In this document: positions 1 through 46,581 of the stretch, piece by piece
Layout: each line of letters begins with the position of its first letter
How positions within the stretch are numbered: position 1 is the first letter of the stretch
Source of the DNA: Pseudomonadota bacterium
GTDB taxonomy: Bacteria; Bdellovibrionota; FAC87; UBA2466
Assembly (NCBI GenBank): GCA_031425635.1
Contig: JANPJT010000098.1
Coordinates: forward strand, 1-46,581
Reading direction: 5' to 3'
Length of the DNA stretch: 46,581 nucleotides
Notes under the pieces: generated by a model
Told to the model about the DNA's origin: nothing
Database searches by the model: none
Seen by the model: the letters and a program-made list of their open reading frames with translations, nothing else
Position numbers and translations under genes: made by a program

Positions 1-248
1 GTGTGCATCACTCTGAAGCCCACCATCTTCCCCGTTTTCTCGTCCAAATAGGGCACAACCCGGCCGGCGGTTAGTAAGGGCGTGACGTTAGCAGCGTAAG
101 TACTTGCCCACGCTTGAGGCACTTCGATTTGGATTTCGGGAGTCGAAACTGCTTTTGATGGAGTCCTCCGCAGCGCGAAGAAGCTCGCCGAAACGAGAAG
201 CAGGACAGCGAGTAAAACGAACCATTGAAGGGGGCGCATTGTTTTCAT
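1..248 (-). CDS. Partial CDS (3' end outside window): N-terminal membrane anchor followed by a region resembling the start of a GspC-type PDZ domain
   Basis: Not in the ORF track. Manual translation from ATG at 248 gives MKTMRPLQWFVLLAVLLLVSASFFALRR...AGRVVPYLDEKTGKMVGFRVMH, open to the window edge. RVVP...GKMVGFRV resembles the segment leading into GspC PDZ domains. Confidence 0.55.
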   Translation of the reverse strand, partial: MKTMRPLQWFVLLAVLLLVSASFFALRRTPSKAVSTPEIQIEVPQAWASTYAANVTPLLTAGRVVPYLDEKTGKMVGFRVMH

Positions 249-344
249 GGAAGGCTTCTACCATACCTTCGGCGTTTGTCGACCGGCTGCGAAAATCCTC
301 TCGCACCAGCCCGAAGAGTTGTAACCGGGCCATGGGAGCCCCGT

Positions 345-992
345 TCACCGAGCCTCTTTGGCTATTGGCCTAAAAGACCTTAGAGCGACGTCTACCGCTC
401 CTTCCAAAAACCGCCGATCCTGGATTGCCTTGCTCAGCGCATTGATACCCTGCGTAAGCACGATAAGCTGGCACGCCCCGTCGCTGGCCGAGATTTTTCG
501 GGATATCACTTTTTGGGATTGCCCACGCCGAATAACGCGCAACCAAAACTCTTTCCAATTCAGGAAACCATCGTGTGAAATCTGCTGGAAAGATTTTTTT
601 AGTCCGGCCAACTCCACACAGGTATTGGTGTTCAAACAACCGAGCTGAGTTCGTTCATTGACCGCATGTTCAATCAAGAGAGAAAAAAAACGCTCGATCC
701 CCACCATCGCATTCTCGGACGCCTCAACGACCTCGCGGCGACGCAGTACCACACTTTTGCGGTAGTACTTAAGCGCTTCCATATACAGGCGCTCTTTACT
801 TGCATACTGGCTATAAAGGGCGCCTAAGCTTGCGCCGCCCTCCTGGTGAATGTCTCGGAGAGAAGTAGCGTGGTAGCCCTTTCGCCAGAAAAGCGCAGTA
901 ATTCGACTCATCGTTTCTTCAGCCGTTCTGTTCCGCGGGCGCCCGCGAGATTGGCGAAGGGAACCACGAAGTTTTTTCTGAGGAGCAGGCAT
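345..992 (-). CDS. TetR/AcrR family transcriptional regulator (NemR-like C-terminal GCL motif)
   Basis: N-terminal RGRPR...LFWRKGYHATSLRDI...GALYSQYASKERLY HTH; C-terminal GCLNTN. Divergent from the doxX operon. Confidence 0.92.
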   Translation of the reverse strand: MPAPQKKLRGSLRQSRGRPRNRTAEETMSRITALFWRKGYHATSLRDIHQEGGASLGALYSQYASKERLYMEALKYYRKSVVLRRREVVEASENAMVGIERFFSLLIEHAVNERTQLGCLNTNTCVELAGLKKSFQQISHDGFLNWKEFWLRVIRRGQSQKVISRKISASDGACQLIVLTQGINALSKAIQDRRFLEGAVDVALRSFRPIAKEAR

Positions 993-1015
993 TTAAAGAA
1001 CGATCGCTCTATAAA
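992..1015. promoter_or_regulatory. Probable TetR operator palindrome
   Basis: TTTAAAGAACGATCGCTCTATAAA matches its reverse complement at 20/24 positions, centred on CGATCG (1001-1006). It lies directly at the TetR start, between the divergent genes. Confidence 0.7.
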
Positions 1016-1084
1016 CTTGTTTCGTAAAGCTCTCAGTTAGTGCATCCTTAATGGGCGGGTTTAATTTTTGGTTGGGGGAATCAC

Positions 1085-1486
1085 TTGAACTGGCTCATCC
1101 TTCTGCTTCGGCTGATAGCGTCGGGGATTCTTTTACAGACACTTTTCTTTAAATTTTCTGCAGCTCCGGAATCAGTTTATATTTTTAGCACCCTTAACGC
1201 AGAACCCGGGGGCCGCTTGCTCTCGGGTGTCGTCGAAGCTATCGCTTCGGTGCTGCTTTTAATCCCGATAACCCAAGGCCTCGGCGGGCTCTTGGGAATA
1301 GCGGTAATGTCGGGAGCCATTCTAAGCCATTTGTTTATTCTGGGAATTGAAATCCAAGGGGACGGTGGACTCCTTTTTTGTTTGGCCGTCACCGTGTTTC
1401 TGGCCTGCACTGCCATCGTTTACTTTGACAGGAAGCACCTCATTCAGTGGTTGCCAATGCGCTTCCAAAGTTATTTCTCGAAATGA
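1085..1486 (+). CDS. DoxX family membrane protein
   Basis: Four hydrophobic segments; ILLQTLFFKFSAAPESVYIF...EP.GR...G..E...GAILSHLF.LGI...DGGLLF pattern; TTG start. Confidence 0.85.
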   Translation: MNWLILLLRLIASGILLQTLFFKFSAAPESVYIFSTLNAEPGGRLLSGVVEAIASVLLLIPITQGLGGLLGIAVMSGAILSHLFILGIEIQGDGGLLFCLAVTVFLACTAIVYFDRKHLIQWLPMRFQSYFSK

Positions 1487-1492
1487 GCTGAC

Positions 1493-3109
1493 GTGAGCAC
1501 CTACTTACGCGAAACCCTCTTTCGAAGCGATCGACTCGAAGTGCTTTGCTGCAGCTGGTCGATGGGCTCGGTTTCCAAACCCCATGACCACGGTCTCTCC
1601 ACTTGCGCAGTGGTAGTGCAAGAAGGGCTATTTGAGAATACGTTGCTCGGCGCCACGCCCGAAACTACTTTATTTGAAGCCGGTTCCGTCATTGTGACTC
1701 CGGCCAGGATCGCCCACTCCCTTCAGTGCGTTTCCGAAAAAGGCAAAACGATCCATTTTTACTCCCCTCCCCTTCGAGCGGAACCCGAACAAGGCGTTAG
1801 AAATTTTCGACCGCTCCCGATAGCCGAAATACGAGACGCGTCGGTTCGGATTCAACAAAGCGGAATGGATTTTTCCGAGCTGGAGGACGCCTTTCGGGTG
1901 ATTGAAAGCCGCTCGGTGACGACCGCTTCACCCTACTTCATGAACCAGCTTTTTTCTGGCTACCACCCGGAAGCTGTCCTGGCGGAGCAGTTTTTATCGA
2001 CTCACAAGACCACTTTGGCCACCTATGAAGCTAGTCCCGCGCTCACAGCGATAGAGCAGGAAGTCACTTCCCAACTCGGAACTTTAGTGGGCTGGAAGCG
2101 CAGCGAGGGGATCTCCGTTCCGGGCGGCAGTAGCGCGAATTTTATGGCGCTCCATTTGGCGCGCCACTTTAGGAACGCTTCGACGAAGGACGACGGCAAC
2201 GGAGCGGGTGAATATGCGATTTTTGTCTCGGATCAAGCGCACTATTCATTAAAGAAGGCGGCCGTTGTTTTGGGTTTTGGGGTAAAGAGCATTGTGCCGG
2301 TACAAACCGACGCCGCCGGACGGATGATCACGAGCGATCTTGAGAAGCAATTTGCCGCAGCAAAAGAGCGGGGCGCGAAGCCTCTCGCCGTCTGTGCCAC
2401 GTCGGGCACCACGGTTCTCGGGGCGTTTGATCCGATCGCTGAAATTGCCAAAGTCTGCGCCGAAAACAAGGCCTGGCTGCATGTGGACGCAGCGTGGGGG
2501 GGGCCCATTTTATTCTCGCCAGCCCACCGAAATTTGATGGCAGGGATTGAGCTAGCCGACTCGTTTACTTTTGATGGCCACAAGTTTTTTGGTGCTTCTT
2601 TGACGAGTAGCTTTTTAGTGAATCGGCACAGCGGCTTGTTGAGAGCCGCCAACGACGTTTCGGGCACGGAATACCTTTTCCATGACGACGACGGTATCGA
2701 TCTCGGAAGAATGTCTTGGCAATGCGGCAAGAAAAGCGATGCCCTATCGTTTTGGGCGATTTGGAAGCGTCGGGGGACTGACGGTTTGCGCCAGCTAGTG
2801 GAAACGCATTATCGCACACGCGACGAAGTCCTCGAATATGTTCGCACTCAACCAAGATTGCGGCTCGCCCATCAACCCGAATTTTTGAATCTTTGTGTTT
2901 ATGTTGACCCACCGCCGGGAGCGGCCCCGGACCCGCAGTATTCCAGAAAAATTCGCGAAGCGTTGATCCGGGATAATATAGCCATGGTAAACTATTCTGT
3001 GGATCGCGAAGGGGGATCGTTCTTACGCTTGATTTTTGCCCACCCCGATCTTCAATCGAAACACTGCATTGGTATTTTGGAGGCTGCCCTATCTACTACT
3101 TTTTCCTAA
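1493..3109 (+). CDS. Fusion of a cysteine dioxygenase-type cupin and a group II PLP-dependent decarboxylase (GAD/CSAD family)
   Basis: Residues 1-93: YLR, W..G..S..HDH..STC, AHSL, TIHFYSPP. Remainder: FMNQLFSG, TYEASP, PGGS.AN, HYS..KAA, ATSGTTVLGAFDP, WLHVDAAWGG, DSFTFDGHK (PLP lysine). Confidence 0.9.
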   Translation: MSTYLRETLFRSDRLEVLCCSWSMGSVSKPHDHGLSTCAVVVQEGLFENTLLGATPETTLFEAGSVIVTPARIAHSLQCVSEKGKTIHFYSPPLRAEPEQGVRNFRPLPIAEIRDASVRIQQSGMDFSELEDAFRVIESRSVTTASPYFMNQLFSGYHPEAVLAEQFLSTHKTTLATYEASPALTAIEQEVTSQLGTLVGWKRSEGISVPGGSSANFMALHLARHFRNASTKDDGNGAGEYAIFVSDQAHYSLKKAAVVLGFGVKSIVPVQTDAAGRMITSDLEKQFAAAKERGAKPLAVCATSGTTVLGAFDPIAEIAKVCAENKAWLHVDAAWGGPILFSPAHRNLMAGIELADSFTFDGHKFFGASLTSSFLVNRHSGLLRAANDVSGTEYLFHDDDGIDLGRMSWQCGKKSDALSFWAIWKRRGTDGLRQLVETHYRTRDEVLEYVRTQPRLRLAHQPEFLNLCVYVDPPPGAAPDPQYSRKIREALIRDNIAMVNYSVDREGGSFLRLIFAHPDLQSKHCIGILEAALSTTFS

Positions 3110-3966
3110 TGGGATCTTGCGCGCTAGTGGCGATGCTCGGCGGTTGTCAGAATCCAGCGGAGGTGGCCCGCTTACACTCTGAGGATTTCCATCGAGAGCT
3201 ACCCCAAAACCTCGTCCAATACCCGGGCTCCGATCGGCAGATGAGCGCCGCTTGGTCGGGATCACCGCAGAACCCTCCGATCATTTTTGTTCATGGCTCA
3301 CCCGGTTCATGGGACGGCTGGGCTGAATTTTTGATGTCGCCCAAGCTAACCGGAACTTTTCACCTGCTCGCAGTCGACCGCCCAGGCTTCGGAAAGTCCG
3401 AGCCTGGAAAGACGGAACGATCGCTGGCCTTGCAAGCGAGCAACATAGCCAAAGTCCTCGACCTAAACCAAAGCGGCAAGAAAGCGATACTGGTAGGCCA
3501 CTCTTTCGGCGGGCCTGTCATTGCCCGTATCGCTATGGACTACCCAAATCGGGTAGCAGCAATGGTCTTTGTTTCGAGCTCAGTGGATCCAGCGCTGGAA
3601 ACCACCAAATGGTACCAGTACCCCGCCGAGTGGTTCGTTTTTCGCTGGATGGTCCCGACTTCACTGCGTGTGTGTAATGAAGAAATTCGCGCACTAAAGA
3701 GCGAATTAGAGGAAATGGTTCCATTGTGGAAAAAAATTGAAATGACCCCGACCGTCATCTTGCACGGCTCCGATGACGACCTGGTCCCTGTCGCAAACGC
3801 GGATTTTATTGCTCGCCGAATCCACCCTGCTTCTTTGGTATCGATGAACGTTGTAGAGGGGTTGAACCACTTCATTCCCTGGAAACGGGCCGACTTGGTT
3901 TTCGATGCAATCGCCAAAGTAAGCCGTCACCTAGCGCCCACGCAAAACAAAGCCCCTTCAAGGTAA
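3109..3966 (+). CDS. Alpha/beta hydrolase, possibly exported or a lipoprotein
   Basis: FVHGSPG oxyanion motif, VDRPGFG, GHSFGG nucleophile elbow, HG..D.LVP, NHFIPW. Short hydrophobic N-terminus ending in LGGC. Start overlaps the upstream stop (TAATG). Confidence 0.88.
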   Translation: MGSCALVAMLGGCQNPAEVARLHSEDFHRELPQNLVQYPGSDRQMSAAWSGSPQNPPIIFVHGSPGSWDGWAEFLMSPKLTGTFHLLAVDRPGFGKSEPGKTERSLALQASNIAKVLDLNQSGKKAILVGHSFGGPVIARIAMDYPNRVAAMVFVSSSVDPALETTKWYQYPAEWFVFRWMVPTSLRVCNEEIRALKSELEEMVPLWKKIEMTPTVILHGSDDDLVPVANADFIARRIHPASLVSMNVVEGLNHFIPWKRADLVFDAIAKVSRHLAPTQNKAPSR

Positions 3967-3968
3967 CG

Positions 3969-5525
3969 ATGGCAGAATTTTTCGGAATTATTCTGGGCAC
4001 TTTTGTTGCAGAAGACATCGCCTTAGCAAGTGCCTTGTACTTGGTCTCCATCGAGAAACTTTCTCTCGTTGCCGCATTTCTAGCCTGCTCCCTGGGGATT
4101 GCGATCGGAGATGTCGCGTTGTTTTTTCTAGGCCGACTGATTGCGAGGTACTGGAGCTCCTCGAAAAATCGCTTTGTGCAGCCGATTTTGCGCCGCCACA
4201 AAAGCACGGCCCCGCGGCGTTTTGGTGCCACGGTTATTTTCGCTTCGCGGTTTGTACCGGGAACGCGATTGCCTACCTACGTTGGCGCCGGACTGACACA
4301 ATACAGTTTAAACTCCTTTCTCATTCTTACGGTTACCAGCGTACTCGCCTGGGTTGGGATGTCTTTCAGTGTGGCGGGCGGCCTCTTTCAGCTCGCTAAT
4401 GGTTACCTGTATTTAGCAGTGCCCGGCTTTTTTTTGGCCCTCGCGCTTTTGAGGTGGGGAATCCTGGGAGTGGTGAACCCGTGGCAACGAAAAGCCTACC
4501 GGTTCTCGTGGAGCAAGTACGCTTATTTTGAATTTTGGCCCAGCTGGGCGTTCTACCCTCCCGTGCTGGTTTGGTACGTTTGGCTTTCCATCCGGTATCG
4601 GAACCCTTTTCTTCCGCTTTATTCCAACCCCTCCATTTTAAACGGAGGGTTGATTGGTGAATCGAAAGGGGAAATTTATGACAGCCTTCGGAACGCCAAC
4701 CCCGCATTCCTGTTAAAAACCAAACTCGTGGTTTACTCCCCCACCCAAGAAAAAGAAGTAAGAAAGCTAGTTGAGGATCAACAGTTTCAGTTTCCACTGG
4801 TTCTCAAACCGGACAAAGGGCAAAGAGGTTACGGGGTTAAAGTTATTCGAAGCTTTGAGGAACTTGATCAATACTTCTGTCGATTCAACTTCGATTTACT
4901 GGTTCAAGAATACTGCGTGTGGAAGCACGAAGCAGGTATTTTCTACTACAGAATGCCCGACGAGAAAAAGGGCAGAATCTTCTCAATCACCGACAAGACC
5001 CTCCCCGAAGTCGTTGGCGATGGCCAAACGACCCTCGGAGATTTAATTCTTTCGGACCCGCGTGCGCGGCTCATTGCAATGACTTATTTTAAAGAGTTGG
5101 GCGGCCGAGAGAACGATGTGCCACCAGCCGGGCACCGTATTCTGCTCACGGAGACGGGTAACCATTGTAAAGGAGCCATTTTTAGTAACCACGCAGCCCT
5201 TTCCACGGCGGCGCTGCTCGCCACAATCGAAGAAATATTTGAAAGCATTCCCGGCTTCTTCATTGGGCGCCTCGACGTGCGTTATGAAAGTGCGGAGGCT
5301 TTGCGCGAGGGGCGCAATTTTAAAATCGTTGAGCTCAATGGGGCAGGCAGCGAGGCGACTCATATATGGGATCGCAACACCGGGCTGTTCGAAGCCTACC
5401 GTGTGCTTTTCCAACAGTGGGATATTTTGTTTAGAGTGGGTGAAATAGTCCGGGAAAAAGGCATCGGGAGACCCGTTAGCCTTTTTCAGCTAATCAGGGA
5501 TTACTTTGCCTTTGTTGCCACTTAA
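3969..5525 (+). CDS. DedA/VTT membrane domain fused to an ATP-grasp (D-Ala-D-Ala ligase-like) domain
   Basis: N-half: TFVAED, GIAIGD...F.LGR, SRFVPGTRLP.Y..AG (DedA). C-half: FPLVLKPDKGQRGYGV, LVQEY, GRLDVRY, IVELNG (ATP-grasp). Confidence 0.88.
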   Translation: MAEFFGIILGTFVAEDIALASALYLVSIEKLSLVAAFLACSLGIAIGDVALFFLGRLIARYWSSSKNRFVQPILRRHKSTAPRRFGATVIFASRFVPGTRLPTYVGAGLTQYSLNSFLILTVTSVLAWVGMSFSVAGGLFQLANGYLYLAVPGFFLALALLRWGILGVVNPWQRKAYRFSWSKYAYFEFWPSWAFYPPVLVWYVWLSIRYRNPFLPLYSNPSILNGGLIGESKGEIYDSLRNANPAFLLKTKLVVYSPTQEKEVRKLVEDQQFQFPLVLKPDKGQRGYGVKVIRSFEELDQYFCRFNFDLLVQEYCVWKHEAGIFYYRMPDEKKGRIFSITDKTLPEVVGDGQTTLGDLILSDPRARLIAMTYFKELGGRENDVPPAGHRILLTETGNHCKGAIFSNHAALSTAALLATIEEIFESIPGFFIGRLDVRYESAEALREGRNFKIVELNGAGSEATHIWDRNTGLFEAYRVLFQQWDILFRVGEIVREKGIGRPVSLFQLIRDYFAFVAT

Positions 5526-5583
5526 CATGACGCCAACGAGGTTACTTTCGGGTGGTCGCTTTAAGATCTATAACCAAGGAACA

Positions 5584-5970
5584 ATGATGGGCTTGCACAC
5601 AGTACTCGCATTTTCAGGGGGCATTCTGCTTACCCTTTTTTCATTTTGGGTGCTCTTTCGAAATGATACAAACAACATCCCATGGGTACTGCCTGCACTA
5701 CTGTCTTTGTCTTTTTTTCTATTTTCACTTTATACCAGCATTTCCGAGGGACCTCTTGGGTTTTGGGCCGATCACACTCGGAGCTTCTGGGGCAATCAGA
5801 TTTGGTTTGATCTGCTTCAGCTCTGTGGCATCGCTTGGTTTTTTGTAGTCCCTCGGGCCAAGGCGAAAGGCGTTCGGCTGGTTCCGTGGCTTGTGCTGAT
5901 AATTTGCACCGGAAGCATTGGCTTTCTGGCTTTGACCGCTCGCGTTCTGTACCTGGAGTCAAAAAGCTGA
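5584..5970 (+). CDS. Small four-TM membrane protein (DUF2834-like)
   Basis: AAGGA upstream of ATG 5584, in frame with track ORF 5506; WGNQIWFDLL and TGSIG.L motifs; hydrophobic throughout. Confidence 0.7.
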   Translation: MMGLHTVLAFSGGILLTLFSFWVLFRNDTNNIPWVLPALLSLSFFLFSLYTSISEGPLGFWADHTRSFWGNQIWFDLLQLCGIAWFFVVPRAKAKGVRLVPWLVLIICTGSIGFLALTARVLYLESKS

Positions 5971-6003
5971 AGCCAACGCTCGGCGGGGATTTCACATATA
6001 ATT

Positions 6004-6038
6004 CCACCTGGCGCCCAGCGGAGCGCCAGGTGGCTTTT
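6004..6038 (+). terminator. Intrinsic terminator between convergent genes
   Basis: Perfect 11-bp stem CCACCTGGCGC / GCGCCAGGTGG with an 8-nt loop, followed by CTTTT. Confidence 0.7.
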
Positions 6039-6055
6039 GCGCGCAAACCGCGGTC

Positions 6056-6523
6056 CTAGTAGACGACTTTCGTTAGCTTAGTGACTTCGGGCCACTTTTC
6101 ATTGGCCTTCTTAATGAAGCCTTCTTTGTCTGCGTTCCATTTTTTGGCAATGCTCGAATCGTAGTTGAGAAAGAGTTTACCTTCCACGATCGCAAACTGC
6201 TCGGGCTCTATCTTGGCTTTCGCTCCTTTGCTAACGCCGTAAGCGCAATAGCCGTTGTATTGAGGCGCGAACTTTTCCGGTGCCTTTGCAAATTCTTTCT
6301 GGTTCTTGGCATTTGCGAATCGAAAAGTTGATCCTTTATAAACGTGGGTAAATTCCGCGCTGCCAGCAACAGGCTTGCTGTCGGTGAAATAGGCAACGGG
6401 ATCGAAACCGTGGATCGCGACTCCATCTTTTTCAAAGAAATCGCCCGCAAAGAGGCTGCTAGAGGCGAGTCCGAACGCTACCCATCCTAACGCGAAAAAA
6501 GCTCCCATGATTCTGTTATTCAT
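6056..6523 (-). CDS. Secreted YHS-domain protein of the (seleno)protein family, Cys form
   Basis: Signal peptide; AIHGFDPVAYF, F.FAN..N...F...PEKFAPQYNGYCAYGV, IVEGKLFLNY, I.KA...W. Confidence 0.85.
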   Translation of the reverse strand: MNNRIMGAFFALGWVAFGLASSSLFAGDFFEKDGVAIHGFDPVAYFTDSKPVAGSAEFTHVYKGSTFRFANAKNQKEFAKAPEKFAPQYNGYCAYGVSKGAKAKIEPEQFAIVEGKLFLNYDSSIAKKWNADKEGFIKKANEKWPEVTKLTKVVY

Positions 6524-6590
6524 TTATGACTCCATAGTGTTAAGGCGAGGCTACCTATAGGGGCGCCTCGCCAGATTGTGTCGTAATCAT

Positions 6591-6620
6591 GTTAGTGGGC
6601 CTAACCTTCGAAACGTTACA
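6591..6620 (-). promoter_or_regulatory. Candidate ECF sigma promoter upstream of the YHS gene
   Basis: Minus strand reads TGTAAC-N18-ACTAAC, a GTAA-type ECF -35, between the YHS gene and the divergent ECF gene. Inferred only. Confidence 0.35.
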
Positions 6621-6726
6621 ATATTTTGTTAGATTCCCGGGGGCTCCGGGCCGCTCGAAAGAAAACGAAGATGCCTACAAAAGTGCGCGCGCAAGTGACG
6701 CCCCTCGCTTTCTCGAGTAGCGTTCG

Positions 6727-7353
6727 ATGATGGGTTCTAGTGAAGCACTGCGTTTTGCGTCTTGCCTAGGCATCGGTGAAACCGACTTCCTTCGGGCTTT
6801 AAGAGCACAAGAGTCTGCGGCAGTGACTGTTGTTATAAAGGAGTATACCCCGGTGCTTTACCGCACAGCGGTAGGTTTCGGACTCGCCGCGGACCATGCC
6901 GACGAAGTAGTCCAACTCACTTGGACCGGGTTCTTTAACGCATTGCCGCGGTTCGAAGGTCGATCGCAGATTAAAACTTTCCTCACCGCGATCTTGGTGA
7001 ACAAAGTACGTGAGCTGCGGCGCTCTCAAGCGAAAACGGGGGCTTCGGCGTCCATTGAAGCTGTTTGTGATTCGCAATTTGATGCCGAAGGAAACTGGAA
7101 TACCCGGCCCATCGAGCCTGAGCAGTTCTATCAAGCCACGCAAACCCTGAACCACTTGAACGAATGCTTAGAAGACCTCGCCGAAACGCACAGAATGGCG
7201 CTGCTTCTTCGGGAGTGGGAGGAGCGCCCCAAGGCGGAAATCTGTAACATTCTGGCAGTTTCAGAAACTAACTTGAGGGTGATGGTCCACCGGGCAAAAA
7301 CTAAACTGCGAGAGTGCCTTGAAGAAAAGGCCTTCGCCCCGATCGGGCTTTGA
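6727..7353 (+). CDS. ECF RNA polymerase sigma-70 factor
   Basis: ADEVVQ, FEGRSQIKTFL.AIL.NK (region 2), FDAEGNW linker, LLLREWE....EICNIL.VSETNLRVMVHRAK..LRECLE (region 4). Confidence 0.92.
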   Translation: MMGSSEALRFASCLGIGETDFLRALRAQESAAVTVVIKEYTPVLYRTAVGFGLAADHADEVVQLTWTGFFNALPRFEGRSQIKTFLTAILVNKVRELRRSQAKTGASASIEAVCDSQFDAEGNWNTRPIEPEQFYQATQTLNHLNECLEDLAETHRMALLLREWEERPKAEICNILAVSETNLRVMVHRAKTKLRECLEEKAFAPIGL

Positions 7354-7360
7354 ATTTTGA

Positions 7361-7672
7361 ATGCGGAAAACTTGGCGCGAAATTTTGCACGATGTTTTTT
7401 TTGCAATCGTTCCGACCCGGTGGCAAAAAATGGTGGGGACCTGTCAGCACATTACTGAGAAAGTCGCGCTATCGACGGAAACCTCTGCCTTCCAGAAACT
7501 TCAGATCGGGGCACATTTAGGGATTTGCCAGGCCTGCTGGCTTTACTTTGCACAACTGAAAATTCTCAGGAAAAGCTACCGGCGTTTGGTCGCACAGCGC
7601 CTGGCCGCTCTCTCTGGTGAGCACGTTTCCCAACAAACTAGTTTACTCATAGAGCGTTTTACAAAAAAATAG
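7361..7672 (+). CDS. Putative zinc-binding (zf-HC2/ZAS) anti-sigma factor
   Basis: TC...HLGICQAC (HxxxCxxC); lies directly downstream of the ECF sigma; no clear TM segment. Confidence 0.75.
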   Translation: MRKTWREILHDVFFAIVPTRWQKMVGTCQHITEKVALSTETSAFQKLQIGAHLGICQACWLYFAQLKILRKSYRRLVAQRLAALSGEHVSQQTSLLIERFTKK

Positions 7673-7700
7673 TGGATCAAAGTCCCGATTTCAAACACCC

Positions 7701-8525
7701 TTAATCCAAAGAGGCTTCCACTAGCCGTTTCGCGGCGCGGCCTTTGGGAAGCATGTGCAAAAGCAAAACCGAGTTGCGCACCCTCGACTTTGCCTGCCGC
7801 AGAACACGCAGATCATTGTCCACTACCGCACGTATTTCTAAGCCACTTTCGGCCTCGAAGCGGAGAAGCTGGGTGCCCTTCAGGGCGGCGGATTCCTCGG
7901 GGTAAAGCGCGAAAGTTCTTTTACCGCCCAGAATGGAAACGGAGGGGGAGCAACCCAAACGCTCTAAAGAAACGGCCACATCGCGTAATATCTGGTCCGA
8001 GCGGGCAGTGACAATGACCCATTGGACTTGAGACCCAAAAGCCTGATTCACCGAATCGTAGAATTCTAGGAACGCGGGAACAAATTCAATTCCGTTTCCC
8101 GCTTGCTCTTCAAACACTTCTTGAACCAAGTCCCAGAAACCTAACACCCGGGAGGAACCCGGACGTAATGAATCCCTGTTGCTTAACGATTCGGGCAAGT
8201 CGCCCGCTGGAAAGAGCGAGTCCCGAGCCCACGCAGCCTCATCGTACTCAGGCAACGCTGCTGGCCCATGCGTCTTCAAGGTTTCAAGCCAAACAAAAAA
8301 CAGATGGTGCCGCTCTACTGGAACCTCTTTCAAAATTCGTTCGACTGCTTTTGGAAGAACCACGTCGATGAGCCAAGCGTCGGTTTCCACCATTGTCCCA
8401 TCATAATCGACTGCAATAGCGAAGGTGCTGGCTTCCAGTGGGCCCCCTAAAGCCTCTATCCACTCCGGGCAGGCGCTTCCGAAAACCTGAAAAGCGAAAC
8501 AAAAAAAGACAAAGATGGACCGCAA
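7701..8525 (-). CDS. Secreted HAD-superfamily phosphatase-like protein
   Basis: Signal peptide; HAD motif I AVDYDGT, motif II VIVTAR, motif III Lys (ALKG), motif IV VVDND. Confidence 0.6.
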   Translation of the reverse strand: MRSIFVFFCFAFQVFGSACPEWIEALGGPLEASTFAIAVDYDGTMVETDAWLIDVVLPKAVERILKEVPVERHHLFFVWLETLKTHGPAALPEYDEAAWARDSLFPAGDLPESLSNRDSLRPGSSRVLGFWDLVQEVFEEQAGNGIEFVPAFLEFYDSVNQAFGSQVQWVIVTARSDQILRDVAVSLERLGCSPSVSILGGKRTFALYPEESAALKGTQLLRFEAESGLEIRAVVDNDLRVLRQAKSRVRNSVLLLHMLPKGRAAKRLVEASLD

Positions 8526-8751
8526 GAGATTCTCCCTTCGCTCGCACTACCGAGATCAGGTTCAAAGGGTTTTTCTCAGCCCCCACCCGGGGGCACCCCT
8601 GAATCGTGAATTCCTCGACGTGTACTGGATGGCTCTTAGTATTGTCAATGGATGGTCTCACGCTCAGCGTTACAAAGAAGGCGTGGAAGAGCGAACCAGG
8701 CCTTGTCACTTGGTTGCTCCCTTCGGTACTCTTAGGTACTGGACGGTTTAG

Positions 8752-11310
8752 ATGCCCCTTGAAGCTGCCGGCGGATCGCCAAACACGAAAGATCTCTTCC
8801 TTGAATCCGCAATCAAACGAATCTGCCGTGTTCTTCCGCGCCAAGGCCCTATCAAAGACTTCATCGCGTTAAACCCACTGCACGGTTTCGGTTCCGTGCG
8901 ATTCGATTTAGCAATGGAGGAGTGTGCGGCTCTTTATGGTGGGCGCACTTACCTAAGTTGGGCCGAATACCGAGCCGCAGTCCAAGCGGGAACGCTGGCC
9001 GAGCGGGAACTCGAGCGAGTCTTTCAAATCCGCGAGACCTCTTCGGAAACTCAAGATCAAGTGCGAAAACGTTTGGCACACCCACCGGTCGGTTCCGACG
9101 AAACCCCGCGCGGATGGGCGTCCAACGGACTAAAACACCACTACTTCCGCAAGCTAGGGGTCCCCATGGACTTGCTAGCCCCACCGGTTTTTTTTCGGCT
9201 CTTGAGCGCCTACCTCGATCAAGGGATTGCTTTGCGGCCGTTTCCTGGCAACGCAAGCCTGTTCCACGGGATTGCAGGCCTGGTGAAGCAGAGCGTTTTG
9301 CCCCTTGCTCCCTTGACGGACAAACCTATTCGACGGCTTTTTGAAAAGTCTCCGATTGAAGCGATGGAATACTGCCTCCAGCGCATTGTTGAAAATGAAA
9401 ACTTGTTTGAAAGGTACTTGTGCGAAACAGTCCTTTCGCACCGAGGCTGGTACGCCATGGTGCAAAACATCGAACTTGCCCCGAATAGCCTTAGGGTCCA
9501 GAAATCTGTCAGCGTTGTGGAAGCTTTAGCGCTCGAACTGCTGATCGAATTGGGCTGGCTGCTTAGAAAAAAGGGGGCAGCGTTTGAAAGCGTCCCGAAG
9601 GATTTCTCTGTTTACGCCTCTCGCAGCGACAAGACAAAAGAGGAAAGCGCGATTGCGTTGGTACACGAAGCGTACGAGTGGACGCACTACACATCCGTTT
9701 TCAAAGCGCTGCAGTCAAGCCGCTCGGTTGCCGCCAAAGAAACTAAGGGACTAATCCAAGCTTTTTTTTGTATCGACGATCGCGAGTGCTCCATGCGCCG
9801 GTATCTCGAGGAAGAGAACCCACGGATCTCCACTTTCGGAACTCCCGGCTTCTTTGCTATGGACTTTTTGTTCCAAGGGCTGGGAGATGATTCGCCCGTA
9901 AAGCAATGCCCCCTCCCTGTGACCCCCCGCCATGTGGTCAAAGAAATCCCTGGAAGGGGCACTAGCAAAACGCGTTTAAAAGTAGCGCACGCGCGCCATT
10001 TGAACCTTCGCTCCAACAGCTTGTTTGGTGGCTGGTTCATTACGCAACTTATTGGCCCCTGGAGTGCCGTAAAGCTTTTCGGTAGTATTGCTAAACCAAC
10101 GCTCGAACAGCCGATGCTTTCTTCCCTCTGTCGCATTGATTCCAAATGTGATCTCATATTGTTTCGCACGGGCGAAGAAAAAGACGCTCATGGAAACTAC
10201 TTGGGTTACTCGGTTCCCGAAATGGCGGACCGCGTTTTCAACGTGCTGGCCAAATCGGGGTTGAGACAGAAATTTGCAGACCTCATTTTCATTGTCGGCC
10301 ACGGATCCAGCAGCACGAATAACCCGCACTTTGCTGCCTATGATTGTGGCGCTTGCTCTGGAAGAGCCGGCGCACCTAACGCTCGATCGTTTGCGATGAT
10401 GGCAAACTCGGAAGCAGTGCGGGACGTTCTCAAAGAACGCGGGCTGAACATCGCTTCCACCACTCGATTTATTGGTGCAATCCACGACACAGCCCGCGAC
10501 GAGATCGCTTTTTTTGACGACCAGAATCTAAACGCCAGCCAACAGGCACTTTTCGAGGAATTTAAGAAGTCCGTGGCAGTGGCCTGCCAGCTCAACGCTC
10601 AGGAGCGGTGCCGGCGTTTTGAAATGGTACCGCTAGGAATTTCACCCGAGAAGGCCCATGAAGAAGTAAAAAAACGTTCAGCCGCTCTCTTTGAACCTCG
10701 TGCCGAGTTCACACACAGCGGAAACTCGCTTGCGATCGTCGGGACTCGAAAGTGGACTTCGCCGCTTTTTTTAGATCGCCGCGCTTTCATGCAGTCCTAC
10801 GATGGCACAATGGATACTCCTGAAGGCCACGACTTGCAGTACCTGCTAGGAGCGCTCATCCCCGTGTGCGGAGGAATTAACCTACAGTACTACTTTTCCC
10901 GAGTGGACAATGCGACGTACGGTGCCGGCTCGAAGCTCCCTCACAATATCGTGGGGCTGCTCGGAGTGTCCAATGGTGTCGATGCGGACTTACTCGTCGG
11001 CCTTCCCAACCAAATGGTTGAAATCCATGATCCCATTCGACTGCTCATGATCATTGAGCAAGAACCCGAAGTAGCCCTTGCAGCGGTGAAGCGAGAACCT
11101 GCGCTTTTCTCGTGGGTTGAAAATGAATGGATCCGCTACAGCGCGGTTTCGCCCACCACTGGGGAGACTTGGATTTACTTCAATGGTGCAATGTCGAAAG
11201 TGGATCTCTCGCAGGTTCCCCCGACGCCACTATCCATGAGCAGTCGGGATCTTGTAAAAAAAGGAGGGAGGAAAAATATTCCCCCGTCCGTGATTGGGAG
11301 AGCCCAGTGA
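8752..11310 (+). CDS. dabA: DabA/YbcC (DUF2309) subunit of an inorganic carbon pump
   Basis: FIALNPLHGF, FCIDDR, TFG..GFF, VGHGSSSTNNPH, DCGACSG, HDT..D, FMQSYD, INLQYYFS.VDN...GAGSKLPHN, H.PIRL. Zn ligands C, D, H, C present. Confidence 0.92.
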   Translation: MPLEAAGGSPNTKDLFLESAIKRICRVLPRQGPIKDFIALNPLHGFGSVRFDLAMEECAALYGGRTYLSWAEYRAAVQAGTLAERELERVFQIRETSSETQDQVRKRLAHPPVGSDETPRGWASNGLKHHYFRKLGVPMDLLAPPVFFRLLSAYLDQGIALRPFPGNASLFHGIAGLVKQSVLPLAPLTDKPIRRLFEKSPIEAMEYCLQRIVENENLFERYLCETVLSHRGWYAMVQNIELAPNSLRVQKSVSVVEALALELLIELGWLLRKKGAAFESVPKDFSVYASRSDKTKEESAIALVHEAYEWTHYTSVFKALQSSRSVAAKETKGLIQAFFCIDDRECSMRRYLEEENPRISTFGTPGFFAMDFLFQGLGDDSPVKQCPLPVTPRHVVKEIPGRGTSKTRLKVAHARHLNLRSNSLFGGWFITQLIGPWSAVKLFGSIAKPTLEQPMLSSLCRIDSKCDLILFRTGEEKDAHGNYLGYSVPEMADRVFNVLAKSGLRQKFADLIFIVGHGSSSTNNPHFAAYDCGACSGRAGAPNARSFAMMANSEAVRDVLKERGLNIASTTRFIGAIHDTARDEIAFFDDQNLNASQQALFEEFKKSVAVACQLNAQERCRRFEMVPLGISPEKAHEEVKKRSAALFEPRAEFTHSGNSLAIVGTRKWTSPLFLDRRAFMQSYDGTMDTPEGHDLQYLLGALIPVCGGINLQYYFSRVDNATYGAGSKLPHNIVGLLGVSNGVDADLLVGLPNQMVEIHDPIRLLMIIEQEPEVALAAVKREPALFSWVENEWIRYSAVSPTTGETWIYFNGAMSKVDLSQVPPTPLSMSSRDLVKKGGRKNIPPSVIGRAQ

Positions 11311-13160
11311 TACTAGCGCTGAGCATGGTGTTTATCCCGCTGGGGGCAGGCTTCATTCTCCTGGTAGGTAAATTTCAAAACGAGAACACCATTTCGACCA
11401 TTTCACTTGCAGCCGCAGGAATGAACTTTCTGGTAATGATCGGAATTTCTGCTTATTGGCTGCTAAACGGCTGCGCACCCATCGACCTGTTTCTTGGGCC
11501 TTTGATCAAAGTCGGCGAATACCAATTCGATTTAAGCTTTCAAATTGATACGCTGACGGTCACCTTTTTGTTCCTGATTGCTTTCATTGGTGGCGTTTCG
11601 GTGAAGTATAGCCAGTACTATATGCACCGAGAGCCAGGGTACCGGCGCTTTTTTGTGAACATCCTTTTTTTCTTAGCCGGGATGTGCTTGCTAGCTCTCG
11701 CGGGGAATCTGGACTTACTTTTTGCCGGTTGGGAAATGGTCGGGATTTCCTCGGTGCTTCTCATCGCTTTTTACCGCGACCGAGAGCAACCTGCGCGCAA
11801 CGCGCTCAAAACCTATACCGTCTACCGTTTTTGCGATACCGGAGTGCTGCTAGGCGCTTACCTGAGCCATTTGCTTTGGCACGTTTCCCCCACATTTTCG
11901 GACTTGGATTCGCCGAGCCTCCGCATACTGCTGGAAGGGGCCGGGGAAGCGCCTTTGTTATGGCTAACACTTCTTGTTGGTTTAGCCGCTTCCGGCAAGT
12001 CAGCGCAGTTCCCGTTCACTTTTTGGATCCCCCGAGCGATGGAGGGACCGACGCCTTCGAGCGCTGTCTTTTATGGCTCTCTGTCTATCCACGCGGGTGC
12101 CTTTCTTCTGATGCGAATGTACCCCGTCTGGCACGCTTCGTATTATGGCCCTTTTCTCATTGGGGGCATTGGCGCTTGTACTGCGGTCTTTTCCTCCTTG
12201 GTAGGGCGCGGCCAGACCAGCATCAAAGGACAAATCGCCTACGCATCTTCCGCCCAAGTGGGACTCATTTTCTTTGAGCTCGCTTTAGGCCTCCGAGGGC
12301 TCGCGCTGTTCCACCTGGTTTGCAACTGCCTCCTCCGGTGCTTTCAGCTCCTGGTCTCGCCTTCGATACTCGCTTTTGTGATGCAGTCGCAAGGGACCGG
12401 GGGGCCCGGAAGAGTCTTTCGTTTTCCTTGGAAGACCGGTTCGGTGCCGGCCTGGACGGCGAGCCTTTATGTTTTTGGCCTATGCGAAGGGTACGTCGAG
12501 GAATGGATGCGTTTTTTCGTCTGGCGGCCAGTTCGCCGGCTGGGAAAACACGGGGGAAACCCTTGGGCGCAAGCGGCTTGGTTGGCTGCTTTGGTCGCGA
12601 GCGTAGCATTCCGACAGCCTGCCCTAGCCGGAGCGTTGCTTGTGCTGGCCGCCCTCTTTCTCTCGTTCTTTGCTTTGGGCTTTAACGGAGATCCTCGCCG
12701 GCCTTGGACCGCAGCGGCAGTGAGCGGCGTGCTGGTAGCAGCTTCCATTGCTTGGCAGGAAAACGAGGCCCTTTGGGGTCTGGCGCTCAGTGGGATGAAC
12801 ACGGCACTTGGCTGGGGTTTAGGGATGTGGGCACTCAATCAGTGGTCGGCGCCCGAATTTGGGCTAGACCAGTACCATGGGCAAACACGCCAGGACGCCT
12901 TCCACTCTTCGCTCTTGTTTATAGGGTTTCTTTTGCTAGCAGGGTTCCCCATTGGGCCCGGCTTTTTTGCTGAAGACATTTTGCTCCATTCCACTGTGAA
13001 AATCGGGTGGTGGTACACGGCTGCCCTTGGAGCGGTCTTTGTTTTTAACGGGGTGGCGCTTTGCCGAATCTTTGTGAGGTGTTGCTTTGGTTCTCGACCC
13101 GTTTCGAGTATAGCCCTTAGGCATGCAGCACTCTCCTCCCCTTCCCTTCGAACCCATTAG
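11307..13160 (+). CDS. dabB: DabB/NuoL-like proton-conducting membrane subunit
   Basis: YS..YMHREPGY.RFF, LFAGWEMVGISS.LLI, YRFCD, KSAQFPF..W.PRAMEGPTPSSA, H.G.FLL.R. Probable GTG start at 11307 overlaps the dabA stop (GTGA). Confidence 0.88.
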   Translation: MILALSMVFIPLGAGFILLVGKFQNENTISTISLAAAGMNFLVMIGISAYWLLNGCAPIDLFLGPLIKVGEYQFDLSFQIDTLTVTFLFLIAFIGGVSVKYSQYYMHREPGYRRFFVNILFFLAGMCLLALAGNLDLLFAGWEMVGISSVLLIAFYRDREQPARNALKTYTVYRFCDTGVLLGAYLSHLLWHVSPTFSDLDSPSLRILLEGAGEAPLLWLTLLVGLAASGKSAQFPFTFWIPRAMEGPTPSSAVFYGSLSIHAGAFLLMRMYPVWHASYYGPFLIGGIGACTAVFSSLVGRGQTSIKGQIAYASSAQVGLIFFELALGLRGLALFHLVCNCLLRCFQLLVSPSILAFVMQSQGTGGPGRVFRFPWKTGSVPAWTASLYVFGLCEGYVEEWMRFFVWRPVRRLGKHGGNPWAQAAWLAALVASVAFRQPALAGALLVLAALFLSFFALGFNGDPRRPWTAAAVSGVLVAASIAWQENEALWGLALSGMNTALGWGLGMWALNQWSAPEFGLDQYHGQTRQDAFHSSLLFIGFLLLAGFPIGPGFFAEDILLHSTVKIGWWYTAALGAVFVFNGVALCRIFVRCCFGSRPVSSIALRHAALSSPSLRTH

Positions 13161-14049
13161 CAGGCGCTATTTTTCTCGGTTTGGCGGCCGAGTGCAAAAA
13201 ATTCCCGTGACCATTGCAGGGACTTGCCCGAACCGCGAAGGTTTCAAAGGCATGGAAACCTGCGTTTTTTGCGACGAGTGGGGATCCGCCGCGTACCCAG
13301 AGCAGCAAGGCATGGGGCTTGCGGAACAAATACAATCAAAGCGCGGCATGCTGGGAGAGCGCTACCGAAGCCAGGCTTTTTTAGTCTACTTCCAAGCCTA
13401 TACCAGCAGCTTTCTCGCAGTCACCCGGCTGCGGGCCCACTTTGAAACCGCCCTTTCCTGTCCGGAAGTGAAGGGCTTGGTTTTAGGGACTCGGCCCGAT
13501 TGCGTGCCGCCCGCCTTGATTGCCCTGCTGAAAGAGTATTCCGCGCGAACCTTCGTTTCGATTGAGCTAGGCGTGCAGAGTTTCTTTGAAGAGCCCCTTC
13601 GTTTCTTACGCAGGGGACATGGGCCGGGGGCAACTTTCGACGCCTTGAGGCGCATCACTTCCTGCCCCGAAATTGACGTGGGGATTCACTTGATATTTGG
13701 CCTGCCCGGGGAAACGGATGATTGCATTCGGGAAACCGCCCGAATTGTCGCCGGCTTAGGAGTGCACCACGTAAAGCTCCACAACCTCCACGTGCTGAAA
13801 GGGACTGCCCTCGAAGCGCTCCACGCCAAAGGGGAGTTTATGCCGCTGGAGCTAGACGCTTACGCCGATCGGGTCAGCCTTTTCCTCCAGCACTTGCCAA
13901 AAACGATCGCCGTGCAGCGGATCGCCGCCGTGTCGTCTCGCTGGGACGAGCTGGTGGCGCCGGAGTGGACCCGCTACAAAATGAAAAGCCACCAATACAT
14001 TATCGATAAAATGCACTCCACCGGAGCCCATCAGGGGCAGTTAGCCTAA
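13123..14049 (+). CDS. TIGR01212/YhcC family radical SAM protein
   Basis: TCPNREG.....CVFC, YFQAYT, GTRPDC, ELGVQS, RGH, HLIFGLPGE, VKLHNLHVLKGT.L. Confidence 0.9.
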   Translation: MQHSPPLPFEPISRRYFSRFGGRVQKIPVTIAGTCPNREGFKGMETCVFCDEWGSAAYPEQQGMGLAEQIQSKRGMLGERYRSQAFLVYFQAYTSSFLAVTRLRAHFETALSCPEVKGLVLGTRPDCVPPALIALLKEYSARTFVSIELGVQSFFEEPLRFLRRGHGPGATFDALRRITSCPEIDVGIHLIFGLPGETDDCIRETARIVAGLGVHHVKLHNLHVLKGTALEALHAKGEFMPLELDAYADRVSLFLQHLPKTIAVQRIAAVSSRWDELVAPEWTRYKMKSHQYIIDKMHSTGAHQGQLA

Positions 14050-14130
14050 ACCGGAATCGATTATCGCTTTTAGGCTGGTGCCGGCGGGTTGTTATTTGTC
14101 TTAAATCGTGTATTCTCGGCTCGTTCAAAC

Positions 14131-14204
14131 GCGCCAGTAGCTCAGTTGGATAGAGTATCAGACTACGAATCTGAGGGTCGCAGGTTCGACTCCTGCCTGG
14201 CGCA
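14131..14204 (+). tRNA. tRNA-Arg(ACG), CCA not encoded
   Basis: Acceptor GCGCCAG/CTGGCGC, D arm GCTCAGTTGGATAGAGT, anticodon arm TCAGA-CTACGAA-TCTGA, T arm GCAGG-TTCGACT-CCTGC. Confidence 0.97.
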
Positions 14205-14357
14205 CTCTTTCTTTGCCACTTGGAGCCCGTTGAAGCTTTCAGCCCTAGCCATCGCTCTTCGCCCTGGTGGTTCTGTTCGTCGGATCAACCCGATTCAAAG
14301 CTCCGCACTCACGAAGCTTCGAAATTTCTTAGACTCGGCCACCGAAAGGGAAAACGA

Positions 14358-14825
14358 ATGAATTCGTCGACTGAACACTGGATGGAAAAAGCGCTTTTGC
14401 TCGCCGATGAAGCGGGACAAGATTCCGAGGTCCCTGTCGGTGCGGTTTTAGTGCTGGGTTCAGAAATCATCGGCCGCGGTCGAAATGAACGAGAGCGCTC
14501 GGGGCGAACGGTAGCACACGCCGAAATCCGCGCGCTGGAAGATTTTTCAAGCCGCACAGGGCAGTGGCGGGTCCCTCCGGGTGCAGCGCTGTACGCCACC
14601 GTGGAACCGTGCCTTATGTGCACAGGAGCCCTCCTCTGGGCGCGGGTCGATAGAGTGTTTTTTGGCTGTCGGGATCCAAAAAATGCGGGAGTCGAAGCTT
14701 TGATCGGGCTAATCTCTCAAGGTGTTTACGATCACCGGTTCGTTGAAGTTTCGGGGAGCCATCTAGAAAAAGAATGCGCGGAGCGAATGACTACCTTCTT
14801 TAAAGCAAAGCGCGCGAAAAAATGA
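14358..14825 (+). CDS. tadA: tRNA adenosine(34) deaminase
   Basis: WMEKAL, EVPVGAVLV, AHAEI.AL, LYATVEPCLMC.GA, FG..DPK.G, C...M..FF...R. GAAAGGG precedes ATG 14358. Confidence 0.88.
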   Translation: MNSSTEHWMEKALLLADEAGQDSEVPVGAVLVLGSEIIGRGRNERERSGRTVAHAEIRALEDFSSRTGQWRVPPGAALYATVEPCLMCTGALLWARVDRVFFGCRDPKNAGVEALIGLISQGVYDHRFVEVSGSHLEKECAERMTTFFKAKRAKK

Positions 14826-14842
14826 AATAGGCCAGCCTCACG

Positions 14843-16414
14843 CTAACCACCGCTCGAAGCGTTTCGGGCTTCCATCTGCTTAAACCATTCAGCTCTTTTT
14901 TTCTTTGAGCTTAAATTTTCACAAAGACCAATCTTGCGCTCAGACTCTTCGGAACCGCAGAGCGTTCGTCGGGAATAGCCCACATACTTCTCCAGAATAG
15001 AAGCCCGAGATTCACTGCTTCCGGGCTCGGCAGACTTTACTTGCTCAAAATAAGAGGGAGTGCGCCCGCCAATCGTCGAAGGGCTTAAAGAATAGGCTTC
15101 GGAATCCTCGGTACCGGAACCGGAATCTGCCGAATAGCCCGAGCTGACATCGCCTCCGCCTGCTCCGCCGTAACCGCCGTCTTTCGACATCACGTAGCCG
15201 CTACCCATCCGGAAGGTTTCTCCACCGCCACTTTCCAGCCCCACGCTAGAAAACGGATCCCCTCCCGAAACAGCACCGTCGCCACCCATCGAAGCTCCTC
15301 CGCCACCCAGCATGCCTGCTCCGGGCGAGCCGCCTCCGACGCCCGCGCCGCCGCCGGCCTGAGGGGAAGGGACGCCGTCTGCGGACGTGCTAGGACCGAT
15401 TGGAGAAAGAGGCACTTTATTTCCCAAAGAGAAAGCGCTTGGGTTTTCAACCGCTGCTTTGTTGAGAGAGTCCAAAATAGACGAACTAGGATCTTTTGGG
15501 GATTCTTTTGTCTCAGGTACCTCATCGGCGCTTCTTTTTTTGCGCGGAGGGGACGCTGATGAGGTCTCGGCCTTCTTTGGTTCCGCTTCTTTTTTCTCGT
15601 TGTTCGCCGCATTAGAAGGAGTCGAAATATTGATTGCGCCTCTATCTCGTTTAGATACCGCATCGAGAAGCCGGTTATGGTCGTCTCGCTTGCGTTCATT
15701 TTCCGGAGGAGCGCCTTTACTCGCAGAGCCAGGGGGCGGAAGACTAGGCCTTGGCGCGCTTGCTTCGCTTCGCCCAGAGCTTCGATCCCCATCCTTTTCC
15801 TTGCCCAAGAGATCTTGCAAAAGATTGAATACGCCGCGCTCGGAAAGAAAGTCGTCTGCCTTCGCACTTTCCTGCTGGCTGGTGGCTTTTTCTAGTTTTT
15901 CTTCGAGGCCCTTTAAAACATCGCTAACACCCGCCGGTGGTACTGCCCCCTCAGCACCTTTTAAAGCCGAAGTGATTGGCGCATTCGCGGCCGTTTGGCT
16001 GAGCACCGAACGCGCAGCATCGCTCACTTCTTTACCTGCGTTTTTCTGCACGCCGCTAAGAGCTTCGCGGTACAGGCGCTTTAAATCTTCGGCCTGCACG
16101 CGCGACACAATGCCGCGGTCTTTTTCAAGCTGGTTCACGACTCCGTCGAAACGCTCGGAGTCGACATCGGGGCTAATTCGGAAAGCTTGCTCGACAGCTT
16201 TTAGGGCCGGCACGCTAAGCCCGGCCTGCCGTAAACCTTCGGCTAAAAGGACACCGCGAGGCGAGCCCGTATTCTTAGTGGCTACAGGGGTTTCTGCAAC
16301 AGAGGGTTCTTCGCTTCGGTGGTCCACAATGGACTCGCCAAAGGCGGGCGAGCCGATAAGCAGCAAGGCGAGCGCGCGCTGAAGCCACTTTCTATTTTGT
16401 TTTGTCACGCGCAC
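14843..16414 (-). CDS. Secreted low-complexity (Gly/Ser/Pro-rich) hypothetical protein
   Basis: Signal peptide-like N-terminus (ALALLLIGSPAFG), long disordered linker, C-terminal Cys pair; GGAGAG upstream of GTG. Confidence 0.7.
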   Translation of the reverse strand: MRVTKQNRKWLQRALALLLIGSPAFGESIVDHRSEEPSVAETPVATKNTGSPRGVLLAEGLRQAGLSVPALKAVEQAFRISPDVDSERFDGVVNQLEKDRGIVSRVQAEDLKRLYREALSGVQKNAGKEVSDAARSVLSQTAANAPITSALKGAEGAVPPAGVSDVLKGLEEKLEKATSQQESAKADDFLSERGVFNLLQDLLGKEKDGDRSSGRSEASAPRPSLPPPGSASKGAPPENERKRDDHNRLLDAVSKRDRGAINISTPSNAANNEKKEAEPKKAETSSASPPRKKRSADEVPETKESPKDPSSSILDSLNKAAVENPSAFSLGNKVPLSPIGPSTSADGVPSPQAGGGAGVGGGSPGAGMLGGGGASMGGDGAVSGGDPFSSVGLESGGGETFRMGSGYVMSKDGGYGGAGGGDVSSGYSADSGSGTEDSEAYSLSPSTIGGRTPSYFEQVKSAEPGSSESRASILEKYVGYSRRTLCGSEESERKIGLCENLSSKKKRAEWFKQMEARNASSGG

Positions 16415-16589
16415 GATCTCTCCTTCACGAAGAGATTTGCAAGTTCAGTACCTTACTCTGGTCGGGGTATTCTTTAGGGGGACACGCAGGGGCCGCTATC
16501 TGCCACTGCAGCCCGACCGAAAAACGGCAGCCACTGTCATCCAGTAGACACTAGGCCCCGCCCCATGTTACGGTTTTGGCCCTTCGATA

Positions 16590-16679
16590 GGAGAGATGGC
16601 CGAGTGGTTGAAGGCGCACGCCTGGAACGCGTGTATGGTGTTACAGCCATCGTGGGTTCGAATCCCACTCTCTCCGCCA
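16590..16679 (+). tRNA. tRNA-Ser(GGA)
   Basis: Acceptor GGAGAGA/TCTCTCC followed by GCCA, anticodon arm CACGC-CTGGAAC-GCGTG, long variable arm, T arm GTGGG-TTCGAAT-CCCAC. Confidence 0.97.
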
Positions 16680-16991
16680 TCCCGATTTCTTTTCTAAAAA
16701 ATTACTCTAGTGCAGATAAGGACACGACCCGTTTCTGGAGCGAAAATCGCTGTACAATGGCGTCGAAAAGGCGCCCTCAGGCTGGTGGAGTGGAAGATAG
16801 AAGACACAAAAGAATTGGCTCGGATAAACGCGGGAATCATCGCGAACGGGGGTCATTTGCCTGGGGTCTAGCTATAAGATGAGGCGGCTCCGAGCCCGGG
16901 CCCCACCGGGGGAGTTTTCGGGCTTCGCTCCTGGTATCAATTCTGCAAGCATCTGTGTGGGCCGGTCGCTCTTCGGGCCTATGAGGGATTC

Positions 16992-18284
16992 ATGATGCGT
17001 CTTAGTTGCGTCGCAATATTTCTGTCTCTCGTTTTCTCCGTGGCGGCTTCAGCCGCAGACCCGGGGAGCGAAGCTAAACTCGCTGCTAGCTTGTTCGATC
17101 TCCCAACGCTTTACCGCCGCGTTGACAGAGAAACTAGAGAAGAAAGAGTTCAGAGCGGAACCCCAGGAAACATTTGGGTTTCCTACGTTAAGTGGCTCGG
17201 TCACTCGGAGCCGGTCATTCGCCTTGAAGACGCCAGAAACAAATTCTCTGAGTTATCCAGTTCGGTCGGTAGCAAGGACCGGGCGAGGGAATTGTTAGTA
17301 CAGCTTGCGGCTACAACGAACGACCCTGTCCATTGGCAGATTGCCATTTATTTCTCTAATGGCGGCCTGTCGCGTGAAATTATCGAAAAGCATCTTTTGA
17401 ACGAAGCCTTCCTAAGTCACCCCTCTAGGCTTGTCTACGACCACGACAACGGAGAGAGTTTTTTTGTAAAAAACGAATCACTTTACACTACGGGGAGAGA
17501 GTTTTTGCAGGATGAAGTCCGCGAGCGGCTCGAACTACCCGTCCCCTTCAATAGTTTTCTCGACGTGCGGGAAATGGAAATCATCTTTTCTACCCCAGAT
17601 AGCATTGGCTTTTTTTTGCAAGGTCCTGGATGGAATTATGACCTTCGGTGGAGAGCGTCCTATTTTCGGATTATGTACGACCCTGAGTTGCGGCATGTTC
17701 GTTCGTGGATGATCAGAAAGGCTCCGGATTTATTTCAAAGGGGTTTCCACCATGAATGGGTAGGCTTGAAAGAGAACAGAGGGCAGAGAGTTTTCAGCGA
17801 CCGCCAGGTTTTTTGGAGCGGTAGCAAGGCAGAACTGGATCTTTCGTCTCTTTGGTCAGATGTAAGTCATATAGGTATCAACCAGGAGTTCAAAGAGTTT
17901 GTAGAAGGGAAATTATGGGCGATACTGGGACAGCAACCGGACGACCAAATACGGGCGAAAGCTCTCCAGTTGTTGGCGTTATCACCGGAAGATACAAGCT
18001 GGCGCGCAATGGTGCTTAGGTTGGCCGCTCGGCTCGTTGCCCGGCGTCTTGACGAGCGTCGCTCGTTCGAAGTCGAAGGCGCGTACAAAGAGAGTAGCGA
18101 TTTGCTCAGGACGATCAAGGGGTTCGAGCGGACCTTGAACGCGGAAGATTGGAAGAGTTTTACTAATGAAATTTCGGCACCACACCAACATTTCTACTTA
18201 CGCTCCTATGCCGACCGTAACGCGGCAATAAAGAGACGGCATTGCACCAAAGGCTTGCTACGTTTATTGCGTTTACGAAAATAG
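16992..18284 (+). CDS. Secreted hypothetical protein
   Basis: 430-aa ORF with GAGGG RBS and signal peptide (ASA-A); no family recognised. Confidence 0.75.
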   Translation: MMRLSCVAIFLSLVFSVAASAADPGSEAKLAASLFDLPTLYRRVDRETREERVQSGTPGNIWVSYVKWLGHSEPVIRLEDARNKFSELSSSVGSKDRARELLVQLAATTNDPVHWQIAIYFSNGGLSREIIEKHLLNEAFLSHPSRLVYDHDNGESFFVKNESLYTTGREFLQDEVRERLELPVPFNSFLDVREMEIIFSTPDSIGFFLQGPGWNYDLRWRASYFRIMYDPELRHVRSWMIRKAPDLFQRGFHHEWVGLKENRGQRVFSDRQVFWSGSKAELDLSSLWSDVSHIGINQEFKEFVEGKLWAILGQQPDDQIRAKALQLLALSPEDTSWRAMVLRLAARLVARRLDERRSFEVEGAYKESSDLLRTIKGFERTLNAEDWKSFTNEISAPHQHFYLRSYADRNAAIKRRHCTKGLLRLLRLRK

Positions 18285-18786
18285 GCTGCGCTTCCGATTG
18301 GAAACAGTGCCTATTGGCCGAACGGGAAAGAAGATTCAAAAAGTCCGAGCTGTCAGACGGCTAACACCCAAAATGTAATGGCGCATAGTGCCCCTACTAT
18401 ACTGAGCTCAATCGCTTTCAGAGAAACTGACAGCCTAAAATACTTTATTCACCCAGCCATTCCCAGCCGCAAGAGGGCGCTATAGAACGCTCGGTCCCTC
18501 CAAATACCAAGAATAGGGGGCGCAATATCCAAGTAATTCTTGGTAAGGCCCCCTGGAGGCGGACGGGCAAATCTCTGTTGAGGAAACCCACTCTCTCCGC
18601 CATTGCTTAAACTTAATTTTAAATTCCGGTTCGCATATCGCGCGATATGCTTCAGCTATCCATGAGTGCTTTTAAGGCAATGAGGCGCTGCTTAGACGTA
18701 AACTCTGTCTTGCAGAACTCCCTCTCGGTAGAACTAGGCAACGAAGCCCCAAGGGGCAAAGTGGATGACCGGGACTTCTCGCAACC

Positions 18787-19179
18787 CTACAAAAATAGCG
18801 ATCGAATCCTCGGAACGAGTCCATCTCGGACTTTCCTAAACGCGTCCATGCGCTCTTGCTCCGTTCCGTTCACCGTTTCGGGGTCCGGTTGTGGCCAGAA
18901 GAACTGCTTGCTGTTTGGGCTTGATTCAAAAGCAATGGCGTCGCTCAAAACCACCACACAATCTATTTCGGTTAGAGGCACGGCGGACAAGCGTTTTGGA
19001 GTGGAGTGGGTGATGTCTATCCCCACTTCTTGCATTGCGCGAAGTGACAGCGGGTTGAGGACGGAAGGCTCCGTCCCCGCACTATAGTACGCGTGCGTGG
19101 CGCCGCCCATCCGGCGAGCCAAGCCTTCGGCCATGGGACTCAACGCAGAATTTGTGTGGCATAGAAAAAGGATCTTCAT
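18787..19179 (-). CDS. LMW-PTP/ArsC-fold protein with a degenerate active site
   Basis: MKILFLCHTNSALSPMAEG, SAGTEP, AMQEVGIDI, W...DP, FRKVRD. Start reassigned to ATG 19179. Confidence 0.8.
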   Translation of the reverse strand: MKILFLCHTNSALSPMAEGLARRMGGATHAYYSAGTEPSVLNPLSLRAMQEVGIDITHSTPKRLSAVPLTEIDCVVVLSDAIAFESSPNSKQFFWPQPDPETVNGTEQERMDAFRKVRDGLVPRIRSLFL

Positions 19180-19213
19180 CCTGAGGGACGTAACCTGTTT
19201 CTGCGGCTTCTGT

Positions 19214-20458
19214 CTAGACCGCAGAGGGAGCTGGGCTCTTTGGGAAAGTCCAGCGCTTCGCTCGGAGAAGCAGCAAAAGCCCAGGGAGGGCAATCACGGA
19301 ACAAAAAACGAAGTAACTCGCCCAACCAAAGTACTGCGATAAAATACCGCTTGTAGAGCCCAGCAGCGTTCGGGGCACGCTCATCAAACTAGATAAAATC
19401 GCGTACTGGGTTGCGGTAAACCGTTTATCGGTCAGCGACGCCATAAAGCCAACATACGCTGCCGTTCCCATCCCTCCGCAGATATTTTCAAACGTCACGA
19501 CTAGGGCGAGCGCGGTGAGGCTAGTGCTTGGCAAAAGGGCTAACCAAGAAAAGCCCGCGGTCGATAGGGCCTGGAGAATTCCGAAGGCCCAAAGGCATTT
19601 AACCAAGTTTGCTTTGAGAAGGATCATCCCGCCAATGAGCCCTCCCGCAATGGTGGCCCATAAACCAAACACTTTGGAAACCCCTGCAATCTGGGCCTTG
19701 TCATAGCCAATGTTGAGGTAAAAGGGAGTGAGCATATCGCTTGCCATTTGATCGCCCAGTTTAAAAAGAAAAATAAAGGCGAGGACTTCAAGCGCAGCCG
19801 GCCTCGAAAAAAATTCGGTAAACGGAGCGACCACCGCTCGCTCCAAAGTAGCGGGAGGAGGCGCCTGGCCTTTAAGCGCCGGAGCTAAAATGGTTGCTAG
19901 CATCGCTACCAAAAGCAACGCGCCCATCGCTGCGTACGCAAGTTCCCAGCGGTGAAAATGGGCTATCCCCAATGCGCCGGCACCGGCAAATAAAAGACCC
20001 ACACGGTAACCATTTACAGCAATCGAAGCGCCCAACCCTTGCTCTGAATCGGCTAACACTTCTCGGCGGTAAGCATCGATCGCAACGTCTTGGCTTGCGC
20101 TTAAGAATGCGACCAGCACGCAAAGCGCCACGGCATAGCCCAGCCGTTTTTCTGGTGAAGAAAAGGCGAGCGCGAAAAGAGCCAAGGCAAGGCCCAACTG
20201 GCAAATGAGGATCCAGCCTCGGCGCCTATCCAAGAAAGGGGGGACGTACCGGTCCATGAACGGCGCCCAAAGAAACTTAAAGGAATACGGTAGCTGAACG
20301 AGCGCCATCGCGCCGACAGCGGCAAGGCTTAAGTGGATTTCCGTCATCCAAGCTTTGAAAGTCGACCCCACCAGCAGAAGCGGCAGCCCAGAAGAAACGC
20401 CGAGAAGGAAAAGGCAGAGCATTTTCCGGTTGAGCAACGACACGAAGAAAAGGCGCAC
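19214..20458 (-). CDS. ampG: AmpG family muropeptide MFS transporter
   Basis: LG.SSGLP, PYSFKFLWAP.MDR, RRRGW....Q, SASQDVAIDAYR.E, GYRVG, FKLGD, FTATQYA.LSS. Confidence 0.93.
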   Translation of the reverse strand: MRLFFVSLLNRKMLCLFLLGVSSGLPLLLVGSTFKAWMTEIHLSLAAVGAMALVQLPYSFKFLWAPFMDRYVPPFLDRRRGWILICQLGLALALFALAFSSPEKRLGYAVALCVLVAFLSASQDVAIDAYRREVLADSEQGLGASIAVNGYRVGLLFAGAGALGIAHFHRWELAYAAMGALLLVAMLATILAPALKGQAPPPATLERAVVAPFTEFFSRPAALEVLAFIFLFKLGDQMASDMLTPFYLNIGYDKAQIAGVSKVFGLWATIAGGLIGGMILLKANLVKCLWAFGILQALSTAGFSWLALLPSTSLTALALVVTFENICGGMGTAAYVGFMASLTDKRFTATQYAILSSLMSVPRTLLGSTSGILSQYFGWASYFVFCSVIALPGLLLLLRAKRWTFPKSPAPSAV

Positions 20459-20482
20459 TAGTCCCCCTTAGAGAAAGAAGCG

Positions 20483-21262
20483 CTAGAAAACAAACCCAGC
20501 GTGGAGAGACGCTAGCGGAAGCACGCCGCCAAAGGTAGAAGAAACGACCGTTCCCGAGCCCAGAACAAGCTGCACGCCCGCTCTCGCCCCTAAAGTAAAG
20601 CCCGAGCCAGAAAATCGGAACTGGTACGTCAACTGCCCGAGGCCAGCTGGTAACAGAACGCTTTCCGAAGTGGAAGACAAAGTAAGCGTTAGTAGGTACG
20701 CGCCCGCCCCCACAAGAAAGCCGAAACCGTCCGCAGGCGGCCCCCCAAAATCAAGCCCGGCAGTTAAAAACCCGCCGAACCCCACTGCGCTGGCATCGGT
20801 TCCGGGCTGGAAGAAAAACAACGGCTGAAGCCCGATGCTCCAGCGCGGGCCTAGTCCGAAGTACTCAAAATGGCCCATGCCATAAAGGTACGTTAAGCCC
20901 GCATTCGCCCCGAGGCTTAAGCCATATTCGATTTCGCTCGCGGAAGTGACGGTAGCCTCGGAAGCCGCTGATGCAGTTTGTCGACTAAAGGGCCGGAGAG
21001 TGAAGCTCGCACCCACTTCTAAAGGGTGTTTCTTGTTCATTTTAGCGATGCGGACTGCAAACTTATCCTGGTGGAGTTTTATTACGGTACCGCAAGCTGC
21101 TAAATAAAGTTCGCCGCGGAAGCAGATACTTTCCTGAACCTTCACCTCTTCGCCCGCTTCTTTAACAGCGATAGCGATTCCGGATTGAAACTTCAGTAAA
21201 CGCGCTGCGAAACAAATATTCGTTGAGAAAAGCAAAGCCAACAGGGCAGTTTGGTATCTCAC
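20483..21262 (-). CDS. Secreted protein with probable C-terminal outer-membrane beta-barrel
   Basis: Signal peptide; alternating Gly/aromatic strands in the C-half; terminal LHAGFVF (BAM-type C-terminal Phe). Confidence 0.6.
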   Translation of the reverse strand: MRYQTALLALLFSTNICFAARLLKFQSGIAIAVKEAGEEVKVQESICFRGELYLAACGTVIKLHQDKFAVRIAKMNKKHPLEVGASFTLRPFSRQTASAASEATVTSASEIEYGLSLGANAGLTYLYGMGHFEYFGLGPRWSIGLQPLFFFQPGTDASAVGFGGFLTAGLDFGGPPADGFGFLVGAGAYLLTLTLSSTSESVLLPAGLGQLTYQFRFSGSGFTLGARAGVQLVLGSGTVVSSTFGGVLPLASLHAGFVF

Positions 21263-21350
21263 TAACTCATCATATCGTTTCGAACCGCTTTCGGGTATGA
21301 TTAAAGTTCTTCTCTAATCAGTATCTAACCAAAAAATAACGAGGCAACGA

Positions 21351-22841
21351 ATGAAAAGAATCGTGTGGGTTCTGTTTTCGTCTGTTTACGCGCTAAGCAC
21401 CTTGGGTGACGGGCTCACCTTGAAGACACTTCAAAATAAGCTTTCTAATCAAAAAAGTACCTGGACTGCTACCGAGAATAAGGTTTCCTCGTTGCCAGTC
21501 GAAGAACAGAAAAGGTACTTGGGAGCGCAGCTCCCGTCCCAAGAGGATCACTTCTTTTACCCTGCGGGTCGAGAACCCAAAGCCAACTTAAAAATCCAAG
21601 CGCAAGATTGGCGCAATGTGAATGGCACTAACTACGCATCCCCCATCCTTGATCAAGGACGCTGCGGAAGCTGCGTCGCCTTTGCCGCCATTGGTCAATT
21701 GGAAACGCAGCTGAATATCACTCGCAAATCGACAGATTCTCCCTGGGCAATGTCACCCCAGCACCTTTTTTCATGCGGTGGTGGTGCGTGTGAACAGGGC
21801 TGGACACCCAATAGCGCGCTCGACTTTCTTGAAACGAGCGGAGTCCCCGATGAGGCCTGCTTCCCCTACCAGTCTGGCGCTTTGGGCTCCGACTTAGCCT
21901 GCTCTAGCTCCTGTTCCAATTCCAAGAGCAGAAGCCTCCGTATCAGCGGGTACCAGACAGAATCGTTTTTCTTTTCCTTCCCCGATCTGGTTAAGCGGGC
22001 TTTAAAAAAAGGTCCTTTAATGACCACGATGACTGTGTATGAGGATTTTCCGTACTACTCAGGCGGAGTTTACAAGTACACCACCGGCGCCGCTCTTGGT
22101 GGCCACGCGGTCGTGATCGAAGGCTGGAGCGAATCGGACAATGCCTGGATTGTGCGCAACAGCTGGGGAGAAGACTGGGGCGAAAAAGGCTATTTCCGAA
22201 TCGCGATTGGAGATAAGTCGGGCGTTGGTAACAGCGCGTGGAGCATCGAAGTGCCACAAGAAAGCGGCAGCGTTTCGCTTGGCGCTTTGCGCGATCGATC
22301 GGTTTTGTCAGGGACAGCGCAAAGCCTGACCCTTGTCTCCACTTTTGCCGACACGACTCGGATACGGTGGCAGCTATCTCAAGGCAAGACGCCGAAGCTC
22401 TCTGGCCAAGTCGTGCGCACCTCCACAACGACCGCGGACACCACGGCAGTGCCCGACGGAAGTTACGAGCTAGTCGCGATTGCTGAACGGGCTTCGGGAA
22501 TCGAGTATAGCCAGCCTCGCCAGGTATTTGTTCTGAATGGAGCGCTGTCGGGAAGTGCGGAAATCCAGAACTTTAAGAATGGCGATTCCGTCAGTGGCAA
22601 GCAAGTGCTGGAACTCAAACTCCAGTACTCGCCCATTCCTTTTAGCAAGCTAGTGTTCAAGGCGAAAAATCTCGCAACGGGACGGGTCATCGAGCGATCG
22701 ACTCCCCACATAGCCACGAGACTTAACCTTAGCTTCAACACCGGTAAAATGGAAAATGGCGACTGGGAGCTTTCTCTGAAAGGCATTGCGGGGAATCAAA
22801 GCGTCGATTCCACACCCATTACGGTCACTGTAAAAAACTGA
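21351..22841 (+). CDS. Secreted papain-family (C1A) cysteine peptidase with C-terminal beta-rich (Ig-like) domains
   Basis: DWRN, DQGRCGSCVAFA (Gln, catalytic Cys), GGHAV (His), WIVRNSWGEDWGEKGYFRI (Asn); two DT/NT...DGxY/W.L repeats at the C-terminus. Confidence 0.92.
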   Translation: MKRIVWVLFSSVYALSTLGDGLTLKTLQNKLSNQKSTWTATENKVSSLPVEEQKRYLGAQLPSQEDHFFYPAGREPKANLKIQAQDWRNVNGTNYASPILDQGRCGSCVAFAAIGQLETQLNITRKSTDSPWAMSPQHLFSCGGGACEQGWTPNSALDFLETSGVPDEACFPYQSGALGSDLACSSSCSNSKSRSLRISGYQTESFFFSFPDLVKRALKKGPLMTTMTVYEDFPYYSGGVYKYTTGAALGGHAVVIEGWSESDNAWIVRNSWGEDWGEKGYFRIAIGDKSGVGNSAWSIEVPQESGSVSLGALRDRSVLSGTAQSLTLVSTFADTTRIRWQLSQGKTPKLSGQVVRTSTTTADTTAVPDGSYELVAIAERASGIEYSQPRQVFVLNGALSGSAEIQNFKNGDSVSGKQVLELKLQYSPIPFSKLVFKAKNLATGRVIERSTPHIATRLNLSFNTGKMENGDWELSLKGIAGNQSVDSTPITVTVKN

Positions 22842-22848
22842 TGGTATT

Positions 22849-22883
22849 CGCTCCCGGCCGAGCTTTCCGGCCGGGAGCGTTTT
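22849..22883 (+). terminator. Intrinsic terminator between convergent genes
   Basis: Perfect 12-bp stem CGCTCCCGGCCG / CGGCCGGGAGCG with a 7-nt loop, followed by TTTT. Confidence 0.8.
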
Positions 22884-24261
22884 AAAAAACTTTCCCAGGG
22901 TTTAAAAGGCCCTTCGGATCAAAGGCGGACTTGATCGCGCGGAAAATATCGAGTTCCTCTTTGGTGCGGCTAAATCCCAACCACTTTTTCTTCAAAAGTC
23001 CTACCCCATGCTCCGACGAAATACTGCCTCGGTACTGCTGGACTAGCCCAAACAACTTGGGCTCAAAAAGATCGCACGCTCTGTCGAAGTCTTCAAAGGG
23101 TATCGAAGGAGGGCAAAGCATATTGACGTGCGGGCTCCCATCCCCAAAATGCCCAAAGAAATATAGCTCAATAGGCAATTTCGCTTCGAAAAGCGAAGCC
23201 TCAACGTCTTGTAAAAAGGAGGCTACTTGATCCACCGGCACCGACAAGTCGTGCTTCCTGAGAGAAGCAGTCAGCGCAAGGCTCTCCGTAATCCCTTCTC
23301 TTAGAGACCAAACTTGTTTCTGGCTTTCGCTGGAGTCCGCCACCAGTGAATCAATCACCAGAGGGTTCGACAAAGTCGCTTCAGCCCAAGCATCTCGGCT
23401 ACGGTCTCCTGCCACTTCCGCAAGAACATAATATTCGCCTTTGCCTCGAAGTTTTGATTCTCGCCCGAGCTTGTTCGAAACCGCTTCTAGGCACTTACTG
23501 GAAAAAAACTCGAAAGCCAGGATTTCAAAAGGGCCTGTGCGGCACTTCTCGAAAAGGTAGGGAAGGCCCAAAGCGTTTTTGACAGCGAAGAAGTAAATAG
23601 ACTTCCCTTTCTCCTCTGGGACTGGAACTAGCTTTAAAGTAGCTTCGGTTAAAATACCAAGAGTCCCTTCGCTGCCTATCATGAGCTGCAGTAAATCGTA
23701 TCCTGTGTTGTTTTTCTCAAGCCCCGCGTTGAGCGTAAGCACACTGCCGTCCATCTTCACAAACTCGAGGCTCGTTACCCATTTTCGAGCCATCCCATAC
23801 CGAATCACTTTTAGCCCTCCTGCGTTCGTGGAGAGGTTGCCGCCGATTTGGCAAGATCCTTTGGAAGCAAGATCAATTGGCCAGGTAAGGCCTACCTTTT
23901 CACAGTGTTGGTGCACGTTTTCCGTCACCGCTCCCGCACCAACCCGCACCGTTCGGGAAAGAAGGCTCGGCTCAGAAAGCGAGTCCATCCGCCCTAAGTT
24001 GACGACTAATTCCCCATTGGTCGGAACCGCGCCGGCAGCAAGCCCCGTGCGACCGCCCGAGGGAACGACTGGAACTTTTTCTTTCGAACAAAGGGCTAGA
24101 ACTTTGGAAAGCTCCGGCGTGCTTCTAGGCAGTACGACCGCAAGAGGGTTTCCGGGGGTCTTCGTCCAATCGGTTGAGTAAGGAAAGCACGCGTCTTTCC
24201 CAACCAACAAGGAGTCGGCGCCGACGGTACGGGAAAGGCTGTTCAGAAATTCGCTTCGCAT
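22882..24261 (-). CDS. FAD-linked oxidase, D-2-hydroxyglutarate/D-lactate dehydrogenase-like
   Basis: PSGGRTGLAAGA, GSCQIGGNLSTNAGG, KNNTGYDL, GSEGTLG, FGHFGDG..H.N, SISSEHGVG, FDPKGLLNPGK. Confidence 0.92.
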   Translation of the reverse strand: MRSEFLNSLSRTVGADSLLVGKDACFPYSTDWTKTPGNPLAVVLPRSTPELSKVLALCSKEKVPVVPSGGRTGLAAGAVPTNGELVVNLGRMDSLSEPSLLSRTVRVGAGAVTENVHQHCEKVGLTWPIDLASKGSCQIGGNLSTNAGGLKVIRYGMARKWVTSLEFVKMDGSVLTLNAGLEKNNTGYDLLQLMIGSEGTLGILTEATLKLVPVPEEKGKSIYFFAVKNALGLPYLFEKCRTGPFEILAFEFFSSKCLEAVSNKLGRESKLRGKGEYYVLAEVAGDRSRDAWAEATLSNPLVIDSLVADSSESQKQVWSLREGITESLALTASLRKHDLSVPVDQVASFLQDVEASLFEAKLPIELYFFGHFGDGSPHVNMLCPPSIPFEDFDRACDLFEPKLFGLVQQYRGSISSEHGVGLLKKKWLGFSRTKEELDIFRAIKSAFDPKGLLNPGKVF

Positions 24262-24276
24262 TCGATTGCCTCTTTT

Positions 24277-25092
24277 TTAGCGGTAAAACCAAAGTCCTAA
24301 GTACTCTTTCATGGATCGCGTGGTTGCCTGAAGGGCGGCTAGAGAAGGGAGTAGGTCGAGCGTCGAGAACGCCCTTTCGATCACTCGATTATCCGTTGGC
24401 AAAGCTTGAATTTCGGTAAAGCCTTGCTTCCTGAGCATTGCGACAGAGCGGGGCATGTGGAAAGAGCTGGTAACTAAGATCAATCGCCGCAACCCCTTTT
24501 TATCCAGTAAAACACGGCCCAAAGCGGCGTTTTCCGTCGTATTGCGCGCCCGGTTTTCTACCAGAATGGCGTCGCTTGGCACGCCGAGTTCGACGAGCAG
24601 ATCGTGCATGTCTTCCGCTTCTGTTCGCTCGGTTTTTTGTGCGTCACGATAAGCCACGCCGCTGGTTACCAAAATATGCGGCGCCTTTTTTTCGCGGAAA
24701 AGCCGCCACGCTGCGAACACTCGGCTACCGTCGGATTCTTGAAGTTGCTTCCGAGGGGGCTCAAGACCCAGAACCGTCCCGCCAAATACCACGATAGCAT
24801 CCGCTTTTCGAACTTCGGATAGGCTCACGGGCGGGTACTGGGATTCCAATGACCGGAGGAGGGGTTCAGAAATGAACGGGAACGAAGGAAAGAGCAGCGC
24901 ACCAAAAGCTGCACACTGGAAATAAAGGGAAACCCGTTTTCGCCCAAACAAAGCTGCCAAAAGGGAAAGAGATAGCAGCGTCAGGCCGATATTGTACGGC
25001 CAAAACAGCGGCTGTAAGATTTTGCTGAAAGTGTACACTGCGAAGAAAAGTGTACCGTAGATTGCTACCCTTGCGCTAATCGCAATAGGCAA
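24277..25092 (-). CDS. YdcF/ElyC/SanA (DUF218) family protein
   Basis: N-terminal TMs, DAIVVFGG, EAEDM, ENRARNTTENA, LILVTSSFHMPRS, KEYLG. Confidence 0.9.
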   Translation of the reverse strand: MPIAISARVAIYGTLFFAVYTFSKILQPLFWPYNIGLTLLSLSLLAALFGRKRVSLYFQCAAFGALLFPSFPFISEPLLRSLESQYPPVSLSEVRKADAIVVFGGTVLGLEPPRKQLQESDGSRVFAAWRLFREKKAPHILVTSGVAYRDAQKTERTEAEDMHDLLVELGVPSDAILVENRARNTTENAALGRVLLDKKGLRRLILVTSSFHMPRSVAMLRKQGFTEIQALPTDNRVIERAFSTLDLLPSLAALQATTRSMKEYLGLWFYR

Positions 25093-25792
25093 TATCGCTC
25101 AGCCAAGCCGTTGATTGGCGCACGCGGCTAGCTAGCTCCCGAAGGTTTTCCTCTTCTGCTGTCAGCGAAGGTTCCAGCGTCAAGTAGCTGGAGATGGGGC
25201 TTACCATCTCAGCCCTACCGAGGTTGGCACGGACGCGCCAAAATAGATCGGCCTTTCTGCTCACGCGGATTTTGACTGAATGAGACGACGAGCCGAAGCT
25301 TCGGAAGTGCTCGAAGCTCCGCGCTTTAGCGACCTCCAATGTGTAACGCACATTCGGCACTGGAATTTCCGACCAGCTGAACAGGATGCACTGCGGCTTC
25401 AGCCCGATTTTGATGACTGCGCCAGGCAAAGGCCTCGCGGGACGCAAGGTATAGTGCTCAAATTGGTCGAGAGGCAAGACGATGGGACTGACGACTTGGA
25501 TCGGGCGAACCATCTCAACGTTGCGATTAATGACTCTGTCCGCTTCTCTCGTGAGCTCTGAGTGCTGTTTTGCCAAAGGACCCAAAGGAGGGGGTGCGTC
25601 AAAAACGGTGATGTCCGTCCAAGAGGAGCTTAGCTCTCGCCTAGGAGAGTTGAGAGCCTCGAACGATGCAGCGCTGGGCTTCCAATCGATGAGCAGCTGG
25701 GTGAGCGCGAGTCCCGCGCCCCCAAAGAAAACGAGCCAAGCCAACTGCTCGCCTCGGTGAAACTCAGGAATGGCTTTGCTTCGCTTTTGCAT
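25076..25792 (-). CDS. Membrane-anchored hypothetical protein with an FnIII-like domain
   Basis: One N-terminal TM; FSW......Y.LEVA....F and FWRVRA strands. Confidence 0.6.
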   Translation of the reverse strand: MQKRSKAIPEFHRGEQLAWLVFFGGAGLALTQLLIDWKPSAASFEALNSPRRELSSSWTDITVFDAPPPLGPLAKQHSELTREADRVINRNVEMVRPIQVVSPIVLPLDQFEHYTLRPARPLPGAVIKIGLKPQCILFSWSEIPVPNVRYTLEVAKARSFEHFRSFGSSSHSVKIRVSRKADLFWRVRANLGRAEMVSPISSYLTLEPSLTAEEENLRELASRVRQSTAWLSDIAYCD

Positions 25793-25887
25793 TGGCGCCC
25801 CATTTTCTTATCGGCAGCGCGTCATATTGCTTTAACTCTTATGCTTTTTCTTGGGCCAGACGATAAGCATGCTGGAGGGGTCGCCGC

Positions 25888-27711
25888 ATGCGTTTGTTTA
25901 TCCCATTGAAATATAAGATCGTTTTCCCGGTCTTGGCCGCGGTCGTAGCCAGCGGGGGCTTGTTTTACACGGTTGCTAAACGAACCCTGGTGATAGAGAG
26001 CAGCAGGCTGGGACTCGCGTTGTCGCAAAGTGCTTCCGAGGCACGAAGGGCAGAGGCCGAAATGCTTTTGAAGCTTCGGCTTTTTGAGCTTGAGAAACTG
26101 CGGCTGGAAACGGGCTTCTTTTCCCGGTGCAGTGAGGATTTTCGAAAAGAAGTGATTGGAATCACTGTTTATACCCCAAACCGCAACGGAAGTTTCTCGG
26201 CGTACTATTCCTCAAACACCGACCTCCTCCGATCGAAATCGCTGCCCCTCAACACACTGGCTCTGATTAGTACGGAATCGCCAGTGGACGTTGCCGCTCT
26301 CGCACAAAAGCGGGAGCCCGTTTTGCTCAATCGAAGCATCACCCTTCCCTCCGGAGACTCACTAGGAGTCTTCTCTTTTGTTGCTTACGGCAAAGCACTC
26401 GATGGACACCCAGCACCTACCATCATCGTCGCAGACGCTTCGCAGGACTTTTTCGCTTCCGCTTTTTCCTCTCCCGGGCAGCCCTTGTCTTACGTGGTAT
26501 CGGAAACAGGAAGCCTGCTCCTCCACCCAGAGCCCGAAAAATTGGTGGCTTTCAAAACAGCTCCCTTTCCAGGTTTTCCGTTGAATAAAATGCCTCAAGA
26601 TTGGACGTCGGGAATCAACTTTGAGTGGGGCAAAGAAGGCGAAACGACCCTTGCTTCCGTTTTACCGTTTGGAATCAAAGGATCGTACTTGTACTCAGAG
26701 CACAAATCCGACACCCTCATCCCTCTCTTAACCCGCATGGTCCGCGAAAGCTTGCTCGGACTGTACGCCGTTCTGGGGCTTTGCCTTGCCGTCACGTTTT
26801 GGCTCACTCGGCATTTGGTAAACAATATCCGAAACACGGCAGCCGTCATCGAAGGTGTCGTGCGCGGCGAAATCTACCGAACACCTGAAGTAAAAGGCCG
26901 AGATGAATTTATCTATGTTACCGACGCTTTCGACCGCTTATTCCCCTCTCTACAACAACAACTGAAAAGAGAGTTTGAAAAAGGGCAAAAGGACTCGGAG
27001 CTGGCGACGATACAAGCCGTCCGAGCCCTGGTATCAACGCCCCAAACTGGCTACTTTGAGGACTGGGATTTCACAGCGAATCGCCCCACCGGAGCCGCCG
27101 AGCACCAAGACATTTGGGAGTTTAATTCCTTCGGGAACCGTCGACAGATTATCGTGGGCCGCTGTAGCCAACCAGGGATTTCCGGAACCTTGCTCGCGGT
27201 TTTAGTGCGTCTGACCCTGGACGGTGCCAAAGCCCGGACCTTCACTCTGGTTCAAACATTAGAGCTACTCAACGCCACACTGTATTCTGTCTTTAAGGGA
27301 AGAATTTCTTTCTCTGCGACTGCTTTGGAAGTCGACCTTGCGGGCGGTGCTTTCTCTTGCGTGACCGCAGGATCTGAGAGCCCCCTTCGATGGGAAAAAC
27401 AAAGCGGCGCATCTTTGTCCGCGGTGCGCACAGCGAATTCGCCGATTGGAAGCGCCCCTCAAGCCCACTACGAACAAACGGGAGGCGCACTGATGCCCGG
27501 TGAGTGCCTCTTGCTCAGCGCTTCTACTGTGTCGAATCCGGCGGTCGGCCCGAATGCGACTTCCAAGTTAGAACAACTCGTTCAGAGTGGCAGCGTAAAA
27601 CACTTGGGCGAGTTGAAATTGGCCTCCGAAGCAGTCAACCAAAACACACTTTACGTCGCTTTGGGCCGGCCCAATCAGCTCTCCGAAGGAAGGCTCAAAG
27701 CCGCCGCTTAA
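25888..27711 (+). CDS. Membrane sensor: TM, periplasmic (Cache-like), TM, HAMP, degenerate SpoIIE/PP2C-like domain
   Basis: Two TMs; YVVSETG.LL.HP Cache-like motif; G......V.GRDE....DAF HAMP; LN..LY, SATALEVDL, AG...P, PIG, L.PGE.LLL SpoIIE scaffold. Confidence 0.72.
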   Translation: MRLFIPLKYKIVFPVLAAVVASGGLFYTVAKRTLVIESSRLGLALSQSASEARRAEAEMLLKLRLFELEKLRLETGFFSRCSEDFRKEVIGITVYTPNRNGSFSAYYSSNTDLLRSKSLPLNTLALISTESPVDVAALAQKREPVLLNRSITLPSGDSLGVFSFVAYGKALDGHPAPTIIVADASQDFFASAFSSPGQPLSYVVSETGSLLLHPEPEKLVAFKTAPFPGFPLNKMPQDWTSGINFEWGKEGETTLASVLPFGIKGSYLYSEHKSDTLIPLLTRMVRESLLGLYAVLGLCLAVTFWLTRHLVNNIRNTAAVIEGVVRGEIYRTPEVKGRDEFIYVTDAFDRLFPSLQQQLKREFEKGQKDSELATIQAVRALVSTPQTGYFEDWDFTANRPTGAAEHQDIWEFNSFGNRRQIIVGRCSQPGISGTLLAVLVRLTLDGAKARTFTLVQTLELLNATLYSVFKGRISFSATALEVDLAGGAFSCVTAGSESPLRWEKQSGASLSAVRTANSPIGSAPQAHYEQTGGALMPGECLLLSASTVSNPAVGPNATSKLEQLVQSGSVKHLGELKLASEAVNQNTLYVALGRPNQLSEGRLKAAA

Positions 27712-28421
27712 GGTTTGGCCGACGGCTCCGGTTTAAAATAAATTTCCTGGTGGATGGAGTCTTTTAAAACCCCTCGCGCTTTGAGGGCCTGCTTTACTTC
27801 ATCAATCATTGCACCATTCCCGCAGAGATAAAAATCCGTCTCAAGCCAAGCGGCTTCCGTTTTCTGCAAATAGTCAGTCACTCTGCCCGCCCAGTTTGAC
27901 CCCCCCTTATTTTGAGGGCGGCTGATACACGGCACCCACTGAACTCCATCTAAATTGCCGAGACTGTCTTGGTAAAGGATCTCATTTTCAGTGCGCACAC
28001 CCAAGAGGCAAACGGCCTTGCGCACAGCTGTAGCCTTAAAACGCTCCGATAGCAGCATCGATCGAAACGGAGCGATCCCCGTTCCGGTCGCAATAAAAAC
28101 TACGTCACGTCCGGGCTTCGGTTTAAAGACGAGAAATCCATAGGGAGCAAACCCGCGAAAAAAATCTCCAGGCTTCAAATTCGCGAGAAAACTATTCCCG
28201 GGGCCTTTTTCTATTCTTTGAATACACAGCGCGATGGGAGAACTCCCGGGCGGGGACGCTATCGAATAAGGCCGCCGTAGCGGCTTGCCTTCGGGTTGCG
28301 GGACTTCCACACTAATGTACTGCCCCGCCTGAAAATCAAGCGGCCTATCTGGCGTAAAAGTGAGCTCAAAAACCGAAGCCGACAGTTCGCGCGTTGATTC
28401 TACTTTGCACCGAAACTCCAA
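27708..28421 (-). CDS. FAD/NAD(P)-binding oxidoreductase (ferredoxin reductase-type)
   Basis: FQAGQY, RPYSIAS, PYG, FIATGTGIAPFRSM, FYLCGNGAMI, terminal E.YF. Probable TTG start at 28421 after GGGAGAG. Confidence 0.9.
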   Translation of the reverse strand: MEFRCKVESTRELSASVFELTFTPDRPLDFQAGQYISVEVPQPEGKPLRRPYSIASPPGSSPIALCIQRIEKGPGNSFLANLKPGDFFRGFAPYGFLVFKPKPGRDVVFIATGTGIAPFRSMLLSERFKATAVRKAVCLLGVRTENEILYQDSLGNLDGVQWVPCISRPQNKGGSNWAGRVTDYLQKTEAAWLETDFYLCGNGAMIDEVKQALKARGVLKDSIHQEIYFKPEPSAKP

Positions 28422-28666
28422 CAGACTCTCCCTTTTGAAGTGGCCAATTTGGCAAACCTTGAACCAAAAGGCGAGCCCCAATCTGCGCTCGTTCCCTTAA
28501 AAGCAAGTGGTTGCGCTCACATCAAGTCGACCGATTCCGCCCACCGGCTTTGAGCCCACCCTCTTTTCCTCAGAAACACGCCTTAACGCTAAGGCACGAA
28601 TCTTAAAAACTCCCCAAACTAATCCGCTACGTTCGGGGCCGGCATTCGTTGAAAAAAAGCGGCCGA

Positions 28667-28833
28667 GGCTTTGGGGTGGTTGGTGGGGGGCTTTCTTTAA
28701 AAACCGTTACCGCCGACTGAGGGCACTTAGGAACCGCTAACTCGATCGGCGGTACGAGCGCATCCCAAACAGTCGAAGGCGAAACCCGCCTGCGTGTTTT
28801 TAAAGAAAGCTCGCCACCAACCGTCCCAAAGCC
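28667..28833 (+). other. Intergenic structured element: 38-bp imperfect inverted repeat enclosing two hairpin arms (candidate ncRNA or MITE)
   Basis: 28667-28704 versus 28796-28833: 34/38 Watson-Crick pairs, 3 G-U, 1 mismatch. Inner stems TACCGCCGA/TCGGCGGTA, TTAG/CTAA, GCGCA/TGCGT, GGCG/CGCC. Confidence 0.65.
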
Positions 28834-29042
28834 GGTGCTTGCCTACCTGACGCCTTGATCTGGAGCCCCAACCACCAGCGTTCTCAAGAAAGAACCGTAC
28901 CTCTCGCTAAAGACGTGACTACTCAAGCGAGTAGCCTGACTAGCCCGGCCTCTGAGGGGCCTTTGTGCCTCTTTCTCCTTAGTTTTGGCACGATTGCACT
29001 TCACAAATTGGTTACGATCATCCGATACGGAGTGTGGTCGCT

Positions 29043-29933
29043 ATGAAAACTAGAAGACATTTCTCGCTGGCTTTCTGGGCACTAGTGCCGCTGTTTGCAG
29101 CGTGCACCCACGCCCCTATCGAAGTGACTGACAACGAGTTACTGGAAGAAATCAACGAGCCCGCAGGGCCCGCTCTAACGGAGCCTGCGCTTACTGAAGC
29201 TTTTGCTGCGACCAGCGAGCCGACCGAGAAAGTCATTGCGGCACAACAAAGAAAAGTTCGCAGCGCCGTGCCAGTGAAGTCACCTTTTACCACTGCCGCC
29301 AAAAAAATGAGCCCCCAAGCCATCACCCGTTCAGGGGATCGGCTGAACCGATATTACTTCCTTCGCCTCGGTGATACTCCGGAATCTCTCTCTATCGGAC
29401 TCTACGGAACCGCCGAACGAGCTGCCGACTTAGTTCAGTGGAACGGGTCATCAGGGATTTGGAAGGCGGGCCAAACGCTTTATTATTCGTCTCAGAAAAA
29501 CCCTAACGATAGCCGCCTGCTTTCTTTTTATTCTGAATCCAATGCACCTACCGAGGTTCGAACGGTAGGCGAGGGTGCGGACCTACGAAAACTTGCGGAG
29601 CAACTGTATGGAGCGGAAGGAAGCTGGAGGGAGATTGCCGTAATGAATGGCCTCACCAGCAGCGTCGTATCGCGTGAAACTTCCATTCGGCTTCTCCCCG
29701 CAAAACTGTTTGCCAGCGCCGAAATTCCTCTAGTGGCTAAAGTAGAATCAAAACCAGAACCCTCCGAGGTCCCTGTGGTAGTGGTGAAGGAACGGAAACT
29801 GGCCTATTCGCAAATTGGAGATTTCGTCCAGCACAACCCCTTGCTAGTCGCTTGCAGCCTGGTAGTTTTCTCGCTGATTGCGGTTTATCTTGCGCTTCAA
29901 CGTCGGAAGTACCGATCCCGGTTTGATTTCTAA
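29043..29933 (+). CDS. Lipoprotein with two LysM-like modules and a C-terminal TM anchor
   Basis: Lipobox LFAAC; YFLRLGDTPESLS..LYG...LVQWNG and VGEGADLRKLAEQLYG...WREIAVMNGL; C-terminal hydrophobic helix followed by RRKYRSR. Confidence 0.75.
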   Translation: MKTRRHFSLAFWALVPLFAACTHAPIEVTDNELLEEINEPAGPALTEPALTEAFAATSEPTEKVIAAQQRKVRSAVPVKSPFTTAAKKMSPQAITRSGDRLNRYYFLRLGDTPESLSIGLYGTAERAADLVQWNGSSGIWKAGQTLYYSSQKNPNDSRLLSFYSESNAPTEVRTVGEGADLRKLAEQLYGAEGSWREIAVMNGLTSSVVSRETSIRLLPAKLFASAEIPLVAKVESKPEPSEVPVVVVKERKLAYSQIGDFVQHNPLLVACSLVVFSLIAVYLALQRRKYRSRFDF

Positions 29934-32182
29934 TGCACCCACACTGGACTGGAACTTTTCTCTGCCCACAGCTTTCGAAAGCTTTTGAAGTTTTTCGATA
30001 AGACGTGGCCGGAAGACCCCACTGGGAAACTCCAGGAGCCACCGTCGGCTTCTCGAAGATCCCAGACAATTCGAGTAGAAGCCCCCGCCTTGGGGCGCTC
30101 CACTCGAACCACTCCGTCGTAGCCCACTTGAGGCATCTCATCGATCGCAAAAAGCCACCCAAGCCAAGGGATCCCTTTCACGAACGGGTGCTGCGCTCGC
30201 CATCGGTTAGCGTTAGAAAACTGCTCTGTGTGCACGTGGGCACTTTCGATTTCGTCCAGAATCCAAGTGGCAAGTTCGCTGGGTTGGATGCCAAACACTT
30301 CGGTTCCAGCAGACTCCATCACCGCGAGCTGCCAGCCTGTCTGCATCTTCCACTCGTAAGGGATTTTGCTTGCGGCTTCGGGGAGAAAGGCAAATCTCGC
30401 CCGCCCAATGAGGGCCTGGCTAAAGAGTTTTCGAGCCCAAATCCCCTCCGCAAAGACCTTCTCGTTGCTTTCTGCAAACCCATCCCACGACTCCCACCGA
30501 GCAAGGATTTTCTCCTGAGCGGGGTTTTTGGGTTTGGCATGCTTTCGCACCCAGGCAAAGAGCTGAATCGAAAACCTTGAGTGGGTGTCGAGTTGAAGCT
30601 TCAACATTCCTTTGCGGCTATGCGCCGCTCCCGTGAGCACCGTCCGAATCCGATCCTGCCGCAAATCCGACGACCAATGGTGGCCGTAATCCGAAAGCCA
30701 TAGCCGCTGATTGGCAGTAGAAATGAACGCAGCCTCTTTCCCAGCCGGGACAAAGACTCGCGGGCGATCCGCGACGGGCGCCATGCCGACCCATTCTCCG
30801 TCGGTCGCGACTTGGACGATGAGCCCCGACTTTTTTCGTTTCACTCCTCGCCCCGAAACACGCAGGCCAATCGAGCCGTCTTTGTGCCCGTAGACCGCGG
30901 CCTGCGCAGGGAGAGGAAAGTCGTCTAAGGCTTTGTTAAAGCTCTCCCAGTCGTTGGAGCGCATCAGAGCCAAAGTCGGGATTCTGAGGTTCCCCGGCTT
31001 TAACGCGAGCCATTGCCGAGAGAGGGTTTTTCCGGGCTGGCTTTTGAGCTGAATGAGGGGGCCACGGTGTGTGAACCGCGCGGTGCCGGTTCTGTCGGCA
31101 GCCCCACGCGCCCGAATGGTATACGGAAGCTCTTGGACTTCTTTCCATTTTTTTGTTCCGTTGGAACTTCTCGACTCAACATACTTTTTACCATCTTCGC
31201 TGAGCTCTTCTTCTAAAAGATCGTCGACGTCTTCTTTGGCATTGGTGAAGCCCCAACCAACCAACTCGTTTCTACCAATCACGATCCCGGGAATCCCCGG
31301 AAGGGAGACCCCAGCCGTCCATTCTTCAGCCACGCGCATTCGAATCGGGTACCAGAGCTGAGGCACCGAAGCCGAGAGGTGGGGGTCGTTAGCGACCCAC
31401 ACTCCCGTTTCATTTCTCGCCACCCAAGCGTTGCTCCCAGGGTAGAATTCACCATCGGAATGCACCTCTGCTTTTTCAGAAGCCGTGAGTGGCGCGGCAC
31501 GCAATTTTTCTTCAGGAAGAACGAGAGGCTTCGCTTTTTTATTTTTCCCAAGCAACACCGTGTTCCAAGGGTGATCCTGGGTGAAAAGAAAATTCTCCCA
31601 TGAAAGGGGCAAAAACTTGCGCCATACGCTTGCCGAAGCCTCGCTTTCGAAAACCGAGCTCAAATCGTCTACCATCGAAAGCAAAATCAGAACGCTGTCG
31701 GTGCAAACCCACGGCTCAGGAGTGGCGCCCAGCAAAAGGTACTCGACTCCCCACCGTTTAGGGCTTTGTTTAATGAATTGAGTAACCCCGCGAGCAAAAC
31801 TTTCACAAAAAGCTCGCTCGGGTTCCGGAAACAGCGCAGCGGCGCGTTCAGCCACCCCTTGCCAATCTTCTTTCCTACGCCCTTCGTCGTGGTCAAGCGC
31901 TTGGGGCCCAAACCACTCCGAAAGCCGCCCCGAAGCACTTCGGCGCATGAGGTCCATTTGCCATAGACGATCCGAAGCCACCACGAAGCCTTGCGCTTCT
32001 GCCAGCGACGGCCAGTCTTTCCCCTCAATAGTAGGGATGCCTAAAGGATCGAACTTTACCTGAGACCCAGCGATAGGCTTTGACCAGTCCACCGAGTCAC
32101 GGCCCTGGCGGGTTATGAACCTGTACCCAAAGTAAGAGCCCACCAAAACCGAAACTAAAATGAGAAGGAAAAAGCGTCGCAT
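29930..32182 (-). CDS. Penicillin acylase (Ntn hydrolase, peptidase S45) family protein
   Basis: D..GIP.I, QGFV.A.DRLWQMDLMRR.A.GRLSEWFG, GSNAWV (beta-chain Ser), ANDPHL, IGRN...WGFTN, T.RGP, TANQ, G.SG. Probable ATG at 32182. Confidence 0.92.
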   Translation of the reverse strand: MRRFFLLILVSVLVGSYFGYRFITRQGRDSVDWSKPIAGSQVKFDPLGIPTIEGKDWPSLAEAQGFVVASDRLWQMDLMRRSASGRLSEWFGPQALDHDEGRRKEDWQGVAERAAALFPEPERAFCESFARGVTQFIKQSPKRWGVEYLLLGATPEPWVCTDSVLILLSMVDDLSSVFESEASASVWRKFLPLSWENFLFTQDHPWNTVLLGKNKKAKPLVLPEEKLRAAPLTASEKAEVHSDGEFYPGSNAWVARNETGVWVANDPHLSASVPQLWYPIRMRVAEEWTAGVSLPGIPGIVIGRNELVGWGFTNAKEDVDDLLEEELSEDGKKYVESRSSNGTKKWKEVQELPYTIRARGAADRTGTARFTHRGPLIQLKSQPGKTLSRQWLALKPGNLRIPTLALMRSNDWESFNKALDDFPLPAQAAVYGHKDGSIGLRVSGRGVKRKKSGLIVQVATDGEWVGMAPVADRPRVFVPAGKEAAFISTANQRLWLSDYGHHWSSDLRQDRIRTVLTGAAHSRKGMLKLQLDTHSRFSIQLFAWVRKHAKPKNPAQEKILARWESWDGFAESNEKVFAEGIWARKLFSQALIGRARFAFLPEAASKIPYEWKMQTGWQLAVMESAGTEVFGIQPSELATWILDEIESAHVHTEQFSNANRWRAQHPFVKGIPWLGWLFAIDEMPQVGYDGVVRVERPKAGASTRIVWDLREADGGSWSFPVGSSGHVLSKNFKSFRKLWAEKSSSPVWVH

Positions 32183-32260
32183 GCCAGCAGAATGCGGTTT
32201 CCCCTCCCCGGTGGCAAGCACTGGGGAGAGGAAAATTCGCAAAACGCACCGGTTGAACGG

Positions 32261-32674
32261 CTACTTCGTGCTGAAGTAGAAACCGCCCCCATGGCCCCAT
32301 TTCGAGGTGGCGCCTGCGGCTTTCAGGTAAAAATCACCAAAGTAGACTGCTTGGTTGTCGCCCCGCAAGTAAGTGCCCGTCAGCAGTGTTTCGGTGCCTT
32401 TGGCTGTCCCTGGGGCATCGGTAAAGCGCACGTTGAAAACTTTCCGCCCGAGGACTTCTGCTGAGCGAAACGAATCCGACTCCACTTCCTTGCCCTGGAA
32501 CTCGAGGATGACTTTGCCTTGGCCCTTCTTGGGGACATAGAGGTCGACTTTAGTGCTCTGAAGGCTGGTGCCCGACTTAAAAAGCGCGGTCCCCTCGGCC
32601 TTGATATGATCTGGGTGGTTTGCATGGGCGAAAAAGCCCAAAGAGAAAACGACTACAACGACATGGAAGCGCAT
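32261..32674 (-). CDS. Small secreted beta-rich hypothetical protein
   Basis: AGAGG RBS before ATG 32674; signal peptide (AHA-N); GTYLRG.N...Y.GDFY. Confidence 0.7.
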   Translation of the reverse strand: MRFHVVVVVFSLGFFAHANHPDHIKAEGTALFKSGTSLQSTKVDLYVPKKGQGKVILEFQGKEVESDSFRSAEVLGRKVFNVRFTDAPGTAKGTETLLTGTYLRGDNQAVYFGDFYLKAAGATSKWGHGGGFYFSTK

Positions 32675-32811
32675 AAGTACCTCTTGTGTTGAAATAGCCG
32701 CGGCGCACCAAGCGCTGCAGCGAGCAAAATACCCGCAACCCATATCGTGGCGCCTTGCCACTGCTTAGGCAAGATGGCATTCTCCTGCTTTTCGTGAGGA
32801 AATCTTTTTCT

Positions 32812-35292
32812 GTGACTTTCGAAGCTTGGTTCCAAAACAGACACCCACACATCCCCACTTCGTCCGTTTCCGCTGTGCTGAAGCTAGCAACTGAGGGAGC
32901 GACACTCCCCTTCATTGCCAGGTACCGGAAAGAAGCGACGGGTAACCTCAATGAAGTCGGCATTGAACAAGTGCTGGATGGCAAGGAAGATTGGGACGGG
33001 CTCAACCAACGGCAAGCGTTTATCGTCGCAGAAATTGAATCGCAGTCGAAGCTCACTCCCGAGCTGAAAGCTTCTATCTTGAGCTGCTTCGATCGCGATC
33101 GGCTGGAAGATATTTATCTTCCGTTCAAGAAAAAGAAGAAAACAAAAGCCCTTCTCGCAAAAGAAGCAGGGCTGGAGCCCCTTGCGGATTGGATTTGGAA
33201 CTGCGGCCATGGAACCGAGGTTCCGCAGCCAGGGCAAACGCTGGAGCTTTGGGCGCTCACTTTTCGTAACGAAGACAAAGGCATTTTAGAAGTGGCGGCA
33301 GTGCTCCAAGGCGCCACGGATATTTTGGTCGAACGGCTTTCAGAAGTACAAGAGTTACGCGAGCGTGTGCGAGAAGCTTTCACCCAGAAAGGCTTCCTTT
33401 ATTGCACTAAAGGCGACAAGGCGAAGCCGAATAGCAAATTCGAAAAATACTTTGCCTACCACGAGTCGGTTGCTTCGCTGAGACAGCCTCAGAACTCGCA
33501 CCGATACTTAGCGCTCCGCCGCGGCTGGCTGGAGAGCGAAATTGTCGCTCGGATCGGCGGTCCAGTCGCCGAGCCTGAGTTTGAAAAGGCTCTGCTGGGG
33601 GCGTTTGAAATGCACGCGTGCTCAGTGCATGAAAGCCCGGGCGCTGAAATCCTAAAACGGGCCGCCCTCCTCGCCTACCAAGTGTATGTACGGCCCGCCA
33701 TTGAATCGGAAGTCCATCGGGCCCTTAAAACCGTTGCTGACGACGTGGCGATCGGTGTTTTTGCAGACAATGTACGAACTCTCTTACTTTCTGCTCCTTT
33801 GGGACCCAAATCGGTTCTGGCAGTGGATCCTGGCATTCGCACAGGTTGCAAAGTGGCTTTGGTCGACGCCAGCGGTAAATTCACGCACCACGAAGTGATT
33901 TCCCTTCAAACCGATGACCAAAAAGCTAAATCGAAAGAGTCTCTCCTTGCCCTTTTGGCAGCGCACCCTATCGACGCCATTGCCATTGGCAATGGAACGG
34001 CGGGAAGAGAAACCGAAATTTTCTTCCGTGCTTTTCTGAAAGAGACCGGCAAATCGCTGCCCGTGGTGATGGTCAATGAATCAGGTGCGAGCGTTTATAG
34101 CGCAAGCGAAGTGGCAAGAGAAGAGTTCCCCGAACTCGATGTCACTGTCCGCGGCGCCATTTCCATTGGGCGAAGGTTGCAGGACCCGCTTGCGGAGCTT
34201 GTGAAAATTGATCCAAAAAGCATTGGCGTAGGCCAATACCAACACGATGTTCCAGCGCACTCCTTGAAAAAATCGCTGCAGCGAGTGGTCGAGCTCAGCG
34301 TCAACTCGGTGGGCGTCAACGTCAACACGGCGTCGACGCATTTGCTTGCGTATGTTTCCGGGATTGGGCCGGCGCTGGCGAAAGCGCTTGTCGAAAAGCG
34401 AAACGAGAAGGGGCTATTCCGTTCCAGAGCCGAGCTTCTCGAAATCCCTTTCTTCTCCACCAAAACTTTTGAACAAGCCGCAGGGTTTCTCAGAGTACCC
34501 AACGGCACCAACCCGTTAGACAACACAGGGGTCCACCCTGAGCGGTACTCGGTTTTGGAAGCATTCGCACAAACCGTCGATAAACCTGTCGCTTCTTTGC
34601 TTGGCGCTGGTGCGAGCACAGTGCGCTCGTCGAGAGAACTCCAAGAGCAGCTAGGTGCCTTTACCTTCGGCGACTTAGTAGCGGAGCTCGAAAAGCCGGG
34701 AAGAGACCCTCGAGAAAGCTTCACTCCCTTTTCCTTCCGCGAAGATATTTTTGAAATGAAGGACTTGCAGGCCGGAATGGCTTGCCCTGGCATTGTCACC
34801 AATGTGACCAACTTCGGTGCGTTCGTGGACATTGGAGTGCACCAGGACGGCCTTGTGCATTTATCTCAGCTTGCGAACCGCTTCGTGCGCGACCCACGCG
34901 AAGTGGTGAACCCCGGCGATAGAGTTCAAGTGCGCGTCCTAGAAGTGAACTTAGAAAAGAAGCAGATCTCTCTCACGATGAGAGCAGAAAAGCCTGCAGC
35001 ACGGCCACCGCGACCGCCAGCGCAAAAAACCGAAAGACCGCCAGCGCCGCGTCCCAAAGTCAACGCTCCGCCTCCTCGAATGAACGCTGGCGGATCTCCG
35101 CCCATGCAAAACCGAAGTGGCTCTTCACCGCATCGCCCTACGCGAAGCACTGACTCAAGGCCGAAGACCCCGCGCAGCGCTCCGCCCCCGCGCCGGCCCG
35201 AACAACCGCGAAGGCGCGAAGCCCCTACGCGGAATGAAGAGCTGAAGCACAACCCATTCGCAGCGCTCATTGCGCTGAAGAATAAGTCTTAG
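32812..35292 (+). CDS. tex: Tex/YhgF transcription accessory protein with S1 domain and Pro/Arg-rich tail
   Basis: GATLPFIARYRKEATG, LEDIYLPFK, DPGIRTGCK, IAIGNGTAGRE, SIGRRLQDPLAELVKIDPKSIGVGQYQHD, VTNVTNFGAFVDIG. Probable GTG start 32812 (track starts at 32755). Confidence 0.95.
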   Translation: MTFEAWFQNRHPHIPTSSVSAVLKLATEGATLPFIARYRKEATGNLNEVGIEQVLDGKEDWDGLNQRQAFIVAEIESQSKLTPELKASILSCFDRDRLEDIYLPFKKKKKTKALLAKEAGLEPLADWIWNCGHGTEVPQPGQTLELWALTFRNEDKGILEVAAVLQGATDILVERLSEVQELRERVREAFTQKGFLYCTKGDKAKPNSKFEKYFAYHESVASLRQPQNSHRYLALRRGWLESEIVARIGGPVAEPEFEKALLGAFEMHACSVHESPGAEILKRAALLAYQVYVRPAIESEVHRALKTVADDVAIGVFADNVRTLLLSAPLGPKSVLAVDPGIRTGCKVALVDASGKFTHHEVISLQTDDQKAKSKESLLALLAAHPIDAIAIGNGTAGRETEIFFRAFLKETGKSLPVVMVNESGASVYSASEVAREEFPELDVTVRGAISIGRRLQDPLAELVKIDPKSIGVGQYQHDVPAHSLKKSLQRVVELSVNSVGVNVNTASTHLLAYVSGIGPALAKALVEKRNEKGLFRSRAELLEIPFFSTKTFEQAAGFLRVPNGTNPLDNTGVHPERYSVLEAFAQTVDKPVASLLGAGASTVRSSRELQEQLGAFTFGDLVAELEKPGRDPRESFTPFSFREDIFEMKDLQAGMACPGIVTNVTNFGAFVDIGVHQDGLVHLSQLANRFVRDPREVVNPGDRVQVRVLEVNLEKKQISLTMRAEKPAARPPRPPAQKTERPPAPRPKVNAPPPRMNAGGSPPMQNRSGSSPHRPTRSTDSRPKTPRSAPPPRRPEQPRRREAPTRNEELKHNPFAALIALKNKS

Positions 35293-35504
35293 TGGCGTTG
35301 AAACACGGCGCCAAGATCAAGTTCTCGCAAGAATGCGAACTTCCCAATCGCAGGCTTTGGCTGAGAGGTTAGCTCTACTGAATAGTTACGACTAGGTTTT
35401 CTAGATACGGATTTGGCAGACTCATTTAAATTGCTAGAAACGATCTCACCCGCGAACCCCGGGGGGTTTTTGAGCAAGGTCTTCGGGGTTCGAGAGAGAT
35501 CCAT
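35289..35504 (-). CDS. Possible small hypothetical protein (71 aa)
   Basis: Strong SD (GAGGAGGGG) just upstream of ATG 35504; no recognisable motif. Confidence 0.35.
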   Translation of the reverse strand: MDLSRTPKTLLKNPPGFAGEIVSSNLNESAKSVSRKPSRNYSVELTSQPKPAIGKFAFLRELDLGAVFQRH

Positions 35505-35574
35505 TTGAACCCCTCCTCGACCGCGGATTTCTGGAGCGGGAAAAGGCCCTCTCTCCCAAACCCATAGCTGATTA

Positions 35575-36030
35575 CTAACGCGCTACAGCCCGAGCTTTCT
35601 CAGCAAGGAGTTCCAAGGTTTCTGCGCAGTTCTTATCATCGCTCCACGTTCCCGCGCCTAGCTGACGTATTGCGATTTCCCGAGCATTAGAGGTAAGCAA
35701 ATACCGCCGGTAGCCTCTTTCAAGTTTCGCACGATCGTGAGGATCTGTTATACGCGGCAATACATCTTTAAGGCCCTCAGTAGAGTAGCCACCTGCAACG
35801 TCTCCCTTTATGAACGTGGTCAGCGCATCACTGCCAATATTGGGTTCGAATCGAATTCCGTATTTTTCAAGCAGATCCAATCTTTGAATTCGTAAATCCT
35901 CAGCTATATTCTCATGTTCTTTTATTGCCGCCCTCAAAGCGTTTACGTCTCTAGGATCGGTTAGGTCCCACGGAACATTGTCCCAATTTTCCTTTCCCCC
36001 AATGACATCTGCTTCCGCGCGGGACCGAGC
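35575..36030 (-). pseudogene. Probable 3' remnant of a hypothetical gene
   Basis: Frame is open from 36030 (ARSRAEADVIGGKENWDNVPWDLTDPRDVNALRAAIKEH...) to stop 35575, with no convincing start/RBS. Bounded upstream by the stop codon of the HNH gene. Confidence 0.5.
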
Positions 36031-37021
36031 CTAAAAGCGCGGTGTCTCTTGGCCGCTTGGAGCCTTTTCGCGGGAAGCGAAGGGGTCAAATCTTCGGCCA
36101 AAGAAAGTTTCTGCCATGAGCTGGTTGTGTGCGGCAGAGTAAGCGAAGATTCTCTTCCTCGTGCTTGCCGCCAAGGGCAAAAGGCCAACTGTGATCGATT
36201 TCCAGAAAGTGCGTTTCTCCACAGATGCCGCCTTCAGGTTTAGGGTGGCAACACCGGGCCTCGTCTCTTTCCCAAATGGCAGCTCTGATGCCACGTGGAA
36301 TGTGGCGACTCGGTTTGGGGACTTTGGACGCTTTAGTTTGTATGCCACGTGGAATGCTGGAAGACGTCGTCGCCCCTGCTTGGGAGACTTTCGTTTTGGA
36401 AGCCTCTTTTTTTAAGTCTTTGAGAAGGGACTTCAAAGCAACTCCGAGAACATCGCCAAGCTTCCCCTGGGGGAAGCGGTGGCTGAGTAAAGCTTTTGCT
36501 TCCAAAAGGTCTTTTTCAAACTCCGTATCTGCCGTGAACGACACGTGCACTTGGTCTTCGCTTAAAGGCCTGACAGACTTCTGGAGGCGATCCGGGGTAG
36601 CAGCTTCGGGAAACCGCTTTGCTAGCAGTCTCTCCACTTCCCTCACGCTCTTACCAAGTGTTTCCGGGAAGAGCAGGTGAGCGTTTGCGTCTTTGACGAA
36701 GGGGGCTAAGCGACTGAGGGCACTCATAGTGCGTTTCCCCGAAGCGATTTCATCAAATAGAAAGGGGTATCGGTGCGTCAGGCGACTAGCTTGAATGCGT
36801 TTCAAAGCAGAGCTTTCAGAGAGCCCATACTTTTCAGTGAGAAAAGCAAAGAAGCTTGAAAAGCCTTCTTTAGCGTAAAGGCGCCTTGCATCGATGGCGC
36901 TGAGATAAATCAGGAACTCAGCTTTTCTCTTATTCTCTCTCACCAGCAAACGCGAAAAAGAAGATAAGAGAACTTCATCAGACTGCCTAATCAAAGCTTC
37001 GAAACGGCTTCTAAACAACAT
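36031..37021 (-). pseudogene. HNH endonuclease gene with N-terminal helical (DUF222-like) region and a frameshift in the last HNH motif
   Basis: GAAGGAG RBS before ATG 37021; RHIP..IR..IWERD..RC...C.....LEIDH..P.ALGG.....NLRLLCR. The expected HNQLMAE..FG continues in another frame (ORF ending 36031). Confidence 0.8.
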
Positions 37022-38104
37022 GGAAAACTCCTTCAAAGAAACGAAGTTAACACGGGTTTTAAATCGCTCTTTCTTTGCGATTAACTGGCAGCAATGGAAG
37101 AACAACTAACAAGTGAAGGTCCTGTGGTTCATCAGCGAAGTGCAACGCCCCTCGAGCGAACCTCAACGTTTTCAAAGCCTAAGAAATGGCTTCCCGGAAA
37201 GCAGAAAGCTTCACACCAAAAATCACCCCCACCACGTCAAGAGCTTTCTGCTGGACGCTCCCCTAAACTTTTCTATCAAACCATGCCGCCACGCGTACGT
37301 TACCCACCCGGGCTCTAAAAAACCCGTCGCCTAAGGTGAGTCTGCGTACCTCACTCAACTATTTACAAATGGGTTTGGGGGCCCAATTTGGGGAAACGGT
37401 GCTTACCAGCCCCCACAAAGAAAAATCCGCCGAGCTAAAGAACCAGCTGTTTTCTTTTCCATCAGGCCCAAAGCCACCACGCGAGGGGCAAACAGTCACC
37501 GATTCGAATCCTGGCCAAGCGCTTTGGCTTAGACCACTAGCCCGCTCCCCCTACAAGTGATCCTCCCTCCAAAAACGGCTCGGCCCCCAGCGTTATTTGG
37601 AAAGAACCCGATATTAGGTGAGGGCGCAGGTTTTTCATTTTCGGGACCCGCAAACAGCCTTTCCCTCTTTTCCGGCGTAAAGCGGGAAGCAATGGATTGA
37701 CGGATAATCGCTACCCGGTGTTTTGCGCGAAGCGGGAGTCTAAGCCAACTGACTAAAACTCTCAGTGTTTTTTTGATCGTGTCTCCTCTGTTCTTGTTAC
37801 GGCTTTGCGATATCGGGTGCGAGTGTCTTTTTGAAGGGATATCGCGCGTGATGCTAGAAGGATTTTTTTGGAAACGGGGCCTGCTAGTGCTCGGTCCCTC
37901 CGCGCGGTCTAGTTTTCGCTCATCCCGCCGCTAGTCGCCCACTTGGAGCCCTCGGCTACGGCTCGGCTTTTCGGAAAGGGGACATCTTTCGCGCGATGCG
38001 GTCAGGCTGCAGCAAGCGCTTACCTGACAGATCAAAACGTCAAAACATCCGATCCATCATGAGGCGGGAATGTAGATAGACACTTCTTCCAAAAAGTCAG
38101 GACA

Positions 38105-38629
38105 TCAAGTGCAATCGTTCGGAAAATACGCATAGCATCCTTTTTTTGTCTTGAACTTAATCCAGGTCCAGGAATGCCGCCCCTTTTTTTGGACTTCCTT
38201 GTCGAACGGGGAGCCCTCAGCGCCAACGCAAACAAACTTCTCTTCTTTCGTCAGTCTTTTCCAGTTATCTACGAGATCAGTGCAGACCTCGATCCGGTTT
38301 GCTCGCCGACCGGTAAACTCGCTCCAAATTCCTTTATGTTTAGCGGTTATGCCAAAAAGGCACATGGTGACAACTTGATCGTACGGCCCCATAGGGTCCG
38401 CCCCTCGCCATTTATCATAGTTGACTGAAACGGATTGCGTCGGGAAGCATTGCCAAAAGAAATTTCCGTTTTTTTGAGCTGCTTTCTGAAGTTCTTGCGT
38501 CGAAAGGATCCCGTAGTGAGGAGTAAGCACGAAGTTGGGAGGGGCTCCCTTAGCGTTTCCTCCAGCGTTAGAGGAAGATTCAGTTAACGGCAGAACACAG
38601 GAAATAAACCAGACTACTGCGGAAATTAT
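38105..38629 (-). CDS. Cys-rich, probably exported hypothetical protein; start uncertain
   Basis: Hydrophobic IISAVVWFISCVLPL begins exactly at the upstream stop; YGIL, WQCF, VC..E, W...KFKTKKGC..YF. Confidence 0.65.
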   Translation of the reverse strand: MISAVVWFISCVLPLTESSSNAGGNAKGAPPNFVLTPHYGILSTQELQKAAQKNGNFFWQCFPTQSVSVNYDKWRGADPMGPYDQVVTMCLFGITAKHKGIWSEFTGRRANRIEVCTDLVDNWKRLTKEEKFVCVGAEGSPFDKEVQKKGRHSWTWIKFKTKKGCYAYFPNDCT

Positions 38630-39510
38630 TTGGGACCCCTTTTTTCTTTGAGACGCTTGTAATAATCCCTTAGTGTTTGCATTATTTCGTCTGATTTTTG
38701 GTTTCTTCCCAAATAAGGGAGTATTCCCTTGTATTCTGCTACGGCTTCTTCCCACGTGGCCTCCCGTTTGAGTCTGCGTTTGGCGAGATATTTCTTGTGA
38801 AAAAACCATCGGGTTCCCGCAGCAATGTTTACTTCAGGATCGCGGCTCTCTTCGATGGTCATTTCAATCAGGTGATCCTTAACCTCTCCCTTTGGATTCT
38901 GCAGGATCTTACGAGTCTGTTCCGTTATCTGGATTAGACCTCTCGCTGGTCCGAGCTTACTTTGAACATCTCTTGGAACATCAAAACCCGATTCGGTTGC
39001 GATGAGGGCTTTTACAAAATCAGGTGTGAGAGGCTCCAGTGGGTTTAGGACTTCATTCCAAAATTTAGTCCATCCGGCAATGCTGAGATCGTACTTATTC
39101 CCATTCGGAAAGCCCAGCGAATCAGGGGTGGGCATTGCATTTGGATTACTAAGCAGGTCCCTAAAATGAAAGTGGGCAATTTCCCGCAACTCGTCGGCGG
39201 TACAGACGTTCCGGCCGTTTTTATTGTTGCGGCAATGGCCTCTTCGACTTGTTTCCCATTCCGGGCCCTTTTCACTGGCAGGGACGGTCAGTGGATGGGT
39301 TCGTACCCAGCTTTCTCCCAAGGGGCAAAGACGCCACGGATGACTCTTTCCAGCTTTGTTAGAGGGTGAATCCGGTTCTTTCGGCGATGAAGGCGAGTCT
39401 GCCGGAGGCTTATCTTCTTTTCGGCGCTCTTTCTTGAAAATCTCTTCAAGGCCCTCCTTAAAAATACGGCTGAGCACTGATTTTGCAATGCGTTCAAATA
39501 AGGATGCCAT
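38626..39510 (-). CDS. Lytic transglycosylase (SLT/lysozyme-like) domain protein without signal peptide
   Basis: VKALIATESGF (catalytic Glu-Ser), ARGLIQI, NIAAGTRW, AVAEY; N-terminal HPWRLCP...H...GHCR region. Confidence 0.8.
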   Translation of the reverse strand: MASLFERIAKSVLSRIFKEGLEEIFKKERRKEDKPPADSPSSPKEPDSPSNKAGKSHPWRLCPLGESWVRTHPLTVPASEKGPEWETSRRGHCRNNKNGRNVCTADELREIAHFHFRDLLSNPNAMPTPDSLGFPNGNKYDLSIAGWTKFWNEVLNPLEPLTPDFVKALIATESGFDVPRDVQSKLGPARGLIQITEQTRKILQNPKGEVKDHLIEMTIEESRDPEVNIAAGTRWFFHKKYLAKRRLKREATWEEAVAEYKGILPYLGRNQKSDEIMQTLRDYYKRLKEKRGPK

Positions 39511-39568
39511 GGCCGCAGACTCTAAGATTTTGCACTTGGAGGGTCAACTTCTGAAGAACTTTGCCGAG

Positions 39569-41569
39569 CTACGGGTTGGTCGTTTCCCCACCAAGCACCG
39601 ACTTCCGAAAAGGCCGGTAGCCTTTTCGAGGAGTGGGGATGGTATGGACGTACTTGCCGCTGAATTCTTCGCGGGCGCGTTCGCGACGGGCTTCCATTGC
39701 TTCGGGTGGCGGCTCGGAAGGGATCAAAGCATCGCAGCCTTTGCCAATGAGATCGGCACGACCGGCTTTGATAAGCGCTTCACGGACCATGAAATAATTG
39801 TGGGGTTTAAAAAACTGCATCAACGCACGCTGCAGCTTGCGGTTTCTCAGATGTTTATCGACGTGGACGGGCTTTCTCGTCATGGGCTCGATGCCCGTGT
39901 AGTACATGCACGTTGCGATATCAAAAGGGGCAGGGATAAAATCTTGGACTTGATCCGGCTTGTACCCGTTGCGTTTTAAAAACACGGCAAGATCAATCAT
40001 CGCGTTAAGATCCGATCCCGGGTGGCTCGCAATAAAATAAGGCACTAGGTACTGCTTCGGCTTACCGACCCTGGCCGACGCTTTTTTAAACTCGCTGGCG
40101 AATTTTTCGAAATTTGAAATGGGTGGTTTCTTCATCAAGGAAAGCGTTTCTGGATCGGTATGCTCTGGAGCGACTTTTAAGTGCCCCCCCACGTGGTGCT
40201 CCGCAAGCTCATTCAAATACTCGGGCGAAAGTTGCGCCAAATCCATTCGAACCCCGCTCGCCACAAATACCTTTCGAATGCCCGGGACTTCGCGGGATTT
40301 TCGCATTAGGTCCGTGATGGGCCCGTGGTCTGTTCCAAGTAATTTGCAAATCGTGGGGTGGACGCAGGAAAGCCGTTTGCACTTCTTTTCGACATCCGGC
40401 CGAGTGCAGCGCATTTCGTACATGTTCGCCGTCGGCCCACCAATATCGCTTACAATCCCTTTAAAATCCGGGTCGCTTGCCAACTGCTTCAGTTCTCCCA
40501 GAACGGATGCTTTGGATCTGGACTGGATGATTCGGCCTTGGTGCGTGGTGATCGAACAAAAAGTGCAGCCGCCAAAGCAACCCCGCATGATGGTGACGGA
40601 GTCTTTGATCATTTCGAAAGCAGGGATTTTCTCGGTGTACGAAGGGTGTGCCTTGCGCGAGAACGGCAGACCATAAAAACGATCCATATCGGGCTGATCG
40701 AGTGGGAGATCGGGCGGCGTAACGACTACAGCGCGGTTTTGGGCGAATTGCACAAGCGTTCTTGCATTAAATGGGTTCGTGTTTAAGTGAATCGCCCGAG
40801 TCGCTTCCACAAACGCCATTTTATCGGACGCCACTTCTTCAAATGAAGGGATGAGTTGCACTCCGCTGCCAAACGGGTCAGTCCAGCCGTGGTTCTGCAG
40901 CTCGTTCGTGGGCGTCGCGGGCCTTGAAGGGATCTCGCTCGCCCCGAGAGCATAGGCCACCGATCGCATGGCTCGTAAATCCTTTACCGACTCACCTCGA
41001 GAGAGACGGGCTGCAAGCTCCAAGATGGGGCGCTCGCCCATCCCGTAAACTACCAAGTCTGCTTTCGCGTCGAGCAAGATGGACCGTTTAACGGTATCAC
41101 TCCAATAGTCGTAGTGGGCTAGGCGACGGAGTGACGCTTCGACCCCGCCTGCAATCACAGGCACCCCAGGGAAAGCCTCGCGAGCGCGTTGGCAATAGGG
41201 CAGCGTTGCTCTGTCCGGCCGGAGCCCGATCCGTCCCCCGGGAGAGTAGGCGTCGTCATTGCGCACTTTTCGGTTGGCCGTGTAGTGGTTGATCATCGAG
41301 TCCATGTTGCCGGCGCTAATGCCGAAGAAAAGCCGGGGCTTCCCGAACTGTTTCCAGGGCTCACAGCTTTTCCAGTCGGGCTGGCTCAGGATGGCGACTC
41401 GGTAGCCTGCCGCCTCCAGGACGCGGCCCAGGATCCCCATCGCAAAGCTGGGGTGGTCAACGTACGCATCCCCGGACACGAAAACAATGTCGACAGAGTC
41501 CCACCCGCGCGAAAGCATTTCAGCTCTTGAAAGGGGGAGCGGCTGGCGGTTGGGGGTTTGCTGGATCAC
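39569..41569 (-). CDS. ygiQ: YgiQ (UPF0313) radical SAM protein
   Basis: VSGDAYVDHPSF, AGNMDSMINHYT, GGVEASLRR.AHYDYWSD, RGCFGGCTFC, D.GGPTANMY, LKVAPEH, PYFIASHPG, QVQDF.P.P. Confidence 0.95.
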   Translation of the reverse strand: MIQQTPNRQPLPLSRAEMLSRGWDSVDIVFVSGDAYVDHPSFAMGILGRVLEAAGYRVAILSQPDWKSCEPWKQFGKPRLFFGISAGNMDSMINHYTANRKVRNDDAYSPGGRIGLRPDRATLPYCQRAREAFPGVPVIAGGVEASLRRLAHYDYWSDTVKRSILLDAKADLVVYGMGERPILELAARLSRGESVKDLRAMRSVAYALGASEIPSRPATPTNELQNHGWTDPFGSGVQLIPSFEEVASDKMAFVEATRAIHLNTNPFNARTLVQFAQNRAVVVTPPDLPLDQPDMDRFYGLPFSRKAHPSYTEKIPAFEMIKDSVTIMRGCFGGCTFCSITTHQGRIIQSRSKASVLGELKQLASDPDFKGIVSDIGGPTANMYEMRCTRPDVEKKCKRLSCVHPTICKLLGTDHGPITDLMRKSREVPGIRKVFVASGVRMDLAQLSPEYLNELAEHHVGGHLKVAPEHTDPETLSLMKKPPISNFEKFASEFKKASARVGKPKQYLVPYFIASHPGSDLNAMIDLAVFLKRNGYKPDQVQDFIPAPFDIATCMYYTGIEPMTRKPVHVDKHLRNRKLQRALMQFFKPHNYFMVREALIKAGRADLIGKGCDALIPSEPPPEAMEARRERAREEFSGKYVHTIPTPRKGYRPFRKSVLGGETTNP

Positions 41570-41666
41570 GTTTTCCTCGCGGGCTATCTTTACCCCAAAA
41601 TGACCTTCGAAGGTTGAGAAAAACTCGGGGTGCCGGGTCCTGTCCTATCATGGTAAGAGCAAGTCC

Positions 41667-42320
41667 ATGTTTCGACCGATTTTTTTGCTCACGGTAACCC
41701 TAGGCCTCGCCGGGGCCATTTGGAAGACGGCGCGGCCTGATGCCGTCTACGTTTCACCCCGGTTAATGGCTGAAAGCTGGGTAGCGCAAGCTGCGAAGCC
41801 ACCGAGGGGAGCTGCGAAACCTCTTCCGTACTCCCCGGTTAGTACGAGCGCGCAGCAGTCCCTTACCGAACTCAAAAAAGAAGTCACGAAACGTCCCCAG
41901 GACCCTGTTGCCCTAACCAACTTGGGAACGGCTCTCTCCCAAAAGTTCCACTCCCCCGACGAAGCCATCGGCTATTTGGAGCGGGCGCTCCTGAAGGCCC
42001 CTGGCAACGGCGGTGCGTACTTTGAGCTGGTGGGGGCCTATCTTCGATCGGGCTTCATTGAACGAGGCTGCGCTTATTTTTCTAGGCTTTCGGTGAAAAG
42101 CAGTAATGGGCTCCCAGAAGAAGCTTTGGCTGATCTGAAGGCCTCGAGCGGCCAGCCCGAAGCAGCGCTCCCTTATATCCAGTCGGCTCTCGCTGCGAAC
42201 CCGAAATCCAGCTCCGCACTTTCCCTGCTGGCTTCGATTTACCTCCAGCTGGGAGACTTGCCTCAGGCAGAGCAAGTTCTCTCTAGCCTTAACTTAATCC
42301 AAATTTCGGAGGACGGCTGA
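41667..42320 (+). CDS. Exported/anchored TPR protein
   Basis: N-terminal hydrophobic segment; P.DPVALTNLG...A..YLERAL...P and A.PYIQSAL..NP...AL..LA.IY...G repeats. Confidence 0.75.
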   Translation: MFRPIFLLTVTLGLAGAIWKTARPDAVYVSPRLMAESWVAQAAKPPRGAAKPLPYSPVSTSAQQSLTELKKEVTKRPQDPVALTNLGTALSQKFHSPDEAIGYLERALLKAPGNGGAYFELVGAYLRSGFIERGCAYFSRLSVKSSNGLPEEALADLKASSGQPEAALPYIQSALAANPKSSSALSLLASIYLQLGDLPQAEQVLSSLNLIQISEDG

Positions 42321-42321
42321 A

Positions 42322-43284
42322 GTGGCAATCGAAGGTTTTTTAGAGATCCTACCGGAAGTCATTTTCGACGCGGTAGAGACTTTTGGCGGCCGCTGCACGG
42401 GCAGGTTCCTTGCGCTCAATGCGATGGAGAACCGCGTCTACGACGTTCAGCTCGAAGAGGGGCCAAACCGGGTGATCAAGTTTTACCGCCCAGGCAGGTG
42501 GAATAAAGAGACTTTGCTCGCCGAGCACCAGTTTTTAAAGTCGCTGAGTGAATCAGAGATTCCCGTCGTTTGCCCTTTTGAAAATGCTGAAGGAGAATCT
42601 CTTTTTCAAACGAAGGGCATTTGGTTCACGGTATTTCCCAAAAAACCCGGGCGCCTTGAACCCGAGCTAAACCCCGAACAGCTTGAACGGTTAGGGCGGT
42701 TTTTAGCGCGCATGCACAATGTGGGAGCGGGCTTCAAAGACGCCGCCAGGCCGAAATTGTCGCCGACAACCTATGGGCGTGAAACGCTCAAAACGCTCCA
42801 AGATCTCAAAATGCTCACTCCTTCAGTGGAGCCCCGCTACGCGCAGCTAGTGAACCAGATCTGCGATCAAATCGAACCCTGGTTTGAAAAAGTGGAGTGG
42901 ATCCTTACTCACGGCGACTGCCACGCCGGGAATATTCTTTGGACTGGCAACGAGCCTTATTTTTTGGACTTTGACGATATGTGCATTGCCCCGCCTGTGC
43001 AGGATATTTGGATGCTCACAGGGGCAGATGACGAAGACGGTAAAGAGCGAAAAGCGATTTTGTTAGAAGCATACGAACAGATCCGCGCTTTCGACCAGGA
43101 AAGTTTGAAACTCGTCGAGCCTTTGCGCACTTTGCGAATGATGTGTTTTAACTCGTGGATTGCGACCCGCTGGAACGATGGGGCTTTTAAAGCAGCCTTT
43201 CCGTACTTCGGCACCGAACGCTTTTGGCAGGAGCAGATCGAAAGCCTGAGCGTCCAAAGAGAGCGGCTCGGCCACCGAATTTAA
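42322..43284 (+). CDS. srkA: SrkA/RdoA (YihE) family Ser/Thr kinase
   Basis: ALN.MENRVY, KFYRPGRW, EHQFL, LGRFLARMH, HGDCHAGNILW, DFDD, P.VQDIWM, LRTLRM, W.A.RW.D.AF..AFP.F. Confidence 0.9.
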   Translation: MAIEGFLEILPEVIFDAVETFGGRCTGRFLALNAMENRVYDVQLEEGPNRVIKFYRPGRWNKETLLAEHQFLKSLSESEIPVVCPFENAEGESLFQTKGIWFTVFPKKPGRLEPELNPEQLERLGRFLARMHNVGAGFKDAARPKLSPTTYGRETLKTLQDLKMLTPSVEPRYAQLVNQICDQIEPWFEKVEWILTHGDCHAGNILWTGNEPYFLDFDDMCIAPPVQDIWMLTGADDEDGKERKAILLEAYEQIRAFDQESLKLVEPLRTLRMMCFNSWIATRWNDGAFKAAFPYFGTERFWQEQIESLSVQRERLGHRI

Positions 43285-43423
43285 ATGGCGTCGCGCGCTC
43301 TGCCCTAGGCCCTATCGGTAGGGAGCGAGTGCCTTTTCTTAAGTGAGCGGTTTCTCAATGCGCGGTAAGACGTGAGGGCCCAAAGGTAGCTGCCCATCAG
43401 GGAAAAACCAGCGAGAGTAAAAC

Positions 43424-43969
43424 TCAAGGGATCTGGCGGGAAAATCGGGCGCCTCCCGTTTGTAGCTGGGCGATGGCCACCCGCAAAAGGAAAAAACTGC
43501 CGCCGATCAAGCAAAGGTCAGCAATATTCAGCGTTAGAAAACTCGTGCCGCTCCAGCCAACCACCAAAGAATCAAAAGGCCGAGGGTTAAAAAACTGGCT
43601 TACGAGGCTCGAAAGCCCGCCGGCCAAAAAGACGCCAAAAGCCAGCAGCTCCGCAAAACCCGCAGAAACCGCCCGGTACAGGAAAACGCCAGCGAGCAGC
43701 AGCCAAAAGCCCAAGGCAAGCCATTGGGGGTAAGGAGCGTACTCCGCGGGCAAAAAGCTTGAGATTTTACCCAGGAGCCCCGGATCGGGCACCCGAGTGA
43801 GCTTAAGGAACGATTGGTCCAAAATAGGCACCGAGGCGAACTCGTCTAACTGCCCGCCACAATAGGTTTTTACAATCTGATCGGCGAAAAACAAGAGCAT
43901 CGAAACTTGAAACACTTGGACCCAGCTTCGGTAGCGGCGGCGCCGTTCAATCTGCCGCAAAACCCTCAT
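43424..43969 (-). CDS. Divergent signal peptidase II (LspA)-like membrane protein; start uncertain
   Basis: ADQIVK, L.LT.V...G, four TMs, LAGG, PFDS, LNIADLCL. Confidence 0.65.
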   Translation of the reverse strand: MRVLRQIERRRRYRSWVQVFQVSMLLFFADQIVKTYCGGQLDEFASVPILDQSFLKLTRVPDPGLLGKISSFLPAEYAPYPQWLALGFWLLLAGVFLYRAVSAGFAELLAFGVFLAGGLSSLVSQFFNPRPFDSLVVGWSGTSFLTLNIADLCLIGGSFFLLRVAIAQLQTGGARFSRQIP

Positions 43970-44144
43970 TTGCCGGTGCATGTGGCTATGGCTTTCAATC
44001 ACCCGTAAATTAAAGCACTCGAAAAGTGCCTGAGCCAGCAAATACTGCCCCCGGGCGGGGGCCCTTGAGTGGCGGGTTCTTGCGGCATTAACCCGGATTT
44101 TCATTGCCGCTGGGGCCTATCTGGCTATAGCTTGCCTACATTAT

Positions 44145-44240
44145 GGCTCGGCCCTGCGCGACGAGTCCTTGTGAAACCCGTCAGGTCCGGAAGGAAGCAG
44201 CGGTAGCAATCAGACAAGTGCGTCGCAGGATACCCGAGCC
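44145..44240 (+). ncRNA. ffs: Small signal recognition particle RNA (4.5S)
   Basis: Helix-8 signature TCAGGTCCGGAAGGAAGCAGC; closing stem GGCTCGG/CCGAGCC followed by a T-run; canonical position upstream of dnaX. Confidence 0.95.
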
Positions 44241-44251
44241 TCTTTTTTTTT

Positions 44252-45907
44252 ATGGCATACCTGGCAATTGCACGGCGCTGGCGCCCAAATCGATTTGAAG
44301 ACTTGGTGGGCCAGGGCCATGTCGTACAGACACTCAAAAACTCGATTGCCTCTGAACGCGTTTCCCACGCCTACCTTTTTTGCGGGGCACGAGGCGTTGG
44401 AAAAACTTCCGTTGCTCGTATTTTCGCCAAAGCCCTCCGCTGCCCTAACGCCGAAAACGCAGTCCCGTGCAACACTTGCTCGGAGTGCGTTGCCATTTCC
44501 GAAAGTCGCTCGGTCGATGTCGCTGAAATAGATGGCGCTTCAAACAACGGCGTGGAAGCCGTGCGAAGCATCCGAGACAACGTGGCGTATAGCGCTTCCA
44601 GTGGGTTTTACAAAATCTACATTATCGATGAAGTCCACATGCTGAGCCTGAGCGCTTTTAATGCGTTGCTCAAAACGCTGGAGGAACCGCCCGCCCACGT
44701 GATTTTCATCATGGCAACGACCGAAGCGCAGAAAATTCCCGTCACTATCCTCTCGCGCTGCCAGCGCTTTGAGTTTCGGCGCTTGAGCCAGCCGCAAATC
44801 GTCGAGCGATTAAAATACATTCTCCAAAGCGAGAAGCTGCACTTATCCGAAGAGGGAATGCGCACCATCGCAAACCATGCGGATGGGAGTTTGCGGGATG
44901 CGCTTTCTCTTTTAGACCAAGTGCTTTCTCACGAGGCGAACGGCAAGGGAGAGCTTACCGAAGCGATGGTAGTCGATGCGCTGGGCATTAGCCCCACGAG
45001 TTCGATTACGGGTTTTTGGTCCGCTGTGATCCATAAAAATATTCCGGAGCTGCTTGCCGTTATCAATGCGACGCATGCTGCCGGCCACGATCTCAAACAC
45101 TTTGCTGAAAAGTGCCTGGAGGAGCTTCGGCTTCTGTATTTGATCGTGCTTTCCAAAGGGCAGGTAAGCGCAGAGTCCCTGGACCTTGCAGCGTCTCACT
45201 TTCAAACACTCACTGGTTTAGCGAGCGCTACGAACCAACTTGCTGTCGAACGGATGGCGCAGATTTTTAACCATGCCGTGGGCCAGCTTGCTTGGGCTTC
45301 ACTCCCCCGCTTTGTCCTTGAAATGACTGCAGTGAGGATGACTGAGCTCGGGCCTTTGGAAAACTTGGAACGCGCGCTGAGCGGAACAGCCCGCCCAGCT
45401 CCCCGAAAAGCGGCTCCTCCCCCAATGAAAGTAGCTACGGCACCCGTACCGAAAGAACCTGCAGCCCCTTCCCCCGTCCTTTTGAAAGAACCTTCGCCGC
45501 TTCCGCCGAGGCACGCGGCCGCGGCTTCGACCCCGAACTGGCAAAGCTTTATTGACGCCGTGATGAAGAAGCGCCCTTTGCTGGGAGCGCTGCTTTGCCA
45601 CGGCGAATTTAAAATGGAAGCGGATAAAAAAGTGGTCTTGGCCTTTCCTGAAGGAAGCTTTTACGAACGCCAGGCAAAAGACACAAAAAACCGAACGGAT
45701 ATCGAAGAATTTCTCCGGGCCCAATTTGGCAGAGAAGCCCAGCTAATCATCGCAAGCGGAGACGCGGGATCTCTCCAGAGCTTAGAAAAGTCGCGGCAAA
45801 ACGAAACAAACCGCATTAAGACCGACGCGCTCACTCACCCGAGTGTGCTGGAGGCCAAAGAGGCTTTGGGTGCCGAAGTCGTTGATGTGAATGTGGAAGG
45901 GGAATAG
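44252..45907 (+). CDS. dnaX: DNA polymerase III subunit gamma/tau
   Basis: ARRWRP..F..LVGQ, G.RGVGKT, Zn module C...PCNTCSEC, EIDGASN, IIDEVHML, LLKTLEEPP, TILSRCQ, GSLRDALSLLDQ. Confidence 0.97.
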   Translation: MAYLAIARRWRPNRFEDLVGQGHVVQTLKNSIASERVSHAYLFCGARGVGKTSVARIFAKALRCPNAENAVPCNTCSECVAISESRSVDVAEIDGASNNGVEAVRSIRDNVAYSASSGFYKIYIIDEVHMLSLSAFNALLKTLEEPPAHVIFIMATTEAQKIPVTILSRCQRFEFRRLSQPQIVERLKYILQSEKLHLSEEGMRTIANHADGSLRDALSLLDQVLSHEANGKGELTEAMVVDALGISPTSSITGFWSAVIHKNIPELLAVINATHAAGHDLKHFAEKCLEELRLLYLIVLSKGQVSAESLDLAASHFQTLTGLASATNQLAVERMAQIFNHAVGQLAWASLPRFVLEMTAVRMTELGPLENLERALSGTARPAPRKAAPPPMKVATAPVPKEPAAPSPVLLKEPSPLPPRHAAAASTPNWQSFIDAVMKKRPLLGALLCHGEFKMEADKKVVLAFPEGSFYERQAKDTKNRTDIEEFLRAQFGREAQLIIASGDAGSLQSLEKSRQNETNRIKTDALTHPSVLEAKEALGAEVVDVNVEGE

Positions 45908-45912
45908 CTGTC

Positions 45913-46512
45913 GTGGAAAACACGGGAAACGCGCTTGAAAACCTGATCGGCGAACTGAAAAAGCTTCCGGGAATCGGCGTGAAAACAGCGACGCGCCTTG
46001 CGTACTTCATCCTCCGGCAGTCGGAGGATTTTGCGAGCCAGCTTTCAGAGAGCATCCAAAAAGCAAAGGCCACTCTGCACTTTTGCTCGCAGTGCTGCAA
46101 TTTCAGCGAGCTTTACACGTGTACTTTGTGCTCTAACCCCCAGCGATCCGACGAAGTGATTTGCGTGGTGGAAGAACCTTCCGATGTGATGGCGTTAGAG
46201 CGGAGCCACCACTTTCAAGGCAAGTACCATGTTTTGCATGGCGTGCTCTCTCCTCTCGACGGCATGGACGAAGGCGCCCTTAAAATTGCAAAGCTCCAAG
46301 AACGCTTAAAGCAGGGCACCGTGAAAGAAGTGATCCTTGCCACCAACCCAACCGTAGAAGGCGATACTACGGCGTTGTATATCGCTCGCCTCATCAAATA
46401 CAATGGTGTCAAAGTTAGCCGCATCGCTCATGGCATCCCAGTAGGGTCCGAAATCGAGTACCTCGACGGGGCTACGCTGGGAAAAGCGCTGCAAAACCGC
46501 GTTTCTTTGTAA
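45913..46512 (+). CDS. recR: Recombination mediator RecR
   Basis: LPGIG.KTA.RLA, C4 zinc finger, ICVVEEP.D, YHVLHG.LSPLDG, EVILATNPTVEGDTTA, RIAHGIPVG.EIEY.D. Confidence 0.97.
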   Translation: MENTGNALENLIGELKKLPGIGVKTATRLAYFILRQSEDFASQLSESIQKAKATLHFCSQCCNFSELYTCTLCSNPQRSDEVICVVEEPSDVMALERSHHFQGKYHVLHGVLSPLDGMDEGALKIAKLQERLKQGTVKEVILATNPTVEGDTTALYIARLIKYNGVKVSRIAHGIPVGSEIEYLDGATLGKALQNRVSL

Positions 46513-46519
46513 GGACACC

Positions 46520-46581
46520 ATGTCGTTCATCAACTACGCCGCTCGTGAGATTATTTGCAAAATCGTTTACTACGGCCCGGG
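46520..46581 (+). CDS. mglA: MglA-type small GTPase, 5' end only
   Basis: AAGGA RBS; [21 protein letters not shown] closely matches the MglA N-terminus; runs off the window. Confidence 0.88.
   Translation, partial: [20 protein letters not shown]

Follow-up and report, generated by a model that had tools for sequence, protein, structure and literature searches.

The gene cluster described here may build and handle an envelope molecule that bears hypotaurine; a membrane lipid capped with hypotaurine or taurine and resembling cerilipin is the likeliest product, a tentative reading drawn from sequence to which we assign a probability of about 0.4. The cluster lies in a 46,581-nt stretch of Bdellovibrionota DNA (the window) and is a conserved, previously undescribed accessory cluster of this phylum, not a chance juxtaposition. 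A preliminary description of the locus had proposed that a sulfinate or sulfonate amine is made, ligated to an acceptor at the membrane, moved outward and then released or remodelled by a hydrolase. From this proposal, the co-occurrence of the genes, the sulfinate amine, the ligase fold and the partnership of the hydrolase stood, and the inclusion of a small membrane protein did not.

Organization of the Locus

The window holds all nine genes of the preliminary description at the positions given there (Table 1), and the intervals reported between doxX, the cysteine dioxygenase (CDO)-decarboxylase gene, the hydrolase gene and the DedA-ATP-grasp gene (6, -1 and 2 nt) were exact. The hairpin has perfect arms of 11 nt (13 pairs by scan, 10 of them G-C) and is likely a bidirectional terminator. 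The small membrane ORF, listed earlier as a member of the system, matches no Pfam family and has a counterpart in none of the 30 related loci; it shares the transcription unit by position only, and its membership is doubtful.

Table 1. Coordinates of the features of the locus within the window.
Feature	Position	Strand	Basis or remark
TetR-family regulator, 215 aa	345-992	-	PF00440 + TetR_C_13; divergent from operon
24-nt imperfect palindrome, candidate TetR operator	992-1015	.	87% complementary
DoxX-family four-helix membrane protein, 133 aa	1085-1486	+	Name from orthologues
Cupin + PLP decarboxylase fusion	1493-3109	+	PF00282; CDO_I below cut-off
Minimal cysteine dioxygenase (cupin) domain of fusion protein	1493-1822	+	Family profile, AF2/Foldseek
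CSAD-like group II PLP decarboxylase domain of fusion protein	1862-3109	+	PF00282
Alpha/beta hydrolase, probable lipoprotein, 285 aa	3109-3966	+	PF00561
DedA (VTT) membrane domain + membrane-tethered ATP-grasp ligase, 518 aa	3969-5525	+	PF09335, RimK
Small membrane ORF, membership doubtful	5506-5970	+	No Pfam family
GC-rich hairpin	6004-6033	.	Between convergent operon and yhs
Secreted YHS-domain protein, 155 aa	6056-6523	-	NF041384
ECF sigma factor	6727-7353	+	Sigma70_r2, r4_2; TIGR02937
Small soluble ZAS-type anti-sigma, 103 aa	7361-7672	+	ZAS motif; NF052368 below cut-off

Recurrence and Domain Fusions

The ATP-grasp part of the ligase was found in 28 of 401 Bdellovibrionota genomes, spread over eight families, and neighbourhoods were counted across 30 related loci from 27 other genomes of the phylum. 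The co-occurrence on which the preliminary description had staked its proposal was borne out at these loci, where the ligase is accompanied by CDO/decarboxylase (20), YHS (19), DoxX (16), hydrolase (9) and ECF sigma factor (8) genes; genome G000 holds only one copy of each cluster gene. Among 80 metagenome loci, DoxX lies beside the ligase in 42 and the CDO-decarboxylase in only 3. The latter is thus a non-universal partner, a lineage-specific addition to a wider DoxX and DedA-ATP-grasp module, and the ligase family as a whole cannot depend on hypotaurine, a point against the favoured reading.

As read from protein sequences, domain fusions in relatives tie the parts of the cluster together: CDO-decarboxylase, ATP-grasp-CDO, DedA-ATP-grasp, DedA-PlsC, DoxX-YHS and hydrolase-DedA-ATP-grasp. 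Locus L043 encodes ATP-grasp and CDO_I in one protein of 483 aa, and this kind of fusion links the ATP-grasp to the CDO branch. Locus L039 joins DedA to a PlsC acyltransferase (403 aa) and DoxX_2 to YHS (265 aa), the latter combination being present in L042 as well. For the hydrolase-DedA-ATP-grasp fusion, both Pfam domains were detected in 5 of the 10 long representatives tested, and one protein (P0241) unites TANGO2, hydrolase, DedA and ATP-grasp. No published account of DedA fused to ATP-grasp, hydrolase or PlsC acyltransferase was found, and none of the papers listed mentions DedA together with ATP-grasp.

Predicted Synthesis of Hypotaurine

The N-terminal cupin scores 17 bits against CDO_I, under the Pfam cut-off, and is without about 55 N-terminal residues of canonical CDO. 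A profile of 17 family members matched Bacillus subtilis CDO (E 1.8e-17) and mammalian CDO1 (8.5e-17), and CDO structures at about 1e-17 against only about 1e-4 for 3-mercaptopropionate dioxygenase. The cupin holds the full set of CDO active-site residues: R6, H31, H33, H75 and Y90 do not vary among 21 sequences, of which 19 keep C38. The best Foldseek match of its AF2 model (pLDDT 89.7) is 4qm9, a CDO with cysteine bound. On the decarboxylase domain (PF00282, E 3.4e-70), the PLP lysine K364 is invariant, and the best solved relatives are mouse CSAD (E 1.6e-82) and human CSAD (7.8e-82), with GADL1 and GAD behind. Since the CDO active site is complete and the decarboxylase is closest to CSAD, the predicted conversion of cysteine to hypotaurine by the fusion protein is well supported, in agreement with the sulfinate amine foreseen for this enzyme.

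The selectivity positions of the decarboxylase read F-X19-T-X-A, as in 18 of 22 family members, instead of the F/W-X19-S-X-Y of CSAD; this alteration speaks against the overall reading favoured here.

The DedA-ATP-Grasp Ligase and the Hydrolase

Both halves of the ligase exceed their Pfam cut-offs, DedA with 42.5 bits against PF09335 (cut-off 33.9) and ATP-grasp with 21.5 bits against RimK (cut-off 21). In the AF2 model (pLDDT 91), the ATP-grasp part finds cyanophycin synthetase first in Foldseek (E 7.5e-11), followed by GshF and Ddl; by this modelled fold it is a carboxylate-amine ligase, as had been supposed. Invariant across 43 sequences are E15, D16, D48, R94 and R100 in DedA and K280, E321, R434 and D436 in ATP-grasp. 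Among NCBIfam models, the DedA part scores highest against UptA, an undecaprenyl-phosphate transporter (52 bits vs a cut-off of 250, E 9e-14), a match that fits a glycan carrier equally with a lipid and in this respect goes against the favoured reading.

The hydrolase (PF00561, E 5e-27) bears the nucleophile elbow GHSFG, and a lipobox-like cysteine in 7 of 9 orthologues suggests that it is probably a periplasm-facing lipoprotein. It shares 25% identity (E 3e-15) with the domain of the same kind that, in other lineages, forms the N-terminal part of a fusion with DedA-ATP-grasp, and this joining to the ligase in single proteins bears out its earlier designation as a genuine partner.

DoxX, YHS and the Regulators

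The product of 1085-1486 owes its DoxX name to its orthologues, of which 15 of 17 match DoxX_2 and 13 of 17 match DoxX, because the window's own copy misses Pfam (E 0.12); the doxX gene of the preliminary description was thus upheld through its relatives and not through its own Pfam match. The YHS protein matches NF041384, “YHS domain-containing (seleno)protein” (152.7 bits vs a cut-off of 70), and the cysteine of its G[YWF]CA motif is invariant (29/29). Its description as a downstream, Cys-type protein holds in the window, but in relatives the gene lies within the operon, directly upstream of doxX.

The two regulators put forward as cysteine-based sensors do carry the motifs ascribed to them. 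The TetR protein (PF00440, E 4.8e-9; TetR_C_13, E 4.9e-9) has a cysteine in GCLNTN that is invariant in 5/5 orthologues, and the NemR model was absent among 15 NCBIfam matches. A TetR orthologue adjoins the cluster in 4 of the 30 related loci, and TetR is present in 5 of 31 loci. The anti-sigma shows a complete ZAS motif (C28-x23-H52-x3-C56-x2-C59), with HxxxCxxC kept in 9/9 aligned orthologues, and matches NF052368 under the cut-off (E 4.4e-5); of 31 loci, 9 have an ECF/ZAS pair. The palindrome reported between the TetR gene and doxX exists, and within the window its exact core occurs at this place alone. The equivalent intergenic region of L017, a same-genus relative, holds a related palindrome at 5039-5064 that shares this core, GA(A/G)CGATC(G/A)CTC.

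Lipid Genes in the Neighbourhood

OlsB-like and OlsA-like genes each occur in 6 of the 30 related loci, and arginase-family genes in 7 (four arginase-type, three agmatinase-type), mostly within the same operon. In L039, eight or nine same-strand genes, several with overlapping ends, follow the order ATP-grasp, CDO, decarboxylase, DoxX-YHS, DedA-PlsC, an ORF of unknown function, OlsB-like and arginase. Of the 80 metagenome loci, 18 also carry OlsB-like genes; among the 32 of them that extend at least 3 kb upstream, the figure is 11. Of the members of the window's genus, only the two that bear the cluster have a second paralogue of the OlsB-like gene.

PF13444 occurs in 26 of 28 ligase-bearing genomes vs 227 of 373 ligase-free genomes of the phylum, and its being common anyway counts against the lipid reading. 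Cluster-linked OlsB-like genes do not form one clade (5 changes, equalled or bettered in 118 of 500 shuffles). OlsB, OlsA and arginase are all missing from the window's own locus, and arginase had no match in G000 (genome 89% complete). Adjacency of OlsB/OlsA to the ligase is a minority pattern (6/30 and 18/80 loci), and these last three points likewise weigh against the lipid reading.

Proposed Function and Alternatives

In the proposed mechanism, the CDO-decarboxylase fusion would convert L-cysteine to cysteine sulfinate and then to hypotaurine in the cytoplasm, the well-supported step. The membrane-tethered ATP-grasp would then form the acyl phosphate of a carboxylate and link it by an amide to the amine of hypotaurine. 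With less certainty, this carboxylate may be part of a membrane lipid. An aminolipid of the OlsB/OlsA type would be the likeliest acceptor, and the group that fits best is the free alpha-carboxyl of an acyloxyacyl aminolipid made by OlsB/OlsA, ornithine lipid for example; the product would be a cerilipin-type aminolipid capped with hypotaurine or taurine. The fused DedA domain could carry this product to the periplasmic leaflet, where the lipoprotein hydrolase may trim, remodel or release it. On the same side, DoxX and the secreted Cys-YHS protein would form a redox pair that may oxidise the sulfinate to a sulfonate. Regulation would involve the local TetR with its conserved candidate operator and the ECF sigma factor with its small ZAS anti-sigma.

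The redox-defence role originally suggested, in which hypotaurine or a small ATP-grasp conjugate crosses the inner membrane via DedA, perhaps with a transient lipid link, and the lipoprotein hydrolase frees it to scavenge periplasmic oxidants alongside DoxX/YHS, is unlikely. It draws on recurrent genes for periplasmic redox and repair proteins beside the cluster, namely MsrB (6/30), CcdA-thioredoxin (3/30), DUF1223 (4/30) and Cys-YHS (19/30), the recurrent ZAS-type anti-sigma, the probably periplasmic hydrolase, and the DinB-family (54/80) and TANGO2-like (44/80) proteins that flank the ligase in soil loci; yet nothing here marks DedA as a transporter of small solutes, and a lipid is favoured over a freed solute by the tethering of the ATP-grasp to the membrane, the joining of DedA to PlsC and the presence of OlsB/OlsA genes in the operon. 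Quite improbable, too, is the joining of a free (hydroxy) fatty acid, perhaps supplied by the thioesterase-like hydrolase, to hypotaurine, giving an N-acyl-taurine-type amphiphile and no capped aminolipid. In its favour, the fused core consists of hydrolase, DedA and ATP-grasp with OlsB/OlsA as optional neighbours, the fused hydrolase domains have weak Thioesterase matches (PF00975, E ~1e-6 to 5e-4), and a choloylglycine-hydrolase-family gene adjoins the cluster in L017. However, those Thioesterase matches are mostly near or under the cut-off, the in-operon arginase and OlsB/OlsA would be left unexplained, and direct hand-over of substrate is unlikely between a hydrolase that seems to lie in the periplasm and an ATP-grasp that has to work in the cytoplasm.

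In Campylobacter, amidoligases of the ATP-grasp type amidate glucuronate during capsule synthesis, and polysaccharides with taurine-amidated uronic acids occur. The ATP-grasp might attach hypotaurine or taurine by an amide to the carboxyl of a uronic acid in an undecaprenyl-linked glycan, such as a precursor of capsule or O-antigen, while DedA flips the carrier lipid, as the UptA match would allow. The chance of this is slight: that match scores far under its cut-off, the annotated recurrent neighbour families include no glycosyltransferase, polysaccharide polymerase or Wzx/Wzy-type gene, and the recurrent acyltransferases are of lipid type. The least probable reading has the CDO-decarboxylase simply make taurine or an osmolyte, or detoxify cysteine, next to functionally unrelated membrane genes. 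Adjacent CDO and CSAD genes are indeed already described as a bacterial taurine pathway (see below), and at most metagenome loci the ligase stands without the CDO-decarboxylase, but the cluster genes are translationally coupled, the neighbourhood recurs across eight families and the ATP-grasp-CDO fusion is direct evidence for linkage.

Comparison with Known Systems

The anti-sigma resembles RsrA-type ZAS proteins paired with ECF sigma factors, being small and soluble with the full C/H-x23-H-x3-C-x2-C motif, and, at the level of sequence, the conserved cysteine of the TetR protein recalls Cys-sensing regulators such as NemR. The DedA part shares with the DedA/VTT family (UptA, YqjA and the TMEM41B/VMP1 scramblases) a PF09335 match above cut-off and invariant acidic and basic membrane-domain residues, but falls below the UptA and DedA equivalog cut-offs. 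The ATP-grasp has the fold of the cyanophycin synthetase G domain, GshF and D-Ala-D-Ala ligase (Foldseek E 7.5e-11 to 1e-7) and the conserved Lys, Glu, Arg and Asp of ATP-grasp carboxylate-amine ligases; unlike these enzymes, to which its identity is only 10-19%, it is membrane-tethered by extra helices and fused to DedA.

The bacterial taurine pathway of the Synechococcus PCC 7335 type consists of adjacent CDO and CSAD genes (Agnello et al., 2013, as cited by PMC8153620 and by a bioRxiv preprint of 2026). As in that pathway, a CDO with its Arg, 3-His and Tyr accompanies a CSAD-type decarboxylase with its PLP lysine; unlike it, the enzymes of this cluster form a single protein, the CDO is short at its N-terminus, the selectivity motif is F..T.A and not F/W..S.Y, and the pair sits within an operon for a membrane ligase, flippase and hydrolase. 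At the position of glycine in B. subtilis CDO, the CDO of this cluster carries a cysteine that aligns with Cys93 of the mammalian enzyme.

Closest to the favoured product is cerilipin, the tauro-ornithine lipid of Gluconobacter cerinus, in which a C2 sulfur amino compound is joined through its amine to a lipid alpha-carboxyl, in an amide formed at the expense of ATP (PMC12971839). The operons of several relatives, with OlsB/OlsA-like genes and arginase, recall that case; unlike in cerilipin, the amine here would be hypotaurine, a sulfinate, unless oxidised later. The transfer of taurine onto the ornithine-lipid carboxyl is described as ATP-dependent, with its gene not yet assigned (PMC12971839). 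If the favoured reading is true, the cluster would supply the ligase for a type of sulfur-headed lipid without an assigned ligase gene.

Gene Organization and Regulators

The gene list of the preliminary description agrees with the ORF map and the family scans, its gaps of 6, -1 and 2 nt agree with the ORF map, and the palindrome it noted proved to be real. A sigma-70 promoter scan gave three sites against 4.0 expected from shuffles, i.e., nothing above shuffles. Beyond the cluster, the window carries a DAB-type inorganic carbon uptake pair, of which a second DabA copy, 29% identical to that of the window, lies on contig C347, as well as four ORFs of 259-523 aa that match no Pfam family at E ≤ 0.001-0.01.

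Features of the window, with the basis of each assignment
Feature	Position (nt)	Strand	Basis or remark
TetR	345-992	-	ORF map, family scans
Palindrome	992-1015		Candidate TetR operator
Four-helix membrane protein (DoxX-like)	1085-1486	+	ORF map
538-aa protein, CDO_I-like and group II PLP decarboxylase	1493-3109	+	ORF map, Pfam
Alpha/beta hydrolase	3109-3966	+	ORF map, family scans
DedA(VTT) and ATP-grasp, 518 aa	3969-5525	+	ORF map, Pfam
Small membrane ORF	5506-5970	+	ORF map
GC-rich hairpin	6004-6033		Closes operon against convergent yhs
YHS protein, secreted	6056-6523	-	NCBIfam "YHS domain-containing (seleno)protein"
ECF sigma	6727-7353	+	Family scans
Anti-sigma, 103 aa	7361-7672	+	ORF map
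ORF without Pfam family	7701-8525	-	
DabA, then NuoL-like proton-pumping subunit	8752-13160		DabA: PF10070, E 7.9e-196
ORF without Pfam family	14843-16414	-	
ORF without Pfam family	16992-18284	+	
ORF without Pfam family	20483-21262	-	

A palindrome related to the candidate TetR operator is also present in the same-genus relative. The core of the candidate operator occurs exactly only once in the window, which is weak evidence because the pattern was derived from that very site, and at one mismatch 11 of 100 shuffles give at least three matches. The TetR had been likened to NemR as one half of a dual oxidant-sensing control; this likeness is unsupported, all NCBIfam matches being far below their cut-offs (the best, ScbR-type, at 48.5 bits vs. 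150). The ECF sigma factor and its anti-sigma, in turn, recur in 9/31 loci. The zinc motif of ZAS anti-sigmas is defined as H/C-x23-26-H-x3-C-x2-C; the anti-sigma of the window carries C28-x23-H52-x3-C56-x2-C59, and HxxxCxxC is found in all nine aligned orthologues, as expected of a ZAS protein.

Distribution and Conserved Neighborhood

Of 401 genomes drawn from across the phylum, 28 encode the ATP-grasp part of the ligase; they fall into 8 families and 20 of 204 genera, a patchy spread which indicates that the cluster is accessory. Named carriers of relatives are an Oligoflexia MAG, a Bdellovibrionota MAG and the cultured species Silvanigrella aquatica, which encodes a full-length homologue (P0067); outside the phylum, the ESM Atlas only hints at relatives in Bacteroidota and Pseudomonadota. 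In G363, a genome assembled as a single contig, the cluster is complete and comes with an OlsB-like gene. The full-length DedA-ATP-grasp fusion is present in 3/41 near relatives. Within the window's genus, the cluster is confined to the window's own genome (G000) and one relative (G001), whose cluster proteins share only 48-69% identity, compared with 72-80% for a housekeeping OlsB among all seven genomes of the genus.

Neighborhoods of the ligase were compared at 30 loci in 27 other genomes, using as queries the proteins of the window and those found in relatives (see table below); three loci, one of them a 6-kb contig, have none of the tallied neighbors. Since the genes for YHS, DoxX and CDO-decarboxylase are single-copy in G000, their adjacency is not due to chance. 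The preliminary description would have been refuted had the genes not co-occurred in other genomes; they do co-occur in the loci of relatives. The small membrane ORF has no match in any of the 30 loci, belongs to no family and was rejected as a conserved part.

Neighbors of the ligase gene among the 30 loci compared
Neighbor	Loci
Decarboxylase and/or CDO	20/30
YHS	19/30
DoxX	16/30
Hydrolase	9/30
ECF sigma	8/30
Arginase-family gene	7/30
Unannotated outer-membrane-like protein	7/30
OlsB-like	6/30
OlsA-like	6/30
MsrB	6/30
TetR	4/30
DUF1223	4/30
CcdA-thioredoxin	3/30

When metagenome contigs were searched with an alignment of 43 sequences, 451 relatives of the ligase came up, and the best 80 of them were analyzed further. 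Among these 80 loci, DoxX accompanies the ligase in 42, an OlsB-like gene in 18, YHS in 12, the hydrolase in 7 and CDO-decarboxylase in only 3, so that the latter is rejected as a universal partner; among the 32 that extend at least 3 kb upstream, DoxX and OlsB-like genes are found in 23 and 11, respectively. In de novo clustering of the same best 80 of 451 loci, 54 have a DinB-family gene directly upstream of the ligase, and 44 have a TANGO2-like gene on its downstream side. Taken together, the neighbor counts point to a core composed of DoxX and (hydrolase) DedA-ATP-grasp, the hypotaurine branch being an add-on mainly of Bdellovibrionota; the amine used in other lineages must differ from hypotaurine. 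A soil-type variant (L056, 9371-12316, and 53 other metagenome loci) consists of a divergent OlsB-like gene, DoxX, a DinB-family gene, DedA-ATP-grasp and a TANGO2-like gene, with no CDO-decarboxylase.

A Putative Hypotaurine Branch

The first ~100 residues of the 538-aa protein match CDO_I at 17.1 bits, the missing N-terminal third of the model accounting for a score below the Pfam cut-off of 23; where the cluster occurs in split versions, stand-alone CDO genes pass the threshold (56.1 bits for the orthologue in the related locus L039). The domain lacks ~55 N-terminal residues and is still predicted as a complete barrel (pLDDT 89.7), with cysteine-bound Bacillus subtilis CDO (4qm9) as the top structural match (E 2.1e-8, TM 0.78). 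A profile built from 17 family CDO domains matches B. subtilis CDO at E 1.8e-17 and mammalian CDO1 at 8.5e-17, vs. only ~1e-4 for 3-mercaptopropionate dioxygenase. All 21 sequences aligned have H31, H33 and H75, which correspond to the His ligands of the B. subtilis and mammalian enzymes. Equally invariant are R6 and Y90, which align with Y58-x-R60 and LHLYSP of 2b5h and which we take to be the equivalents of rat R60, which binds the cysteine carboxylate, and of the catalytic Tyr, Y157. Alignment and predicted model alike suggest a cupin barrel with a three-His iron site. In mammalian CDO, Cys93 (in HDHTDSHC) forms a Cys-Tyr cross-link that acts as a cofactor. A Cys aligned with it, five residues past the second His, is shared by 19 of the 21 domains, the B. 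subtilis enzyme having Gly there. A Cys-Tyr cofactor would be unusual in a bacterial CDO; the Cys is present in the window (1493-1822) and in relatives (L017-L050).

The decarboxylase domain (residues 124-468; PF00282, E 3.4e-70), whose PLP lysine K364 is invariant in 22 sequences, has mouse and human CSAD as its best solved relatives (1.6e-82 and 7.8e-82), followed by GADL1 (7e-78), GAD67 (2.7e-69) and GAD65 (6.2e-66), and is therefore closer to CSAD than to GAD. The published CSAD selectivity motif F/W-X19-S-X-Y of Agnello et al., as quoted in a 2026 preprint (bioRxiv 10.64898/2026.08.27.747329), is replaced in the window by F-X19-T-X-A, the form found in 18/22 family members; three others read Y..S.A and one W..S.Y. 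A literature search for the CSAD residue names gave no relevant result. On these matches and models, hypotaurine is the likely product of the CDO-decarboxylase.

The CDO and decarboxylase domains are fused in the window and in 12 other cases. The CDO branch is also tied, at the level of sequence, to ATP-grasp: the related locus L043 encodes a 483-aa fusion of ATP-grasp and CDO_I (29.8 bits vs. a cut-off of 23). At L043, L045 and L046, an agmatinase gene (TIGR01230, 202 bits, passing its cut-off) precedes the ATP-grasp-CDO fusion and a decarboxylase whose motif reads Y..S.A; DedA is absent, and this soluble variant may make a soluble conjugate.

A Candidate Membrane-Associated Ligase

The 518-aa protein was modeled by AF2 with a pLDDT of 91, and a Foldseek search with its soluble part retrieved CphA1 (cyanophycin synthetase G domain, E 7.5e-11), then the GshF ATP-grasp and D-Ala-D-Ala ligases. 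CphA, GshF and Ddl all work by activating a carboxylate, to which an amine is then added. The RimK score of the 518-aa protein is 21.5 bits (cut-off 21); among 43 sequences K280, E321, R434 and D436 do not vary and E455 and N457 hardly vary, so that the nucleotide- and Mg-binding residues of the ATP-grasp fold are conserved. The DedA part scores 42.5 bits against PF09335 (cut-off 33.9) and falls below the model for the undecaprenyl-phosphate transporter UptA (NF052604, 52 bits vs. 250). In stand-alone ATP-grasp forms, the match to the query starts at residue ~170-187, so that the helices between DedA and ATP-grasp are kept even there, which suggests an enzyme acting at the membrane. Lacking a carboxyl group, hypotaurine could enter such a reaction only as the amine partner. 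In a related locus, L044 (contig C5 of G076, 9537-11050), the DedA-ATP-grasp gene is matched as two pieces with a reported in-frame TGA and may represent a frameshift, a pseudogene or an assembly error.

Besides the DedA-ATP-grasp fusion of the window, 10 long ligase forms of 643-1121 aa, drawn from a library of 1.84 billion representatives, were scanned with Pfam: seven have an N-terminal alpha/beta hydrolase, eight a VTT domain and five both (P0143, P0166, P0193, P0201 and P0241, single polypeptides of 850-1121 aa), and P0241 is the only one to join TANGO2, hydrolase, VTT and ATP-grasp in one chain. The window's hydrolase aligns over its full length with the hydrolase part of a long fusion (25% identity, E 3e-15), which together with these fusions argues that hydrolase, DedA and ATP-grasp form one functional module. 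At L039, DedA is fused to a PlsC-type acyltransferase (403 aa) and DoxX_2 to YHS (265 aa), the latter resembling a 258-aa ORF of L042. Such recurring fusions (DoxX-YHS, DedA-PlsC and hydrolase-DedA-ATP-grasp) provide testable partnerships for domains lacking a known function.

A lipobox-like Cys follows the hydrophobic N-terminus in 7/9 hydrolase orthologues, and in two of seven fused forms examined a hydrophobic segment ahead of the hydrolase exceeds the Kyte-Doolittle threshold, the others having shorter stretches; these features place the hydrolase outside the cytoplasm, and the ATP-grasp must lie inside it. In the same-genus relative, a gene of the choloylglycine-hydrolase (linear amide C-N hydrolase) family adjoins the cluster (L017, 10139-11242, minus strand; PF02275, E 2.3e-7). 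The window's DoxX copy has a Pfam E of 0.12, and 15 of 17 orthologues match DoxX_2 (best E 1.2e-9). The YHS protein, signal-like at its N-terminus, matches NF041384 at 152.7 bits (cut-off 70) and bears in G[YWF]CA a Cys invariant in 29/29 sequences, whose column presumably corresponds to the Sec position of that model. Genes for MsrB, CcdA-thioredoxin and DUF1223 recur near the cluster, and it is this envelope-redox theme that keeps the earlier antioxidant idea alive.

Which Carboxylate Would Receive the Amine?

At L018, L020, L022, L023, L039 and in part L037, the operon itself includes an OlsB-like gene (PF13444), a PlsC/OlsA-like gene and an arginase-type ureohydrolase gene. In NCBIfam these score highest against OlsB, OlsA and arginase, in each case under the equivalog cut-off. 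L039 comprises eight or nine same-strand genes, several with overlapping ends, in the order ATP-grasp, CDO, decarboxylase, DoxX-YHS, DedA-PlsC, an ORF without assigned family, OlsB-like and arginase. In the corresponding model, arginase would supply ornithine, OlsB and OlsA would build the ornithine lipid, CDO and decarboxylase would supply hypotaurine, ATP-grasp would join hypotaurine to the lipid, and DedA would flip the capped product. In a bolder reading, DedA-ATP-grasp would be the missing aminolipid-capping ligase, a hypotaurine/taurine:ornithine-lipid ligase of the cerilipin type, to which we assign a probability of roughly one in five. The ligase would then be the first sequence-identified enzyme that caps the free carboxyl of an aminolipid with a second amino compound, the wider family would amount to a module of general use, with ligase, flippase and hydrolase parts for lipid head groups, and the sulfinate-headed lipid would be anchored in the membrane as a sacrificial antioxidant, with the DoxX/YHS pair servicing it.

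OlsB and OlsA beside the ligase represent a minority pattern, with 6 of 30 genome loci and, for OlsB-like genes, 18 of the best 80 of 451 metagenome loci. PF13444 is found in 26/28 ligase genomes vs. 227/373 others, a weak phyletic link since the enrichment is modest, the genomes are related and the family is common in the phylum (253/401). A dedicated OlsB lineage was rejected, as the six cluster-linked genes require five changes on a 36-row tree and 118 of 500 shuffles match or beat this number; on that tree, these genes group with their host lineages. In G000, two OlsB-like and two OlsA-like genes all lie on contigs other than that of the cluster, and arginase has no match in that genome. 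A small point in favor of the lipid link is that, in the genus to which the window belongs, none but the two cluster-bearing genomes has a second OlsB-like paralogue. These two copies (L128, contig C185 of G000, 1275-2129; L131, contig C40 of G001) are 52% identical. An OlsB-like gene, an M14/DUF2817-like peptidase gene and a second alpha/beta hydrolase gene form a conserved trio that adjoins the ligase in some genomes (e.g., L020, 11613-14212) and lies elsewhere in G000 (L127, contig C231, 2294-8240) and G001 (L130, contig C24, 7624-10397).

If the aminolipid model holds, it would provide a gene for the ATP-dependent head-group extension of bacterial aminolipids, a job for a single branch of DedA, a family still poorly understood, and a concrete role for a large uncharacterized ATP-grasp family, of at least 2,849 representative clusters (50% identity) at E ≤ 1e-3 and 1,120 at E ≤ 1e-30. 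It would also provide a bacterial hypotaurine synthase made of a minimal CDO fused to a CSAD-like enzyme, that CDO bearing the Cys which in its mammalian counterpart forms the Cys-Tyr cofactor.

Comparison with Known Systems

The preliminary description had a sulfinate or sulfonate amine ligated to an acceptor at the membrane and moved outward, an interpretation that is partly supported. Among the best-matching literature, nothing was found that links Bdellovibrionota to hypotaurine synthesis, treats DedA and ATP-grasp together or links ATP-grasp to aminolipid head groups, and one aminolipid review mentions ATP-grasp only by citing a general review of these enzymes. In Silvanigrella paludirubra, one unidentified aminolipid has been listed (PMC7386786). 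Elsewhere, a 2026 review covering cerilipin, a taurine-capped ornithine lipid, presents taurine transfer to the ornithine-lipid carboxyl as ATP-dependent and its enzyme as lacking an identified gene (PMC12971839). Within the literature searched, the cluster appears to be an undescribed system. Taurine:ornithine-lipid ligase activity of the cerilipin type has been on record since the 1970s; the taurine-transfer enzyme offers no sequence to compare, and the chemistry class, to judge by the ATP-grasp fold, is alike. The related known kinds are thus the bacterial CDO/CSAD pathway, on the one hand, and aminolipid head-group modification, on the other hand.
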